Assembly: GCA_016699425.1 (NCBI GenBank)
Contig: CP064975.1
Coordinates: 859,957-923,956, forward strand
DNA: 64,000 nt
From: Candidatus Moraniibacteriota bacterium
GTDB taxonomy: Bacteria > Patescibacteriota > Minisyncoccia > Moranbacterales > UBA1568
Direction of reading: 5' to 3'
Below, one piece after another: positions 1 to 64,000 of this stretch (its first letter is position 1; every line of letters begins with the position of its first letter). The notes beneath the pieces are model-generated. The model saw only the letters and a program-made list of their open reading frames with translations, was not told the origin of the DNA and ran no database searches. Both the position numbers and the translations under genes were made by a program.

Positions 1-812
<812 letters not shown>

Positions 813-1269
813 ATAGATGTATCGAGAACGGCTTAAAGCCGCCTCCATATGAGAACATCTCGCTCATATGATTTCACTCTGTTGTGATCATGCTTCCGTC
901 TTGCGACGTCGGTCATGATCGGAATAGAAGAGTTGTCAGTCTTTTTGAAGGACTGATGTCCGCTCTGCCTCCCCGCACGGAAAGACAGAACGGTTTAGGA
1001 CTAACCACAGAAAACTGTGATCTCTGTAGTTAGACTGACTCATAAAACCTAGTTTTTAAGGAAAACAAAAGAGGACGAAATTCCTCTTATTGCCTAACCA
1101 GTATACGCACGCATTTTCGGCTTGTCAAGGACCCGTTTTCCCCTGGATTTCTGGTGCGATACACCCTGCTTTCCAGCATTGACGGGAACGTTTTTATATG
1201 ATATACTCTCGACATCCTGAATTTCAGGTCAATTGTTTGTTTCGTCCCTTTCCACATCAGGAGATCGTC

Positions 1270-1638
1270 ATGAACGTTCAATCGTTTCCCTCCGCTGTCC
1301 GCAGTTTCGGCATCGGCGCCTTTGAAGTCATGTGTGCTGCGTGTCGTGGCTTGGCCCGTGCCCTCGCCTATGCCGCATACGCAACTTCACCCTACGAATT
1401 TCCCCGTAACGAGCGTGCTCTGGATTACCTCCGGCTCTGCTCCGCAGTTGAACACCTCAGTCGCGAGACCCCAGTTCTCGAGAATATCTTCGGCGAGTCG
1501 TACATCGACCGCGTGAACCGAGCCGATGCAGCCATGCTCACCGAAGTACTCGAGGAATTCGGTCTCACTATGACCGACGTCACGGCCTGGCGCGCGCTGT
1601 ACCCGAGCGAGCCGACGACAACCGCTGCCACCTCCTGA
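1270..1638 (+). CDS. hypothetical protein (123 aa from internal ATG with AGGAG RBS)
   Basis: ORF 1198..1638; ATG at 1270 preceded by caggagatcgtc; TTGACG-17-TATACT promoter-like motif ~1170-1205. Confidence 0.5.
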   Translation: MNVQSFPSAVRSFGIGAFEVMCAACRGLARALAYAAYATSPYEFPRNERALDYLRLCSAVEHLSRETPVLENIFGESYIDRVNRADAAMLTEVLEEFGLTMTDVTAWRALYPSEPTTTAATS

Positions 1639-1711
1639 ACTGGGTCACTGACCCGACTCACACGCGCATCATCCACTCCTGGACGGTGCGCGCTTTCTTT
1701 GTCGTCAACAT

Positions 1712-2209
1712 CTAGCGAAGCCGCGTATTGATGAGGAAGAGAGCGAGTATCGGCACCACCAGCCAGAAAAGGAGCGCCCACGGTGAGGCAATATAGAAAT
1801 ACAGGTCCGGTGTCACCCACGAGAGAGCGAGCGACTTCGGGAGGAACGAAAAGATACTCGAAAGCACCGATCCAGTCACGAGAAACGATGTCACGAAGAA
1901 ACGCCAGAAGATATCAGTGCCAGCGCTCGTGATATGAATATCGAAAAGCCGATCATCAAACATAGTGAGTGCAATCAGAAGTGCGATGAAAACTCCGGCC
2001 TTGGCATACACCGAAACGATGAACCAACTGTCCGGCATGACACCGACGAGCGCGACGGCGATGTAGACATTGATGAGGATATTCACCAATTTCCAGCGAC
2101 CAAAGATGAAGCCCACGAGAAGCGAGACGCCCACGAAAAGCAAGATCAAGGAAAGATCCCCGGCGATATTTTTCGGTAGTGCGAGCAGACTGGCCAGACG
2201 ATCAAGCAT
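1712..2209 (-). CDS. small polytopic membrane protein, possibly CvpA-like
   Basis: 165 aa, four hydrophobic segments; weak family guess. Confidence 0.45.
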   Translation of the reverse strand: MLDRLASLLALPKNIAGDLSLILLFVGVSLLVGFIFGRWKLVNILINVYIAVALVGVMPDSWFIVSVYAKAGVFIALLIALTMFDDRLFDIHITSAGTDIFWRFFVTSFLVTGSVLSSIFSFLPKSLALSWVTPDLYFYIASPWALLFWLVVPILALFLINTRLR

Positions 2210-2324
2210 ACGGAGTAGCAGAATAGTGGCTCCAGTTTAGCACCGGACATCACGCGAGGCAAAACGTGAGAAATGGAATTTTACCCTTTACCAAGCCTCT
2301 TTTCCGTGTTATGGTAGTTTCATC

Positions 2325-3782
2325 ATGGGCCTTTCACGCTTTCGCAGTTTCATCTTTTGGGTCTTCACACTGTCTTTCTTTGCGACGGCTGGATTCATCA
2401 TCTTCTATGCCTTCGGCTACCGCTACAGCCAAGAGCGCGGTATTTTCGTTTATTCCGGATCGATTACTGTCAGTGTACTCCCTCAGTCCGTTGACATCGC
2501 GATCGACAACGAACCACTCTCGCCAAAGCGCTATGGCATCTTGAACGAAACCATTCACATCACCGGTCTGATGCCGGGTGAACACCTCCTCACCGTTTCT
2601 GCTCCTGGATACCGTCCCTGGTCGAAAAAGGTGACTATCCAAAGTGGTGTCTCCAGCGAATTCTGGAATATCATCCTGACTCGCACAGATTATCCCGGCG
2701 TACCGCTCCCCAATACGGCGGGTACTACCCGCATCTACCCCCATCCAGATTCTGATCTCTTGGCCCTCGCCAAGGAGCGAGCAGACGAAGCGAGTGTTGT
2801 CGTCTACGACCGCACCGCACAATCGGGACGGGAAGTCTTTGCCCGAAACGGGACGACCTTCGATTTTGATACTTCAGAGAACTTTGAATGGTCCCCGAAC
2901 GGGAAGAAAATCCTCTTGCCGCTCGTCGAAAACGGAGTTCGGACTTACTACATCGTCAACATCGCTGACGGAGCGGTCGAAAAACTCTCGGATATCGTGC
3001 CGGGACTGACGCCCTCGAGCGCCCGCTGGAACGCAACCGGCAACGAAGAGCTGATATTCCTGGCGGCTGGCGCGCTCTACCGTTTTGATACAGTCGACAC
3101 TCGCACACCGCTCCTCCTCACGACCGACGTCCAGGCATTCGAGATAACCGACAATTATATTTACACTGCCGCAAGCGGGAGTGGTACGGTCTCGCGCTTT
3201 CGAAACAGTGGGAGCGGTGAGAACCAGACCGAGATCACCCCGCCCGTCGGAGAAGATCTCGGAATCAATGCCTATGTCCTCGATGTCTACGATGAAGAAC
3301 GCATGGCCCTCCTCGAGCGAGCCGGACAGAAACGACTCTTCATCTACAACCAAACACCCGAGAAAAAATACGGCTTCCAGGAGATCGCGACCGGTGTCGA
3401 GCGTTTCCAATTCTCCAATGATGGGAAGAAACTTCTTTTTGCCAGTACGAATGAAATCGGTGTCTACTTCACCAGGATTTGGGACGTCCAGCCTCGCCGG
3501 ATGGAAAACGATACCGCCCAAATCGCCCGATTTTCTGACCCCATCACCAATGTCACCTGGAGCGAGGACTATGAGCACATCCTCTTCACTCGCGGTCAGA
3601 CATTGAAAATCATCGAGCTCGATGGCCGGAGCGGCCGGGCGATCAATGACATCAAGTCATTTGCCACGGCCCCCAGTCAAATCCTTCCCCTCTTCTCCGA
3701 AAACCAGCTCTTCATCGCTACTCCAGGTACAGATATCGACTCCATCGTTTTCCCCGAACCCCAAGGCCTCTTCGGACAATAG
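2325..3782 (+). CDS. membrane-anchored PEGA-domain / beta-propeller (TolB-like) repeat protein
   Basis: N-terminal TM, PEGA-like segment (SITVSVLPQSVDIAIDNEPL), then repeated propeller-like blades. Confidence 0.6.
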   Translation: MGLSRFRSFIFWVFTLSFFATAGFIIFYAFGYRYSQERGIFVYSGSITVSVLPQSVDIAIDNEPLSPKRYGILNETIHITGLMPGEHLLTVSAPGYRPWSKKVTIQSGVSSEFWNIILTRTDYPGVPLPNTAGTTRIYPHPDSDLLALAKERADEASVVVYDRTAQSGREVFARNGTTFDFDTSENFEWSPNGKKILLPLVENGVRTYYIVNIADGAVEKLSDIVPGLTPSSARWNATGNEELIFLAAGALYRFDTVDTRTPLLLTTDVQAFEITDNYIYTAASGSGTVSRFRNSGSGENQTEITPPVGEDLGINAYVLDVYDEERMALLERAGQKRLFIYNQTPEKKYGFQEIATGVERFQFSNDGKKLLFASTNEIGVYFTRIWDVQPRRMENDTAQIARFSDPITNVTWSEDYEHILFTRGQTLKIIELDGRSGRAINDIKSFATAPSQILPLFSENQLFIATPGTDIDSIVFPEPQGLFGQ

Positions 3783-3857
3783 CTACTCACCTTCGACCAT
3801 CGACGAGTTTGTCGACCGGCGCGTCGCCTGAATCCCGCGTCATCGACGCGCATTTCT

Positions 3858-3892
3858 GACGCATCCCCCCCCCCCGGATGCGTCTTTCTTTT
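3858..3892. terminator. Rho-independent terminator with 11-C homopolymer loop, between convergent genes
   Basis: gacgcatcc-C11-ggatgcgtc followed by tttctttt. Confidence 0.6.
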
Positions 3893-3961
3893 AGATAAAA
3901 TAAGTGGGCTCTGCTACTTGCGTAGACAGAGCCCCTACTTCATGCGGCATTGCCGAGAAGC

Positions 3962-5455
3962 TTACCGGATATACCGGAGGCGCGGATGATCCATGACGAA
4001 AGTGATGGCTTCGTCGTTCGCGCTGATCACATAGACGGTTGCTGGGATGCCCAGTTCGGTGCCCAGATCGACAGAACCGTAGTACGTATTGGCCTCGTAT
4101 CCATGAATCAATGTGTAAGAGCTTCGATTCTTTTCGACGTAGGCCTTCTCCAGGGTGGTTGCGAGAACAATGCGCGCACCCACTCCACCACCACGCTGGA
4201 GACCCAGATAGACCAGTGGTTGGCCACCGGGAAGCGAAATGAGCTCACTCTTCTTGATGGTGTGACGTGGTTCCCCGTTGAAGTTTTGAACAAAAGCCTG
4301 GTACTTGGCCAGATCTTCCGCCCGCTCCTCCTGGCTGAGATTCCAGAAGAAGCCGATGATGCCAACCAGCACAATGCTACCCGCGCTGATCGCCATGACA
4401 GTGCGCCACCAGTGCTTGCGCCGCATCTCCCTGTAGTTCTTCTGGAGACGTGACCACGACCCGCCATCGGCCCTGAGATCATCGTCACTCCAACCGACGA
4501 GCGCGTAGGTGCCAAGCGCAACTACGGGCGAGCCCTTCATCACGTTGAGCACCTTCACCTCGACTCCTTCCTTCGCACTGGCCGTCCGCCGAATGATCTT
4601 CTCGAGCGTAATGGTGCCAGAGACGATCTGCATATGCGGCCGTAGCCACGCCGGCAGAGAATCGATGAAGCTCCTGACCCGGATCGGAAGCGGCTGTTCG
4701 AAGTCGACGATGTCCTGACGCTTGGCCCGAACGATGTGGTGCTCATGAAGCTCCAAATCGTGCACTTCAGCGTAACGCCGACGCTCGAGCGTTGTGTAGG
4801 TCGTCCGTTGGCCGAACGGTACTTCAGGATCGTCGGTTACTTCGATGTCGACTTGCTGTTCCTTCAGTTGCGTACGGTGCGTGAGGCTGTGGCGATAGTA
4901 GTAGTACCGTCCCGTTGCCGGACCGGCTGTTTCCACTTGGCCGACAAACTCGAAACCGACGAGGGTATCGAACCAGAGGCACATACGACCAAGGAGCAGG
5001 TTGACGCCATTCCGATAGCCGCTCTGGAGAGTGGCTAAGACTTGCATCGGTTCTTCGGCCGCGACCTCAGCAGGCAGGTCGAGCATGTTCACCTGTCCGA
5101 AAGACGGGATGCTCGCCCGGAGCTTCTCCCACTCCTTTTCCGGATTCAGCTCGTTTTCGGCTTTCCGGATTGAGGAGAAGCGGACAGCGTTTTCGACGCA
5201 CTTCACGATGTCCGCAAGGCGACGCTGCAGGAAACGGAGATCTTGTTCGTAGGCAACGAAGACCGGCTCGTGTTCCGCGACTGACTGGAGGTCGAGGAGC
5301 TTGGAAGCTCTGAGCATTTCGTCGGCGATCGCATCGCAGAAACTCGGGAGTGGCTGTTCGGAACGTTCGTCCCAAGCCATGGGTTCGCCATAGCTCCGAT
5401 CGCCGAGGCGACGAACCAGAGCCATTTGGGAGGGAAGCTTCAGAGTGGTTTGCAT
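3962..5455 (-). CDS. hypothetical protein with one central TM helix
   Basis: 497 aa ORF, own promoter, no recognisable motifs. Confidence 0.55.
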   Translation of the reverse strand: MQTTLKLPSQMALVRRLGDRSYGEPMAWDERSEQPLPSFCDAIADEMLRASKLLDLQSVAEHEPVFVAYEQDLRFLQRRLADIVKCVENAVRFSSIRKAENELNPEKEWEKLRASIPSFGQVNMLDLPAEVAAEEPMQVLATLQSGYRNGVNLLLGRMCLWFDTLVGFEFVGQVETAGPATGRYYYYRHSLTHRTQLKEQQVDIEVTDDPEVPFGQRTTYTTLERRRYAEVHDLELHEHHIVRAKRQDIVDFEQPLPIRVRSFIDSLPAWLRPHMQIVSGTITLEKIIRRTASAKEGVEVKVLNVMKGSPVVALGTYALVGWSDDDLRADGGSWSRLQKNYREMRRKHWWRTVMAISAGSIVLVGIIGFFWNLSQEERAEDLAKYQAFVQNFNGEPRHTIKKSELISLPGGQPLVYLGLQRGGGVGARIVLATTLEKAYVEKNRSSYTLIHGYEANTYYGSVDLGTELGIPATVYVISANDEAITFVMDHPRLRYIR

Positions 5456-5547
5456 GACATGCCCTTTCGTGGGGATAGTGATAGAAAAGAACCTATGTTC
5501 CGCTTAGCCGAAGGAAGGACCCTTCTTTGCCTTTGCATGAACACCAA

Positions 5548-5577
5548 AATATACCAATATTGATCGACCTCTGTCAA
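5548..5577 (-). promoter_or_regulatory. sigma70-like promoter (TTGACA-18-TATATT) for the 497-aa gene
   Basis: minus-strand ttgacagaggtcgatcaatattggtatatt immediately downstream of the rpsI terminator. Confidence 0.4.
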
Positions 5578-5600
5578 TACAAAACCCCGGTTTCCCGGGG
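5578..5600 (-). terminator. Rho-independent terminator after rpsI
   Basis: ccccggtttcccgggg hairpin followed by T-run on minus strand. Confidence 0.55.
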
Positions 5601-5620
5601 CGGAGTATTCAAGGAGAGAA

Positions 5621-6094
5621 CTAGCGCTTCGCCCACTGTGGTGCACGACGGGCTTTCTTCAGCCCTGGCTTCTTGCGCTCGACAGCGCGGGGGTCACGTG
5701 TGAGAAGCTTTTCGGCTTTGAGGGCAGGACGAACGAGCGCATCGTGCTCCACCAAGGCGCGGGCGATACCGAGCTTCACAGCATCCGCCTGGCCCGAGAG
5801 TCCGCCGCCCGACACAAGGACCGAGATCTTCGCTGCCTCGGACTTGCCGACGACTTTCAACGGTGCGACGACCGCCTCACGTTGTTCAAATGTATTGAAA
5901 TACTCAATATATGGCCGATTGTTCACAATGATTTCAAGCGTCTCAGACTTTGCCCCGGCATAGTAGCGAACCTGAGCGACGGCGGTCTTGCGTCGACCGA
6001 CGGCGTACACATACCGCCCAGCCACAGGAGCAGCCTTCACAGAAGTCTCCTTCATTACTTCTTTCACAGTCGTTTTCTTGGTCGCAGTCGCCAT
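5621..6094 (-). CDS. rpsI: 30S ribosomal protein S9
   Basis: GGGLSGQADAVKLGIARAL ... RKKPGLKKARRAPQWAKR C-terminus. Confidence 0.95.
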   Translation of the reverse strand: MATATKKTTVKEVMKETSVKAAPVAGRYVYAVGRRKTAVAQVRYYAGAKSETLEIIVNNRPYIEYFNTFEQREAVVAPLKVVGKSEAAKISVLVSGGGLSGQADAVKLGIARALVEHDALVRPALKAEKLLTRDPRAVERKKPGLKKARRAPQWAKR

Positions 6095-6102
6095 AGAGGT
6101 CT

Positions 6103-6537
6103 TTAAATTGAATGGTTCACGTCGATCTTCCGGTTGCCGTATTCGGCGTCTTTGAAGAGGCGCAACCGAGTGAGCATCTTGGCCCGGAGCGAATTTTTCG
6201 GCAGCATGCCATAGACTGCCTGCCAGATGAGTTTGGTGGAATCCTTTTCACGCTGATCCTTGAATGAAATCGACGTGATACCGCCCGGATAGCCCGAGAA
6301 GCGGTGGTACATCTTGTCATGGCGCTTGTTGCCCGTCACCTCGATACCATCCGTATTGGTGACGATGACAATATCCCCCGCATCGATATGCGGCGCATAA
6401 TCCGTCCGTCCCTTACCAGAAAGTACCTTGGCGATCGTCGTCGCCAAGCGGCCGAGGACCTGCCCCTGTGCATCGAAGAGGTGCGTCGCCCGGACGATGC
6501 CCTTCCCTTCTTTCGTTGTCGTTACGATCTTTTTCAT
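6103..6537 (-). CDS. rplM: 50S ribosomal protein L13 (start at internal MKKIV)
   Basis: L13 family similarity (GRLATTIAKVLSGK ... VTGNKRHDKMYHRFSGYPGG); upstream part of ORF overlaps rplQ. Confidence 0.9.
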   Translation of the reverse strand: MKKIVTTTKEGKGIVRATHLFDAQGQVLGRLATTIAKVLSGKGRTDYAPHIDAGDIVIVTNTDGIEVTGNKRHDKMYHRFSGYPGGITSISFKDQREKDSTKLIWQAVYGMLPKNSLRAKMLTRLRLFKDAEYGNRKIDVNHSI

Positions 6538-6544
6538 ACGGCTC

Positions 6545-6910
6545 TTAGACGAATTCAATAACAGCCATCTCTGCTCCGTCACCCTGGCGACGTTCGAGTT
6601 TGGTAATCCGAGTATAGCCACTCTTCCGGCTCTCGAAACGCTTCACGAAATCACTCGAGATCTTCTTGGTGGCTTCGAGGGAAAGTTTCTGACGCAACAG
6701 TCGCAGTTCGGCTTGACGGCGATCTTTGTCCACCTCCGCCCGTTTGCCTTTGTTGACCAGCTGATCGATATGGTCCTTCATCTCGCGCGCTTTAGCCAAG
6801 GTCGTCGTGATCTTCTCACGCATAATGAGACTTCCCAGGAGCGTCTTCAGGAGCGCTCTCCGGGCGTTTACACCACGACTCAAAATTCGACCTTTTCTCC
6901 GATGCTGCAT
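6545..6910 (-). CDS. rplQ: 50S ribosomal protein L17
   Basis: MQHRRKGRILSRGVNARRALLKTL ... GYTRITKLERRQGDGAEMAVIEFV. Confidence 0.93.
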   Translation of the reverse strand: MQHRRKGRILSRGVNARRALLKTLLGSLIMREKITTTLAKAREMKDHIDQLVNKGKRAEVDKDRRQAELRLLRQKLSLEATKKISSDFVKRFESRKSGYTRITKLERRQGDGAEMAVIEFV

Positions 6911-6933
6911 ATCCTTGAGCTAACGTATCAAGA

Positions 6934-7722
6934 TTATTCCGTCTCTACTGCTTCCGCCTCTACTGCTGTCTTCTTAGCTTTCTTGGGAGCTTTCTTTTCT
7001 GCTTTTTCTTCTGTTTCAGGTGTGGATTCGGCCTGAGCTCCCGCAACCGAGAGGACCGAGAACTGCGCGACGAGGATAGCCACGGCCTGATTGAAGGCTT
7101 CGACCGGAGAAATCGTCCCGTCGGTCACAATTTCGAGAGTAATCTTGTCATAGTCCGTCCGCTTTCCCACCCGCATGTTCTCGACTTCATAGTTTACGCG
7201 CTTGATTGGCGTATAGATAGCGTCTATGGCGATTTCACCAATCTCGCGCTCTTCTTCCTCGCGCGCCTCGACTGGGATGTACCCGAGACCACGGTCGATC
7301 GTGATATCCATTTCGAATTCGGCTTTCTTGTCAGTCAGTGTCGCGATCACCTGATCCGGATTCACGACTTCGATCGAGCTCGGGCACTTGATGGCCGAGG
7401 CCGTGACGACGCCTTCACCCTTGGCCTTCACAGTGACGGTGACGGCTTCGTCCGCGTGCGAGCGGAAACGGACCTGCTTCATATTGAGGATGATCTGTAC
7501 GACGTCCTCCATCACACCGGGAATTGTCGAAAACTCATGAGAAACACCCTTGAGTTTCACCGAGCGAGCGGCCGCGCCAGGCAGAGAAGAGAGGAGGATG
7601 CGACGGAGTGCGTTCCCCAGAGTCGCACCGTAACCAGGGTAACAACCACCGATTTCGAGCTTGCCGTGGTTGGCCCCAAGTTCGGTGTAATTCGGTTGGT
7701 ACGGTGCAGTGATGTTTTGCAT
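6934..7722 (-). CDS. rpoA: DNA-directed RNA polymerase alpha subunit, N-terminal domain only; C-terminal domain replaced by a Lys/Glu-rich tail
   Basis: GNALRRILLSSLPG motif; 262 aa; ends with KAEKKAPKKAKKTAVEAEAVETE; no SANCLK-type alpha-CTD; 24 nt before rplQ. Confidence 0.9.
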   Translation of the reverse strand: MQNITAPYQPNYTELGANHGKLEIGGCYPGYGATLGNALRRILLSSLPGAAARSVKLKGVSHEFSTIPGVMEDVVQIILNMKQVRFRSHADEAVTVTVKAKGEGVVTASAIKCPSSIEVVNPDQVIATLTDKKAEFEMDITIDRGLGYIPVEAREEEEREIGEIAIDAIYTPIKRVNYEVENMRVGKRTDYDKITLEIVTDGTISPVEAFNQAVAILVAQFSVLSVAGAQAESTPETEEKAEKKAPKKAKKTAVEAEAVETE

Positions 7723-7768
7723 ATATTATGTTGCGTCCGCCAGAGCGGAACAAAATTACCAGTTGAAA

Positions 7769-8401
7769 TTATTTCGAATAGTACTCGACGACCATCTGAG
7801 CATCGACGGAGATGCCGACGTCTCCACGGGATGGAAGCGCAAGCACCTTCCCCGTAAGCTTTTCGGCATCAAGCGCGAGCCAGTGTGGCACATCGTTCTT
7901 GTTCTTCAATACTTCCACTCGATTTTTCGTGATAATCTTATTCTCTTTGCTGGCCTTCAGGACGATTTCATCTCCGATCTTCACTTCGTACGATGGGATA
8001 TTCATCCGCTTGCCATTGACCGTAAAGAATTTGTGGCCGACGAGCTGGCGAGCCGCGATGCGTGACGGGGCAAAGCCAAGCCGATACACCGCATTGTCGA
8101 GCCGGCACTCCAGACGCTGGAGCAAGAGGTCGCCGGTCGCCCCCTGACGCAGCTTGCTCTCTTCGAAGTGATGGCGGAATTGCCGCTCCATGACCCCATA
8201 GAGTCGTTTGATCTTCTGCTTCATCGAGAGCTGGCGTCCAAATTCGCTGCGGCCACGAGACGGATTTTGACCGTGAACGCCCGGCGCATACGGACGACGC
8301 ACCATCGCACATTTCGGCGACAAACAACGATCCCCCTTCAAGAAGAGCTTTTCGCCAGCGCGGCGACAGAGTTTGCATTTGGAGTCAATGTTGTTGGCCA
8401 T
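7769..8401 (-). CDS. rpsD: 30S ribosomal protein S4
   Basis: CKLCRRAGEKLFLKGDRC zinc-ribbon N-terminus, S4 domain. Confidence 0.94.
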   Translation of the reverse strand: MANNIDSKCKLCRRAGEKLFLKGDRCLSPKCAMVRRPYAPGVHGQNPSRGRSEFGRQLSMKQKIKRLYGVMERQFRHHFEESKLRQGATGDLLLQRLECRLDNAVYRLGFAPSRIAARQLVGHKFFTVNGKRMNIPSYEVKIGDEIVLKASKENKIITKNRVEVLKNKNDVPHWLALDAEKLTGKVLALPSRGDVGISVDAQMVVEYYSK

Positions 8402-8518
8402 AATTCTAGCTTGTAGTCCTTGTAGTAAGTGGCTTTTTAGCTTGTAGCGGTGAGCCTGGTGCCTTTCTCGAGATTTCTCTCTAAAAGCTACAGGCTACCA
8501 GCTAAAAGCTGTCTGAGG

Positions 8519-8968
8519 TTAGATGCGACGCGGACGACGCGGACGACAGCCATTATGTGGAACCGGGGTGATGTCCTTGATCGAAGTGAGGTTGAAGCCA
8601 TTGTTGGCCAGCGCGCGAATTGACGCCTCGCGCCCTTGACCGACTCCCTTCACGAAGACTTCGAGGTCCTGGAGTCCGTACTTCTTCACCTTTTCGGAAA
8701 TTTCTGCGACGACCTGGGTCGCGGCATACGGCGTCGACTTCTTGGCGCCTTTGAAACCGAGGTGACCAGAACTCGACCAGGCGAGAACGGCCCCATTCAT
8801 GTCCGCCAGCGTCACAATCGTGTTGTTGTAGGTGCATTGGATGCTGGCACGGCCCTGTTGAACCAGCCGCTTCACCTTTTTGACACGCTTCTTCGCATCC
8901 GTCTCTGTCTCTTCGACAGCCGGCGCCTCTACTTTCACTTCTTCAGTTGTGAGCTCATCTGCCATAGG
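8519..8968 (-). CDS. rpsK: 30S ribosomal protein S11 (start at internal MADEL; acidic N-terminal extension)
   Basis: GRASIQCTYNNTIVTLAD ... GVGQGREASIRAL ... PHNGCRPRRPRR. Confidence 0.9.
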   Translation of the reverse strand, partial: PMADELTTEEVKVEAPAVEETETDAKKRVKKVKRLVQQGRASIQCTYNNTIVTLADMNGAVLAWSSSGHLGFKGAKKSTPYAATQVVAEISEKVKKYGLQDLEVFVKGVGQGREASIRALANNGFNLTSIKDITPVPHNGCRPRRPRRI

Positions 8969-8972
8969 TTCC

Positions 8973-9362
8973 TTATGTCTTGCTATCCGACTTCTTGCGA
9001 CCGCTGCCCATGGTCTTTCGTACGTTGCCCCGGACGGTCCGGGTATTGGTCTTGGTACGCTGACCACGGACCGGGAGTCCCTTGGCGTGACGGACACCGC
9101 GGTAGCTGCCGATTTCTTTCAGGCGTTTGATATTCATCTTCACCAAGTGACGGAGTTCGCCCTCGACACGGTGTGTCTTTTCGATGGTCTCGCGGAGACG
9201 GTTGGCGTCCTTTTCGGAGAGATCTTTGGTCCGGATATCCGCATCGATGTTGAGCGACCCGAGGATCTTCCGGCTCGTCGAACGGCCGATACCATAGATA
9301 TAGGTCAGTGCGATCTCGACGCGCTTGTTATCAGGCAGGTTGATGCTGGCAATACGGAGCAT
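8973..9362 (-). CDS. rpsM: 30S ribosomal protein S13
   Basis: [26 protein letters not shown] ... C-terminal basic tail. Confidence 0.94.
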
Positions 9363-9368
9363 AGGCAG

Positions 9369-9482
9369 TTATCCTTGACGCTGTTTGTGCTTTGGAGTCT
9401 TGCAAATCACGTGCACGACGCGGTGACGACGCACGATTTTGCAATGGGCACAGATCTTTTTTACGGAGGCGCGGACTTTCAT
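9369..9482 (-). CDS. rpmJ: 50S ribosomal protein L36 (37 aa; below ORF-track cutoff)
   Basis: Manual translation [37 protein letters not shown]. Confidence 0.9.
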
Positions 9483-9504
9483 AGCATGGTTCAGACTTTC
9501 AAAC

Positions 9505-9729
9505 TCAAACCTTCAAACGTTGCACGATCCGCCCCTTGGTGAGATCGTAGGGGCTCATGTCGACGATAACCCGATCCCCTGGCAAGAGACGAATATAGTG
9601 GACCCGCATCTTGCCCGAGATGTGGGCGAGCACCTCATGCCCGTTATCGAGACGGACTTTGAAGGTAGTACTCGGGAGAGACTCGATGACTTCCCCCTCG
9701 AAACGGATGAGTTCTTTGTTATTTCCCAT
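9505..9729 (-). CDS. infA: translation initiation factor IF-1 (start at [10 protein letters not shown])
   Basis: S1-like fold signature [33 protein letters not shown]. Confidence 0.9.
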
Positions 9730-9963
9730 ATCTTGCACCAGGGTCCGCGAGCAGGTAGTTTGCCAACACAAAAAGAGAGTGGTGTGTATAATTTCGTGCG
9801 TTCCTCAGTCCTGCATCGCATCAATATACCCTCTCTCACGGATTCCGTATGCACTTTTCAAATGTGCTCACAGTGTAATGGAAAGCCGAAATGTTGTCAA
9901 CAAGACCTGCAAAGCAGTCCGATGGATCCGGTATTTTCGAGCCTATTTCTCTTGGGCACCGGG

Positions 9964-10707
9964 TTATTTCCCGAACCGCCGTTCGCGCTCGGCGTACTCA
10001 GCGAGCGAGGCTTGGAAGGCTTCGGCGCCGAAATCTGGGAAGTAGAGCTCAGGGAAAGAGAGTTGCGAATCTTTGGTCTCCCACATCATGAAACCTGACG
10101 AAAGATGGGGGTCATCGCCAGTCCGGACGAGCAGATCGACCGACGGCAATTCGGCTGTCATGAGGTGTCGTTTGATCACCGACTCCGTCACCATACCAGG
10201 AGCGAGGCCTTCACCAGCGATTCGCTTCACCGCCTGGAGCATATCATCGTCTCCACTGTAGGCGAGGAAGAAGTTCAAACAATACTGGTCATACCCTTTA
10301 GTCGCTTCGATACCGCGTTTCAGGATGTCCTTCAGCTGATCAGGGAACTGCTCTTCCCATCGACCGATGCAGCGGATCCGAACCTGATCGGTGTGAAGAC
10401 TTTCTTCCGCCATGAGTTTCTCGAAATAGGTCGCATAGATACGGAGGAGTTCCTGCCGCTCTCGCATCGGACGCTTGGTGAGATTCTCCAGCGACGATCC
10501 CCAGAAGGAGATCTCCCGGACACCGATATCACGAGCGGTTCGGACGATCTCTTCGATCCGCTTTGCTCCTTCTTCATGGCCTTCCCAGCTCTCAAGTCCA
10601 TGCTCTTTCGCCCAGCGGCGATTGCCGTCCGGGATGATCGCCACATGATGCGGGAGAAATTTCGGGTCAAGCTCGGTCATAGAGAAGATTCTGACATCAA
10701 TATTCAC
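9964..10707 (-). CDS. uppS: undecaprenyl (isoprenyl) diphosphate synthase
   Basis: HVAIIPDGNRRWA catalytic motif; UPPS-like throughout. Confidence 0.88.
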   Translation of the reverse strand: MNIDVRIFSMTELDPKFLPHHVAIIPDGNRRWAKEHGLESWEGHEEGAKRIEEIVRTARDIGVREISFWGSSLENLTKRPMRERQELLRIYATYFEKLMAEESLHTDQVRIRCIGRWEEQFPDQLKDILKRGIEATKGYDQYCLNFFLAYSGDDDMLQAVKRIAGEGLAPGMVTESVIKRHLMTAELPSVDLLVRTGDDPHLSSGFMMWETKDSQLSFPELYFPDFGAEAFQASLAEYAERERRFGK

Positions 10708-11782
10708 GTTTGGCCATATAGTCAGCCACGCCTACGAGGAATGCATGGGCCTCTGAAGCGATGGGTACCGGCATATTCACGAGTGCCTGCTTCCCTTCCT
10801 CGATATATCGCAGCGCCAAGGCTTTCGCATGCTCGAGCGCGCCCGTTTCCCGGATGATAATTCGAAACCGTTCGATATCGGCCAGTGTGAGTTCGGCCTT
10901 ACGCTTGAGCAATCCATCAAGCTCTTTCTTCGTCGCCCGGTCGGCATGCTCGAAGACATATGACACAAGGAGTGTGATCTTGCCTTCACGAATGTCAGAA
11001 CCGATCGGTTTTCCAATCCGCTTTTCATCACCATAGATGCCGAGGATATCGTCTTGGATCTGGAAGGCGATACCGACCGGCAACGCGTAGCGGGTCAGCT
11101 CAGCCGCCAGTTCCGGTGTGCCACCCGCGAGCAGCGCGCCGAGATGGAGCGGCCCTTCGACTGTATAGCGCGCGGTTTTCTTCTCATACATCTCGAGGAT
11201 TTCCGTCGATGTCGCCTCACCCCGATACTCGATATAGATATCACGGGCCTGGCCGACAACTGTCTGCGAGACGATTCGTTGCATCCGAGACAACGCCGCA
11301 TACAAGTGCTTTTCTGGAAAGCCCGAGGTAAAGATGATGTCATTCCCCAGTGCAAAGAGCATATCGCCAACAATCAGTGCAATGGAATCCCCGAAGTGTT
11401 CCGGATGCTCTAGGGACAGATACTGCTTCCCCCACGCCCGATAGCGCTCATGCAAGGTCGGCTGACCATGACGGAGCGCATCCCGATCGATGATATCGTC
11501 GTGGATGAGGAGAAAGGTGTGAATGAGCTCGACGGCGACGGCCGTGTTGAGGATGCGCTCCCGGTCCTCGCCCCCCGCCGCGAGATAGCCATAGTACATA
11601 AACGCCGGCCGGAGACGCTTCCCGCCCGCCAAGGTCATCGTCTTCACATGCTGGAGCGCCTGATAGACCAGGGCATCCTCCTGCTTCGTCTCAGCGAGCG
11701 TCGTGTCGAAATACGCCGCGATCTTGGGGTCGAGCCGCGCTTTGAAGTCTCGCAGTGTCTCTTGGATATCCATGTGATTCAC
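10697..11782 (-). CDS. trans-polyprenyl diphosphate synthase (FPP/GGPP synthase family)
   Basis: First and second Asp-rich motifs LIHDDIIDRD and FQIQDDILG. Confidence 0.85.
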   Translation of the reverse strand: MNHMDIQETLRDFKARLDPKIAAYFDTTLAETKQEDALVYQALQHVKTMTLAGGKRLRPAFMYYGYLAAGGEDRERILNTAVAVELIHTFLLIHDDIIDRDALRHGQPTLHERYRAWGKQYLSLEHPEHFGDSIALIVGDMLFALGNDIIFTSGFPEKHLYAALSRMQRIVSQTVVGQARDIYIEYRGEATSTEILEMYEKKTARYTVEGPLHLGALLAGGTPELAAELTRYALPVGIAFQIQDDILGIYGDEKRIGKPIGSDIREGKITLLVSYVFEHADRATKKELDGLLKRKAELTLADIERFRIIIRETGALEHAKALALRYIEEGKQALVNMPVPIASEAHAFLVGVADYMAKREY

Positions 11783-12005
11783 TCTAAAATACGCCCGTCA
11801 TTTGTAACACTATTCCCCGCAGAGTTCAAGAGTCGATCGTATCAGCCACCGTGATCGGTAACGAGCACTGCTAGCGCTATCCCTGACCCTCGATACTCAA
11901 CGGATGACAAAAACAAAAAAGGCTGGCTCTACTCCTACAGTATAACTGAAGCCACCCTGAATTTCAGCCCCGTGTTGATACATCAGAAGCGATTCGTAGT
12001 CACTC

Positions 12006-12740
12006 TCATTTCTCCGGGAAGACAAAATACCCCCGATAACGTTCATAGAGCGCCAAGGTCGCGACGAGATCGCGTGCGTTGTACCGGGCGATTGTCTGGT
12101 ACTTTCCCTCTTTGTAGAGGCCTTGTACATCGTCCCCGGTCACTCCCTGCGCCTTGGGACTTTCGATGCCGAACGCCCTGGTCCACAAATGCAGGCTGCC
12201 CTTCCGCCGCATCACCCCATAGAACGAGAGTTGGTCGAGGAGATCAACATGCTTCGCATTGTACGGCTGATACTGCAGATACCGATTGGCAAGGAGGTTC
12301 TTGGTTGGCTTCACGCCATGCACCGCTGAGCGCACCATGAGAAACGGCACATCGAATTGCCGGCCATTGAAGGTCACAAACGTGTCGTACTTGGTCGCGA
12401 TCTCCCAAAACTTCTCCAGCATCGCTTTTTCCGACAGCGCCTCGAATTTGGCCGAGCCCTCCTCGAAGTCCGTATCATTCGCATCAGCCGGCTGATAGTA
12501 GACCGCCGACTTCTGCCGCTCGGCATCGAGCACACCGATCGCCACGATTTGTCCGGTCAGGGGCGAAAATCCCAGTCCGTCCTCCAAGTCCTTCAAGGCA
12601 GCCTGGTATTCATCTTCGCCACCGCTCTCGCGCTTGATCCAGCGGGTCAGTGATTCCTTCGTCGTCTCATCGAGCGCCGCAAAATCCTCCCCAACGGTTT
12701 CAATATCAAAAATGAGGGTAGCCATACTGATGTAGCTCAA
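12006..12740 (-). CDS. predicted 3'-5' exonuclease, PolB-exonuclease-like (RNase H fold)
   Basis: FDIETVG ... FNGRQFDVPFL ... YNARD acidic motifs typical of COG3298-like exonucleases. Confidence 0.6.
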   Translation of the reverse strand: MSYISMATLIFDIETVGEDFAALDETTKESLTRWIKRESGGEDEYQAALKDLEDGLGFSPLTGQIVAIGVLDAERQKSAVYYQPADANDTDFEEGSAKFEALSEKAMLEKFWEIATKYDTFVTFNGRQFDVPFLMVRSAVHGVKPTKNLLANRYLQYQPYNAKHVDLLDQLSFYGVMRRKGSLHLWTRAFGIESPKAQGVTGDDVQGLYKEGKYQTIARYNARDLVATLALYERYRGYFVFPEK

Positions 12741-12746
12741 ATGAGA

Positions 12747-13535
12747 TTACTTTCCTCCAGTTTCCTTCTTTTCCTTTCTTTGAGGTTTCAACAATAGAAT
12801 TTTCTGTAAAACTGATGCCTTTTCCTGCGGCCGAACGTAAACTTCAGTTAGCACCTCTTTCACAGTCTCCACCAAGAAACGAAATTCATCCTGCGTCCAT
12901 GGCCTCCAGTCGCCTTCGTGTAACTGCTCACTTGTCATCCCTTGGATGTTCGCTACTGCATCGAAATATTCTGGCGGTACGGTCGGATACTCGTTTTTGA
13001 GAATTTTGACGCGATCCCCATAATCAAGTTCAGTGCCTTTATCATTTGTCTTGGAGACCTGCTCAAGTTCGAGAAGCTCATAAATGGCTTTGCGTAGGCA
13101 ACCGGAGGCCCCAACGAGATAGTTCATCTTGGCACAACCCTCCGCCTCGGATATCAATTTCCGAACCTTTTCGTTGATCCTGCTATCAAGAGTGAAAAAG
13201 GTTGTCGGCTGATGGTAAAAAAATAAGCTATCTAAATCAGGGGCATTCGCATTGGAGAGATAAGTATTATTCCCTTCCTCATCCTCGTACTTATAGAATC
13301 TGCTGTTTGAAAGTTCAATAAGATGGTCAGATAAATGCAGAGATGTTTGTTTACAAGAATCACCACCGCAAGTGATTCTATAACCGTAAACTACTCTATC
13401 ATTTGACCAGTCAAAACCAAATGAGCCAACAACTTGGTAAGTTATTGATTTCCTATTACAAAATGGACAATTATACTTCTCTCTATCGATGAAGTACTTT
13501 CGGTCCAAATGCGATTGATCGTACGATTCGCTCAT
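12747..13535 (-). CDS. zinc-ribbon protein with possible DUF4145-like C-terminal domain; AT-rich, likely acquired
   Basis: CPFCNRKS...CGGDSC Cys cluster; GCLRKAIYELLELE helix resembling DUF4145; GC clearly lower than flanking genes; 6-nt gap to exonuclease gene. Confidence 0.5.
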   Translation of the reverse strand: MSESYDQSHLDRKYFIDREKYNCPFCNRKSITYQVVGSFGFDWSNDRVVYGYRITCGGDSCKQTSLHLSDHLIELSNSRFYKYEDEEGNNTYLSNANAPDLDSLFFYHQPTTFFTLDSRINEKVRKLISEAEGCAKMNYLVGASGCLRKAIYELLELEQVSKTNDKGTELDYGDRVKILKNEYPTVPPEYFDAVANIQGMTSEQLHEGDWRPWTQDEFRFLVETVKEVLTEVYVRPQEKASVLQKILLLKPQRKEKKETGGK

Positions 13536-13558
13536 TACCTACTTGTACAAAAAATTGT

Positions 13559-13628
13559 AGCCCCAAGGGGAATCGAACCCCTGTTTCTTGGATGAGAACC
13601 AAGTGTCCTAGCCGCTAGACGATGGGGC
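13559..13628 (-). tRNA. tRNA-Glu (CTC)
   Basis: Manual fold: anticodon loop ctTTCTCAt on reverse complement, GGTTCGATTCC T-arm. Confidence 0.8.
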
Positions 13629-13702
13629 CCAAAAACAGTGATTAGCTGTTAGCTATTAGCTTTTAGATTAACTACAAGCTACGAGCTACAAGCTAGTTTC
13701 TG

Positions 13703-13773
13703 CAGGGGCGGGGGGAATCGAACCCTCACTAACGGTTTTGGAGACCGTTGTACTACCACTATACGACGCCCCT
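13703..13773 (-). tRNA. tRNA-Trp (CCA)
   Basis: AGGGGCG acceptor, anticodon loop CTCCAAA, close match to canonical tRNA-Trp. Confidence 0.85.
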
Positions 13774-13832
13774 ATGACACCACAAACACTCCCCCAAGTA
13801 TACAACGCCCTATCTATCTCCCGAAGAGGACA

Positions 13833-13994
13833 TTACTTTGATTCGTTGTGGACGGTGTTCTTGCGGCAAAAGCGGCAGTACTTGGAAAGTGAGAGTTTCT
13901 CCTTCACTTTCTTCTTGTTGCGCGACGTCTCGCGCGAGATGCGCTGGCACTCGCTACACTTCAGCTTGGCCATGTTGTCCTTGATCTTGCCCAT
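13833..13994 (-). CDS. rpmG: 50S ribosomal protein L33 (53 aa, or 46 aa from MAKLKC; below ORF-track cutoff)
   Basis: Manual translation MGKIKDNMAKLKCSECQRISRETSRNKKKVKEKLSLSKYCRFCRKNTVHNESK; TTGACG-17-TAGAGT promoter upstream. Confidence 0.85.
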   Translation of the reverse strand: MGKIKDNMAKLKCSECQRISRETSRNKKKVKEKLSLSKYCRFCRKNTVHNESK

Positions 13995-14285
13995 ACTGGT
14001 TCGCTCGTTTACTTCAAAATAATGGTTGCACTCTACGCGAAAAACCTCGCGCCGTCAATCTTTCCTGATTTCTTGACCCGCCTCGACTCGCTTCGCTTGT
14101 CGATGCGAGGCGGGCCGGGATTTCACCTCGCTTCACTCGTTGAGAACCCCTCGGTTCTCAACGGACCGAAGTCCTGTTCTCTGCTCACGGGAAAACTCCC
14201 GTTTTCCCAACCCCTTTCCCGTTCAAACTATCCAGTTTAATGTCTCTGCACTTTATACCTAATCTGCTCATCACCATATTCTGTG

Positions 14286-14348
<63 letters not shown>

Positions 14349-14358
<10 letters not shown>

Positions 14359-14789
14359 AAATGTTCTCGAATCTTCGCCACTATTTTCTCCTGCATTTCA
14401 TCACTCACTTCTCGGTCCAAGTCCTCAAGCAAAACATAATGATGGCCGAAGTTTGGATCTTTAAATACTTCACCCCCGAACTCAACCTTGTGATTATACC
14501 GGGGTTTGACGTGCCAGTGAACATGCGGCTTCGGATCTGGCTGTTGATACGCATTATTCATGAGGCAGGACCAGTTGAACATCGTCGCATCAAAGGCACT
14601 CCTGAGGGCTGCCTCGAACCTCTTTACGAGCTTTAGAAAATCCAATAGCTCATCCTCAGTCACATCTGCCAAGTCTCCGCAGGGGCTTCTTTTCAAAACA
14701 ACAATGCAGTAACCAAGATACGTCTGCTCTTCGGCCAAGACCACGAGCCAATGTTTCGTCTCAAAAACTGGTTTCTTGTTCGGTTGCAT
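14349..14789 (-). CDS. HIT-family (histidine triad) hydrolase; stop overlaps 5' end of tRNA-Thr
   Basis: HVHWHVKPR histidine-triad motif. Confidence 0.75.
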
Positions 14790-15019
14790 TCGATTTCTTT
14801 CTTGAAACTGCGTAGGGAGGCCTGCCGGCAGGGGGAGATTCGGTCACGAATATTTTTCCTGACGGAAAAATTTCTCGACCCCGCCTCGCGGTACTCGCCT
14901 TGCCCTGTCGGGCAAACTCGTACAGCGCTCCGGCTTTCTCATCCCTCTCGGAAGCCAAGCAGTTGGCTTCCTCCTACCCAAACGAAATCAATTCCCCTAC
15001 GGGGATTCATTTCGTTTTG

Positions 15020-15102
15020 TGGGTAGGGAGGGATTCGAACCCCCGAAGCCCGAAGGCGACAGATTTACAGTCTGTTGTGATAGACCACTCCACCACCTAC
15101 CC
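15020..15102 (-). tRNA. tRNA-Tyr (GTA), long variable arm
   Basis: anticodon loop CTGTAAA, long extra arm, GGTTCGAATCC. Confidence 0.85.
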
Positions 15103-15199
15103 ATCTCACTAACGTACAACCAACAACGTATAACCTCTAACAAGCATGCCCGACACACAAGTGTTCGGTTGTAGATTGTTTGTTACCAGTTAATTCCTG

Positions 15200-15272
15200 A
15201 GCCGAAGGCCGGGCTCGAACCGGCGACCCACGGTTTACAAAACCGTTGCTCTACCAACTGAGCTACTTCGGC
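15200..15272 (-). tRNA. tRNA-Thr (TGT)
   Basis: GCCGAAGTAGCTCAGTTGGTAGAGC, anticodon loop TTTGTAA. Confidence 0.85.
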
Positions 15273-15339
15273 ATCCGAACGGCTCCGAAAGAGCACCTCT
15301 GACGCAACTTCCGTATCTTAGCCAAGAATGCACAACCAA

Positions 15340-16143
15340 TCAACTGTGGCTCTTCTCCTTCTGAACGAGCAGCCGCTCGAGACGGCGGACCTTCTCCTTC
15401 ACTTCCCGGTTCAGAGGCGACAGTTTGATCACTTGACGATAGCACGCCTTCGCATCAGAGAGATTGTCGCCACCCATATAAAAGTCGCCGAGCTCCTCAT
15501 ACGCCGGAGCGTCTTTCGGATTTTTGGCGATCCGATCGATGAGCTCCTCTTCTGACAGACGCTTCTCACCAGTGGCTGTCACACGCCGCCGCCGGAAGAC
15601 ACGAACGGTCTCTTCACTCTTTGAGACGAGTGAATCACCGAAGTTTTTCCCTGCTTCCCGAATCCGTCCGGCTTTCTCGCGGGCGACATCCGCCAACGAT
15701 TCCTCTTTTGACACCGACTTCACGGCCACCCGATCGGCCCCGTTCGGGATCGGCAACGTGGCTTCCGACGCTGGCATCACCCCCTCTTGGTCCCGGCCAT
15801 GACGGCGCTGCCAACGATCCCAAACGCGGCTCTTTTCCGCCGCCAGCGAAGCCGCTTCATGGGTCTGACGCATCTTTTCGCGGCGCTCCCGGAGCGCTCC
15901 AGCGATCTGATTGAAGCGATTGTGAAACTTCAGCGAGAGGAGATTGAGTCGCTTGGTCAGCTTTTCCAGGATACGTAGCCCGGTTTCCTCTCGGATGAAC
16001 AGGAAGCGTCGCGGCGGCGGTATCAACTCATCCTGCGCCATCCGCCCGAGCACCCCAGGGTCGCCCGATTTCTTCGACAGAAACCAAAAGAGGAGCGCGA
16101 GGCTCGAGATGAAGATGATGGGCGGAATGACGAGATACCACAT
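15340..16143 (-). CDS. membrane-anchored protein with C-terminal TPR-like repeat
   Basis: N-terminal TM; C-terminal AYEELGDFYMGGDNLSDAKACYRQVIKLSP TPR-like. Confidence 0.55.
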   Translation of the reverse strand: MWYLVIPPIIFISSLALLFWFLSKKSGDPGVLGRMAQDELIPPPRRFLFIREETGLRILEKLTKRLNLLSLKFHNRFNQIAGALRERREKMRQTHEAASLAAEKSRVWDRWQRRHGRDQEGVMPASEATLPIPNGADRVAVKSVSKEESLADVAREKAGRIREAGKNFGDSLVSKSEETVRVFRRRRVTATGEKRLSEEELIDRIAKNPKDAPAYEELGDFYMGGDNLSDAKACYRQVIKLSPLNREVKEKVRRLERLLVQKEKSHS

Positions 16144-16176
16144 GGCGAAGGGCTTGGCCCGCGGCCGGGCGGAAAT

Positions 16177-16761
16177 TTATATTTCGAACCGAGTGAAACG
16201 ACCAATCTGAATATTCTCTCCGATACGATGAATCTTCTCCGTGATGAGTGCCTGGACCGTCTTGGTCGAGTCCTTCACGAACGGCTGTGTGAGGAGCGCT
16301 TGTTCTTCGCGGAACTTTTTCTCCTTGCCGGCGAGGATCTTCAGAGCGATCGCGGCGGGCTTTCCCTCGGCGGCCACCTGCTCCTCCCAGAGGGTGCGTT
16401 CGCTAGCGACTGTTTCCGCCGGCACGTCTTCGGGGTGGATATAGCCAGGTGCCATCGCCGTCACATGCATCGCGAGATCGTGAGCGAGCTCTTGGAATTC
16501 CTCGTTCCGACCGACGAAATCCGTCTCACAGAGGAGTGTAAGGAGTGTACCGACGCGCTTGTTCGAGTGGATATACGAGACGACGATCCCCTCCGCTGCG
16601 GTCCGGCCTGTCTTCTTCAGAGCCTTAGCTTCCCCGCGCTTTTTGAGGATCTCGATTGCCTTTGCCTCGTCGCCATTGGCTTCATCCAGGGCTTTCTTCA
16701 CTTCGACGATACCTCCGCCTGTCTTTTCGCGCAGGGCTTTGACTTGTTCCATGGTACTCAT
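16177..16761 (-). CDS. tsf: elongation factor Ts (short form)
   Basis: N-terminal UBA-like VKALREKTGGGIVEVKKAL; TLLTLLCETDFVGRNEEF. Confidence 0.9.
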   Translation of the reverse strand: MSTMEQVKALREKTGGGIVEVKKALDEANGDEAKAIEILKKRGEAKALKKTGRTAAEGIVVSYIHSNKRVGTLLTLLCETDFVGRNEEFQELAHDLAMHVTAMAPGYIHPEDVPAETVASERTLWEEQVAAEGKPAAIALKILAGKEKKFREEQALLTQPFVKDSTKTVQALITEKIHRIGENIQIGRFTRFEI

Positions 16762-16806
16762 AGTGCTTCTTTTTTTATTCTAGAAGAAAACGGAGAAACT
16801 CGGAAA

Positions 16807-17673
16807 TTACGCCGGCTGTTTCACGGCTGTTTCTGGCTTCACTGGGGCAGATGCGGCTTTCTCAGAAGCTTTTTCAGCCGCCTTCTCGGCTGCCAGAGCA
16901 GCTTTCTGTCCGACCCCACGTTCCACTGCCCGACCGAGGAGGCCGAGGAGGAGCCGGAGTGACGAGAGCGCATCGTCGTTCCCTGGCACCGGATAGTCGA
17001 TGGAGCTCGGATCAGCATTGGTGTCGACGATCGCAACGAGCGGCACACCGAGACGTGTCGCTTCCTTGATGACCAGGCCCGCTTCCTTGGCGTCCGCGAT
17101 AACAATGGCGCCTGGGAGCTCCTGCATATTCCGAAGGCCGCCGACTTTGTGTTCCAGCTTCTCGAGCTCTTCGCTCTTCCGCTGTTGCTCAAATTTGGTG
17201 TACTTCTTGAATTCGCCGGCTGCGAAACTCGCTTCGTTTTCGACGAGGTACTTCGCCCGGCCGCGGATCTGCGCATAGTTCGTGAGCGTCCCACCGAGCC
17301 ATCGATCGATGACATAGGGCATCCCGATCCGCTTGGCGAGGGACTTCACCGCATCATGCGTCTGCTTCTTCACCCCGACAAAGAGGACCGGCTTGCCGCT
17401 CTTCGCGACACTCGTGAGGAACTCTGAGGCCCGGTCGAGACACTCCTTCGTCTTTTCCAGATTCAAGATATTGATATTCTTCCGGGTGGTGAAGATATAC
17501 TCCTCCATGCGCGGATGACGGCGGCTCTTCAGGTGACCGAAGTGCACGCCAGCCTTGAGCAGACTCTCGAGTGAGTCATCCACCCGGCTGAAATCAAACT
17601 CGGCAAAATACTCCGCCGCTCCTTCGAGAACGAGAGGCGTTTCGGCCTTGGGGGCCGCTGTGACATCTGACAT
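16807..17673 (-). CDS. rpsB: 30S ribosomal protein S2
   Basis: LLKAGVHFGHLKSRRHPRM ... VLFVGVKKQ ... IVDTNADP. Confidence 0.94.
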   Translation of the reverse strand: MSDVTAAPKAETPLVLEGAAEYFAEFDFSRVDDSLESLLKAGVHFGHLKSRRHPRMEEYIFTTRKNINILNLEKTKECLDRASEFLTSVAKSGKPVLFVGVKKQTHDAVKSLAKRIGMPYVIDRWLGGTLTNYAQIRGRAKYLVENEASFAAGEFKKYTKFEQQRKSEELEKLEHKVGGLRNMQELPGAIVIADAKEAGLVIKEATRLGVPLVAIVDTNADPSSIDYPVPGNDDALSSLRLLLGLLGRAVERGVGQKAALAAEKAAEKASEKAASAPVKPETAVKQPA

Positions 17674-17827
17674 TGCTTTATCCTTAGATTATTTACCCGC
17701 ATCACCGACCTGCCAGCATTATCTCTTGAGACAATTCGAGACCGGTCATCGATACGTTAGCTCCGTCAAAGAAGAAGTACTGTCTGTGACGGGGCATGCC
17801 TCTATCTTCAGGAGTGATTCGCCCAGA

Positions 17828-17859
17828 CCCCTCACCTTTTTCCAGAAAAAGGTGAGGGG
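17828..17859. promoter_or_regulatory. perfect 14-bp-arm palindrome in rpsB/rpmE divergent leader region
   Basis: cccctcaccttttt-ccag-aaaaaggtgagggg. Confidence 0.5.
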
Positions 17860-18025
17860 CAGGAAAGGGCGCCCTGACAGATATGTGTGATTCGCATACT
17901 GGCCCCCAATCTGACCGAGAGGAGGCCGTAGCAAAGCGCTCCCAGGATACGTCAGCAAACGAGACTTGTCAATTTCGAAGCCGCATGATAGATTCAGTTG
18001 TACATATTTCTCTCTGGCCACATCT

Positions 18026-18379
18026 ATGAAAACAGGAATTCACCCCACCTATCACGAAAAAGTTCAAGTCACCTGCGTCTGTGGTGCCAAGTTCGAGACG
18101 GGTTCGACCAATACCGTGATCCATACGGAAATCTGCTCGCAGTGCCATCCGTTCTACACCGGCAAGAAGAAGTTCATCGATGCCGGTGGACGAGTCGATC
18201 GCTTCAAGAAGCTCGCCGAGCGCGTCGAAAAGACCAAGGCCACCCACACCGCCCTGGCCGAAAAGAAAGCCGCCAAAGCAGCAGCTGACAAGAAGGCTGC
18301 TGACAAGGCCGAAAAAGAGACTCGCGCCGCTGAAGCCGTGCGAGCTGCCAAGGCCGCCAAGGCTGCTGAGGCCGCTTAG
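18026..18379 (+). CDS. rpmE: 50S ribosomal protein L31 with Ala/Lys-rich C-terminal extension
   Basis: [28 protein letters not shown] ... [13 protein letters not shown]; extension [19 protein letters not shown]. Confidence 0.85.
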
Positions 18380-18584
18380 CTCAAAACAATCCGTGCACAT
18401 TCTCCTGTTGTGAAGTAAGGCCGCTTGCCCGAAACACTTCGCAGAGCGATGTGGACGGGTTTTTTGTTTGCAGAGGAGGGAGAAAGAGGATAGGCTAACC
18501 GAAGAAGTTATTTGTAAAAATAAAAGGAACCCCAAGCGCGTGTTGCATGCGTAGGGGTTCAGGCAAAGACATGGCCTCCCGCTG

Positions 18585-18857
18585 CTAGACGGTGTCATTG
18601 TCCAGCAGGATAACCACTTTCTCACCTCGCCGGAGGGAAATCTCTTGGCTCTTAACATTGATGACGGGAGTATCTTCCCCTTCCCTGCTTGTGAGGGTCA
18701 AAGTACTCCCGACCTCCCCTGCCATAAAGAGGCACTTCTTATAGACATTGGTGGGCAGGATATAGGCCGCTCTAGTCTTCGTGGACGGCACCACCACAAA
18801 ATAGAATGGTACATCCACCGGAATTTCATTGAGGGTCAATAGTTTAACGGTTGGCAT
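18585..18857 (-). CDS. small hypothetical protein (90 aa) with AGGAG RBS
   Basis: MPTVKLL start preceded by taggagaccgaga; upstream part of track ORF 18585..19163 rejected. Confidence 0.5.
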   Translation of the reverse strand: MPTVKLLTLNEIPVDVPFYFVVVPSTKTRAAYILPTNVYKKCLFMAGEVGSTLTLTSREGEDTPVINVKSQEISLRRGEKVVILLDNDTV

Positions 18858-18996
18858 TCTCGGTCTCCTAATACAATGATTGGATGGCGGGGTAGAAACT
18901 AATTGGGAAAGAAAAGTCGAAAAATCTTGACCGCTCATGGTAGCATAAGATGCGTGCGAAGTCAATCGTATGATACAGCTCTGATAAGCCACAAAT

Positions 18997-20097
18997 ATGA
19001 AAGATCTGATCGCGAAAATTGAATCAGAGGTACGGGAAATCGATGCTGCCCTGACGGCACCGGCGACTTTGAACTCGCCCGAGCGGCTCATGACCCTGGG
19101 CCGGCGCAAAGCCGAGCTGGATGTAATCATGGAACGAATCAATCGGCTCAAGGCAATCGACAAGAGTCTGAGGGAAAATGCCCAATTAACCCAGATAGAT
19201 ACTCAGACAGAGTCGGACGATGAATTGAAGGCCATGGCGCTCGAAGAAAACATCGCCCTTGCGAAGGAAAAAGACGCGCTGGAAACCGAACTGAAGTACC
19301 TCCTCCTCCCCAAAGACAAGAACGACGCCAAGGACATCATCGTCGAAATCCGGGCCGGCGCGGGTGGCGACGAGGCGAGCCTCTTTGCGGCCGAGCTCTT
19401 TCGCATGTATGCGCGCTATGCCGAACTGATGGGGTGGCAGACGACCCTCCTCGATAGCCATGCGAGTGAAGTCGGCGGCTACAAGGAAGTCACTTTTGAA
19501 GTGAATCGCGGCCGAAGTGCAACCTCCGTTTACCAGAAATTCAAATACGAATCCGGCGTGCACCGCGTCCAGCGCATCCCCGAGACGGAAAAAATGGGCC
19601 GGGTCCACACCTCGACCGTGACCGTCGCCGTCCTGCCCCAAGTCGATGACATCGAGATCGTCGTACGACCCGAGGATTTGCGTATCGATACTTTTTGTTC
19701 CTCTGGCCCCGGTGGTCAGTCGGTGAATACGACCTACAGTGCAGTCCGGATCACCCACCTCCCGACGAATCTGGTCGTCAGTTGCCAAGATGAGAAGTCC
19801 CAGATAAAGAACAAAGACAAGGCCATGAAGGTCCTCCGCGCTCGACTCTGGGAGGCCGAGGAGGAGCGCCAGCGCAAGGAACAGGGTGACGCGCGCAACA
19901 GCCAGATCGGCAATGGCGACCGCAGCGAGAAAATCCGCACCTACAATTTCCCCCAGGACCGCATCACCGATCACCGGGTCAAGGAGAATTGGAGCAATAT
20001 CCCCGGCATCCTCGCTGGCAGCCTGGGCCCCATCCTCGACCTGCTCGAGACCGAAGACATGCGACTGAAGCTCGAAGCCGAAGGGAAGAAAGGGTAA
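18997..20097 (+). CDS. prfA: peptide chain release factor 1
   Basis: GGQ motif ([11 protein letters not shown]), PET tripeptide in the PxT position, RF1-type overall. Confidence 0.92.
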
Positions 20098-20208
20098 AAA
20101 TACTGAAAACGGTACCCTTCGACTTTGCTCAGGGTGGCCGCAAAGAGCGGCCAAAATGATTCAAGGCAGCCTGCGTAACACGCAAACTGCCTTGGGAAAC
20201 AGTGTCGA

Positions 20209-20499
20209 TCAAGGGGTTCGGGGGGTTCGAATGGCATTCAGTATGCCCCACACCACCCGGCCAGCAGCAAGGGCCGCGAGGAGCAAGAACATAAGCGCTG
20301 CAAGCAGCTCCCGCACGCTTGCCCCAGAAGAAGTATGTATGGACAATGTGACTGCCCACTGGGAAACACCTAGAAATAAGACTGTGAGGAATGCCGCCAC
20401 CAGCGTGAATGCGTCTGACATCGTGAAATTGATGAGGGGCGGCGGATTACCTGTTTTGTTTTCTACTTCTGACATTTGAAGTCCTCCAAGTAGGGGCAC
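20209..20499 (-). CDS. small membrane protein, hypothetical
   Basis: Two hydrophobic helices; ORF only. Confidence 0.3.
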   Translation of the reverse strand: MPLLGGLQMSEVENKTGNPPPLINFTMSDAFTLVAAFLTVLFLGVSQWAVTLSIHTSSGASVRELLAALMFLLLAALAAGRVVWGILNAIRTPRTP

Positions 20500-20554
20500 T
20501 GCTGGTTAAATGGGAACGAACGACAACACAAGAAACTAGCACAATACTCGATAA

Positions 20555-21547
20555 ATGTCAATTGAACTCATGCAAATGTCCCGCGGAAACAACTCATATA
20601 AACCACCCGGTTTGACCATCCATGAAGCCCTCCGGCTCTCTACTGATCTCCCCAGGCTCGACCGGGAAGTGTTGCTTTCCCATACCCTCGGCCAGGACCG
20701 CGTGTTCCTCATGGCACATGCCGAGATGAAACTGACACCGCATCAACTGAAACGCTATCGGGACTTCCTTGCCCGCGCTACGAAACACGAACCGATCGCG
20801 TATATCGTGGGGAGGCGTGAATTCTATGGTCGTGATTTTTCTGTCGGTCCCGGCGTCCTTATCCCACGCCACGAGACGGAGCTGATTGTTGAAGTGACAA
20901 TCAGCAGAATGAAGAATATGGAATTAAGAATCAAGGATCAGAAACGAAAAAACAATTTCCAACAACGTTCTCCAGCCAACATTCAACACTCTCCACGCGT
21001 CGCAGTGATTGATGTCGGCACCGGCAGTGGCGCGATCATCATCAGTCTTGCAAAAGAATTTTCTTCCCGCAGCGGACTGCAAACATCCCGCTTCTCTTTC
21101 TTTGCTACTGACATTTCTCCGAAAGCACTCACTTATGCCCGGAAGAACGCCCGGCGGCATCAAGTAAACAAACAAATCCGTTTTAGTGCTTGTGATCTCC
21201 TTCGTACGATCGAAAAGAAGCTCTCTGCCTTCGATGAGGTCTTTATCATCGCCAATCTCCCCTATCTCTCCCCCGCACTCTACCGAAGCGTCGCCCCGAA
21301 TGTGAGGCGCTATGAACCGAAAGAGGCGCTCGTAAGTGGCCGCGACGGACTAGCGCATTACCGACGCCTCCTGAACACACTCAACATACTGCACACTCAC
21401 GGTCTGAAAGTGCATTTCTTCCTTGAAATAAGCCCTGAACAGACTGATCTATTTCCTGCGTTCTTCGCGGATATCGCACCTGGCTCGCCCTTCTCTATCT
21501 ATCCCGATCTGGCTGGAAAACCGCGTGTCATCGACGGCTCCCTCTAG
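20555..21547 (+). CDS. prmC: release factor glutamine N5-methyltransferase PrmC/HemK
   Basis: VIDVGTGSGAI SAM motif, NLPY (NPPY-type) catalytic motif; adjacent to prfA. Confidence 0.85.
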   Translation: MSIELMQMSRGNNSYKPPGLTIHEALRLSTDLPRLDREVLLSHTLGQDRVFLMAHAEMKLTPHQLKRYRDFLARATKHEPIAYIVGRREFYGRDFSVGPGVLIPRHETELIVEVTISRMKNMELRIKDQKRKNNFQQRSPANIQHSPRVAVIDVGTGSGAIIISLAKEFSSRSGLQTSRFSFFATDISPKALTYARKNARRHQVNKQIRFSACDLLRTIEKKLSAFDEVFIIANLPYLSPALYRSVAPNVRRYEPKEALVSGRDGLAHYRRLLNTLNILHTHGLKVHFFLEISPEQTDLFPAFFADIAPGSPFSIYPDLAGKPRVIDGSL

Positions 21548-21607
21548 CATCTCGCCAAAACAAAAGCCCCGCTGATGCGGGACTCTTGTAAGAACGCGGC
21601 GTGCCAA

Positions 21608-21703
21608 TTAGGCGCGGCGCTTGGCGGTCTTCTTGGCGGTCTTCTTCTTGGTCACCTTCTTGACGGCCTTCTTCTTGGTCACTTTCTTTTTCTTTGTTGC
21701 CAT
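21608..21703 (-). CDS. 31-aa lysine-rich basic peptide (MATKKKKVTKKKAVKKVTKKKTAKKTAKRRA)
   Basis: Strong SD GGAGGTGA 8 nt upstream of ATG; below ORF-track cutoff; found manually. Confidence 0.6.
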   Translation of the reverse strand: MATKKKKVTKKKAVKKVTKKKTAKKTAKRRA

Positions 21704-22519
21704 GGTAGGTCACCTCCTTCCAAAATTTTGTTTTCGCTCCCGTACGTTCACGGTCACGATGTTATTTTTCTTAATTGTTTGTGAAACATTTTTGTCTCAC
21801 GCACGTGTGAAGTTTCTCACACACCATCAGTATACTCTCATAAAATAATTTGCATAGAGCAACTGTCAAGTGCTGCTTAATTTTTTTGTCATGCGCAGCG
21901 AAAAATAATTTCTTTTGAAAATAATTTGCATTCAGATGTGCGTAATTTTTCTCATATACATCTCACTGGCGATACTGAAATATATTTTATTCTTTATCAC
22001 GCCGACATGTACTCGATGTCTTGATAATTGCTGTGCTGTGTTGATACCTCCGCTTCTCGATGATACATAGATTCCCACGAGTAAACCCGCGGGACCTACT
22101 CTACTGTCGCTCGCTTGGCTCGACGTACTCGAGCACGACTCCTCATCCACCCCTGGGGTTACCCGGGGCGCTCTGCCTGCGAGTGAGGACAAAGATTCTA
22201 TCACCTCGAGAATCACTCTCCGGGGGCAGATTTCAGGCTTCATTAAGCAGAAAAGTAGATTCTTTGTCCAGATTGACACCCTACTTTTTCAACCGTACTA
22301 TGAGAGCAGAAATGGGCAAGTGAGGCTCTTTTCAGATTGAAGAGGGCTCCCATTGGAGCTTCAACGCAAGCGGTACATTCACAAGATAATCTGTAAACCA
22401 CCACACTCGAGGAAAGCACGTGAGTTTGATTCTGTCGCGAGCGGCATCTGCTGTCATCGAAGATCAGCCAGTACCTTTGTCGAGTGTCGGTAGTAAAGCT
22501 AGGAAGAGAGGTGACTCTT

Positions 22520-23104
22520 ATGGAAGAAAACATGAACATGAACGAGGAAGAGCATGTCACTGATCAGGCCAAGGCCTGGCTCCAGGAAAATTTGCGCGTA
22601 ATCGTCAGTTTCCTCATCGTCGCAGCGATCGCGCTCGGCATCTACTCCTACTCACAGCGATCGAACGAGACGGTCAGTACTTCAGATGATACGACAACCG
22701 CGAGCGACACTGGGACATTGAGTGGAGACAAAGCGACCGATGTGAAATCAGCCAATGGCCAGTCAAAGGTCACGACCACTCCGACCGAGCTGAGTCGAGA
22801 AACCGAGACTTCGTTTGTTGAGACCGCCACCAAAGGCGATGGGACGACCCATCTGGCCCGCCGTGCTCTCATGAATTATCTCGAGAAGACGCCCGATTCA
22901 TCGCTCTCTGGTGAACACAAAGTCTACATCGAAGACTATCTCAGGAAGCAGCTTACGCAGCGCGGACCCCTCGCTATCGGCCAGTCAGCAGAATTCTCCA
23001 AAGACATGATCCGTCAGGCAATTGACCAGTCGAAGCAACTCAATGGCAAACAGCTCCAGAACTTGAAGAAGTATTCGAGCCGTGTCGCCGCCTACCGATC
23101 GTAA
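22520..23104 (+). CDS. membrane-anchored hypothetical protein (Thr/Ser-rich linker)
   Basis: ATG at 22520 with aggaagagaggtga RBS; one TM (VIVSFLIVAAIALGIYSY). Confidence 0.6.
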   Translation: MEENMNMNEEEHVTDQAKAWLQENLRVIVSFLIVAAIALGIYSYSQRSNETVSTSDDTTTASDTGTLSGDKATDVKSANGQSKVTTTPTELSRETETSFVETATKGDGTTHLARRALMNYLEKTPDSSLSGEHKVYIEDYLRKQLTQRGPLAIGQSAEFSKDMIRQAIDQSKQLNGKQLQNLKKYSSRVAAYRS

Positions 23105-23149
23105 CTCAGTCAGTCGAAGCAGCCATACGTACCTTTTCTGCAAATGCAC

Positions 23150-23183
23150 CAAAAACCCCGGAACTCCGGGGTTTTTGGCTTTT
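23150..23183. terminator. bidirectional Rho-independent terminator
   Basis: aaaaaccccggaactccggggtttttggcttttt between convergent genes. Confidence 0.7.
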
Positions 23184-23189
23184 TACAAG

Positions 23190-23672
23190 CTAGAACGAGC
23201 GCCAGTACCAGATCTGATCACCAGTCTCTAGGTCAGCGGCTTCCCCAGCGTTCAGTTCGAGCACCTGATCGACGGGGGTCGGTGGCATGACAATCTTCGG
23301 ATCGCCCGGCTGAATCCCCCGTTCGATGAAAATAATCTCGCCTTGCGAAAGAAACACCATATCGAGCGGGAATCGCATCCCGTGCATCCAAAATCCATAC
23401 CGTCCTGGCTGGCCGTAGAGGAACAGCATTCCCTTCTCCCTCGGCAAGCTATCGCGCTCACCGAGCCCAAGAGAGCGGAGCGCATCAGTATTGGCGATCT
23501 CGAGCTGCCACATCTGGCCCGAGGCAACGATCGCATGCGTCGGGAAGACGGGACCGGCCGGATCGAACGTGTCTGAGAGCCGCAGTTGGATTGCGACTGA
23601 TACCAGCAGAGCAGCGAGTACAGCGATGAAAAATACTTTTCGCATTGAGGTAATCATGTGAAGTGTCTTCAA
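23190..23672 (-). CDS. DUF192 family protein (secreted/anchored)
   Basis: N-terminal signal/TM; LGLGER...GMLFLYGQPGRYGFWMHGMRFPLDMVFL resembles DUF192 core. Confidence 0.6.
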   Translation of the reverse strand: MKTLHMITSMRKVFFIAVLAALLVSVAIQLRLSDTFDPAGPVFPTHAIVASGQMWQLEIANTDALRSLGLGERDSLPREKGMLFLYGQPGRYGFWMHGMRFPLDMVFLSQGEIIFIERGIQPGDPKIVMPPTPVDQVLELNAGEAADLETGDQIWYWRSF

Positions 23673-24706
23673 AGCGGGTGATGAGCCTCGGGCCGGGGGT
23701 ACAACGAAACACGGAGTGATAATGAGAGGAGTAGGACGAATGCACCCGCAATGAGGAACACCAGAGCCTTACGGTTGCCTTCGATCGACAGGGCGAGGGT
23801 CGCCATCAACCCCGTCACCACCAGATAGACCGACGCAATTGTCACCGGCCGCCAACCACGTTCGAGAAAAAGGTGATGAAGGTGTCCCCGATCGGGGAGA
23901 AAAGGCGATCGACCGAGCATGAGTCGACGAAAGACAACGAATAGTGCATCAAAGACTGGTACCGCGAGCACTATTAGCAGCGTGGCGACCTTCATACCAG
24001 CATACAATCCAAGAACCGCAAGCACGAAGCCAAAGAAGTAGGCGCCACCAGTCCCCGAGAGTATACGCGCCGGGTACCAATTGAACAAGAGGAGTCCAAG
24101 AGCGAGACCTGCAAGGATTGCAGCGAGGATCGCGACAGTAGGCTGATTCACCTCTGGTCGGAGCGCCAAGAGGAAGAGTGTTCCGAAAGAGAGGAGCGCG
24201 ATACCGGGCATCAATCCATCAGTTCCATCTGCCCAATTGATTGCGTTCACAATGAGGAGTACCCACGCCGCGACGCCGAACGCCGCCAGGGCTGGTGCAG
24301 GGTTACTCAGCCACTGGCCCAGATACACACCGACATCCAGCCGCATCCCAGCCGAGTACACCAAGAGACTGAGGAGGATCTGGAACGCGAGATGCCACGG
24401 CCAGACAATATGACCGAGGTCATCGGCTATCGAGAACATGAGGATAGCAAGCGATCCAACCCAGAGCGTCGCAAAAGGAGCATTCCACTCCAATCGGTTA
24501 TCGCCAAGAAGCAGCAAGAGAAAGATACTCATCAGGACCGCTCCTCCCAGCCGGTAGAATCGTGGGATAGTAACTTCTCGTCCTGATTCCCGCCGCTCAT
24601 AGCGCTCGCGAAAGTACGGGATTCGCATGCTAGACCAGAGAAATACGATCGAGAGTCCAAGCGCCCAGACCCACGAGACGAGGTAGAAGAGCGCTCCATG
24701 TTCCAT
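23669..24706 (-). CDS. glycosyltransferase family 4 polyprenyl-phosphate sugar-1-phosphate transferase (MraY/WecA family)
   Basis: NAINWADGTDGL motif, ADDLGH, HHLF; 10-11 TM. Confidence 0.8.
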   Translation of the reverse strand: MEHGALFYLVSWVWALGLSIVFLWSSMRIPYFRERYERRESGREVTIPRFYRLGGAVLMSIFLLLLLGDNRLEWNAPFATLWVGSLAILMFSIADDLGHIVWPWHLAFQILLSLLVYSAGMRLDVGVYLGQWLSNPAPALAAFGVAAWVLLIVNAINWADGTDGLMPGIALLSFGTLFLLALRPEVNQPTVAILAAILAGLALGLLLFNWYPARILSGTGGAYFFGFVLAVLGLYAGMKVATLLIVLAVPVFDALFVVFRRLMLGRSPFLPDRGHLHHLFLERGWRPVTIASVYLVVTGLMATLALSIEGNRKALVFLIAGAFVLLLSLSLRVSLYPRPEAHHPL

Positions 24707-24718
24707 ACCCGTCCAACG

Positions 24719-25087
24719 TTAGGAGTTGATGGAGATAAGTGCTGCTATTGCCGTAACTTCTGACAGGACGACAAGAAACGCTCCGTACTCGAGGACAAGA
24801 GCCACCAGAAATGCTTGTCGCCGGGCGAGTACCTCCGCGAGAGCAAGGTTTCCACCAAAGAAGCCAAGACACATCCCCGGAACGAGATAGACTTGCCACC
24901 AAGCCCCAAGGATATCCACCCCAAAAAACGCATTGTAGCGAAGAATAAGTGTATCAGTCGAGGGACGGATGAAATAGGCCACCGCCACAAAAATCACGCA
25001 TTGAATCACAAGTCCGCTCCACAAAATCGGCCTCCGGCTCTGACGAAAGAGTTCACTCGCCTGTGATGAAGCCGTCTCGGTCGTCAT
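24719..25087 (-). CDS. small polytopic membrane protein
   Basis: 122 aa, 3-4 TM helices, translationally coupled to neighbours. Confidence 0.45.
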   Translation of the reverse strand: MTTETASSQASELFRQSRRPILWSGLVIQCVIFVAVAYFIRPSTDTLILRYNAFFGVDILGAWWQVYLVPGMCLGFFGGNLALAEVLARRQAFLVALVLEYGAFLVVLSEVTAIAALISINS

Positions 25088-26181
25088 ACGTCTCTCGGTA
25101 ATTCCGCCGGGGCGGCCGCTACGCGTTCCTCGTCAGGTGCCGCGAGACGCGTCCGTTCCATCTGGTCACCCAGCCGCATCAGACGCTTTTCCGCATCCTC
25201 ATACTTCTTATTGGCATTACCTATATGCTTGCCAACGAGCTCGAATTCCTCACTGAATTTCCCAAAATCTTGGCCGAGCCGCTCCAATTGGACGAACATT
25301 TCCTTTGCCCGCTTCTCGATCTGCATCCCCTGGAGCCCGAACATGATGGTCTTCAGATAGGCATAGAACGAATTGGGTGAAACAGGGATCACTCGCCGCT
25401 TGTTGAAATACTCATACAGCCCCTGATGGTCATCGTCTTTGATGATGATCTCGTAATACACATTCTCGGCCGGGATATACATGAGCGCCCAATCCAGTGT
25501 CCCCTCGCTCGGAAGAATGTATTTGGCGGCGATGGCGTCAACATGCTTCTTCACATCGGCGATGAATTGCCTGCGCGCGGCCGCCCGATCATTTTCGCCC
25601 TCGATGGAGATCACTCGTTTGAAGTTCTCGAGTGGGAACTTCGAATCCACGCTGATACTCCCGCCCCGGAGGGTGATGAGGGCATCGACGGTCTCGCCGG
25701 TCTTGAACATGTGCTGGAGCGTGTAGCAGTCGGCTGGAAGCATCTGAGAGAGGATATCGCCGAGCATCGCTTCACCGAAACCACCGCGAATCTTGGGCGC
25801 TTTCAGGATATCCTGCAGCGAGGCCACATCTTTGGTCACCTCAAGGATCTGCTCATTCGTCTTGCCCATTTCTGCGAGCCGCTCACGGACATCGAGAAAC
25901 TGCCGGCCCGCATCATTGAGCCGCTTGTCGAGGCGCTCGGTGTTGTCGTTCAGACGCTTGTCCAAGGTCGTCTGCATATTGTGAAACTGCTGAGAGAGCG
26001 TGGCGGAAAATTGGTGCATGTCCTGACGCATCCCCTGGCCGAGATCAGTCACCTGATGCTCGAGTGCTGAGCGCTTCTCATCCAAGGCACGAAAGCGGTT
26101 CTGAAAAGCAATCACAGCCCACACCACCGCCCCTCCAGCGAGGAGTGCGATGCCAATAGCGATAATCGAGGATACCTCCAT
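25084..26181 (-). CDS. rmuC: DNA recombination protein RmuC family
   Basis: N-terminal TM plus coiled coil, C-terminal RmuC nuclease-like domain. Confidence 0.75.
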   Translation of the reverse strand: MEVSSIIAIGIALLAGGAVVWAVIAFQNRFRALDEKRSALEHQVTDLGQGMRQDMHQFSATLSQQFHNMQTTLDKRLNDNTERLDKRLNDAGRQFLDVRERLAEMGKTNEQILEVTKDVASLQDILKAPKIRGGFGEAMLGDILSQMLPADCYTLQHMFKTGETVDALITLRGGSISVDSKFPLENFKRVISIEGENDRAAARRQFIADVKKHVDAIAAKYILPSEGTLDWALMYIPAENVYYEIIIKDDDHQGLYEYFNKRRVIPVSPNSFYAYLKTIMFGLQGMQIEKRAKEMFVQLERLGQDFGKFSEEFELVGKHIGNANKKYEDAEKRLMRLGDQMERTRLAAPDEERVAAAPAELPRDV

Positions 26182-26183
26182 GG

Positions 26184-26789
26184 CTATTTGCGGATACCCG
26201 CGACGAAACGCTTGAGCTCCGCCACTTTGTTTACAACCTCCTCATAAGGCCCCTCGAGGAACTCGATGAAGAACCGATCGAGCATATTCAGCCGGTAGTG
26301 CAGCTCTTCACTGTTCATGAGAACGAAGCGAATTTCTTTGCCGGCTTCTGCCTCGAGGAATGCAATGGCCTGACGGAGTTTGGTCCGGTTGATATTGTTT
26401 ACGACGAGGATCATGTCCACCTTGGATTTCGGATAGTTCAAAAAGAGGCCGCTGATGAGAATGAGCTTCACCTCGCCCACCGTCTTTAGTTTTCGAAAGA
26501 CCTGCGACTGCGCATTCACGTTCAGCTTCGAGACGAGTGTCTTCATCTCCAGATAGAACGGAAAGTCGGTATTGCTCACGTACGATTTCTTCCCCTGACG
26601 CGATTTTTCCGTGACGAACTTCATCTTGGCGAGCCGCTTCACTTCACGCAGCACATCATTTCTTGAAAGCAAGGTCTTTTCGGTGATGTCAGCAATCGAA
26701 AACTCGACTTCAGGATTCATGGTGAAGAAACGGATGAGACGAGCTCTCGGGCGAGATCCAAAGAGCGCTTCAAAGAGCGCGACAGACAT
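26184..26789 (-). CDS. hypothetical protein with N-terminal winged-helix-like segment
   Basis: ORF adjacent/coupled to rmuC; weak wHTH resemblance. Confidence 0.45.
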   Translation of the reverse strand: MSVALFEALFGSRPRARLIRFFTMNPEVEFSIADITEKTLLSRNDVLREVKRLAKMKFVTEKSRQGKKSYVSNTDFPFYLEMKTLVSKLNVNAQSQVFRKLKTVGEVKLILISGLFLNYPKSKVDMILVVNNINRTKLRQAIAFLEAEAGKEIRFVLMNSEELHYRLNMLDRFFIEFLEGPYEEVVNKVAELKRFVAGIRK

Positions 26790-26939
26790 AAGAGAATACG
26801 GCCTTTACACGAGTTATCTGCGATAGCCCCAGTATACGAACGCAGCGCGAAAAAGTCAAAGCTAGTTTTTCTTCCTTTGAGGCTTGGTTGAGGGACAAAA
26901 AGCCGCTTTCTATTCTCATGTTGTGCTATACTCTAGAGT

Positions 26940-29420
26940 ATGCGCTCACGCACCGACAGCCGGAGCAGCAAAGCCACTCCGGTCACGCTCGAGAAACACT
27001 TTAAAGAAATCGTCGTAGGAAGCGGCCGTTCCCAAGAACCGTATATCATCGCCTTCCACTACGCGAGCGACAATGTCTCGGGGTCTCCACTCGGGACGCT
27101 TTTTGGTTTCTTCGAAGTCGATATCCATGACCAAGACGCAGCCTATATCGTGAATTTCCTTGCTTCGGTCGCCAAGAAAGAATACTTTGCGAATTCACAT
27201 CGGAGCCCGGTCGAGAGTTTCGAAGTCGCGCTCCACAAGATCAATGTCGCGCTCGCTGAGATCGTCAAACATGGCAATGTCTCGTGGCTCGGTCACCTGC
27301 ACGGTGCCATCGGAACAATCAGCCAGAATACGCTCCATTTTTCCGTCACGGGTGACGGGCAACTGTATCTCGCCCGAGAAGAAGCACTCCGATTGATGAG
27401 CGATGGATTGGCTGATACCGACACTGAACCACATCCCCTGAAGACTTTCACCGAGGTCTCGAGCGGAGAACTATTCGATGCCGATATTGTCTTCGCATTC
27501 TCCCCCTCCGTCTGGTCGCTCTTCTCTCCCGACGATCTCCGCCGCAGCCTCAACCGACTCGGGCCAGCTGGTTTCGAGCAATTCCTCCGGACCGCACTCA
27601 TAAACGAGCTTCCCATCGCGGCTGTCACCCTGGTCACCTGTTCAGCACCCACCATACTGCAGTCCGAAGAGGCACCGAAAGAATCTCAAAAGCCGGCCGT
27701 CAGCCTCAGCAATGTCTGGAGTGGGAAACCGTTTGACGAAGCGCTCCAGAAAAGGAAGTCTCCGGATACTCCCAAGCAGAAACCCGATATCATCGAGACG
27801 CCGCGAGAAGAATACACCGACCAGAAAACTGGTCACATCTATCTCCAAGCTTCAGCCGAAGAAACTTTTGAGGAAAATGAGAGTCCTTGGAAAGAGCGCT
27901 GGGAGCTCTTTTCACACACGTTTGGAGCCAAGACACGCAACTGGGGTATCGCCCTCCGGAAAATCACGCGCCGCATCAGTAAAGTTGGCTCCCTCACCTT
28001 GGCCTCACTGGGCCAGCAAACAGGCCGCCTGAGCCGCTCACTCAATCGCCGCACTCGGAGCCTGAAGCGGGCCCTGGAAGAAAATCGACAAAGAAAGCGC
28101 CAAGAAAAAGAACAGATCGCGCGCCTCAAGGCGGTCGAGGAAGCTACTCGACCGAACATCGAACCGGAACCAGTGCCCGAAGAGGAAGTCGTCGTCCGAC
28201 CGGTCGCCTCCCTCATTGTGCCTTCACCTTCGAGCGAACCCGTGCCCCCTAAGGAAACTACTCCTCAATCATCTGAGCGCGTGCGCCGCTTTTTCACCCG
28301 TGAGCCGCGCCAGGAAATGACTTTCGGCAATGAAGCGAGGCAGCGGCTCACCCGATGGAGCGCGCGAATCGTGGCCTCCAAGTCTGTCTTGCTCCCGGCA
28401 CTCGGGAATATCAGGGCTGTCTCGAAAAACCTGGCGCTCCGAATCAACCAAGCCCTCCAGTCCTTGATCCATTACGGCCGGACACAGTGGGACAATGGCT
28501 CTGTGAAATACCGATGGATCTTCTCTGTCGGTGGAGTGATCGTCCTCGGCATCCTGGCGTACTTGATATGGCCAAGCACGGAAACACCGCCTGTGGAAAC
28601 CGTGACACCTACCCCTTCGCAGGAAGCCCCAGCTGCACCGGTTTTCCCACCCGCCGAGGAGCCACTCGCTACTCTGCTCGCTGGCAGTCGTCTCATCTTC
28701 CCGACCAACAACTCGCGTTCCATCGCTCTCGTCAACATCAACGACACCCCATTCCTCATCACCGAGAGAAGCATCGTCAATCTCCAGACGCAAGAATCGA
28801 CGACAGCCCCGGAAACGATCCGTCACGCGACAGCGATGGATGATCTCGATGCAATCTTCACCGTCGGGGAATCCGGGTCGCTCTCTCTCTGGAGTACGGT
28901 TACGAAGAAATTTGAAAAAAATACCCTCCCTCTGCCGGCCGGAGCGCAGGTATCGGCCATCGGTTCTTATCTGACCTATCTCTATGTCCTCGACCGAGAA
29001 GCCGGCATCATCCACCGTTTTCCGCGCGCCGAGGGCGGCTTCGGTCCCGCGACGACCTGGTCCAAAGAATCCGTCGCAACAGGTGAAGAGACATCTTTCG
29101 CGGTGCATGAAAACATCCTGCTCGGCGATGTGTCTGGCCAACCAGCACTCTACAGTCGCGGCAAAAACACCCACGTCGGCTTCACTGGACCGATCGCACC
29201 ACTCGCTCTCGATCAACTCGCCTTCGATACCCGCTCTGGTGATGTCCTCGCACTCGATCGAATAAACAAGCGCATCATCCGCTGGTCGGTCACCGGTACA
29301 CTCCTCGCTCAGTACTTCCATACTTCTTTCAACGAAGTCGAGGCCTTTGCTGTCTCGCCAGATGGAACAGAACTTCTCGTTTCACACCAAGGCGCTACTA
29401 CCGCTTGGCGGACACAATAG
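26940..29420 (+). CDS. large hypothetical bitopic membrane protein (826 aa)
   Basis: Single TM (VIVLGILAYLIW) near residue 520, Pro-rich linker, no known motifs; att-like repeat starts at its stop codon. Confidence 0.6.
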   Translation: MRSRTDSRSSKATPVTLEKHFKEIVVGSGRSQEPYIIAFHYASDNVSGSPLGTLFGFFEVDIHDQDAAYIVNFLASVAKKEYFANSHRSPVESFEVALHKINVALAEIVKHGNVSWLGHLHGAIGTISQNTLHFSVTGDGQLYLAREEALRLMSDGLADTDTEPHPLKTFTEVSSGELFDADIVFAFSPSVWSLFSPDDLRRSLNRLGPAGFEQFLRTALINELPIAAVTLVTCSAPTILQSEEAPKESQKPAVSLSNVWSGKPFDEALQKRKSPDTPKQKPDIIETPREEYTDQKTGHIYLQASAEETFEENESPWKERWELFSHTFGAKTRNWGIALRKITRRISKVGSLTLASLGQQTGRLSRSLNRRTRSLKRALEENRQRKRQEKEQIARLKAVEEATRPNIEPEPVPEEEVVVRPVASLIVPSPSSEPVPPKETTPQSSERVRRFFTREPRQEMTFGNEARQRLTRWSARIVASKSVLLPALGNIRAVSKNLALRINQALQSLIHYGRTQWDNGSVKYRWIFSVGGVIVLGILAYLIWPSTETPPVETVTPTPSQEAPAAPVFPPAEEPLATLLAGSRLIFPTNNSRSIALVNINDTPFLITERSIVNLQTQESTTAPETIRHATAMDDLDAIFTVGESGSLSLWSTVTKKFEKNTLPLPAGAQVSAIGSYLTYLYVLDREAGIIHRFPRAEGGFGPATTWSKESVATGEETSFAVHENILLGDVSGQPALYSRGKNTHVGFTGPIAPLALDQLAFDTRSGDVLALDRINKRIIRWSVTGTLLAQYFHTSFNEVEAFAVSPDGTELLVSHQGATTAWRTQ

Positions 29421-29523
29421 CAGCATGTGGTGTTCTGAAACACTGCAAAGTGTAAATGAATCTAATAGCCTATTCAAGCCATTTTTTAGGATGGCTTTGG
29501 GGTCAAGATAGGTTAGCTGGGGG
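29421..29523. repeat. att-like direct repeat copy A (core + right arm)
   Basis: cagcatgtggtgttctgaaacactgcaaagtgtaaatgaatctaatagcctattcaagccattttttaggatggct shared with copy B. Confidence 0.8.
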
Positions 29524-29533
29524 AAATATGCCC

Positions 29534-30040
29534 TCATACAGCTTTTTCTACTAATAAATAAGTCTCCTCAAGAGAAATGAGGGAGGTATCTATAATAACC
29601 GCGTTCGGTCTTTTACCTTTCATGTCTTCAATCTGATGCCAGAAAGCCTCACATTTTTCGGGAGTGAGTAAGCCTCCTTCTTTCCATCCGCGGGCATGAG
29701 CTCGCTCCATCACAACAGCTTTGGATGCCCATAGGATAATCTCCTTCACTTCTGCTCCTTTTTCCCCTGCTATTTCATAATACGCATCCAGCACCTCAAT
29801 ATCAAACTGCATCTTATCAATAATCACATCGTACCCCATATCCAAACAGGTGCTCACCATACTTTCGGCAAGTTCAAGACTTGCCATCCTGCTTTCATCT
29901 CGTTTCTCTTGATACTCACTAAAAAGTCTCCTCAAACTATCTATGTCCAATAAAAATGAGTGGTGCCGACTCTTATGAAGCCTCTCAGCTATGGAACTTT
30001 TTCCCACACCACACGGCCCATTGATAATAATGATTTTCAT
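29534..30040 (-). CDS. P-loop kinase (AAA_33 / zeta-toxin / phosphotransferase-like)
   Basis: GPCGVGKSS Walker A; 168 aa; AT-rich. Confidence 0.65.
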   Translation of the reverse strand: MKIIIINGPCGVGKSSIAERLHKSRHHSFLLDIDSLRRLFSEYQEKRDESRMASLELAESMVSTCLDMGYDVIIDKMQFDIEVLDAYYEIAGEKGAEVKEIILWASKAVVMERAHARGWKEGGLLTPEKCEAFWHQIEDMKGKRPNAVIIDTSLISLEETYLLVEKAV

Positions 30041-30041
30041 A

Positions 30042-30584
30042 TTAGCTTTTGATCAATTCGACTAAGAGCGGGAATTCCTTGTACGGTTGATTATAGGTCG
30101 TTGATCCCATATGACCGTCGTGACGAACGATGAGTTTGCCTCCAAGGTTGTCAGCCATTATCTTTCCTTGTGTATCATCACAGCCCCACGGATCATTATC
30201 TGAATTGATAAAAATAAATTCCTTGGCATGAGGTCGGATAACATCCCAATGTGGCTCTTCTTCATTCTCGCCTTCTGCACTCTCTCTCAGTAATTTCGCA
30301 TACCCTGAGACAAGGATAGCTTTCTTGATTTTAACATCGATTTTTTCAAGGACACTGAGAATCACCTGAGCTCCAGCCGAATGACCAATCAAAACCGTTT
30401 CTTCGGTAAAGGTACCATTGGAAAGAATAAAGGGTAACCAGTCCATCCGGTTCGGATGCTCGTCGTTTGGTAGTTGTGGGAGCCAGACATCATATCCCAA
30501 TTTTTCCAATTCGTTTTTCAGATAGGGAAACCAAAATTCATCTTTTTTTGTTCCCGTCCCATGAAGAATGATAGCGTTTTTCAT
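30042..30584 (-). CDS. alpha/beta serine hydrolase, RBBP9/YdeN-like
   Basis: ILHGTG ... GHSAGAQ nucleophile elbow ... NSDNDPW. Confidence 0.65.
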   Translation of the reverse strand: MKNAIILHGTGTKKDEFWFPYLKNELEKLGYDVWLPQLPNDEHPNRMDWLPFILSNGTFTEETVLIGHSAGAQVILSVLEKIDVKIKKAILVSGYAKLLRESAEGENEEEPHWDVIRPHAKEFIFINSDNDPWGCDDTQGKIMADNLGGKLIVRHDGHMGSTTYNQPYKEFPLLVELIKS

Positions 30585-30663
30585 AAACTATTGACTGAGG
30601 ATTTGGAACGATGTTGAGCCTATTAATATTGCTATTTCAAACCTACAAATGCGACTCCGGGTC

Positions 30664-31743
30664 TTATAAGCTTTTAGAAATAAGTGCCAAGAGTTCTCCT
30701 CTCCTATCTCGAAGAAAGACGACTTTGTTGAACTCTGAATCAAGTGAAGGGTCAGTTTTGAAATGCTCGAGATAATAATGATCAGAAAGAGGCCAGGTCA
30801 ATGTAAGAAGTTTTTGATACCAGGCTTCTATTGCATACTCTAGTTCCCCTAACTCAAAAGTAAAACCACAGGTGCTCGTATACCCTCTCAAAAAAGCATT
30901 CGCCACATCTCTCTTGTCCTCTAAATGATCAAAGCCCCTTCTGACCACACACATATTAAATGATCGGATAAACTCATTATAGGGGTTTTCCATTCCGCTT
31001 ATATCCCAATCACACACTCCAATAATCACTCCAGCCTCATTAAAAAGAAGGTTAGCGGTATGGTAGTCTCCGTGACAAATCGTCAACTCTTTCTCTTGTT
31101 CAACGAAAGTACGTTTTTGTAGAAGATTGGTTTTCAGTTCAATAAAAGCTAGGGCCTTGTTGTCGTATTCGTCTTTTACTTCCTTCTCGTTGATTTCCTT
31201 CTGCATCTTTTCAAATTTGGACAGACTTTCCTCCTTACTATCTGAAACCCAAGCCGAAATACGTTTGATAGATTCAGGAACTGCAGTAGTACGAGACACG
31301 GCGTGGATTTTACCCAACATCTCTCCTAAGTGATACGTGAATGCTATCCGTTCAGCTTCAGAAGAGTGATACTCTGCATGAGCAATATAGGGAAAGATGG
31401 AGTAAAACTCGCCGTCAACATCCGTATGTAGTTCTCCTTTTTTATTCTTTATTGGAAGAACGACGGGGACATCTGAGTGATCTTTGACAAAGCTTGCCGA
31501 CCTTTCAGAATTTTCGATCTTGAGTAAATCTGCTCTTTTATGCTTCTTAATAAAATATGTATTTCCACTTTTGTCTTCAACAATAAGATTTTTAGTACTG
31601 ATTCCTTTTTCAGGCTCACGCACAAAACTAAGTTGGGTGAAACCATACTCTTTCGCAAGATTATCTAGAATAGGCTGAAACTCGGACATCTTTGAGATAT
31701 TATGATTGAGCTTATTATACCAGACTTCGCCCCGCCATTTCAT
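30664..31743 (-). CDS. APH/ChoK-family phosphotransferase (aminoglycoside/macrolide kinase-like)
   Basis: Brenner motif ICHGDYHTANLLF and GVCDWD. Confidence 0.7.
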   Translation of the reverse strand: MKWRGEVWYNKLNHNISKMSEFQPILDNLAKEYGFTQLSFVREPEKGISTKNLIVEDKSGNTYFIKKHKRADLLKIENSERSASFVKDHSDVPVVLPIKNKKGELHTDVDGEFYSIFPYIAHAEYHSSEAERIAFTYHLGEMLGKIHAVSRTTAVPESIKRISAWVSDSKEESLSKFEKMQKEINEKEVKDEYDNKALAFIELKTNLLQKRTFVEQEKELTICHGDYHTANLLFNEAGVIIGVCDWDISGMENPYNEFIRSFNMCVVRRGFDHLEDKRDVANAFLRGYTSTCGFTFELGELEYAIEAWYQKLLTLTWPLSDHYYLEHFKTDPSLDSEFNKVVFLRDRRGELLALISKSL

Positions 31744-31745
31744 CC

Positions 31746-31893
31746 ATCAAAAAAGAGGCTCTCTCAAGCCTCCAAAAGCGACCACTCTCACAGCATGTGG
31801 TGTTCTGAAACACTACAAAGTGTAAATGAATCTAATAGCCTATTCAAGCCATTTTTTAGGATGGCTATAGGATCAAGTAGGGATAATTCAGGA
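31746..31893. repeat. att-like direct repeat copy B (left arm + core + right arm), contains minus-strand terminator hairpin
   Basis: aaaaaagaggctctctcaagcctcc...cagcatgtggtgttctgaaacactacaaagtgtaaatg... Confidence 0.8.
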
Positions 31894-32051
31894 GAGTAAG
31901 CGTTCATATACCCCTATTATCTCAATTTCTCCCATTGTGAGCAATCCTCGCTTGGCGGGACAGCTTTCAAACATTGCAGTGGGAACAGGCTTTCCCTGAT
32001 CTAGCAATTGCTACTCAACAAATTAATAGACTTTTAGGCCTGGTATAAAAA

Positions 32052-33833
32052 TCAAGAGAAGGTAAACGCATACACCGCTGTCCCTGGCGTTTCGAATTCT
32101 AAGCGAAGCATATGCTCTCCAGACACCCCTTTCCCGTCAAAGAGCTCGTAGAGCCTCTCTGTATCGACTAATACCTTTCCATCAATAACATCTTTACCCG
32201 ACAGTTCCTTCGTAATCGGATTCTGATCCAGAAAAACTTTTACGCTCGCCGACGAAGCATTATCTGGTGGAGCCAGAACCAGAAAAACCTTCTTCCCTTT
32301 GAAACGAAGAGTGAGCATCGTATCACTTCCAGCGATCGCTCTTTCCGATTCGACTTTCCAGATTCCAGTGTAAGCAAAATAATCTTGTTTCAGTGTAGCT
32401 GGCGCAGTAAATATCTGCGCTTCTCCGGTCACTCGTTCGGGTGATAGAAACCGCTCCATACGTGAACTCCCAAGGTATGTTTCCGGGGTCTGGCCTCTCC
32501 CAGGAGTATCCGCCACAATTCCCAGAGTATCGGTACTCGCTTTTCTTCCTGCTTCTTCAAGAAGACTCTGAATAGCCTGTTCCGTTTCTTTATAATTCCC
32601 TTCCCCGAAATGATATTCGCGTATCCTCCCTTCTGTATCAATCAAATAATGCGCCGGCCAATAGCGATTGTTGTAGGCTTGCCATGTGCCATAATTGTTG
32701 TCCTGAGCCACAGGATAATTGATCCCGTACCGTGCCAGGGCATCAACAACGTTCGTTGTCTTTTTCTCAAATGCAAATTCTGGCGTGTGCACCCCAATCA
32801 CCACAAACCCCTGGTCTTTGTACTTCTCATACCAGCCAGTCACATAGGGAAGTGTCCGGATACAATTGATACAGCTATAGGTCCAGAAATCTATAAGTAC
32901 AACTTTGCCACGCAATCCCTCCATGGTCAGTGCTGAGTCAGTATTGAGCCATTTCTCTATGCCCACGAATTCTGGTGCTTGCCCATATTGAGGGAGATTG
33001 CTTTTCATATTTGATTTAGTCTCCTCTTTCTTAAGAAGTGAACTTTCTCTATCAACGCTCTTCAATTCATCAAGTTTCTGTTTCACCGTATCATTTTTCT
33101 CGAGCCCGTTTAAAAAACTCTCATAACTCGGAAATGTATCCAACAGCTTCGTTTGAAGTATCTTGTCATACCCGGTGTAAATTGCTCCAGCCGCCAAAAT
33201 CATAATCAGACCAAATGACTGCTGGATGCGTTTGGTATAGGGTGCCAGTGCCCTGGTCTTGGTCAGTACCTTTTTCCCTAAAACAGCCAGGACAAAGAGT
33301 GGGAGCGATACGCCGAGCACAAACGCCAATGTTACGAGCACCACCTGGAAGCTGACGGCCTGAGTCGCGGCCAGAGTGGCGATCGTCGCCAGAATTGGCC
33401 CAGCACAAGGCGACCACACGAGACCCAAGGCAAAGCCCGTAATGAAACCGCTCCAAAAACCTGTGCCGGAATTTTTCGTAAACCGTCCGCCGATAGAAGC
33501 AAACCGACTCACCACTCCCTCCAGTCGCGCTCCCAAAGCTGGAACGATAAGAGTCAATCCCAAAAGAGCTATCACCAAGACAGCAAACAGGCGCAAAACC
33601 TCAGGATCGAACGGGATGACTTGAACGACAAAAGCAAGGGCGAGCGTTGCCAGCATAAAGCTCACCGCCAAACCTGTTACGATACCAAGGGGCTTCCGCT
33701 CACCACCAGTCGCCCCCGCTGACAACACAATAGGGAGAATCGGCCAAATACACGGCGCAAAAATCGTCACTACCCCAGAAAGAAATGCAAATATGATGAG
33801 AATGGTCATACTGTTTTGAAAAAATATTACCAA
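32052..33833 (-). CDS. DsbD/CcdA-type transmembrane thiol-disulfide transporter fused to TlpA-like thioredoxin domain (ScsB-like)
   Basis: N-terminal polytopic domain with paired Cys (FAPCIWPIL, WSPCAGPIL), thioredoxin CINC motif (WTYSCINCIRTLP), C-terminal extra domain. Confidence 0.7.
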   Translation of the reverse strand: MVIFFQNSMTILIIFAFLSGVVTIFAPCIWPILPIVLSAGATGGERKPLGIVTGLAVSFMLATLALAFVVQVIPFDPEVLRLFAVLVIALLGLTLIVPALGARLEGVVSRFASIGGRFTKNSGTGFWSGFITGFALGLVWSPCAGPILATIATLAATQAVSFQVVLVTLAFVLGVSLPLFVLAVLGKKVLTKTRALAPYTKRIQQSFGLIMILAAGAIYTGYDKILQTKLLDTFPSYESFLNGLEKNDTVKQKLDELKSVDRESSLLKKEETKSNMKSNLPQYGQAPEFVGIEKWLNTDSALTMEGLRGKVVLIDFWTYSCINCIRTLPYVTGWYEKYKDQGFVVIGVHTPEFAFEKKTTNVVDALARYGINYPVAQDNNYGTWQAYNNRYWPAHYLIDTEGRIREYHFGEGNYKETEQAIQSLLEEAGRKASTDTLGIVADTPGRGQTPETYLGSSRMERFLSPERVTGEAQIFTAPATLKQDYFAYTGIWKVESERAIAGSDTMLTLRFKGKKVFLVLAPPDNASSASVKVFLDQNPITKELSGKDVIDGKVLVDTERLYELFDGKGVSGEHMLRLEFETPGTAVYAFTFS

Positions 33834-33893
33834 GGGGAACAGCTCTGCAGAAACTGTCCCGACTTCGTACTACTTTTTACTTTGATAGAATCG

Positions 33894-34460
33894 CTATTTC
33901 ACCTGAGTAAGCAGTTCGCTCAACCCTTCACTCCCAGACCATTTAGCAATCATTTTTCCCATCGCATCCACCTGCACCAATGTATGCTGGTAGGTGACGC
34001 CATACTGCTTCTTGAGGTCAGTGTACTTGTCATAATCCACATCAAGAACCAGTGTGTTCTGTGGGATCTGACTAAGATTGGCTTTGATATTAGCATCTAG
34101 AGCACGGCACGTCGGACACCAGGAAGCGCGGAAAAAAAGCACTACCTTGCCATCTTTGGCAAAAGCAATCTTTGATGCGTCGTATGAGACATACTGCCCC
34201 CCTTTGACCATCATCGCGTTGTCCTGTTTCATCATGGCATCTTCTTTGACCATTGTTTCTGCTTTCTTTTCCATCATGGCCTCAGGTTGCTTCATGACCT
34301 CTTCTTTTTTCTCCATCGCCACTTTTTCAGCCATGGCTTTTTCTTCCATCATGGCTTTGTCTTTCATGGCCTGCTGGTTAGATGTGTACCACCAACCACC
34401 AAGAACAACAACCACTCCAAGCGCAAGGGCTCCCACTATCATTTTATTCATATTTTTCAC
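33894..34460 (-). CDS. membrane-anchored thioredoxin-fold protein with methionine-rich (MxxM-type) segment
   Basis: SWCPTC thioredoxin motif; Met-rich region AMKDKAMMEEKAMAEKVAMEKKEEVMKQPEAMMEKK. Confidence 0.65.
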   Translation of the reverse strand: MKNMNKMIVGALALGVVVVLGGWWYTSNQQAMKDKAMMEEKAMAEKVAMEKKEEVMKQPEAMMEKKAETMVKEDAMMKQDNAMMVKGGQYVSYDASKIAFAKDGKVVLFFRASWCPTCRALDANIKANLSQIPQNTLVLDVDYDKYTDLKKQYGVTYQHTLVQVDAMGKMIAKWSGSEGLSELLTQVK

Positions 34461-34499
34461 CTCCTTTCATATTTATGATTTATCACTCTGTACGATATT

Positions 34500-34871
34500 T
34501 TAATATCGCTTTTCTGCATACAATCGACCTACAATTTTTGCCAAAACCATCCCGGTCAATACAAACGGTAACCATGGATCAATCTTATGTGATAATGCTT
34601 GAACAATAATGCCCATAAGGAGAAGAGCTCCTCCAGCCGTATAAGCAAAACGAGTACCTATGAAACGATGGAGTTGTTCACGTTCATCCACGACGAGCTC
34701 CTTCCAAAGAAACATAGCAAAAAGAGCAAATAGCGTCACAATTAGACCGAGCAGTGTCATATGAAAAGCATCCGTCATCCAAAAGCCAAACGGATTAGCA
34801 AACCAAACGAGGAAAATTACAAGTAATACCGCTACGGCCGTTTCCGAAAAAATTTTCGACATCATACTCAT
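34500..34871 (-). CDS. small polytopic membrane protein
   Basis: 123 aa, 4 TM. Confidence 0.45.
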
Positions 34872-35077
34872 GACTTTTTAATGGTGAATATTTTCTCCAC
34901 TGGAACACAAAAAAACTGAGCGATTTTCATCGCCAGTAAAACAGAGGGGGTATAATTTCCTTTCTCAAGCGCAATAATAGTCTGCCGTGTAACGTTTACG
35001 GCCAGAGCCAACTCTTCTTGCGTCAGCCCCCGTAGTTTCCGCAAGTTTTCTATACTATTTTCAATTATTTCCTGCAT
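34868..35077 (-). CDS. XRE-family HTH transcriptional regulator
   Basis: [27 protein letters not shown]. Confidence 0.75.
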
Positions 35078-35177
35078 ACGATATGTAAAACTGACTTTAC
35101 ATTTCTATTTTAGACTAACAATACAATATGTCAAGCTTACTTTACATTTTAATTCCATAGTTCGAATCCCGTTTTAG

Positions 35178-35248
35178 ACATCAAAAAAGAGGCTCTCTCA
35201 AGCCTCCAAAAGCGACCACTCTCACAGCATGTGGTGTTCTGAAACACG
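35178..35248. repeat. att-like direct repeat copy C (left arm + core)
   Basis: identical to left 70 bp of copy B. Confidence 0.8.
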
Positions 35249-35500
35249 ATCTTCAAGATGAAGACGATGAGCCAGGAACGTGGTTGAAGTCAGTTAAAGA
35301 ACGAGGGCGACCGTATGACCTATCCTCATTGATCCCTCTTTCAATCACTGTGAACAACGCTCGTTGAGCGAAGCCTCCGAGCGTTCGTGTGGGAGCAAAC
35401 TTTCTCGGTCTGACCGTTTTACACCGAAAAATACAATGAGATCCTCGCGCTCATTGAAAAAAATGGGGCATTCCCATCGATGGGAGTGTCGGTCGACCAC

Positions 35501-36004
35501 CTACAGTATCTGCCCAACGATCACGACATAATTGTGACCATATTTCTTGGCACATTTAGGACAGGTAGTATACCACAGGTACCTTTTTTTGATCGAATAG
35601 CCTTTGCTTAGCGTAGTGTTCTCAAAATCTTTCATCCACGTGCCGGTCTCTTTGAAGTTCCCCTCATAGACCTTGCTGAAATATTTCCCACTCATAATTA
35701 CGTTTTCCGCGTCGGATATCTCTTTATCCACCGCCAGATACAAATCCATATTCCATTTTGATGTATGGTCAGATAAACATATATATTCAGGGGTTTGTGC
35801 ACCAGCGTTCTCTACTTTCCCGGTGATTCTCTTCATCACTTGGCCGAAATTAATCGGCATATAAAACACAGTACAAACTTTGTCTTTGATGAATCGCTTA
35901 TTCTCCCAACTAAATTCTTTGTTGTCCCAAGGTGTGGGATCAAATCTGAGGCAACATTCTTCCTTCTGGTTATTCACATATTTGTCGATTAAGATATTAT
36001 TCAT
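35501..36004 (-). CDS. hypothetical protein, AT-rich
   Basis: 167 aa ORF with C-terminal Cys pair (CPKC); no family recognised. Confidence 0.45.
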   Translation of the reverse strand: MNNILIDKYVNNQKEECCLRFDPTPWDNKEFSWENKRFIKDKVCTVFYMPINFGQVMKRITGKVENAGAQTPEYICLSDHTSKWNMDLYLAVDKEISDAENVIMSGKYFSKVYEGNFKETGTWMKDFENTTLSKGYSIKKRYLWYTTCPKCAKKYGHNYVVIVGQIL

Positions 36005-36221
36005 AGCATTCGCTAAATGTGATTAGATTCCTCCCTCCCAACCGAAAAATGAAAGGGATACATTTCACCGCTATTATACACCCAGATTCCGATCGACTCC
36101 TCGGAGTACAAAAATGAGGTTTCCATTAAGCCTCAGGTACCAACCTCTCTCAGGACTTGCAGAGTCCCGGACCGCTTCACTCGGGGAATAACGCCGAGAC
36201 TGCTATACCCGCGCGCCCTGA

Positions 36222-36272
36222 GCCATCTGCATGCGGGACATGATTTCCTAGTTCACGCTCCGGGCATCGCGA
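36222..36272. repeat. degenerate duplicate of the 3' end of the T4CP gene (in-frame TAG)
   Basis: gccatctgcatgcgggacatgatttcctAgttcac...ccgggcatcgcga vs 36833-36883. Confidence 0.8.
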
Positions 36273-36326
36273 TCGTTAACGTTGCTCACGTCATTCCGCC
36301 AACCCACAGTCTCTGAGGCTCTTCGC

Positions 36327-36764
36327 CTACAACTGGTCGATTGCGTTGCGCAATTCTGCCACCAGGGACTGAAGCTCGCCATCGGACATGATCGCTCGGA
36401 CACCATGCGCGTGGTCCAAGTCACCGAGACGGATATCAGGGATGAAGTGATAGTGAAGGTGTTCGACGCTCTTACCACTCCCCATCCCCTCCCGAACCAT
36501 GAGCGTAAAGCTATCATACCCGAGATAACGGAGAAGACGAGCACTCTGGTGAGCGAGGTCCTGGATATCGGCAAGCTCCTCCGGACTGAGTTGGAGGAAC
36601 GATTTTTTGTGCTCATTCGGGACGATCAGTAAGTGATGCTTGTGATACGGGGCCAGCGCGTACGTGACATAGGCGGTTTTGTTTTCGAAGAACCTACGGT
36701 CATCCGATGCACAAAACGGGCAGGTTCCTGGAGGCAATGCGTCGATATAATCAGAATATCTCAT
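36327..36764 (-). CDS. HIT-family hydrolase (second copy in window)
   Basis: HLHYHFIPD histidine triad; CPFC zinc motif at N-terminus. Confidence 0.75.
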   Translation of the reverse strand: MRYSDYIDALPPGTCPFCASDDRRFFENKTAYVTYALAPYHKHHLLIVPNEHKKSFLQLSPEELADIQDLAHQSARLLRYLGYDSFTLMVREGMGSGKSVEHLHYHFIPDIRLGDLDHAHGVRAIMSDGELQSLVAELRNAIDQL

Positions 36765-36813
36765 AGAAACACAGGTTACTCTTTACCTTGATTCATCTCC
36801 GATAGACTCGCTC

Positions 36814-39306
36814 CTATACCTTGGCACCTTCGGCCATCTGCATGCGGGACATGATTTCCTGGTTCACAATCCGGGCATCGCGACCATAGCGCAGGCGCGA
36901 GAGTTCCTTCAAGGCGTTAGCGACTTCTTGGTCACCCGATGTCGGCGGGTAGGTCTTCAAATTGAACGGCTTGGTCAGCTCATTGTTCATGAGAAGCCGA
37001 GCGAAGGCCTGATAGTTATCGACGTTTACCATGTCGTGAGCCGTGAAGACCGGCGCAAACTGTTTCTCGAGAAACTCCGAGTCCTCGGGGCCAACCCGGA
37101 ACGCGACAAGCGAACCGACATTGCCGAAAACTGCCTTGGAGATCTCTTCCTTCAGCTGTCCGATGAATTGATGAGCAAGGATAAGGACGAGCCGATACTT
37201 GCGCGCCTCGGAAAGGATCTGTGCGATGGACGTCGTAGTCACATTCTGGAACTCATCGAGGTAGAGGTAGAAATCGCGTCGCTCGGCCTCGGGCTGATCG
37301 ACCCGCGACAGAGCCGCCATGAGGATCTTGCCGACGACGACCATACCGAGGAGCCGGGCATTGATCTCCCCGATCTTACCTTTGGAGAGGTTGATGAGGA
37401 CGATTTTCCCCTGATCCATAAGCTCGCGGAAGTTCAACGCACTTTCCTGCTGCGCGATGATCGGCCGCATCATGTCGTTACTGATGAAGGTGGTCAGTTT
37501 TGACGTGATGTACGGAACCATATTGGCGAGCGCCGCCTCGCCACCCGCCTTCTCGGCCTCCTTCAGCCAGAAGTCACGGACGATCGGGTTCGTGCAGTGG
37601 GCCAGTTTATAGCGTCGGAATTCCTCATCCGCCAAGACTTTCGGGATCTCCATGAGAGTCGATCCACTCTCGGGGTGCTCCATGATGAGGAGCATGGCGT
37701 TGCGCATATACTGCTCAAACATCGGGCCGCCCGTCGCCTTCATATCGTACAACTGGTCGAAGATGCCGATCATCTCATTGATGACGAAGGTCTTCTGCTC
37801 GGGGTGATTGGGATCGTACTCGAGCATATTTATACCGATCGGCCGGGCGATATCGGCTGGATCAAACACGATGACATCCTCGGCACGCTCCTTCGGGATG
37901 GCCGTCAGGATGTCTTCGATCGCATCCCCGTGCGGATCGATGAAACAGAAACCTTTGCCGGACCGAGCATCCTTCTTCGCCATCTCCTGTAGGTAATTCG
38001 ACTTCCCGACACCGGTCTGACCGATCACATACATGTGGCGGCGGCGATCATTGTCGGTGATGCGGATCTCTGTCTTGGCATTTCGGTAGTCGTTGAAGCC
38101 GAGGAGGAGCCCATCCTTCGGGACATTGATCGGTGGTGGTGCAGCACCCGCTTTCAACCATTTGATCTTCGGCGTCTCGGTGGTCGAGATCGGGAAGTGG
38201 AAGAAGCTGGCGACTTCATCCGAAGTGAGGACCATAGCCGAATCCGGATCGAAATTGCGGAAGATGTAATGATAGGCAGCTTTCTTCGATGAGATCCGCT
38301 TTTTGACGCGGAAGCTGTTCACTTCCGGATTCTCAAACTGAGAGAACGCGTTCTCCAGATGGCTCAGGATAGCTTCGGCACGAACCTTTGTCGCAGCAGA
38401 GGCGAGGAGACGGATATTCACTGAGAATGCCGCCTGGCTTGCTTTCGCGTCGATCGTCTTCACGAGTTCTTGTTCTTCAGGCGTCAATACCACCGGTTTT
38501 TTCTCTTCCTGACTTTGAGTCTTCGCGTCCTGTTGGAGTACCACACGGCCCACGCCCTGCAAGGCCGACTTGCCAACCATCGCTGCAAATGACTCCGGGT
38601 GAGCATCCTCAAGCCGCTTACCTTCCTGCATCTTTTGCGCGATATGCCGACTCCCCTTGCGCCAACCGATGGGGGCCGGAGCGAGCACGATTTGGATGGC
38701 AGCACCTTCCGACACCGTCTCCAGTTTCGACAGCGCATTGGAAATCTCATTCAAGGGGTCAACCAGGAGCGTCTTGTAGGTTTTCAGCGGAAGCGCGAAG
38801 CCAGCTGAGAGTTCAAGGAGCGAGACGGCTGTCTCCCCCGCCGGAGAAAAAATCGTGTAGTCCGGCACCTTCTCAATGGCCGACTGCGGGAAAAAACTGT
38901 GAATCTGCTTCTCGACACTTTCCCGATAGTGCTTCGGAACGGACAGATAAAAGAAGATTTCCTCGCTCGAGGACGGATTGGCGATCTCGAAGACGATATG
39001 TGGTGGCTCGAAGAAAATATGCTTCCACCACGGAAAATGCCGCTTGAGCGACGCGAGCGAGGTGAGGAGCTGATCCATCGCCCGGATTTCCTCCCGCCAC
39101 TCCTCGGCCGTGTGCGCGGTACCCTCGGCGACTTGCTTCTTGCTCACCTGGACAGTCTCGAGATCGAGATTGAGCGATTGCGAAACTTCAAACCGTATCA
39201 GGAGAAAACTCTTCACGACGAGGAAAATCCCCGAAACAAAAGCGAGTAGGCCCGAAAGGTATGCCAACGGAAGGAGCACGACATTCAAATCGAATTCGGA
39301 GAGCAT
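36814..39306 (-). CDS. type IV coupling protein-like ATPase (VirD4/TraG/TraD family)
   Basis: Two N-terminal TM; Walker A VIGQTGVGKSN; Walker B FYLYLDEFQN; LILAHQFIGQL motif typical of T4CP. Confidence 0.7.
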   Translation of the reverse strand: MLSEFDLNVVLLPLAYLSGLLAFVSGIFLVVKSFLLIRFEVSQSLNLDLETVQVSKKQVAEGTAHTAEEWREEIRAMDQLLTSLASLKRHFPWWKHIFFEPPHIVFEIANPSSSEEIFFYLSVPKHYRESVEKQIHSFFPQSAIEKVPDYTIFSPAGETAVSLLELSAGFALPLKTYKTLLVDPLNEISNALSKLETVSEGAAIQIVLAPAPIGWRKGSRHIAQKMQEGKRLEDAHPESFAAMVGKSALQGVGRVVLQQDAKTQSQEEKKPVVLTPEEQELVKTIDAKASQAAFSVNIRLLASAATKVRAEAILSHLENAFSQFENPEVNSFRVKKRISSKKAAYHYIFRNFDPDSAMVLTSDEVASFFHFPISTTETPKIKWLKAGAAPPPINVPKDGLLLGFNDYRNAKTEIRITDNDRRRHMYVIGQTGVGKSNYLQEMAKKDARSGKGFCFIDPHGDAIEDILTAIPKERAEDVIVFDPADIARPIGINMLEYDPNHPEQKTFVINEMIGIFDQLYDMKATGGPMFEQYMRNAMLLIMEHPESGSTLMEIPKVLADEEFRRYKLAHCTNPIVRDFWLKEAEKAGGEAALANMVPYITSKLTTFISNDMMRPIIAQQESALNFRELMDQGKIVLINLSKGKIGEINARLLGMVVVGKILMAALSRVDQPEAERRDFYLYLDEFQNVTTTSIAQILSEARKYRLVLILAHQFIGQLKEEISKAVFGNVGSLVAFRVGPEDSEFLEKQFAPVFTAHDMVNVDNYQAFARLLMNNELTKPFNLKTYPPTSGDQEVANALKELSRLRYGRDARIVNQEIMSRMQMAEGAKV

Positions 39307-39327
39307 GCTGTTTGTTTTTGTTGAATC

Positions 39328-39732
39328 CTATTCTCCTTGGATCAGCCCCTTCGCCTTCAGTGCTTCATAGAACCGGTCGGCGAGTTCGTCATGCATCGTG
39401 TCGAGGACATAGAAATCATTCAGCTTGCGAGCGACTGCTACAGCGTGGGCGACACCCTTCACTTGTGCGAGCTCGACGAGTTGCGTCACGCGACTCGCTG
39501 CATCCATCGCCTGACCCATTTGTGCTGCGTCCGTATCGATATCATCCGTCGCCGCCGCTGACTGAGGGCTCGACTGAGAGAGAATCGCGGCGTACTTTTC
39601 GTTCACCTGCTCCGCGACCCGTTCACCCGTCCGCTCGACAGCAGGCGCACCCTCGGCTCCTGGATGCGCCGGGACGATCGGTTCGGCAGCAACAATCGGC
39701 GTTTCTTTTTTTCGAGAGAGAAATTCCCACAT
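39328..39732 (-). CDS. hypothetical protein
   Basis: ORF in operon. Confidence 0.45.
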   Translation of the reverse strand: MWEFLSRKKETPIVAAEPIVPAHPGAEGAPAVERTGERVAEQVNEKYAAILSQSSPQSAAATDDIDTDAAQMGQAMDAASRVTQLVELAQVKGVAHAVAVARKLNDFYVLDTMHDELADRFYEALKAKGLIQGE

Positions 39733-39736
39733 AGCC

Positions 39737-40039
39737 TTAGGCAGTAGCCTTGATGTCTTTCTTGAACTGATCGACGATGTTTTGGACGAAGGCGCTGTAC
39801 TCCGGTATGCGCTCGTCGAGGAATTTCCCGACTGCCGCCTCGGATGGTGCCGTCTCGATGAGTGCTTCGTAGTCCGTCATCCCCTGTTCGCCGAGCCGCT
39901 CCATTGTTTCCATAAAGATGCGTTTCAGAAGTGCTTCGAGCATCTTGGCGAGGAGCTCTTCTTGCTTCGGCTTCGGCAAACCCGCGAGCGCGAGCGATTC
40001 GATGAGTTCCGCTTCGATTTTCGAGTAGTCGATATCCAT
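39737..40039 (-). CDS. hypothetical protein
   Basis: ORF in operon. Confidence 0.45.
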   Translation of the reverse strand: MDIDYSKIEAELIESLALAGLPKPKQEELLAKMLEALLKRIFMETMERLGEQGMTDYEALIETAPSEAAVGKFLDERIPEYSAFVQNIVDQFKKDIKATA

Positions 40040-40055
40040 AAGTATCTATTTTCTA

Positions 40056-43000
40056 TTAGTTTAGCATACGAAACCCGGGAATTTTCTTGCCTTCATGCCC
40101 CGCCAACGCCACGACACGGAGCACATACTCCTGGATCGACTCCCCGGTTCGGGCACGTGCGAGTTCAGTTCCGAATGTTTTCCCGGCTGCTTTCGAAAGT
40201 TTCGCGACCGTTTCCATCTGCGACCAGTGCAGTGGATTCTTCACCCGGTCATAAGATGAAAGCGGGTTCTTCACGAGTGCGTCGTGGTTCGACAACACAA
40301 CGGCTAGTTTCGCCTTCGCGAGTTCGGTCTGCGAAATCGGGTTGAAGTTCCGATCATACCCTTCAGTATTCATTACTTCATCCGTCAGAAAGATCTGCTC
40401 TGAGACATGTTTGAAGTTTCGGAAGATATCTTTCTGAGCGTCGGCTGGCAAGCTCTCGACATAGGTCATTACGTTGCCGGTCGGACTTAACAGTTCTGTT
40501 TCCGGACGAAGCTCCACAACGCCATCGACGGCATCATCCGAGACTATGACGGACTCGAGTCGACCAGCCGCACTGGCAGCTTGGCTTTCTTCAAAAGCCT
40601 TGACCAGACGTGGGTAAATGTCTCTGCCTCCCGCGGGTTTGCTCACAGTATCAGGTGTAATCCCGCCATCCTTCCCTGAAGATACATCGGCTGATGGTCC
40701 AGTTGGTGCCGCAACTTCGATCGGTGCACTACCCTTGGCTTCTTCGATAAGTTTGCTCATCTCATCTGCCGAGATGAGCTTGCCGATCTCGAGCTTGGCT
40801 CCCGCCTGGATATAGCTAGGAGAGAATTTCCCATCGGGACCCGCGACGAAACCGGCAGCGCGCGCCATATCCGGACTGGCATCGAGTTTCGCTTGCAGTT
40901 TCAACTCGACGAGTTTGGCAAACCGATCCGACGCACGCCGATCCATGTCCGGCACATCCTGGACCACACTCTTTGCCAGCTTCCAGATATTGTCACCGCG
41001 TTTCACCTCATGGGTCGAGAGGAAATCCTTCGCCTTCGGACTAACCTCTACACTTTGTCCGGCCGGGACTGCTGTTGCGACGGCTCCTGGCACCTCTGTC
41101 GCTGGTGACACGGAAGGGTTTGAAGTCACTTCACCGCCAGTCGGACCGCCGGCGACCGCACCCGCTCGAGTCTGTTCCACAACCGGCGCAGCTCCGGATG
41201 GAGGCGCCGCTGCATCAGATCCAGACTCTGAGACTGCTGCTGCCGGCACAGAAACAGCATCAGCTTTATCGACAAAAAACCCATGGGCGAAATGTGACGC
41301 CGCACCAGACCCTAGGACAACTCCTGCAAAGATCGCTCCTGATTTCCGGAGGAGTGCATTTCGTCGCCGTGCCCCTTCACCCCGCCGTGCCTTGGCTGCT
41401 TCGTCTTTCAAAAAAGCCTCGAGCAAGGAGAGATCCAATTTCCCGTCTCCTTCTTTCCCAGTAGCTATCGCCTCGACCGCTTTGGTCTCCACAGCATCTT
41501 CCATCTTCTGGAAAAACCCCGCCTGATCGGTTTCGACATTCACGCGCTTCTTCTCCCGACGACTGGCAGCATACTTGTCCATTCCAGCCTCAGCGACTAC
41601 AGCCAATCCTGCTCCGGCTGCAAGCCGTTTCAAAGCGAGGGCACCAATCGCGACCGATGCCACTCCTCCTGTGGCTGCCCCGAGCGCTACCGCCCCACCG
41701 ACAGTGACGGTCGCTGTCAAGAGATACTTGCCGTACTTCTTTGAGAACTCATTATTGGCCGTGCCAAGCTTTTCGATTCCTTGAACGGCCGCACCTCCCA
41801 TGATAGCCGACGCTCCAAGGAAATATTTGGCATAAGCCTTCCATTTCGCGGTCTTCTCACCTTCGACCTCTGCCTCCAGACTCCCGATAGTTTCCTTCCA
41901 GCGTGCATCTAACTTTTCCCCCAGCGGCTTCTTTTTCTGAACGTCACGCATCTCTTGCCGCGTTTTATAGATCTGGTCGCTCTCGTCGAACTGAACCTCG
42001 CAGATGAGTGACGCCATCTCGGGAGGAAGCTCCTGCACTGTCTTACCGGAATGCTTCAGCTTTTCGAGTTCCGCCGTCTGGAGCGCCAGGACCGCCTGGT
42101 CGTACGTGGAATGGAAGGCTCGGATATCATGATCATCGGACTCACGATGTCTCAGCGTACGAAATGTCTGCATCAGTTTCTTCCAGGTACTCCCTTGCGA
42201 TTCCTCGGCGACGATGAATGCCGTCCGCGCGGCCGTCACCGCTTCCCGGAGCTTGGCAATTTTAGCATCTTGCTCGGTCATGTCCGGCTTAGCTTCACCC
42301 TGTGCACCCAAGGGGGTGAGCGCCTCGACCGCCTGCCAACCCTCAGTCTGTGCCATTCTTTCCAGACCAGCTGCTCCCAAAGTACTAAAGCTCGAGTCAT
42401 CCTTTTCGTAGACCCAGTATTGATCCGATTTCTTTTCCACTCGTACCTCGCTCCCATTTGCCCTTCGGTAAGCGAGTTTGCTTCCAGCATCGAGAAGAAC
42501 GAGTGCCGCTGCGATATCCACCCCCTTCGGTATCGGTAGTGGTTCAGGCGTCGGCATTGGTTCAACTTTCGGGGCCACTGGCGGCTGTGGGAATGGCTCT
42601 GCTTGCGGGACCGTGGTCGCAGCATCTGGTTCGATCGGATCAGCTTTGGGTGTTGCCGCAGCCGCATCTGGACTCGGTGCCTGAGCCACCGGCACCGGGG
42701 TGGGTTCAATGTGTGGAGTCGCCACTGGTTCTACCGGCGCGACCATCTGGTGCAGACTATATCCATTGCCTATCAGCCCCTCAAGCCTTTTCAGCGTTAC
42801 TGTCTTTTCCTTGATATTTTCTCCCTTCGAACCATGGGTAGTTTCGATGATTTTTACCTTGTGAGCCTTTCCTGCATTGACCAATTCGATAATCCTGATT
42901 GTATGTTCTGACCGTCCACCTGAAGCCTTTTCCCAGACCTGACCCACGACAAAGCCCGAGGCTTCAACCACTCCTTCTATGGATGCCTTCGGTTCCACGA

Positions 43001-43823
43001 CGGCAGCCGGCGGAGTCGCTGCATGAAGTGCAGGCGCGGTAACGACATCGCTTTTTGTATCAGAAAGCTCTGCTAATTTTTCCAAATAGACCGTTTGGAT
43101 CTCAGCTTGCATTTCGTATGCCCCTTTCTCGACGGCCTTGGCAAAATGGGAACCCGTAGAAACAGCATATTTCCGCAAGAGAGCCTTTAAAGGTTTACCC
43201 ACAACAAAACATGGTACCGTGGTCCATCTGCCATTCCCACTAGCTTCATTTTTCAGGGAATACAGCTCAGACAAGGTATCCGCGGCCTTCATTCTCGCTA
43301 TCCAGTCATCCTTTTGTCGTGAGAGCTCGTCGAGTATTTCAGCGACTACCCTTTCCCGTGAGGCTTTCGCATCGATGTCTCCATCTAGTACCGAAGAAAC
43401 GACAGAGCTACCGTCACCTCTTCCTGGAGAATCTTTCTCTTCGTCTGGCTCTGCGACGCCGGGGGAAAGGCTCGGATCCGCGGCGTCTACTTCCCCTTCT
43501 TCGGGAAAAACGTCGAGTGCGTCTTCTGTGGAACGTCCGGCAACACGTGCATTCGCTGCCATTTCTCGCTCTGTTTTCTCTACTTGAGCCTGATCATACC
43601 CAAATGGACTCACATCCCTTTTATCCTCATCCAATTTTTCCAGGTATTCATCTATTTCCTTTTGAGTAGGCTCCTGCTGTACCGGTGGCACAGGATCCGC
43701 CACCGCAGGAGTAACGGTTTTTGATTCGATCGCAGCTAATTCCTCCGCCAGAAATTTATCGATTACCGCCTGAGCATTCGGCAGCGCCTCGACACTTCCA
43801 TTGATTGTGGGGTTTGGTTCCAT
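40056..43823 (-). CDS. giant (1255 aa) polytopic membrane protein with Pro-rich linkers and a LysM-like domain
   Basis: Gly/Ala-rich TM cluster mid-protein; HEVKRGDNIWKLAKSV LysM-like. Confidence 0.6.
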   Translation of the reverse strand: MEPNPTINGSVEALPNAQAVIDKFLAEELAAIESKTVTPAVADPVPPVQQEPTQKEIDEYLEKLDEDKRDVSPFGYDQAQVEKTEREMAANARVAGRSTEDALDVFPEEGEVDAADPSLSPGVAEPDEEKDSPGRGDGSSVVSSVLDGDIDAKASRERVVAEILDELSRQKDDWIARMKAADTLSELYSLKNEASGNGRWTTVPCFVVGKPLKALLRKYAVSTGSHFAKAVEKGAYEMQAEIQTVYLEKLAELSDTKSDVVTAPALHAATPPAAVVEPKASIEGVVEASGFVVGQVWEKASGGRSEHTIRIIELVNAGKAHKVKIIETTHGSKGENIKEKTVTLKRLEGLIGNGYSLHQMVAPVEPVATPHIEPTPVPVAQAPSPDAAAATPKADPIEPDAATTVPQAEPFPQPPVAPKVEPMPTPEPLPIPKGVDIAAALVLLDAGSKLAYRRANGSEVRVEKKSDQYWVYEKDDSSFSTLGAAGLERMAQTEGWQAVEALTPLGAQGEAKPDMTEQDAKIAKLREAVTAARTAFIVAEESQGSTWKKLMQTFRTLRHRESDDHDIRAFHSTYDQAVLALQTAELEKLKHSGKTVQELPPEMASLICEVQFDESDQIYKTRQEMRDVQKKKPLGEKLDARWKETIGSLEAEVEGEKTAKWKAYAKYFLGASAIMGGAAVQGIEKLGTANNEFSKKYGKYLLTATVTVGGAVALGAATGGVASVAIGALALKRLAAGAGLAVVAEAGMDKYAASRREKKRVNVETDQAGFFQKMEDAVETKAVEAIATGKEGDGKLDLSLLEAFLKDEAAKARRGEGARRRNALLRKSGAIFAGVVLGSGAASHFAHGFFVDKADAVSVPAAAVSESGSDAAAPPSGAAPVVEQTRAGAVAGGPTGGEVTSNPSVSPATEVPGAVATAVPAGQSVEVSPKAKDFLSTHEVKRGDNIWKLAKSVVQDVPDMDRRASDRFAKLVELKLQAKLDASPDMARAAGFVAGPDGKFSPSYIQAGAKLEIGKLISADEMSKLIEEAKGSAPIEVAAPTGPSADVSSGKDGGITPDTVSKPAGGRDIYPRLVKAFEESQAASAAGRLESVIVSDDAVDGVVELRPETELLSPTGNVMTYVESLPADAQKDIFRNFKHVSEQIFLTDEVMNTEGYDRNFNPISQTELAKAKLAVVLSNHDALVKNPLSSYDRVKNPLHWSQMETVAKLSKAAGKTFGTELARARTGESIQEYVLRVVALAGHEGKKIPGFRMLN

Positions 43824-43827
43824 AGTA

Positions 43828-45519
43828 CTAGGATTTGTTCACAGGTTCTGCTGCCATCAATTCTCCCATAAGTGTCTCCGTATCGGAAGAAGTAAGTTCA
43901 ATCTTGTCTATCACCCGCGGTATCTTTGCCAAGAGGAATGTTCTAAGTGCCTGTGAAATCTCTGGTGCACACTCCGCAGGATCTTTTTTGTTCGCCCGCA
44001 ATAGCCCTTCGAGACGAGAGACGAAGCCGGCCTTCAATAAGAATAGTTCTCGCCGCAATCGGCTCTGATCCGCCGAACGTTCCCACTCCGTCAAATCCTT
44101 GAGATCGGTGATCGGACGACCGGTTCGGAACTCTCTCACATTCGTCGTCGGCTCTGGCTCAACATGATCCGTGTCTGGCTGATCCTCCACCAGAGGAGGT
44201 GCTGTCACTGGATCAGACTGATCCGGCGCATCTGGCTCTCTTTGGGCATCAGCCTTAGCGGCAGCAGGCTCGGTGGCCACTGCAGCAGCAGCTGACTGGT
44301 CCTCGACAACCACTGGTTCTCCAACCGAGACGGCAGGTGCGGCTTCTGCCGATGCTCCAACTACAACTGGTTGAGGCGTCTCCTTTTCCAAAGCAACGAG
44401 CGTATCAGGTGATGTTTTTTTCCTTTCCTGCGCATCTCTCGACTTTTGCCACGTCTCACGCAATTTTGGCGCAGCTTTCTCCGCTTTCATGACCCACTTC
44501 TCCATTGGAACGAGTACATTTGTTTCAAAATGTACTCGTTTGTCGGCATTCCATTTCTTCGGATCAGTGCCCGATTTCAACCACTCTCCCGCTTTCATCA
44601 TCGGGAGATCACCCTTCCACCCCTTCCTGATTGCATGTAAGAGATAGTCTTTAGGAAATCCTGAATGAAGCGTCTTCCATCGTGCAGTGAGCTCCCCCAG
44701 CTTCGCGACTTTTTCCTCGATACTCTCACCAGGCTCAACTTCAACCGACTGCACTAATGGTCCGTCCTTACTCTTTTCCCCTTCCACATTTCTGCTCAAA
44801 GACACCGCGCTTCCCTCACGCCCTCGCCGTGACCCAGGTTTACGATCTTCTTCTCTTCCAACGGACGGGCGAGTAGGCTTCAAACTTGCAGCCTGACGAC
44901 TGTCTTTCGATTTTTCCTCTTGACGAGCCGATTCGATCGCTGCTTGGATCGCCTTGATATAGTCTTCAAAATTCACCTGGACCGTCCGGAGGGTATCAAT
45001 AGCATCCAAGTAAGCTGCCGAACGATTCACTTCCGATAAGTCTCCAGGTTCGAGATACGGTGCAATTGATTGCTTTGCCTTTTCAAGGTCGGCCCTGACG
45101 GAATCCTGGAAATTCTGACCATTGATATCCAGCTCTGCTTCAGGGTGTTCCAATGCCAAGGCCATTAAGAGGGTATGTGCCTTTTCAATATTGTCCATCA
45201 GTTCCTGAGGATTGTGTCCTTTCTCGTTTCGACCCTCCACCTGTGTCTCAACCGAAACTAAGGTCGACGTCTCAGCCCACGTTCCCAAACCGCCCCGATG
45301 ATGGATTGCCCGTCCTGAAACTGGTCCACCTTTCCCTTCACGCTTTTCCCTCTCCGGTTTCCCTTCTGGTGCTCTCCGTCCTGATTTACTGTCAGCCGAA
45401 AGAACCGAATCAACAACTTTCGGTTCCTCTACGCTTGGAGCCTTGAGGATCACTCGTCCCGCAATCGCTCCCTTCAATTTTTCTGCAAATGGACTAGCCA
45501 CCAGCTCTGCCATAATCAC
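43828..45519 (-). CDS. hypothetical protein (563 aa, soluble, charged)
   Basis: ORF, first gene of operon. Confidence 0.5.
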   Translation of the reverse strand: MIMAELVASPFAEKLKGAIAGRVILKAPSVEEPKVVDSVLSADSKSGRRAPEGKPEREKREGKGGPVSGRAIHHRGGLGTWAETSTLVSVETQVEGRNEKGHNPQELMDNIEKAHTLLMALALEHPEAELDINGQNFQDSVRADLEKAKQSIAPYLEPGDLSEVNRSAAYLDAIDTLRTVQVNFEDYIKAIQAAIESARQEEKSKDSRQAASLKPTRPSVGREEDRKPGSRRGREGSAVSLSRNVEGEKSKDGPLVQSVEVEPGESIEEKVAKLGELTARWKTLHSGFPKDYLLHAIRKGWKGDLPMMKAGEWLKSGTDPKKWNADKRVHFETNVLVPMEKWVMKAEKAAPKLRETWQKSRDAQERKKTSPDTLVALEKETPQPVVVGASAEAAPAVSVGEPVVVEDQSAAAAVATEPAAAKADAQREPDAPDQSDPVTAPPLVEDQPDTDHVEPEPTTNVREFRTGRPITDLKDLTEWERSADQSRLRRELFLLKAGFVSRLEGLLRANKKDPAECAPEISQALRTFLLAKIPRVIDKIELTSSDTETLMGELMAAEPVNKS

Positions 45520-45756
45520 ACCATCGTTACATTTTTTCTTTTTCCAAGCCTATTTGCTATAATTTTAACAGAGCTCGAAGAAAAAGTCTCTTCCGTCAGG
45601 AGATATCGGAAGTTTCGAGCGAGCAGCACGAAGATCGAGGAGGGCTACCTATCCGGTAACGTGACGAGATCTGAGGTGGTGCACAGCCGAAAATGCCGTT
45701 ATTGAGTAGGAAAAGGACTTTTTCTTCGAGCTCAAAGGTAAGAACACAAAAACGAA

Positions 45757-47376
45757 ATGTTGTCTGATACTCCACTCCCAGAAAAGCGCTGGACCGAGCG
45801 CGTGACGCCGTATGTTTTATTCGCAATCCTCGCTCTCGCTCTCTTCGTCCGGGTCTATCACCTCGATTCGCTGCCCGCTGGCCTCTATCCGGATGAGGCG
45901 ACCAATGGCACCGACGCCCTCCTCGCCAATGAAACTGGCGACTACCAACTCCTCTACACAAACAACTACGGCCGCGAGGGACTCTTCATCAATCTCCAGG
46001 CGCTGGCCATCAAATACTTCGGCAATACCGTGCCCGTCCTGAAGTTTTGGTCCGTCGTTTTCGGGACGCTCGCCGTTTTCGGGATCTACCTCCTCGCCCG
46101 AGAGCTTTTCGCGCGCCGATTGTATGCCCTGATCGCCGCTTTTCTCCTCGCCACCAGTTACTGGGCCATCAACTTCTCCCGGATCGGCTTCCGGGCGATC
46201 ATGGTGACCTTTCTCCTCACCTTTTCGTTCTACTTTTTCTTCCGCGGACTTCGGACGAACCGGCTCCGTGATTTCCTTTTCGCCGGACTCTTCCTCGGCA
46301 TCGGCCTCCATACCTATGTCGCGTTCCGACTCGCGCCACTCATCCTGATTGCACTCCTTCCCGCACTCCTCCTCACCTATGAGCGCTTCCTCGCCCGCTA
46401 CTGGAAGCACATCCTCGCCTTCACACTCGGGGCTTTCATCACCGCTGCACCGATGTTCTATGATTTCTATATCCACCCAGACCATTTCTCTTCGCGGACC
46501 GGAGCCGTCTCCATTTTCTCACCCGACATCAATCACGGAGACTTCTGGGGCACCTTCGGCAAGACTTTTGGTCTCTCGATGGTGAAATACAATTTCTGGG
46601 GCGATCAAAATTGGCGCCACAACTATCCCCCCTATCCGATCCTTGATCCCGTGACGGGTGCGCTCTTCCTCGCAGGGTTCCTCTACCTCGTCTGGGAGAC
46701 AGTCAAACTCATCGGACTACGACTGCGCGAGAAGCTCCGAGACGAGCAGCTGGTCCGGAACTGGTTCCTCCTCTCCGCTTTCTTTGTCATGCTCATGCCA
46801 GAATTCCTGACCGAAGAAGGCCTCCCCCATGCGCTTCGAGCGATTGGTACCCAGATGCCCGTCTACCTCATCGCCCTCATTCCTATCGCCTGGGTCGTGA
46901 ACCGAGCTCGACACTCCCTCGCGGGCGGACGCATCGCGCTCTATTCACTCCTTGCCCTCAGTCTCCTCTTCGGGGCCGCTTTCAACCTGACCAAGTATTT
47001 CGTTTTCTTCAATCACAACCCCAATCAGCATGGGGCCTTCAATCAGAACTTCCGCAACATGGCCGTCTACGCGATGAGTCTGCCCGCTGACACCATGAAA
47101 TACGTCGTGACCAACGGGGGCGGCCGCATGATGGAAGACGGTCTGCCCGTTTCCGCGCAACCGATCAAATTCCTGACGTATGGCAAGATCGAAAACCTCG
47201 TCTATCTGACACCAGAAACCAAAATCCGAACTCGTAATAGTGTCATCATCCTGATGAATCGAGACGAGCGGATTATCGAGCGCTTGAAGAAACTACAACC
47301 GAACATCCAAACAGAACGGATTGACCTCTATCCTGGGACGACGAGCGAGTTCACCGTCCTGCGCTTCCCTCAATAA
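45757..47376 (+). CDS. glycosyltransferase family 39/83 (PMT/ArnT-like, lipid-carrier dependent)
   Basis: YPDEATNG first-loop DE motif, ~11 TM. Confidence 0.7.
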   Translation: MLSDTPLPEKRWTERVTPYVLFAILALALFVRVYHLDSLPAGLYPDEATNGTDALLANETGDYQLLYTNNYGREGLFINLQALAIKYFGNTVPVLKFWSVVFGTLAVFGIYLLARELFARRLYALIAAFLLATSYWAINFSRIGFRAIMVTFLLTFSFYFFFRGLRTNRLRDFLFAGLFLGIGLHTYVAFRLAPLILIALLPALLLTYERFLARYWKHILAFTLGAFITAAPMFYDFYIHPDHFSSRTGAVSIFSPDINHGDFWGTFGKTFGLSMVKYNFWGDQNWRHNYPPYPILDPVTGALFLAGFLYLVWETVKLIGLRLREKLRDEQLVRNWFLLSAFFVMLMPEFLTEEGLPHALRAIGTQMPVYLIALIPIAWVVNRARHSLAGGRIALYSLLALSLLFGAAFNLTKYFVFFNHNPNQHGAFNQNFRNMAVYAMSLPADTMKYVVTNGGGRMMEDGLPVSAQPIKFLTYGKIENLVYLTPETKIRTRNSVIILMNRDERIIERLKKLQPNIQTERIDLYPGTTSEFTVLRFPQ

Positions 47377-47409
47377 TCACCCTCATAAATCACTCACGCT
47401 CGACGCTCT

Positions 47410-49362
47410 ATGGAAAACCTGAAACGCCTCGCCCCGCAGTGCCTCGCCCTCATGATGGTGGCTTTTTTCGCCACTTCCATCCTCGTTTCCTATCAGGAAT
47501 CGACGACCATGGATGAGAAGGCCCATATCCCGGCTGGCTACAGCTATGTCCGCTACCAGGACATGCGCATCAATCCCGAGCATCCACCACTCCTGAAAGA
47601 CCTCGCCGGACTCGCCCTCCTTCCGCTCAACCCCGCCATGCCCAAAAGCGATCCCCTCTGGGAAAGTGGCGACTGGCTCGACCTCTCCAAGTTCCCCGAG
47701 GGATCAGCTCGGACCTGGGGTCTCGCTCAATGGGCATTCGGTGACAAACTCCTCCACCAAAACGGCAACGATGCCAATCTCGTGACCTTTTGGGCGCGTT
47801 TCCCCTTCATCCTCGTCTCGCTCCTCCTCGGTTTCTTCATCTTCCGCTGGACGAAGGAACTTGCTGGGACAGTTGCTGGCCTCTTCGCAGCCCTCCTCTA
47901 CTTCTTCGATCCGAACATCATCGGTCACAGTCACTATGTCACGACCGACATCGGCATTGCCGCCTTCATTTTCTTCGCCTTCTACTTCTTTGTCCGTTTT
48001 CTGAAGGATCCAAGTAACAAAAACATCCTCTGGTCCGGTGTCTTCCTCGGCCTCGCTCAATTGGCCAAATTCTCCGCCGTCCTCCTCTTTCCAATTTTTG
48101 GAATGTTTGCCGTGCTGTATGGATTCGCGCTCACCGTCGATGCTGTCCCGGGCGCCTGGAAAATTAGATTGAAGAACGCCTTCTTCTACGGACTCAAATA
48201 TCTGGGTAGCGTTGCGGTCTGTTTTGTCGCGATCTGGATCCTGTACTTCTTCAATACGGTCCAGATGCCGGGAGAGGTGATCGCTGAAATCGCCCGCGCC
48301 CAGTTTCCCAACACCAAACTGATTGGCCAGGTCGCCGAGACCAGCGTCATTACCATGAGCAATTCGGCTATCCTGAAGCCATTCGCCGAATACTTCCTCG
48401 GCGTCTTCATGGTGTTCGCCCGAGTCGCAGGCGGCAATACCTTCTACTTCTTGGGACAGGTCTCGAATCACGCTTCACAACTCTACTTCCCCGTCGTCTT
48501 CGTCCTGAAAGAGACTCTCCCAATGCTGTTCCTCCTCCTCACGACATCATTGTATGCTCTCTATCGGATCGGTCAGGCGCTCCTCCGACGGAACGGTGCC
48601 AGCCTCCTTTCGGTCATCACGACCTCATTCCGCGAACGGATCGCCCAATATCTGATGGTCTTCTTCGTCCTCTTCTATAGCTATGTCAGCATCACCGGCA
48701 ACCTGAACATCGGCTTCCGCCACCTCTTCCCGATTCTTCCCTTCCTCTATGTTCTCGTCGCCAAAGCCGTCTTCGATATCCTGAAACGCGAGAGCGAACA
48801 CCCCGCCACTCACCGGACGCTGCGTATTTTCCTCGCCTGTGCGACCTTCGCGATTATCGCTATTCCCGTGTGGTCTTACCCGAGCTACCTCTCCTACTTC
48901 AATATCATCGGTGGCGGGCACGAGAAAGGCTATCAGTATGTGACCGACTCGAACTACGACTGGGGCCAGGATCTTCGACGGCTCCGCGGCTTTGTCGACA
49001 ACTACAACCAATGCGTCGAAAAGCGCTTCACGACTCCCCTCTGCGAACCGTTCCGCGCCCTGGCCACCCCCAAGGACCAGCCAATCGATGTGATCCGGGT
49101 CGATTATTTCGGCGGCTCCAATCCTGCTTGGCAGCTCGGCGACCGGCTCAAAGGCTGGCATTCACACCTCGCACCAGAAGCCGGCTGGTATGGTCTCTCA
49201 ATCGGTTTCCTGCAAGAGAATTGGTACAAGCCCCTCGAGCCCGGCGAGCTTTCGTATGACTGGCTCCGTGGGCGCAACCCTGACTTCCGAGTTGGTGATT
49301 CCATCTTCGTGTACTACATCAGCCCCGAAGAAGTGATCGCAAAGACCGCGCCGGTTCAGTAG
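47410..49362 (+). CDS. glycosyltransferase family 39/83 (PMT/ArnT-like), paralog
   Basis: TMDEKAH DE motif in first loop, polytopic. Confidence 0.7.
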   Translation: MENLKRLAPQCLALMMVAFFATSILVSYQESTTMDEKAHIPAGYSYVRYQDMRINPEHPPLLKDLAGLALLPLNPAMPKSDPLWESGDWLDLSKFPEGSARTWGLAQWAFGDKLLHQNGNDANLVTFWARFPFILVSLLLGFFIFRWTKELAGTVAGLFAALLYFFDPNIIGHSHYVTTDIGIAAFIFFAFYFFVRFLKDPSNKNILWSGVFLGLAQLAKFSAVLLFPIFGMFAVLYGFALTVDAVPGAWKIRLKNAFFYGLKYLGSVAVCFVAIWILYFFNTVQMPGEVIAEIARAQFPNTKLIGQVAETSVITMSNSAILKPFAEYFLGVFMVFARVAGGNTFYFLGQVSNHASQLYFPVVFVLKETLPMLFLLLTTSLYALYRIGQALLRRNGASLLSVITTSFRERIAQYLMVFFVLFYSYVSITGNLNIGFRHLFPILPFLYVLVAKAVFDILKRESEHPATHRTLRIFLACATFAIIAIPVWSYPSYLSYFNIIGGGHEKGYQYVTDSNYDWGQDLRRLRGFVDNYNQCVEKRFTTPLCEPFRALATPKDQPIDVIRVDYFGGSNPAWQLGDRLKGWHSHLAPEAGWYGLSIGFLQENWYKPLEPGELSYDWLRGRNPDFRVGDSIFVYYISPEEVIAKTAPVQ

Positions 49363-49390
49363 CAATAAACGTCAGGTGAAAAAAGAGCGG

Positions 49391-50344
49391 TTACTCACCG
49401 TTCTTTTTCTTATTCTTCAGGGCTGGCTTTTCCTCCGAACCAGTCGTCGTCGGGAGGACTGCCTCTGTGGGTGGTCCATCACGTTCAACATAAAAAACCT
49501 TGCCTTCGACCCGGAGATCGACTGATGCGAGCCGGGACCGATCTTTCCCTTCCTTGGTGTACTCCGCGAGGAACACCTGAAGCATCCCGAGACTCTCTTC
49601 GGGTGGCCGCTCGACCGAGACGGTGAGTCGCCAGCCTTCTCCGGTCAACAGTGTCAGTTCGCCGGAATAGCGCGAGGGAGTCGTCGCTTCGCCCGGTATC
49701 GTCCCGGGTACGAACTTTGGTAACTGTTCGTGGAACGTGCGGAATGTCTCGAGATATGTATCAATTGAAAGTGCCTCTCCGACGGCCACCGGCAGCGCGC
49801 TCCCATCGATGACCGAGAGTCTGAGCGCATCATACCGGCTCTCATCAGCCGCTGGGACGAGTACTGCCATACCATGACGCACTCCATAGCAGGGACCACC
49901 GGCACACCAGCGAAGGAACACGGGGGACTCGGTCAGGTGAAGAACGACGCGATCAGGAAACTGCCGCGTAACGGACACTCCTGTGACGAGCGGGAAACGT
50001 TCCAGGATAGTTTGTTCGATAGAGCGTGACGGGATGAGGAAAAAATTACGTTTCGCCAGCCATCCGAGGTATGCCCCATCCATTGCCACCTCGACGACTG
50101 CCCGGTATTCCGTGGGCGAGACGATCTCCCCACCTTCAACCGACACTTCTCTGATCGAGAGTGACGGAGAGAAGAACAACACGTACCCGCCGACGAGGGA
50201 GAAGGCTGCCCAGAGCGCAAACGGCGCCCAAGGGAACGACCCGTGAACTGGCGTGGTTGTCCGCCGCCGCGAAGCCTTCCCCTTGTGAGTGAGCATCGCC
50301 GCTTCAAAAATTTTCGATTGGCTAGATTTTTTTTGTTTGAACAT
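49391..50344 (-). CDS. ftsQ: cell division protein FtsQ/DivIB-like (POTRA)
   Basis: single TM then POTRA-like IREVSVEGGEIVSPTE. Confidence 0.6.
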   Translation of the reverse strand: MFKQKKSSQSKIFEAAMLTHKGKASRRRTTTPVHGSFPWAPFALWAAFSLVGGYVLFFSPSLSIREVSVEGGEIVSPTEYRAVVEVAMDGAYLGWLAKRNFFLIPSRSIEQTILERFPLVTGVSVTRQFPDRVVLHLTESPVFLRWCAGGPCYGVRHGMAVLVPAADESRYDALRLSVIDGSALPVAVGEALSIDTYLETFRTFHEQLPKFVPGTIPGEATTPSRYSGELTLLTGEGWRLTVSVERPPEESLGMLQVFLAEYTKEGKDRSRLASVDLRVEGKVFYVERDGPPTEAVLPTTTGSEEKPALKNKKKNGE

Positions 50345-50507
50345 ATTAGGGCCTATTTCACAATTCGTTTACGTCGCGAAAAACCAGAATTTCAAGCGGA
50401 TATGACGAATAACGAGGAGGGATATCGAGATATTTCGACGAGTTTTGAGACATGAGCAGCTGAGATTATGGTATTGCAACGGGATCAGGAATGTTGAGAT
50501 AAGCACT

Positions 50508-51386
50508 CTAGGCCTGAGTGAAAAGCTTTTCCAGGAGGAGGCGCGGATTTCCTTCCTTCCGCGAAACCTGATCCAGTGTCTCGAGCACCGCATCGAGGAA
50601 GGTGACAAATGCGACTGATTGCATCGACTGCTCACCCCGCTGTCGCTCCAGTCCGATGAGCCACATTTCCAAGAGATCCGGGAGATCGTCGGGTTCGACT
50701 GCTAGTTTTTCGGCCAGACTGAGACGCTCAGCCCAGGTGAGGCGTGTAAGCTGGAACAGACCCCTCAACCGATCCTTCTTGGCGGCAAAGACAATCGGAT
50801 CCTGAGCCGCCTCGGCGATCAATCCAGGGAGTCCGAGCGAAAAGAAAAAATCTGGTACGTCGACCTTGGGGAAGTGCGTACGCAGTTCACTACTCGTCAG
50901 TGGAGTGAAGGTGACCGTGAACAGCCGTGAGCGTACCGTCGGCAGGAGCTGGCCCGGCAGATGCGTCACGAGGATGATGATCGAAGTCGAATTGGGCTCT
51001 TCCAAAATTTTCAGCAGGGCATTTTCGGCCGAAAGCGTCAGCCGATCCGCTTCATCGATGATGACCACTCGGTACTTCCCGGATCCAGGGAAACGCGAGA
51101 GGAAAGCCTCTGCACGACGGATATCCGCAACCGACAGGGCCGCTGATTTCGCCATATCAGTCTCCGGTGTTGCGCCGTCCCGGCCGATGACGAGCACATC
51201 GCCGAGAGCTGTCTCGGTCGTGGCTCCACCACCCGACAGTTTCTCTGCGAACTCAGACGCGACGAGGAATTTCCCCAACTGGCGCGGACCAGTAAAGAGA
51301 AAACTTTGCGGTGTGACGGCCGAGGCCGCGATCCGATCGAGTTGCTCTCTCACTCCTGCATGGCCGTAGATATCCATATCAGTCAT
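50508..51386 (-). CDS. holB: DNA polymerase III delta-prime subunit
   Basis: FLFTGPRQLGK P-loop-like, VVIIDEADRLT, ARC-type LVTHLPGQLLPTVRSR. Confidence 0.8.
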   Translation of the reverse strand: MTDMDIYGHAGVREQLDRIAASAVTPQSFLFTGPRQLGKFLVASEFAEKLSGGGATTETALGDVLVIGRDGATPETDMAKSAALSVADIRRAEAFLSRFPGSGKYRVVIIDEADRLTLSAENALLKILEEPNSTSIIILVTHLPGQLLPTVRSRLFTVTFTPLTSSELRTHFPKVDVPDFFFSLGLPGLIAEAAQDPIVFAAKKDRLRGLFQLTRLTWAERLSLAEKLAVEPDDLPDLLEMWLIGLERQRGEQSMQSVAFVTFLDAVLETLDQVSRKEGNPRLLLEKLFTQA

Positions 51387-52525
51387 CGCTTCACGGCTGC
51401 AGACTGATCGACCGCTGCCCGGATGCCAGCGAGAAAGCCCGCGCTCCCGTATCGCACCAATCGCTGGCGCATGATCTCCGGCTGATACCCCTTTTCCCGC
51501 TCGAGGAAACGTCGGACGCCATCCGCGATCATCTCTGGTGTACTCCCCATGAAAAGTTCTCCGGTGACACCCGGCTCGATCAGTTCTGTCGCCGCACCAC
51601 TCGAGAGCGCGATCGTCGGAATGCCGAACGACAGCGCCTCGGCCACCACGAGACCGAAGTCTTCCTCGCTCGGTTGGATGATCGCCCGCGCTTTGGCGTA
51701 CGCATGAGCCAGCGCCGTATCACTGAGTGCTCCGGCAAACTGAATAGTCGGACCGGCGAGCTCGCGGAGCGACTGCTCCTCCGGGCCCGTACCGACCACG
51801 AGCAGCGGGAGTTCCAAACGATTGAATGCTTCAATCGCCGTATCGACGCGCTTGGACCGAGTGAGTCGCGCGACGATGAGGAAATATTCTTTCGCGGTTT
51901 CGGCTCCCACTTCGGCTGATTGCTGTTCCTGGAGGATGCCGGCTGGCGGATACACGACCGTCGAATCGCGCCGATAGTATTTCTCGACTCGCCGCCGCGT
52001 AAATTCGGAATTGACGAGCAATGTGTCTGGCCGCTCCGCTGACTGACGGTCCCAGACGCGCAGATAGGAGAGAAATATCCGGAGCAAGAGATTGCGCTCG
52101 CGGCCAAGCTCACGCAGATACTGCTCTTGGCTATCCCAGACATAGCGCATCGGCGAGTGGAGGTAGGCGATATGCCGCGTGTGAAGCCGCGTCACGAGCC
52201 CCTTCATCCATGCCCCTGAGGAAGAGATGACGAGCGGGAAGTCTCGCAAATCAATCGCCTCGACCGCGATCGCGTACAAGGGCAAGAGCCAGCGGTGCCG
52301 CCGTCTGAGCCAAGCGGGAAATTTCTGAAGGAATGAAGTCCGGATTTCGCGCCCCGGAAAGTACTTGCCGACAAAGGCTGGGTCAGCCAGCAAAGTATAA
52401 ATAGGCGCATCCGGATACGCCTCCGCGAGCACCTTGAACATCCGCTCCGCTCCGCCCCAAGCGAGGAGAAAATCATGCGCCAGAGCAATCTTTTTTCGTC
52501 CGTTTTTGGGCTTATTTTCTGGCAT
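51383..52525 (-). CDS. GT4-family glycosyltransferase
   Basis: EDFGLVVAEALSFGIPTIA EX7E motif. Confidence 0.8.
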   Translation of the reverse strand: MPENKPKNGRKKIALAHDFLLAWGGAERMFKVLAEAYPDAPIYTLLADPAFVGKYFPGREIRTSFLQKFPAWLRRRHRWLLPLYAIAVEAIDLRDFPLVISSSGAWMKGLVTRLHTRHIAYLHSPMRYVWDSQEQYLRELGRERNLLLRIFLSYLRVWDRQSAERPDTLLVNSEFTRRRVEKYYRRDSTVVYPPAGILQEQQSAEVGAETAKEYFLIVARLTRSKRVDTAIEAFNRLELPLLVVGTGPEEQSLRELAGPTIQFAGALSDTALAHAYAKARAIIQPSEEDFGLVVAEALSFGIPTIALSSGAATELIEPGVTGELFMGSTPEMIADGVRRFLEREKGYQPEIMRQRLVRYGSAGFLAGIRAAVDQSAAVKR

Positions 52526-52619
52526 ATACTACTGTTGACTTAAGTTCTACTTTGTGCTATCATGTTCTGTTCGTAGCTACGAACACCTTACCAACCCGAT
52601 TCTTACGCAAGGAGAGTTC

Positions 52620-52839
52620 CATGCAAACCCAAACTACTGCCGAAAAGCAGAACGAGAAAGATCGTCGCGACAATCGGCTGGCCAGGGGCGCACTCGTCCA
52701 CGGGTTCATCACGGGAGTATCTCTCGCAATAGGCGGAGTAAACCCTTGGGTGGCAGGCGCCGCGGTTGGGTTTACGTTCATCATCGTCTACTCCCTCTTC
52801 TCTATCCGCGCTCTACTCACCGAGCTCGCCGAGAAGTAA
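52620..52839 (+). CDS. small membrane protein (73 aa)
   Basis: ATG with GGAG RBS; two TM helices. Confidence 0.4.
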
Positions 52840-52885
52840 TACGACAACCTTGTTTTTCGACCAGGCCGAACCATTGGTTCGGCCT

Positions 52886-54025
52886 TTACCTTTGCCGCAA
52901 AAGGGCCTCTACGGACTGGGCACAGACACCCCAGGAAAATCGCCGAACATTCAAGGTACCTTTCTCTATTATATCAGCTCGCTTTTCTGGGTTCCAAACG
53001 AGCGTCGCGATCGCTTCGGCTAATTGCTCGGGTTTCAAAGGATCGACAAAGAGCGCTCCTTCCCCGGCAATTTCGGGAAGTGAAGATGTATTGGAGGTAA
53101 TTACCGGCACACCGACATTCTGCGCCTCGATCACCGGCAGCCCAAATCCCTCATAGAGGGACGGAAAGAGGGATGCTTCGGCTCCGCGGAGCCAGTGCCA
53201 TTTCTCGGCAGCGCTCACATAACCGATCTCCTGGATCGCCTTTCGGTATTTGCTCCTGGCTATCTGTTTTTCAATTTCCGAATAGCCATGACCCGGCTTT
53301 CCCGCGAGCACCAGCACATGCGGCAAGCCGGTCTTTTCTTTGAACTGCTCAAAGGCCTCGATCATCCGTCCGATATTCTTGCGCGTCTCGATCCGTCCGA
53401 TGAAAAAGAAATACGGAGTACCTGGCTCTGTTTTTTCACCCGACCCTGCTGGCCCGGCCGCCGATTGATCAGCGCCCTCATAGATAACCGCAATCTTCGA
53501 CTCCGGTACGCCGTAGAGCTGGACCAGGTCGCGCTTCGTATTTTCGGACACCGCGATTATCTGGCTCGCTACCCGCACCGAAAACCGGATGGCGGCCCGC
53601 ATATATACCCGCTGCCAGACAGAATACGCTTCAGGAAAAAATTCATACTCGAGGCCATGCACTACCACGATTGTTCGCATCTTTTTCTTACCCGACAGAA
53701 AACGAAGCGCTGTAGAGACCGGATGCAGTATCAATAGTGTGTGCAGCGGTACGAAAAGCACCTCCACGCCATCGCATAAGAGCTCCCACCCCATCCGTAT
53801 CTGCGTACAAAAGCGCGGTGCTCGCACCGTCCGTATCTCCCAGTTCTCCGGGATGTCGAAATCCGCCGCAGCATCTTCGGAACCGAGCTCTTGGCGCACG
53901 TACAAAATGACGCGATGTTCTTTCGGAACGACGCCTCGCAGATGCCGGATCACCTGATAGCTATATTCCTCTATCCCCGTCCGCCGCCGGAGGAAAGCCC
54001 GAGAGGCATCGATGCCAACTTTCAT
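52886..54025 (-). CDS. GT4-family glycosyltransferase
   Basis: EGFGLPVIEAQNVGVPVI EX7E motif. Confidence 0.8.
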   Translation of the reverse strand: MKVGIDASRAFLRRRTGIEEYSYQVIRHLRGVVPKEHRVILYVRQELGSEDAAADFDIPENWEIRTVRAPRFCTQIRMGWELLCDGVEVLFVPLHTLLILHPVSTALRFLSGKKKMRTIVVVHGLEYEFFPEAYSVWQRVYMRAAIRFSVRVASQIIAVSENTKRDLVQLYGVPESKIAVIYEGADQSAAGPAGSGEKTEPGTPYFFFIGRIETRKNIGRMIEAFEQFKEKTGLPHVLVLAGKPGHGYSEIEKQIARSKYRKAIQEIGYVSAAEKWHWLRGAEASLFPSLYEGFGLPVIEAQNVGVPVITSNTSSLPEIAGEGALFVDPLKPEQLAEAIATLVWNPEKRADIIEKGTLNVRRFSWGVCAQSVEALLRQR

Positions 54026-54117
54026 GACCTACGACTTACAACTTACAACCAACAACCAGGTGTGCTTCGGTTTTTTCATACTCTTTTCATAGTCGGTTGT
54101 CGGTCGTATGTTGTCGG

Positions 54118-55131
54118 TTATTTTCCGAGCATCAGGCTACGTTTGTAGGTATCCAGATTCTCGAGCACGATACCCGTTCCCTTCACGACACAGAACGCCG
54201 GATCATCCGCCACATAGCACGGGACATTGATCGTCTTGGCGATGAGCTGATCGAGATAACGGAGCTGTGCCGTCCCGCCCGAAAGCACCATACCCTTGTC
54301 CATGATATCCGACGCGAGTTCCGGTGGGGTTTCCTGGAGGACCTGCTTGATGACATGGATGATCTCACGCAGTTCATCCTGGATCGCTTCCGTCACTTCA
54401 TTCGAGGATAGCGTGATCGTCTTCGGCAACCCACCCATCAGGTCGCGGCCGCGCACTTCCATGTGGTCTTCTTTCACCTGAGCGATCGCCGAACCGATGC
54501 CGATCTTCACTTCCTCGGCTGTCCTATCCCCGATGGCCAGACTGTACTTGCGCTTGATATAGTCGCTGATGGCTTGGTCGATCTTGTTCCCGCCTACCCG
54601 AGCGCTGTGCGAGGCGACGATACCCCCGAGCGAGATGATGGCGATCTCGGACGTCCCGCCGCCGATATTGATGATCATGTTTCCCTGGGCGGTGTGAATC
54701 GGGATGCCAGCGCCGATGGCCGCGAGGACCGGCTCCTTCACGACATACGCCGCTTTGGCACCCGCCTTCATCGCCGCATCGACGACGGCCCGCCGCTCGG
54801 TCGAGGTGATCCCCGCCGGCACCGAGAGCACGACTTCCGGCCGGATGAAACGGATCCGCCCCATGACGCGATTGATAAAGTACTTGAGCATCGCCTCGGT
54901 CACTCGGTAGTCAGCAATCGCTCCATCGCGAAGCGGCTGGCTCGCCACGATGGTGTCCGGTGTCCGCCCCAGCATTTCTTTAGCCTCATTGCCGACAGCG
55001 AGGACTTTGTTTTCAAAAAGGGAAATAGCAACGACCGATGGTTCATTGATAACCACCCCTTCACCCGGAACAAAAACGAGTGTATTCGCCGTCCCCAAAT
55101 CGATACCGATTTTCCGTATCAGCCACTGCAT
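54118..55131 (-). CDS. mreB: rod shape-determining protein MreB
   Basis: IGIDLGTANTLVFV phosphate-1 motif, actin-fold. Confidence 0.92.
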   Translation of the reverse strand: MQWLIRKIGIDLGTANTLVFVPGEGVVINEPSVVAISLFENKVLAVGNEAKEMLGRTPDTIVASQPLRDGAIADYRVTEAMLKYFINRVMGRIRFIRPEVVLSVPAGITSTERRAVVDAAMKAGAKAAYVVKEPVLAAIGAGIPIHTAQGNMIINIGGGTSEIAIISLGGIVASHSARVGGNKIDQAISDYIKRKYSLAIGDRTAEEVKIGIGSAIAQVKEDHMEVRGRDLMGGLPKTITLSSNEVTEAIQDELREIIHVIKQVLQETPPELASDIMDKGMVLSGGTAQLRYLDQLIAKTINVPCYVADDPAFCVVKGTGIVLENLDTYKRSLMLGK

Positions 55132-55143
55132 AGGGTATCGCGT

Positions 55144-56405
55144 TTATCTCGTCTCTCGAGTGATACTCGCCCCGATCGCCGAGAGTCGTTTCTCAATTCG
55201 CTCATAGCCGCGATCAACCTGATAGATATCCTCGATAATGGTCTCACCAGATGCTGTCAGAGCGGCAATGATAAGCGATGCCCCGGCCCGCAGATCATAG
55301 CTCTTGATGACAGTCCCCCGGAGCGGTGTCCGGCCATGGACGAGCACCTGATGCGGATTGAGGACGGTCAGCTTCGCCCCATTTTTTCCGACTCAACCAC
55401 ATAATTGAACCGCCCCTCAAACATCGTATCGAAAATAAGCGTCTCACCCTCTGCCTGGGTCGCGAGCACGGCGAGCGGTGCCTGGATATCGGTCGGGATG
55501 CCAGGATACGGTCGAGTGTCGATCTTCGGCACCGCCCGAAGCGTCTCGGCCGGATGCACCGTGATCGCATCTGGGGCGATGGTGAAGTGCGCACCGAATT
55601 CCTTCAACTTTTCTAGGACGATATCGAGATCATCTTCGCGGGCATGCTCAACCGTGATTTCACTCCCCGTCGCGACTCCGAGGGCGAGAAAGGTCGCGGC
55701 TTCATTGTGGTCCGGCATGATAGCATGCGTCGCACCCGCAAGTTCGGAGCGACCCGTGATGACGATCGTGTGCGTCCCGAGTCCAGAAACTTGGGCGCCC
55801 ATCTTTTGGAGAAAGCGTCCGAGGTCGACAACATGTGGCTCGCAGGCCGCGATCTTGATGACAGTCTCGTCCGGCAAGATGGCCGCGAGCATCATCGCAT
55901 TTTCGGTCGCGGTGACCGAGAGTTCCCGCAAGACGACTTTCCCAGCATGCCGTCCGCTCGCTTCAATCACGTAACCTTTCTCTGTCAGCGTGATCGCGAT
56001 GCCAAGCTTAGCGAGCGCATCGACATGTGTATCCACCGGCCGCGCCCCGATGACACAGCCACCCGGTTGACGCAGCTCGAAATGATCGAAGCGCGCCGAC
56101 AGCGACCCGAGGAGCAAGATCGACGAACGGAGCCGCTTCACCTTGTCCTGGTCAGCGCGCGCCGGGTCAATCGTCCCTGGAGTGATGACAACCGTCCGCT
56201 CTCCCTGCCACTCGACCGTCGCTCCCAGGCTCTCGACGATTTCGAGCATGCGGAACACATCCTCGATCCGCGGCATATTCTCGAGTACCGAACGCTCACG
56301 AGACAAGAGCGTCGCCGCGATGATCGGCGTCGCCGCATTCTTCAGGCCATAGACGGGAATAGTCCCGGCGAGCCGTTTTCCACCTTGGATACGAAAGACT
56401 TCCAT
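55144..56405 (-). pseudogene. murA: UDP-N-acetylglucosamine 1-carboxyvinyltransferase interrupted by -1 frameshift in an A7/T7 run (or homopolymer sequencing error)
   Basis: Two adjacent MurA-homologous ORFs (55368..56405 and 55144..55347) in different frames; frame restored if the tract ccccattttttt at ~55398-55404 has one more T. Confidence 0.7.
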
Positions 56406-56649
56406 AACCCCGAGTATAGCTCGAACGAGGGCTTATTTCAAGGCGGGAAAAGGCCTATTTTCTGGGCCAGAAATGATAATCCGCCCATCAGCCGGAGCCG
56501 AGAGCGGAATCATTGATGTGGGCGGCAGGCCTCTATTAGTGCTGCCGCGTGGGACAGGGACACCTGTTCCAAAATTGGTTGAAAGCGTTTTCGCGCTTTT
56601 CTTTTGTTTTTGTATTTTGTTTTTCGCACAGAACAGTGTAAAAAAATAA

Positions 56650-56676
56650 GAAAACGGGCTTTCACCCGTTTTTCGC
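56650..56676. terminator. bidirectional Rho-independent terminator downstream of RT
   Basis: aaaacgggctttcacccgttttt. Confidence 0.6.
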
Positions 56677-56716
56677 TTCTTTTACTTTACCAGTATAGCA
56701 GCTTTCAACCCGGTTG

Positions 56717-57589
56717 TCAAAGCTGATTCGCTATCTTCTGTTGTAGTTTCCTCCCATTCCCCCACCCAAGCATTCCGAGGTACGAAGCTACTGTTTCTTC
56801 TTTTCCTCCAGTGGCCTCCACTCGTCGCAGCATCCGCCGCTTCGTCACCGTCCGGAGTACTCGGTGATCCGAGAAATGCACCCAGCCGAGGAAATCCACT
56901 CCGCTTGCGACAGTTCTGATGAACACCTTGTCGGGGTGGAGCTCGAGTCGAAGATTGAGTCTGAGAAACGCATCCATCAGAATGAGTATATTTTTCAACT
57001 CATTTTCATTCTTGGAAAATACGACGAAATCATCTGCATACCGGATGTAATATTTCGCTTTCAGTTGCTGTTTCACAAACTGGTCGAGCTCGTTGAGATA
57101 GATATTGATGAGGAGTTGCGAAGTCAAATTGCCAAGCGGAAGCCCTCGGCCAGGTGTCCCCGAATCAAAGCTGGTGATGACTCTTTCCAGCAGCCAGAGC
57201 GTATCGGGATCAGCGATGTGTTTTTTGAGGATACCTATGAGCACACCCTGGTCGACCGAGGCGAAGCATTTCCTGATATCGCCCTTCAGCACCCAGACCG
57301 TCCGAGTGTGATTGTTCGAGACCTTCCGACCAAATGTCCGAAAACGATTGAGGGCTCGGTGTACTCCCTTCCCAATCCGACACGAATACGAATCAGCGAT
57401 GAAGGTCCGGTCAAAGCATGGATAGAGGGTACGATAGATCGCATGATGAAGGAGTCGGTCTCGCACTGACGCCTTGTGGATATCTCGCGGTTTCGGATCA
57501 TTCACCCTGAAGGCCTGGTATGGGCCGTGCGTATAGGTTCTCGTCTTGAGTGATTCATGGAGAGCGATCAGATGATCCATGAGATGCAA
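56717..57589 (-). CDS. DGR reverse transcriptase (track ORF from TTG; conserved N-terminal motifs continue in frame upstream to ~57725 through a G9 tract)
   Basis: YADD box (YIRYADDFVVF); DGR-specific LPLGNLTSQLLINIY; TYTHGPY; upstream in-frame IISIDNLLLAWTEFKRGKTKKR matches DGR RT N-terminus. Confidence 0.88.
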   Translation of the reverse strand: MHLMDHLIALHESLKTRTYTHGPYQAFRVNDPKPRDIHKASVRDRLLHHAIYRTLYPCFDRTFIADSYSCRIGKGVHRALNRFRTFGRKVSNNHTRTVWVLKGDIRKCFASVDQGVLIGILKKHIADPDTLWLLERVITSFDSGTPGRGLPLGNLTSQLLINIYLNELDQFVKQQLKAKYYIRYADDFVVFSKNENELKNILILMDAFLRLNLRLELHPDKVFIRTVASGVDFLGWVHFSDHRVLRTVTKRRMLRRVEATGGKEETVASYLGMLGWGNGRKLQQKIANQL

Positions 57590-57742
57590 TTCAAACTCCT
57601 GGACGTCTCTCTTCTTGGTTTTTCCCCGTTTGAACTCGGTCCAGGCGAGGAGAAGGTTATCGATGGAAATGATATCATCATAGGTGATATCTAATTTCCT
57701 TTTCTTCGCATATGCCTCAAATGACGCCCCCCCCCGAAGCTC

Positions 57743-58087
57743 TTGCCGATTCTTGAGAAACTAAAGATTGCATACGCTTTGTGGTATAGCTTTTTGCTTA
57801 TCCTACCAAAAACCCATCGGCATTCGCTCGGATCGAGAATTGATGATTTGTTTGTTGAGACAATCGAGGGAATAGCCACCGCAGCTTTTCTCTCGCCAGT
57901 GGAGAAACTTCCCTATGTGAAGTATGGGGTGAGAAAGCTCGACACCCTCAAGATACTCCTCATGATCCTCTGGGAGACCAAGTCACTGGATGACAAGAAA
58001 TATATCGCTCTTTCGGAGAGACTGAATGAGATAGGCAGAATGCTCGGCGGCTGGCAAGGACAGCTCCAAAAGAAAACTCTCCCGTAG
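57743..58087 (+). CDS. avd: DGR accessory variability determinant (Avd); TTG start right after C9 tract
   Basis: PKTHRHSLGSRIDD and C-terminal NEIGRMLGGWQGQLQKK match Avd four-helix-bundle family hallmarks. Confidence 0.8.
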   Translation: MPILEKLKIAYALWYSFLLILPKTHRHSLGSRIDDLFVETIEGIATAAFLSPVEKLPYVKYGVRKLDTLKILLMILWETKSLDDKKYIALSERLNEIGRMLGGWQGQLQKKTLP

Positions 58088-58106
58088 AAGGAGAGAATGA
58101 AGAGAC

Positions 58107-58260
58107 TGGCGAGACGGGGAACGCGAAGGCTCCATCATCGTTCCAGTTGTTGCCCGGGTTATCGTAGTAGGCATTCACCTGCTGCCCATCGTCGTTACGG
58201 TTCGATTCGAGGATGTTCGGGTTACCGTCGGAAATGTATATTCTGCCACCTATACCACCA
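58107..58260 (-). repeat. DGR template repeat (TR), Asn-codon rich
   Basis: ~150-bp copy of target 3' end; 19 of ~23 mismatches are TR-adenines (coding sense); reads NAYYDNPGNNWNDDGAFAFPVS. Confidence 0.85.
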
Positions 58261-58627
58261 CCCGTTGACTACTCGCCGGGTTGAATCGTATCCGGTATCT
58301 CCAATACCTTAGCAGAATAGACCAAGTATCTTCATTTTTTAACCCTTCAACTTGCTCAGGGTCATCCTGAGTCTTTTATCGAAGGATGAAGTGTCTGCAC
58401 AAGCCACTCTCTTTGAAGCCGTAATCGCAAAGACTCTCGGCTTGTGGATACTGGATTCGGCCGCGGAAAACCGTAGTCGCCCGCAGATTCGCTTACTACC
58501 AATTTCAGTATATCAAAATAATAAATTTGAAGAAAATGTAAACCCCGCACTACCGTTCGGTAAAATGCGGGGCCCAAGGACTAAGTATCAAGGGTCTAAG
58601 AGACCAAAGGTACAGAGTCCGAAGTGC

Positions 58628-59335
58628 TTATTGCGAGACGGGGAACGCGAAGGCTCCATCATCGTGCCAGTAGTGGCCCGGGTAAGCGCAGTAGGCAAGC
58701 AGCTGCTGCCCAACGACGTACCGGTACGAAGCGAGGAAGTCCGGGCTACCGTCGGAATCGATGATGGGTTCGTGGGGCACGGCGACGTAGTAGATGCCCC
58801 AGCGCTCCAGTTGCTCATCAGAAATCGCTTCCCGGATGAGGAGTGCCAGTTCACCGCGGAGGTCATTAGACTTCCCGTAGTCGCGCTCACCCCTTGCCCG
58901 TAGGTTGGCAGTAGTGCGCTCGGTATCGGTATCGAACTCCTTCTTGCCGAACAAGAGCGCAACGGTGTATTGCTTACCCGGCTCCAAGCGATGCTTCTCG
59001 TTGTAGTCGGGCTTGCCGAGGATATCTCTCGCCCATTTGGTGAAGTTCATCCCGCCAGTTTCGCCGTGTTTGGACCACTCCTCATTCGTCCAGCCACGGC
59101 CGGTCAGAGTGACGAGGATACGGCCGTGCTTGTCGGTCTTGTAAAGCGGGCCGAGGCCGAGGAGCTTGCGGAACTCGTCACGCGGCGGAATAGTTCCCGC
59201 CACGCAAGCTTCCGCGATATCCGCGATCCTGCCTTCGCCCAGGAGCTTATCTTGCCAGAGCTCCGGGGTGACGCCTTTTTGCAGGAGAGTGTCGTGAAGC
59301 TTCGTAACTTGCGGGAATGAAATAGAGGTGCACAT
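58628..59335 (-). CDS. DGR target (variable) protein, VR at C-terminus
   Basis: 235-aa ORF; C-terminal ...LLAYCAYPGHYWHDDGAFAFPVSQ corresponds to TR; small hairpin gggtctaagagacc and terminator downstream. Confidence 0.8.
   Translation of the reverse strand: MCTSISFPQVTKLHDTLLQKGVTPELWQDKLLGEGRIADIAEACVAGTIPPRDEFRKLLGLGPLYKTDKHGRILVTLTGRGWTNEEWSKHGETGGMNFTKWARDILGKPDYNEKHRLEPGKQYTVALLFGKKEFDTDTERTTANLRARGERDYGKSNDLRGELALLIREAISDEQLERWGIYYVAVPHEPIIDSDGSPDFLASYRYVVGQQLLAYCAYPGHYWHDDGAFAFPVSQ
58630..58785 (-). repeat. DGR variable repeat (VR)
   Basis: Aligned to TR with adenine-specific substitutions. Confidence 0.85.
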
Positions 59336-59595
59336 TGCAGTCTCCTAACTATGCTAGTCCTTGCGGGTAGCCGCTATAAGCTCTCGAAAGATTCGAGTTT
59401 GCCAGAGCAGAGAAAGGCCTAGGAAAGCCACTTTCTGCTCTGGCAAAAATCATGATTTTTAACGAACAATCCATTATACACCTTTTTCCTGTTTCTGTCC
59501 AGGGTAATATATTCGAGCGCGAAAAAGAGGCTTTCTAGAGCCTCTTACCACGAGCTACACATCTACTCGCTATCCGGCTAGTGCGTGCCACCTCG

Positions 59596-59670
59596 CCGGA
59601 TGAAATCGTACGCCGCGAGGGCAGCGGTGACGCCGAGGCCAGCCGAGATGTTGTTCTGCTTCTCGTAATA
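59596..59670. repeat. degenerate duplicate of trxB 3' end (encodes ...NNISAGLGVTAALAAYDFIRRGGTH*)
   Basis: ~87% identity to 60660-60728. Confidence 0.75.
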
Positions 59671-59697
59671 CGTCAAAGCCGCCACCGCGCTTACTCC

Positions 59698-60318
59698 CTA
59701 TGCTTCGCTCAGACTGAAGTTCATCAACATCTTCTTTATATCTTCATCGTTTTTTTCAAAACCCGGGCGATACATCACCGCTTCGGAATAATCGACATCA
59801 TCAAAGTAAGCAAGCTGCGAACGGAAATTCTTTTCATTGAACTCTTCGCCGAAAATACTCTCCGCTCTGTCGGCGATTTCCCGTAACGAATGCCTCGTCT
59901 CCAAAATGAAACAAATGTCGACATAATCCTTCCATTTCGCTCTCCTGCCAAGCGCGTAGGCCTTCATCGATGCGAGTGTGAGAAGCTCCGGCAATCGGGC
60001 GGTGTCATCCCAGAGGACGGGGTATTCGAGAGCGAACGGGTATCGGAGAAACGTGAGCTTCACGCCGTCCGTGAGTACCGTATATTCTTCCGGGGTATCG
60101 ACGAGCGTCCGGATATTCTTTCCGAAAGCGATGATGTCTCGCCGGAGCGCATCGGTACGAAGAGGTTCCGCGGTGAAGAGATCGAAGTCGATGGATGCGC
60201 GGTGTCCGATATGGAGAGCTATCGCCGTCCCGCCCACCAGACCGAAATCAGTGCGAAACTTCTGCAGAAGCGGAAGTAAGGTCTTCTGTTGTTCCGAAAG
60301 AATGTCAGCGTGCAGCAT
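59698..60318 (-). CDS. nucleotidyltransferase, AbiEii/AbiGii toxin family (type IV TA)
   Basis: LVGGTAIALHIGHRASIDFDLFT motif; start chosen at MLHADIL; track ORF extends to 60462. Confidence 0.7.
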   Translation of the reverse strand: MLHADILSEQQKTLLPLLQKFRTDFGLVGGTAIALHIGHRASIDFDLFTAEPLRTDALRRDIIAFGKNIRTLVDTPEEYTVLTDGVKLTFLRYPFALEYPVLWDDTARLPELLTLASMKAYALGRRAKWKDYVDICFILETRHSLREIADRAESIFGEEFNEKNFRSQLAYFDDVDYSEAVMYRPGFEKNDEDIKKMLMNFSLSEA

Positions 60319-60575
60319 GGCGGGCAAAGTAGAGATCGAAATAGTGAGCAATAGCGGGGCGGTAGTTATTTCTCTTGCCTTTCCTTTGGGAAAAATACAC
60401 TTCGGCCACCCTCTGTATCCCGAGCAGTGCAATAAGCGCCCGGACATCACGCCAATCCCCATAATTTAGGGTATGCTCGACAATCGAAGCTTCGGATAGG
60501 CGTGAGGCATCGTTGACATACCACACGAGGTGCGGTCGGGACTGGATAAAGGCACTCAACGCAGTACTCTGCCTC
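60305..60575 (-). CDS. putative cognate antitoxin/partner (90 aa) of AbiEii-like gene
   Basis: C-terminal 90 codons of ORF 60305..60886 from MRQSTAL; 10-nt spacing to toxin start; family not recognised. Confidence 0.4.
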
Positions 60576-60641
60576 ATATGTTTCTCATTTTCTTCCTTTA
60601 GTATAGCAGAAAATGAGAGATTTTTCCTTGGGAGCACCGCT

Positions 60642-61568
60642 CTATTTCTTCTTCCCCTTCCGAATGAAGTCATAGGCCGCGAGGGCAGCAGTGACACCGA
60701 GGCCAGCCGAGATGTTGTTCTGCTTGTAGGGTGCATCAGTCGCATCGCCAGTCGCAAAGATACCGGGTTTCGAAGTCGTTGCCCGGCGTGTATCGAGGAT
60801 GATTTCCCCGCGCTCATTGAGCTCGAGCAGACCCTGTGCAAACTCAGTATTTGGCACCATGCCGATCTCGACGAAGACACCATCAAGCGCGATGTCCTTC
60901 ACCTCAGCTGTCGTTTTATCCTGGTACCGGAGCGCTTCCACCTTGGTCTCACCGATGATTTCCTGGGTCACGGCATTATAGATGACACTCACTTTGGGGG
61001 AGGCAAGGATCTTCTCCTGCGTGATCTTATCCCCCTTCAGCTCGCCGCCCCGAACGAACAGGACGATCTCATTGGCATATGGCAACAGGTCCTCGACTGC
61101 TTCCAAGGCTGAGTTGCCACTCCCGACGACTGCGACTTTCCTCTGCTTGAAAAACGGCGCATCACAAGTCGAGCAGTAAACGACGCCGTGACCGTTGAAT
61201 TTTTCTTCTCCCGGAACAGCCAAGTGGCGGTGCCGACCCCCGGTCGCGACGATGAGGGTTTTCGTGTCATAGCTGCCCTGATCAGTCGTGATGCGGTAGC
61301 CACCGGTCGGGAGCTCGGTCAGACCCGTCGCGCGCTCACCGGTTTTTATCTCGAGCCCTTCCTGAGCCCGCAAATGCTTTTCCAGTGCCTGACCGAATTC
61401 CCAACCAGCGATTGAGACAGTCCCAATCCAGTTTTCGATCGAGGCCGACACGACGGACTGACTCAGGAAGTTTTCCGTGATGAAAAGCGTTTTGATTTGT
61501 TTCCGCGCGGCATACACGCCGGCAGCAATACCCCCTGGTCCCCCGCCCACGATAATACAGTCATACAT
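60642..61568 (-). CDS. trxB: thioredoxin-disulfide reductase
   Basis: GGGPGG FAD motif, CSTC redox centre, GSGNSA NADPH motif. Confidence 0.9.
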   Translation of the reverse strand: MYDCIIVGGGPGGIAAGVYAARKQIKTLFITENFLSQSVVSASIENWIGTVSIAGWEFGQALEKHLRAQEGLEIKTGERATGLTELPTGGYRITTDQGSYDTKTLIVATGGRHRHLAVPGEEKFNGHGVVYCSTCDAPFFKQRKVAVVGSGNSALEAVEDLLPYANEIVLFVRGGELKGDKITQEKILASPKVSVIYNAVTQEIIGETKVEALRYQDKTTAEVKDIALDGVFVEIGMVPNTEFAQGLLELNERGEIILDTRRATTSKPGIFATGDATDAPYKQNNISAGLGVTAALAAYDFIRKGKKK

Positions 61569-61668
61569 AAAAGAAATTCAAAATATAAAAGTTAAAGTGA
61601 AAAACCAAGGAGTCGCTTCGCGACACAATAATTTTTCATTTTGATATTTGCATTTTCCATTGAGTTTA

Positions 61669-62031
61669 TTACTGCATCTTGAACAGACTCTTCAAGTAGG
61701 CTTCATCAATTTTTTTCTTCCCATCCCACTTACAGACGAGGTCATCCTTCAGGAGCTCGACCCCGAGCATCGCCACGGCTTCTCGAATCGCTGAAATCTG
61801 AGCGATGATGTCGAGACATTCGTCATTCTCTTCGACCATACGACGGACACCGCGGAGTTGACCCTCGACACGCGCGACACGTGCCAGGACGGCTTCCCGG
61901 CCCGAGCGCGGCTTCACGGCTTCACGCTTCTGTTTTCCTGAATGTGGTTTCATTGCGGACATAACAATATACCCTCTGGGGGTATAGTACCCCTCGTCAG
62001 CCCGACTGTCAACGTACTCGACCGCCGTCAC
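61669..62031 (-). CDS. CsoR/RcnR-family metal-sensing repressor (start probably internal)
   Basis: LARVARVEGQLRGVRRMVEENDECLDIIAQISAIREAV. Confidence 0.7.
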   Translation of the reverse strand: MTAVEYVDSRADEGYYTPRGYIVMSAMKPHSGKQKREAVKPRSGREAVLARVARVEGQLRGVRRMVEENDECLDIIAQISAIREAVAMLGVELLKDDLVCKWDGKKKIDEAYLKSLFKMQ

Positions 62032-63443
62032 GCTGCCAGGAGTCGCTGCACGCCCGAGCGGAATTGATCCCCCCGATCGAACTCGTTCTGGAACAGACCG
62101 AAGCTCGCGACACCGGGCGAGAGGAGCACCACATCCCCTGGCTCTGCTTCATCCGTCGCGACGCGCAGTGCATCCTCCATACTCGCGACAACAGGAAAGA
62201 GCACGTCCGATTTCCCGGCCGCTGAAGCAGCCTGCTCCATGAGCGGTAAAAGCTTCTCAGTCGCTGTCCCTTGGAAGAGCACCACGGCTTTCGGCTCAGT
62301 CGCAAATACCCGGGCCAGCTCGGCGTAATCAAAGGCCTTGTCCGCTCCGCCAGCAATGAGCACTACCGGTGCCGTGAAGGCTCGGATACCCGCCATGGCC
62401 GCTTCCGGCATCGTCGCCGCTGTATCATTGAAGTACCGCACCCCTTCTCGCTCCCCGACGAGCTCGAGGCGATGCGGCACACCCCGAAACGTCGCCAGAG
62501 CAGCACGGATCACGTTCGGGGAAACGCCTTGTGTCCGAGCAGCAGCGATCGCCGCGAGGATATTGCTTCGATTATGTTCGCCACGCAGAGCGACCTCGGG
62601 CCAAGGAAAGAGCAGCTGTTCCCCGGCAGCCGTTCGCTCATACACCGTACCCGATCGGAAGAAGACCCCTTCCCCTTCCGTCAGCTCATGCTCGGAGAAC
62701 CAGACGATGCGACTCTTCGCCTGAAGGGCCATCGCTCGCGTGCCTTCATTGTCACAATTCAGGATCAGCCAATCATCTTGCTTCTGGAAACGGAAGATGA
62801 CCTCTTTATCGGCCACATAGGCCGCCATCTTCTTGTAATAATTCAGGTGGTCAGGATAGATATTGGTCACCACGGCCACCGATGGCGAATAGGCGTGCGA
62901 AACAAAGGAGGAGAGTCGCCACGAAGAAAGCTCTGCGACCACGGCTGAGTCTCGGGTCAACTGCGCCAGTGCATCGAGGAAACCGATTTGACTGATACCA
63001 GCCCGGACAATTTCCTTGCCTGACTGCTCCAGGATATGGGCGATGAGTGAAGCTGTCGTTGTCTTGCCCTTGGTCCCCGTGATACCGATCATCGGGCGTT
63101 TCGTGAGCTGGATGAAAAGACTCGCGTCCATCTCAACGGGGACATGCTGAGTCAGGGCAAGCTTGATATATTCATTCGTCCAGGCGATGACCGGATTCTT
63201 CACCACCATATCCGCCTGAGTGAAGTCTTCGGAGCGGTGCTGCCCCAAAACGTAGGTGATGTTCTTATACTTCGCGAGTTCTCGGATAGTCGGCGCTAGG
63301 TCTTCCTTCGTCTTGATATCGGTCGCGATCACCTCGCGCACCCCCGCCTCGATGAGGAATTTGATCGTCGCTAAAGCGCCTCGATTGAGACCGATGCCGA
63401 AAACCGTAATGCGCTTGCCTTTGAACCAATCAGATTTCAGCAT
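62028..63443 (-). CDS. murD: UDP-N-acetylmuramoyl-L-alanine--D-glutamate ligase
   Basis: GITGTKGKTTTASL P-loop, Mur ligase domains. Confidence 0.9.
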   Translation of the reverse strand: MLKSDWFKGKRITVFGIGLNRGALATIKFLIEAGVREVIATDIKTKEDLAPTIRELAKYKNITYVLGQHRSEDFTQADMVVKNPVIAWTNEYIKLALTQHVPVEMDASLFIQLTKRPMIGITGTKGKTTTASLIAHILEQSGKEIVRAGISQIGFLDALAQLTRDSAVVAELSSWRLSSFVSHAYSPSVAVVTNIYPDHLNYYKKMAAYVADKEVIFRFQKQDDWLILNCDNEGTRAMALQAKSRIVWFSEHELTEGEGVFFRSGTVYERTAAGEQLLFPWPEVALRGEHNRSNILAAIAAARTQGVSPNVIRAALATFRGVPHRLELVGEREGVRYFNDTAATMPEAAMAGIRAFTAPVVLIAGGADKAFDYAELARVFATEPKAVVLFQGTATEKLLPLMEQAASAAGKSDVLFPVVASMEDALRVATDEAEPGDVVLLSPGVASFGLFQNEFDRGDQFRSGVQRLLAA

Positions 63444-63536
63444 AGGGAGAGAGGGCTGTACCGGTTCCGTACATCCAGAAATTATAAAAATATACCCGGG
63501 ACGTGAAGCCTCAATAGCCTGGTCGCTGGCACGAGA

Positions 63537-64000
63537 CTACCAGGGAAGCCACGAATGGGGTTTGCGATAGATCCGACCCGGCCGCTTGCCATTATACACC
63601 CCGTTCTCAATCGTCAAAATCCCGTTCACCAAGAGCGCCTCCACACCAACGGCATACTGATAAGGGTCTTCCATCGTCGCCTTATCAGCGATAGTCTCTG
63701 GATCGAAGACGACAATATCCGCCGCGGACCCAACCGTGAGGAATCCCCGGCCTTCCAGCCGGAATTTCTTCGCTGGTTTCCCCGTCATCTTGTGCACTGC
63801 CTCTTCCCAGGAGAGCGAACGTTGACGCCGGACATATTCAGCAAAGACTCGTGGAAAGGTACCGAAGTTCCGCGGGTGAACATGATCACCCGTTTCAGCG
63901 TGTTTGAGATTGTAGCCCGAGCCATTTGAGCTGACGATCGAAAATGGATGCCGGATGGCCTTCTGGACGTTTTTCTCCGAGAGTGTTTCAAGCGATACGA
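63537..64000 (-). CDS. amidohydrolase (D-aminoacylase-like), partial, continues beyond window end
   Basis: C-terminal region HPRNFGTFPRVFAEYVRRQRSLSWEEAVHKMTGKPAKKFRLEGRGFL... reads in frame up to window edge. Confidence 0.7.
   Translation of the reverse strand, partial: VSLETLSEKNVQKAIRHPFSIVSSNGSGYNLKHAETGDHVHPRNFGTFPRVFAEYVRRQRSLSWEEAVHKMTGKPAKKFRLEGRGFLTVGSAADIVVFDPETIADKATMEDPYQYAVGVEALLVNGILTIENGVYNGKRPGRIYRKPHSWLPW

Follow-up and report, generated by a model that had tools for sequence, protein, structure and literature searches.

The 3' end of trxB is present twice in the window (the whole 64-kb stretch of DNA analysed here, from a Candidatus Moranbacteria genome), and direct copies of its last ~22 codons bracket a cassette of ~0.95 kb that is made up of its own promoter, a small partner gene and a gene for a putative toxin. 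The features of the site, read along the minus strand, are:

60642..61568, minus strand: trxB, thioredoxin-disulfide reductase of 308 aa, intact (Pfam Pyr_redox_2, E 3e-38)
60660..60725, minus strand: repeat copy A, the trxB 3' segment still joined to the gene (60/66 identical to copy B)
60600..60608, minus strand: extended -10 promoter element of the cassette, TGCTATACT, ~25 nt upstream of the small ORF, as read from the sequence
60305..60577, minus strand: 90-aa partner, putative antitoxin of the DUF6922 family (PF21956 in orthologues)
59698..60318, minus strand: 206-aa AbiEii/MenT-type nucleotidyltransferase, putative toxin (PF08843, PADLOC, motifs and fold)
59662..59697, minus strand: 36-nt spacer from the toxin stop to copy B, forming the right end of the insert, with no homology to the sequence upstream in trxB or to any compared locus
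59581..59661, minus strand: repeat copy B (59596-59661) followed by the displaced native trxB end ...RRGGTH* (59581-59595), orthologous to the remnants in L001 and L082 (RKGGTH*, RKGSTH*) and to the RKGG.. tails of empty sites
59522..59546, minus strand: native trxB terminator hairpin, read by inspection and now serving the toxin gene

The repeat and the genes that it brackets

A repeat search of the window gave a direct repeat of 66 nt (59596-59661 and 60660-60725) with 60 of 66 bases identical (BLAST E = 3e-18) and a perfect core of 29 nt at the gene-proximal end; it is one of seven direct-repeat families of at least 30 nt in the whole 64 kb. The copies are spaced by 1,064 nt, and the partner and toxin genes are the only contents between them. 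An earlier note on this DNA had described a repeat of ~75 bp at ~87% identity; the repeat stands, whereas the identity over the exact 75-nt span is 83%. The same note took the displaced copy to be still readable as the end of trxB, and indeed it reads ...KQNNISAGLGVTAALAAYDFIRRGGTH*. Upstream of copy B, no residual trxB homology was found (shuffle p = 0.76).

The toxin had been called a DUF1814/AbiEii nucleotidyltransferase, which is borne out by a match to Pfam AbiEii (PF08843) above the cut-off (E 4.4e-10; 40.3 bits against a cut-off of 22.5; residues 20-96 covered) and by matches to the PADLOC AbiEii models (E 5e-5 to 2e-3). Residues G29, G30, S42, D44, D46, K119, R126, K130, D131 and D134 are invariant across 25 homologues, the window protein included; we take them to be the GG...S/T.D.D and K / R..KD..D motifs reportedly described in Dy et al. 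2014 and in Cai et al. 2020. With an AF2 model of the toxin (pLDDT 93.9), the top Foldseek matches in the PDB were JHP933 (4o8s, 4ok0), MenT4 (6y56) and MenT1 (8an4, 8an5), at E 3e-6 to 3e-4 and TM 0.5-0.65. A sequence-profile search of the PDB with the toxin gave no match, an NCBIfam search returned no family for toxin or partner, and a scan of viral contigs with the toxin alignment recovered no relatives and thus no sign of a phage vector.

The two reading frames, placed 10 nt apart by the earlier note, in fact overlap by 14 nt (toxin ATG 60318-60316, partner TGA 60307-60305). That note made its reading depend on the 90-aa ORF being conserved with the toxin, and a homologous small ORF lies upstream of the toxin gene and overlaps it in 39 of 41 loci. 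The partner alone matches PF21956 weakly and below the cut-off (E 0.0025); the model is matched by 14 of the 22 orthologous partners, with a best E of 1.4e-11. The antitoxin had been sought among AbiEi-like proteins. None of the AbiEi models in Pfam, NCBIfam and PADLOC matches the partner, which at 90 aa does not show the AbiEi layout of a winged-helix N-terminal domain plus a C-terminal domain in ~200-300 aa; it is DUF6922-like instead. Homology searches and the structure model together support a cargo in which an AbiEii-family toxin is accompanied by a small partner that is conserved with it, a putative toxin-antitoxin pair.

An equivalent of the -10 element (TGnTAnAAT) stands at the same position in all homologous cassettes examined; a simple promoter scan made no call at this element. 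The distance between toxin stop and repeat, filled by the 36-nt spacer here, is 0-8 nt in eight other cassettes. Terminal inverted repeats were not found at the cassette ends, nor was a common junction motif across 15 cassettes or any footprint of earlier target sites in the junction sequences. Read-through of the toxin stop codon, which would extend the toxin into the remnant tail, was also considered. The remnant is in frame after the stop in the window, L001, L082, L079, L135 and L131, and is out of frame in L101 and L095; this amounts to four of six independent events and was treated as chance (binomial p about 0.1).

Insertion behind trxB and movement between lineages

The gene order MurD-CsoR-trxB is kept in 40 relatives. 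The earlier note had suggested comparing the regions downstream of trxB, and this comparison reveals empty sites with a single tail: in L003-6, L025, L039 and L041 the three genes are kept and both the cassette and the second trxB tail are absent, and in L041 and L006 the same downstream intergenic region lies directly behind trxB. The intergenic region that carries the terminator hairpin is likewise found directly downstream of trxB in L006, L041, L015, L016 and L037. Genomes with an empty site include both closer and more distant relatives. Genome comparison therefore shows the cassette to be an insertion relative to related genomes. The same trxB-cassette architecture occurs in two other Moranbacteria lineages, represented by L001 (an NCBI MAG) and by L082-L085 (three JGI metagenomes and one Logan run).

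The origin of the two tails can be followed in their codons. The last six codons and the stop of trxB (60642-60662) are supplied by the insert, and the resulting tail RKGKKK* is unlike the RKGG.. tails of close relatives. The B tails of the window, L001 and L082 are mutually orthologous and agree with the RKGG.. tails of the relatives whose site is empty, and the A tails (RKGKKK*, RKG*) group together. By this comparison of tails, the downstream copy is shown to be the displaced native end of trxB, still joined to its original terminator and intergenic region, and the upstream copy to complete the working gene, with a few C-terminal codons coming from the insert. Codon differences between A and B, counted as synonymous to non-synonymous, are 7:1 in the window (by inspection), 5:2 in L001 and 8:0 in L082, i.e. 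~85% synonymous where neutral decay of one copy predicts ~25%; they include Arg AGA vs CGC, AAG vs AAA and GGG vs GGC. Since the differences are almost all synonymous, the two copies probably descend from two functional trxB alleles rather than from a duplication followed by decay. Both allele types occur in native tails of relatives, with GTG AGA AAG in L002 and L041 and ATC CGN AAA GGC in L003. At some synonymous sites, the A and B copies of a given genome group together.

Between L001 and L082, trxB and MurD are ~80% identical at the nucleotide level and 48-51% of four-fold sites differ, whereas the cassettes are 97-98.5% identical and differ at 2-11% of four-fold sites. The tract of high identity begins inside tail A and stops at the start of tail B; the transferred segment takes in 45 nt of the trxB tail, and the inferred exchange points are unlike in the two copies, lying near position 31 in A and near position 8 in B. 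This contrast in divergence shows that the cassette moved recently between diverged lineages. The window and L001 cassettes are 74% identical in nucleotides, as diverged as core genes.

Recurrence of the architecture at other loci

A second event of the same kind lies in the window, around a gene of the HIT family, and the match that the earlier note had drawn with this insertion at 36.2-36.9 kb is confirmed at the level of architecture:

36811..36883, minus strand: copy A, the intact 3' end of a gene for an 830-aa TrwB/TraG/DUF87-type ATPase (from the repeat comparison)
36327..36764, minus strand: HIT-family hydrolase gene between the copies (PF01230/PF11969 on homologues)
36200..36272, minus strand: copy B, a decaying remnant of the ATPase tail with an in-frame TAG, 85% identical to copy A

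The repeat (36200-36272 vs 36811-36883) spans 73 nt at 85%, and its copies differ by three synonymous and five non-synonymous changes, one of which turns Q into a stop. The HIT gene also stands behind the ATPase gene in L167-L171; the ATPase-tail remnant is kept in L169 and L170, ~65% decayed in L167 and absent in L168. No tRNA or other RNA gene was found as a target of the repeats in the 29-36 kb island.

Duplicated local sequence flanks 14 of the 69 metagenomic cassettes, compared with one of the 172 mock positions (Fisher p = 1e-7); the other 55 of 69 have no detectable flanking repeat. Duplications measure 15-235 nt and consist of a different local sequence at each locus, usually the end of a neighbouring gene or a terminator. 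In L079-81, for example, the cassette sits behind another gene and the duplicated 108 nt, at 86%, comprise the end of a 210-aa gene with its terminator, and in L135 the 235 nt are the last 78 codons of the upstream gene. Further lengths are 150 nt (L109), 112 nt (L122), 62 nt (L144) and 43 nt (L131). The recurrent architecture proposed earlier was thus recovered at the HIT gene, in L079-81 and in the 14 metagenomic cassettes. Comparison of a second cassette in L081 with the empty site of L079 has the look of a substitution of ~40 nt flanked by promoter-like 31-nt repeats, and is ambiguous.

The earlier note had also proposed targeting of gene 3' ends. Such ends are frequent but not exclusive, as the duplication in L172 is of 46 nt from the 5' end of the gene downstream, and those at other loci consist of terminators or intergenic DNA. 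Because the duplications are not confined to gene 3' ends, the apparent targeting may reflect selection for harmless sites.

Mechanism and relation to known systems

We infer that the pattern is an insertion with long target duplication, in which host recombination inserted the cassette together with a foreign tail. Our best explanation, which we consider fairly probable, is that the duplication arose by host homologous recombination with a cassette that arrived joined to a foreign trxB tail. Incoming DNA would consist of the cassette linked to another lineage's version of the trxB tail, and homologous recombination of the host would insert it in an insertion-type (Campbell or ends-in) geometry. 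Such DNA might be a circle that a donor released when its two repeats recombined, or a linear fragment taken up via natural competence. The toxin-antitoxin pair would then penalise loss of the cassette through repeat recombination, which would explain why repeats are intact around addiction-type cargo and decaying around the HIT gene. First arrival at a new gene would still need a non-homologous step. It is also conceivable, and we put it forward tentatively, that the flanking duplicate is the cassette's homing device rather than a scar. A released circle would carry the toxin-antitoxin pair plus a conserved gene end, a competent relative would take it up, and RecA would re-insert it into the same gene end, regenerating the repeats while the toxin kills losers.

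A true long target-site duplication, in which both copies would come from the recipient's own trxB tail and the insert would have carried no homology arm, is a less favoured account that we regard as unlikely. It could proceed through widely staggered breaks or through replicative template switching, into foreign DNA and back to a point upstream of the exit point. The variable repeat length and the cassettes lacking conserved ends agree with it, and the mechanism of insertion is also unknown for restriction-modification genes (PMC2853133). The flanking repeats of L131, L144 and L090 are 100% identical and fit this account as well as a carried homology arm. Against it, the insert-side end of copy A codes for trxB-like V/I-R-K-G past the region of nucleotide identity, with codons unlike those of copy B, the excess of synonymous differences departs from neutral decay, and the recent L001/L082 tract holds part of the trxB tail.

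Site-specific integration by a tyrosine or serine recombinase coded elsewhere in the genome, with a non-autonomous cassette whose attP mimics the trxB 3' end, appears improbable. It would liken the cassette to integrase-less SCC-type or cis-mobilisable elements, and a surrogate 3' end borne by the element with the original displaced is the classic signature of integration at gene or tRNA 3' ends; the 29-nt perfect core would suit it, and the surveyed DNA is 64 kb of a genome of ~1.2 Mb. The homologous cassettes, however, occupy unrelated targets with no shared core and with repeats of varying length, their ends lack inverted repeats, and the exchange points differ between the copies. In agreement with the integrase-less insertion of the earlier note, neither the cassette nor 43.8-64 kb contains an integrase or transposase, and none was found in 26.9-43.8 kb, where the scan took in the ten largest ORFs and left out 39307-40055 and the smaller ORFs. 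The neighbouring genes in 43.8-64 kb are housekeeping genes and a DGR. Involvement of the DGR reverse transcriptase was rejected, given that cassettes at other loci have no nearby reverse transcriptase and that L006, L015, L017 and L037 have a DGR and no cassette.

We also consider it very unlikely that a single ancient insertion was inherited vertically, its copies kept alike by intragenomic gene conversion with nothing mobile today. The site is common to the window, L001 and L082, the window cassette is as diverged as core genes, and A and B group within genomes at some synonymous sites; yet the L001/L082 cassettes are 98.5% identical against 80% in flanking genes, the part of B that has no A counterpart is equally well preserved, and the HIT remnant, which is truly old, shows decay in the form of a stop codon and of non-synonymous differences. 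Given how far the window cassette has diverged from that of L001, part of the pattern could nevertheless be explained by one ancient insertion with gene conversion and, later, replacement of alleles. Finally, mis-joining of strain variants of the trxB end, an assembly artefact that the earlier note had named, is effectively refuted: near-identical segments can be collapsed or chimerised in metagenome-assembled genomes, but at least five assemblies, made independently in different projects (L001, L082-L085), show the arrangement, with lineage-specific substitutions in both copies.

Among known toxins, AbiE and MenAT are type IV-like systems, comprising AbiEi-AbiEii of Lactococcus and Streptococcus and MenA-MenT of M. 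tuberculosis. The present pair shares with them the DUF1814/AbiEii fold, the GG...S.D.D and K...R...KD..D motifs and an overlapping small upstream gene, and it resembles MenAT1 in size (a toxin of ~190 aa with a small antitoxin). It differs in that the 90-aa DUF6922 partner takes the place of the winged-helix AbiEi (COG5340), and the toxin, of 206 aa, is shorter than classical AbiEii, the Pfam model matching only its N-terminal 77 residues.

With integrative elements that replace gene 3' ends, such as genomic islands and SCCmec in rlmH with its ccr-less derivatives, the cassette has in common a duplicated 3' end, a working end supplied by the element and an original end moved to the far junction. 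Unlike these, it lacks an integrase or ccr gene as well as a fixed attachment core, and cassettes use many unrelated targets with variable repeat length. Neither a nearby recombinase nor inverted repeats or a shared core, as would be expected of a site-specific element, an integron cassette or a transposon, were found. Campbell-type insertion-duplication in naturally transformable bacteria is alike in that it predicts an insert between two copies of the homology, dependent on host RecA; it differs in being a laboratory tool, in which the homology runs to hundreds of bp. We know of no report of Campbell-type integration via 60-100-nt arms as a natural route.

The closest parallel is insertion with long target duplication, reportedly described by Nobusato et al. 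2000 (Gene 259:99) and treated by Furuta, Abe & Kobayashi 2010 (PMC2853133), with restriction-modification cases said to have been catalogued since 2000. Such insertions of restriction-modification genes are found mostly in naturally competent species, their repeats often span start or stop codons, and DNA breakage by the cargo's own nuclease was suggested as a cause (PMC2853133). Patescibacteria have been shown to be capable of natural competence in which the DNA taken up is integrated by homology (PMC10633639). The likeness extends to a small unit with no mobility gene (here an insert below 20 kb), to long direct repeats that vary in length and sequence by event (15-235 nt) and to repeats exceeding 30 bp (66 nt at trxB) that match a single copy at the related empty site. 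In both, a stop or start codon is often spanned, which leaves the neighbouring gene intact, the cargo is of the addiction type and hosts are likely naturally competent.

The cases described here differ in that they lie in Patescibacteria and carry a DUF6922/AbiEii pair, HIT, gdh and other accessory genes where the described ones carry restriction-modification genes. In CPR bacteria the same architecture thus accompanies ordinary accessory genes as well as a toxin-antitoxin pair, and with such cargo its own nuclease cannot be the cause. Dozens of independent events in one cassette family offer a statistical and comparative handle. For annotation, it matters that the remnant tails are pseudo-fragments and that the genes next to them have chimeric 3' ends. 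If our explanation is true, short conserved gene ends would serve as landing pads for selfish or defence cassettes that cross between species 20% diverged. If the homing reading were true, these would be self-propagating mobile elements coding no recombination enzyme, and they could be an important means of gaining genes for the Patescibacteria, which are poor in transposons and naturally competent. A further difference from the described insertions is that, on the codon evidence at trxB, one repeat copy here appears to be a foreign target allele; this speaks for an insertion guided by homology and carried out by host recombination.

Layout and gene content of the trxB cassette

The earlier note had proposed that the trxB 3' end is duplicated around two ORFs and that its remnant can still be read, and this is borne out: copy A, still joined to the gene, and copy B, the remnant, are identical at 60/66 bases, with a 29-nt perfect stretch at the gene-proximal end, and the intact frame of the remnant encodes KQNNISAGLGVTAALAAYDFIRRGGTH followed by a stop. 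The ORFs are not 10 nt apart, as had been stated; the toxin ATG (60318-60316) comes first and the partner TGA (60307-60305) 11 nt further on, so that they overlap by 14 nt. The G+C content is 50.5% in the cassette versus 56% in trxB.

Features of the trxB site (window coordinates)
60642-61568, minus: trxB (Pfam Pyr_redox_2, E 3e-38)
60660-60725, minus: copy A, trxB 3' segment
60600-60608: cassette extended -10 element TGCTATACT, upstream of the small ORF, read from the sequence
60305-60577, minus: 90-aa partner ORF, between the copies
59698-60318, minus: 206-aa toxin ORF, between the copies
59596-59661: copy B, remnant, 1,064 nt downstream of copy A
59522-59546: native terminator, downstream of the remnant, read from the sequence

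The assignment of the larger protein to the DUF1814/AbiEii nucleotidyltransferases holds: it matches Pfam AbiEii (PF08843) above the cut-off (E 4.4e-10) and the PADLOC AbiEii models more weakly, and the folds nearest to its AlphaFold model (pLDDT 93.9) in Foldseek are H. pylori JHP933 and M. tuberculosis MenT4 and MenT1 (E 3e-6 to 3e-4). G29, G30, S42, D44, D46, K119, R126, K130, D131 and D134 are invariant in 25 toxin homologues. The protein is an AbiEii/MenT-type nucleotidyltransferase and a putative toxin. Its partner is not AbiEi-like, a relationship for which an HMM check had been suggested: profile searches gave no AbiEi match, the 90-aa protein alone matches DUF6922 below threshold, and 14/22 orthologous partners match this family (best E 1.4e-11). 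Moreover, the toxin gene is preceded and overlapped by a homologous small ORF at 39 of the 41 loci examined, so the 90-aa ORF is indeed conserved with the toxin. The two genes therefore form a DUF6922/short-AbiEii module, whose toxicity and neutralisation we infer; MenAT1 is nearest to it in size.

The remnant tail is in the frame of the toxin gene, with the toxin stop alone between them (TAG in the trxB cases) and no other stop (window 59581-59700; comparison loci L001:7859-7951, L079:5613-5675 and L135:2610-2861). This shared frame, found in 4/6 independent events (binomial p about 0.1), is probably due to chance; if stop-codon read-through occurred, the TrxB C-terminal peptide would be fused to the toxin.

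Empty sites, origin of the tails and mobility

A scan of a genome collection assigned the window to Candidatus Moranbacteria (CPR/Patescibacteria) and found MurD-CsoR-trxB synteny at about 40 loci, among which the cassette and second tail occur in L001 only; a third cassette lineage, L082-L085, was reached via the toxin protein search. Relatives with a trxB protein identity of 79-85% (L003-6, L025, L039, L041) have a single tail without cassette. The window's downstream intergenic region directly follows trxB in L041 and L006, and in L041 the homologue of the window's next gene comes after it. The trxB downstream regions of relatives thus confirm an insertion at a site that is empty elsewhere. 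In the tail alignment, the three lineages have orthologous B tails (RRGGTH, RKGGTH and RKGSTH before the stop, then common GCYGGATAGCGAGTRG), which agree with the RKGG.. endings of the empty-site relatives. The A tails form a group of their own, with RKGKKK or RKG before the stop. The original end is therefore the downstream copy, which has been displaced, and the last codons that trxB now has come from the insert.

From the repeat start to the Gly codon, copies A and B differ by 7 synonymous and 1 conservative non-synonymous change in the window (by inspection of the alignment), 5 and 2 in L001, and 8 and 0 in L082, including AGA versus CGC for one and the same arginine. If a non-coding copy had decayed neutrally, about three-quarters of the changes should be non-synonymous. 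Native tails elsewhere carry both codon patterns (GTG AGA AAG in L002 and L041; ATC CGN AAA GGC in L003). These codons indicate that the two copies are different alleles rather than a decayed duplicate, and we conclude that the inserted DNA carried its own trxB end from another lineage.

Between L001 and L082, trxB and MurD share about 80% nucleotide identity (48-51% of four-fold sites differ) and the cassette genes 97-98.5% (2-11%). In a sliding window, identity rises from about 80% to 95-100% over the cassette alone, from inside tail A (about GTCACC) to within a few bases of the start of tail B; between the tract ends, both copies show their own genome's synonymous variants (GCTGGCCTC in L001, GCCGGTCTC in L082). 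The window's cassette is 74% identical to these two, a divergence equal to that of host genes. Such a tract shows that the cassette is mobile at present, and insertion-type homologous recombination, with repair of a gap or heteroduplex, would be expected to leave it. It would also fit if an older cassette at the site had been replaced, with the two tails as homology arms.

Recurrence and genomic neighbourhood

Within Moranbacteria, cassettes of this family are found at a minimum of four sites.

Sites of the cassette family
Site 1: behind trxB; window, L001, L082-85
Site 2: behind a 210-aa gene; L079-81; 108-nt flanking repeat (86%) spanning the gene's last ~60 nt, stop codon and terminator
Site 3: between pilin and prepilin-peptidase genes; L086, L172-174; in L172, 46-nt duplication of the prepilin-peptidase gene 5' end
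Site 4: further site, without repeat; L175

Among 69 testable, more distant metagenomic cassettes, a bracketing direct repeat (E < 1e-3) was found at 15, one of them a simple-sequence repeat, leaving 14; mock positions tested in the same way yielded 0/46 and 1/126 (Fisher p 1e-7 versus cassettes). Repeats measure 235 nt in L135 (the upstream gene's last 78 codons), 150 nt in L109, 112 nt in L122, 62 nt in L144, 43 nt in L131 (a stop/start overlap) and 15-35 nt in the others, many with a terminator. In 8 cassettes the downstream copy begins 0-8 nt past the toxin stop codon, and each cassette carries a -10 element of its own; neither terminal inverted repeats nor a common junction motif was found at the cassettes. 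Thus, of the proposed recurrent targeting of gene 3' ends, the recurrence stands and the 3'-end preference is not exclusive. This preference may reflect selection for harmless sites.

L081 carries a second DUF6922/AbiEii cassette, a distant relative of the first (3008-3855; toxin identity 24%), which lies upstream of it at a distance of one gene and has 31-nt promoter-like repeats on both sides. About 40 nt are replaced by this insertion, among them the final codons of the upstream 172-aa gene; the site is empty in L079 (3800-4000), which is otherwise near-identical.

The HIT insertion was rightly likened to the trxB site and is a further example in the window. Its remnant has an in-frame stop and mainly non-synonymous changes, in contrast to the mostly synonymous A/B differences at trxB; it is common to L169/L170, about 65% decayed in L167 and lost in L168, the HIT gene always lying 3' of the same ATPase gene. 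This event is old and vertically inherited. The gene with the duplicated tail encodes an 830-aa TrwB/TraG/DUF87-type ATPase; together with upstream 1255-aa and 563-aa ORFs, which have no Pfam match, it resembles a Patescibacteria type IV secretion/conjugation-like locus (window 36814-45519; PMC12102498).

A low-G+C island (29408-36272; 40-48% versus about 55%) holds two cargo blocks and no mobility gene, and looks like successive insertions at one site with the target duplicated each time.

Island features (window coordinates)
29534-31743: block 1, zeta/AAA kinase, serine hydrolase, APH phosphotransferase
32052-34871: block 2, DsbD-thioredoxin fusion, thioredoxin, membrane protein
29408-29538, 31735-31908, 35169-35247: bracketing terminator-containing copies, 82-100% identical

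The glutamate dehydrogenase gene (gdh) found between CsoR and trxB in many of the more distant Moranbacteria has on either side a copy of the trxB leader and start region, 46-68 nt long (L019:4689-6009, L021:4538-5993). The architecture is that of the trxB cassette, but the cargo is housekeeping-type and the duplication 5'-end.

A complete diversity-generating retroelement (DGR) adjoins the trxB site (56717-59335), with 17/19 template-to-variable mismatches at template adenines.

DGR and intergenic features (window coordinates)
56717-57589, minus: reverse transcriptase
57743-58087, plus: Avd-like four-helix protein
58109-58233: template repeat
58633-58757: variable repeat, 3' end of target gene
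58628-59335, minus: target gene
59336-59580: intergenic region from remnant tail to target gene, with terminator, promoter TGGACA-17-TATAAT (59501-59473) and 21-nt-arm hairpin of variable loop length (59398-59447)

The window and L001 share 96% identity in this intergenic region, versus about 80% in core genes (counterparts L001:7955-8103, L082:5712-5867), and weaker copies follow trxB in L006, L041, L015, L016 and L037. The region may serve the DGR target as a conserved leader or RNA element. The window also holds the 5' part of a 16S rRNA gene (1-813, minus, running past the window start) and a five-tRNA cluster (13557-15272, minus; Glu, Trp, Thr, Tyr, Thr), none linked to the repeats studied.

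Mechanism and relation to known insertions

Insertion without an integrase, as had been suggested, is supported within the cassette and the ORFs scanned at 26.9-64 kb. The cassette consists of two genes only, and no recombinase was found among the ORFs of 43.8-64 kb (MurA-like, MreB, two glycosyltransferases, HolB, FtsQ, two PMT-family proteins, DGR reverse transcriptase, MurD, CsoR) or the ten largest ORFs scanned in 26.9-43.8 kb (zeta/AAA kinase, hydrolases, APH, DsbD/thioredoxins, TrwB/TraG-type ATPase, unknowns), the search covering these ORFs of a genome of about 1.2 Mb. A scan of viral contigs gave no toxin relatives. Patescibacteria are naturally competent and integrate DNA by homologous recombination (PMC10633639). 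Host-mediated insertion-type homologous recombination is the best-supported mechanism, its recombination step being one that we infer: DNA with the cassette and a foreign trxB end would be inserted by the host, and the addiction module might then guard against loss via recombination between the repeats.

The literature already has a name for this kind of insertion with other cargo: 'insertion with long target duplication' is known from restriction-modification genes, chiefly those of naturally competent species, where the repeats often extend across the start or stop codon of the neighbour (PMC2853133; review PMC3874152). A limited literature search, which is weak evidence of absence, did not find it for toxin-antitoxin modules or CPR bacteria. 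The published criteria are direct repeats >30 bp aligning to one empty-site copy, an insert <20 kb, no mobility genes and variable length (PMC2853133), and the trxB-cassette pattern conforms to them. Its authors suspected that the cargo breaks DNA, and put forward an invade-amplify-release life cycle (PMC2853133). In place of restriction-modification genes, the loci described here carry a toxin-antitoxin pair that is not a nuclease, or an ordinary gene, and therefore the cargo's own activity cannot be required. The main value of these loci lies in the many independent events that they offer for attacking an unsolved insertion mechanism.
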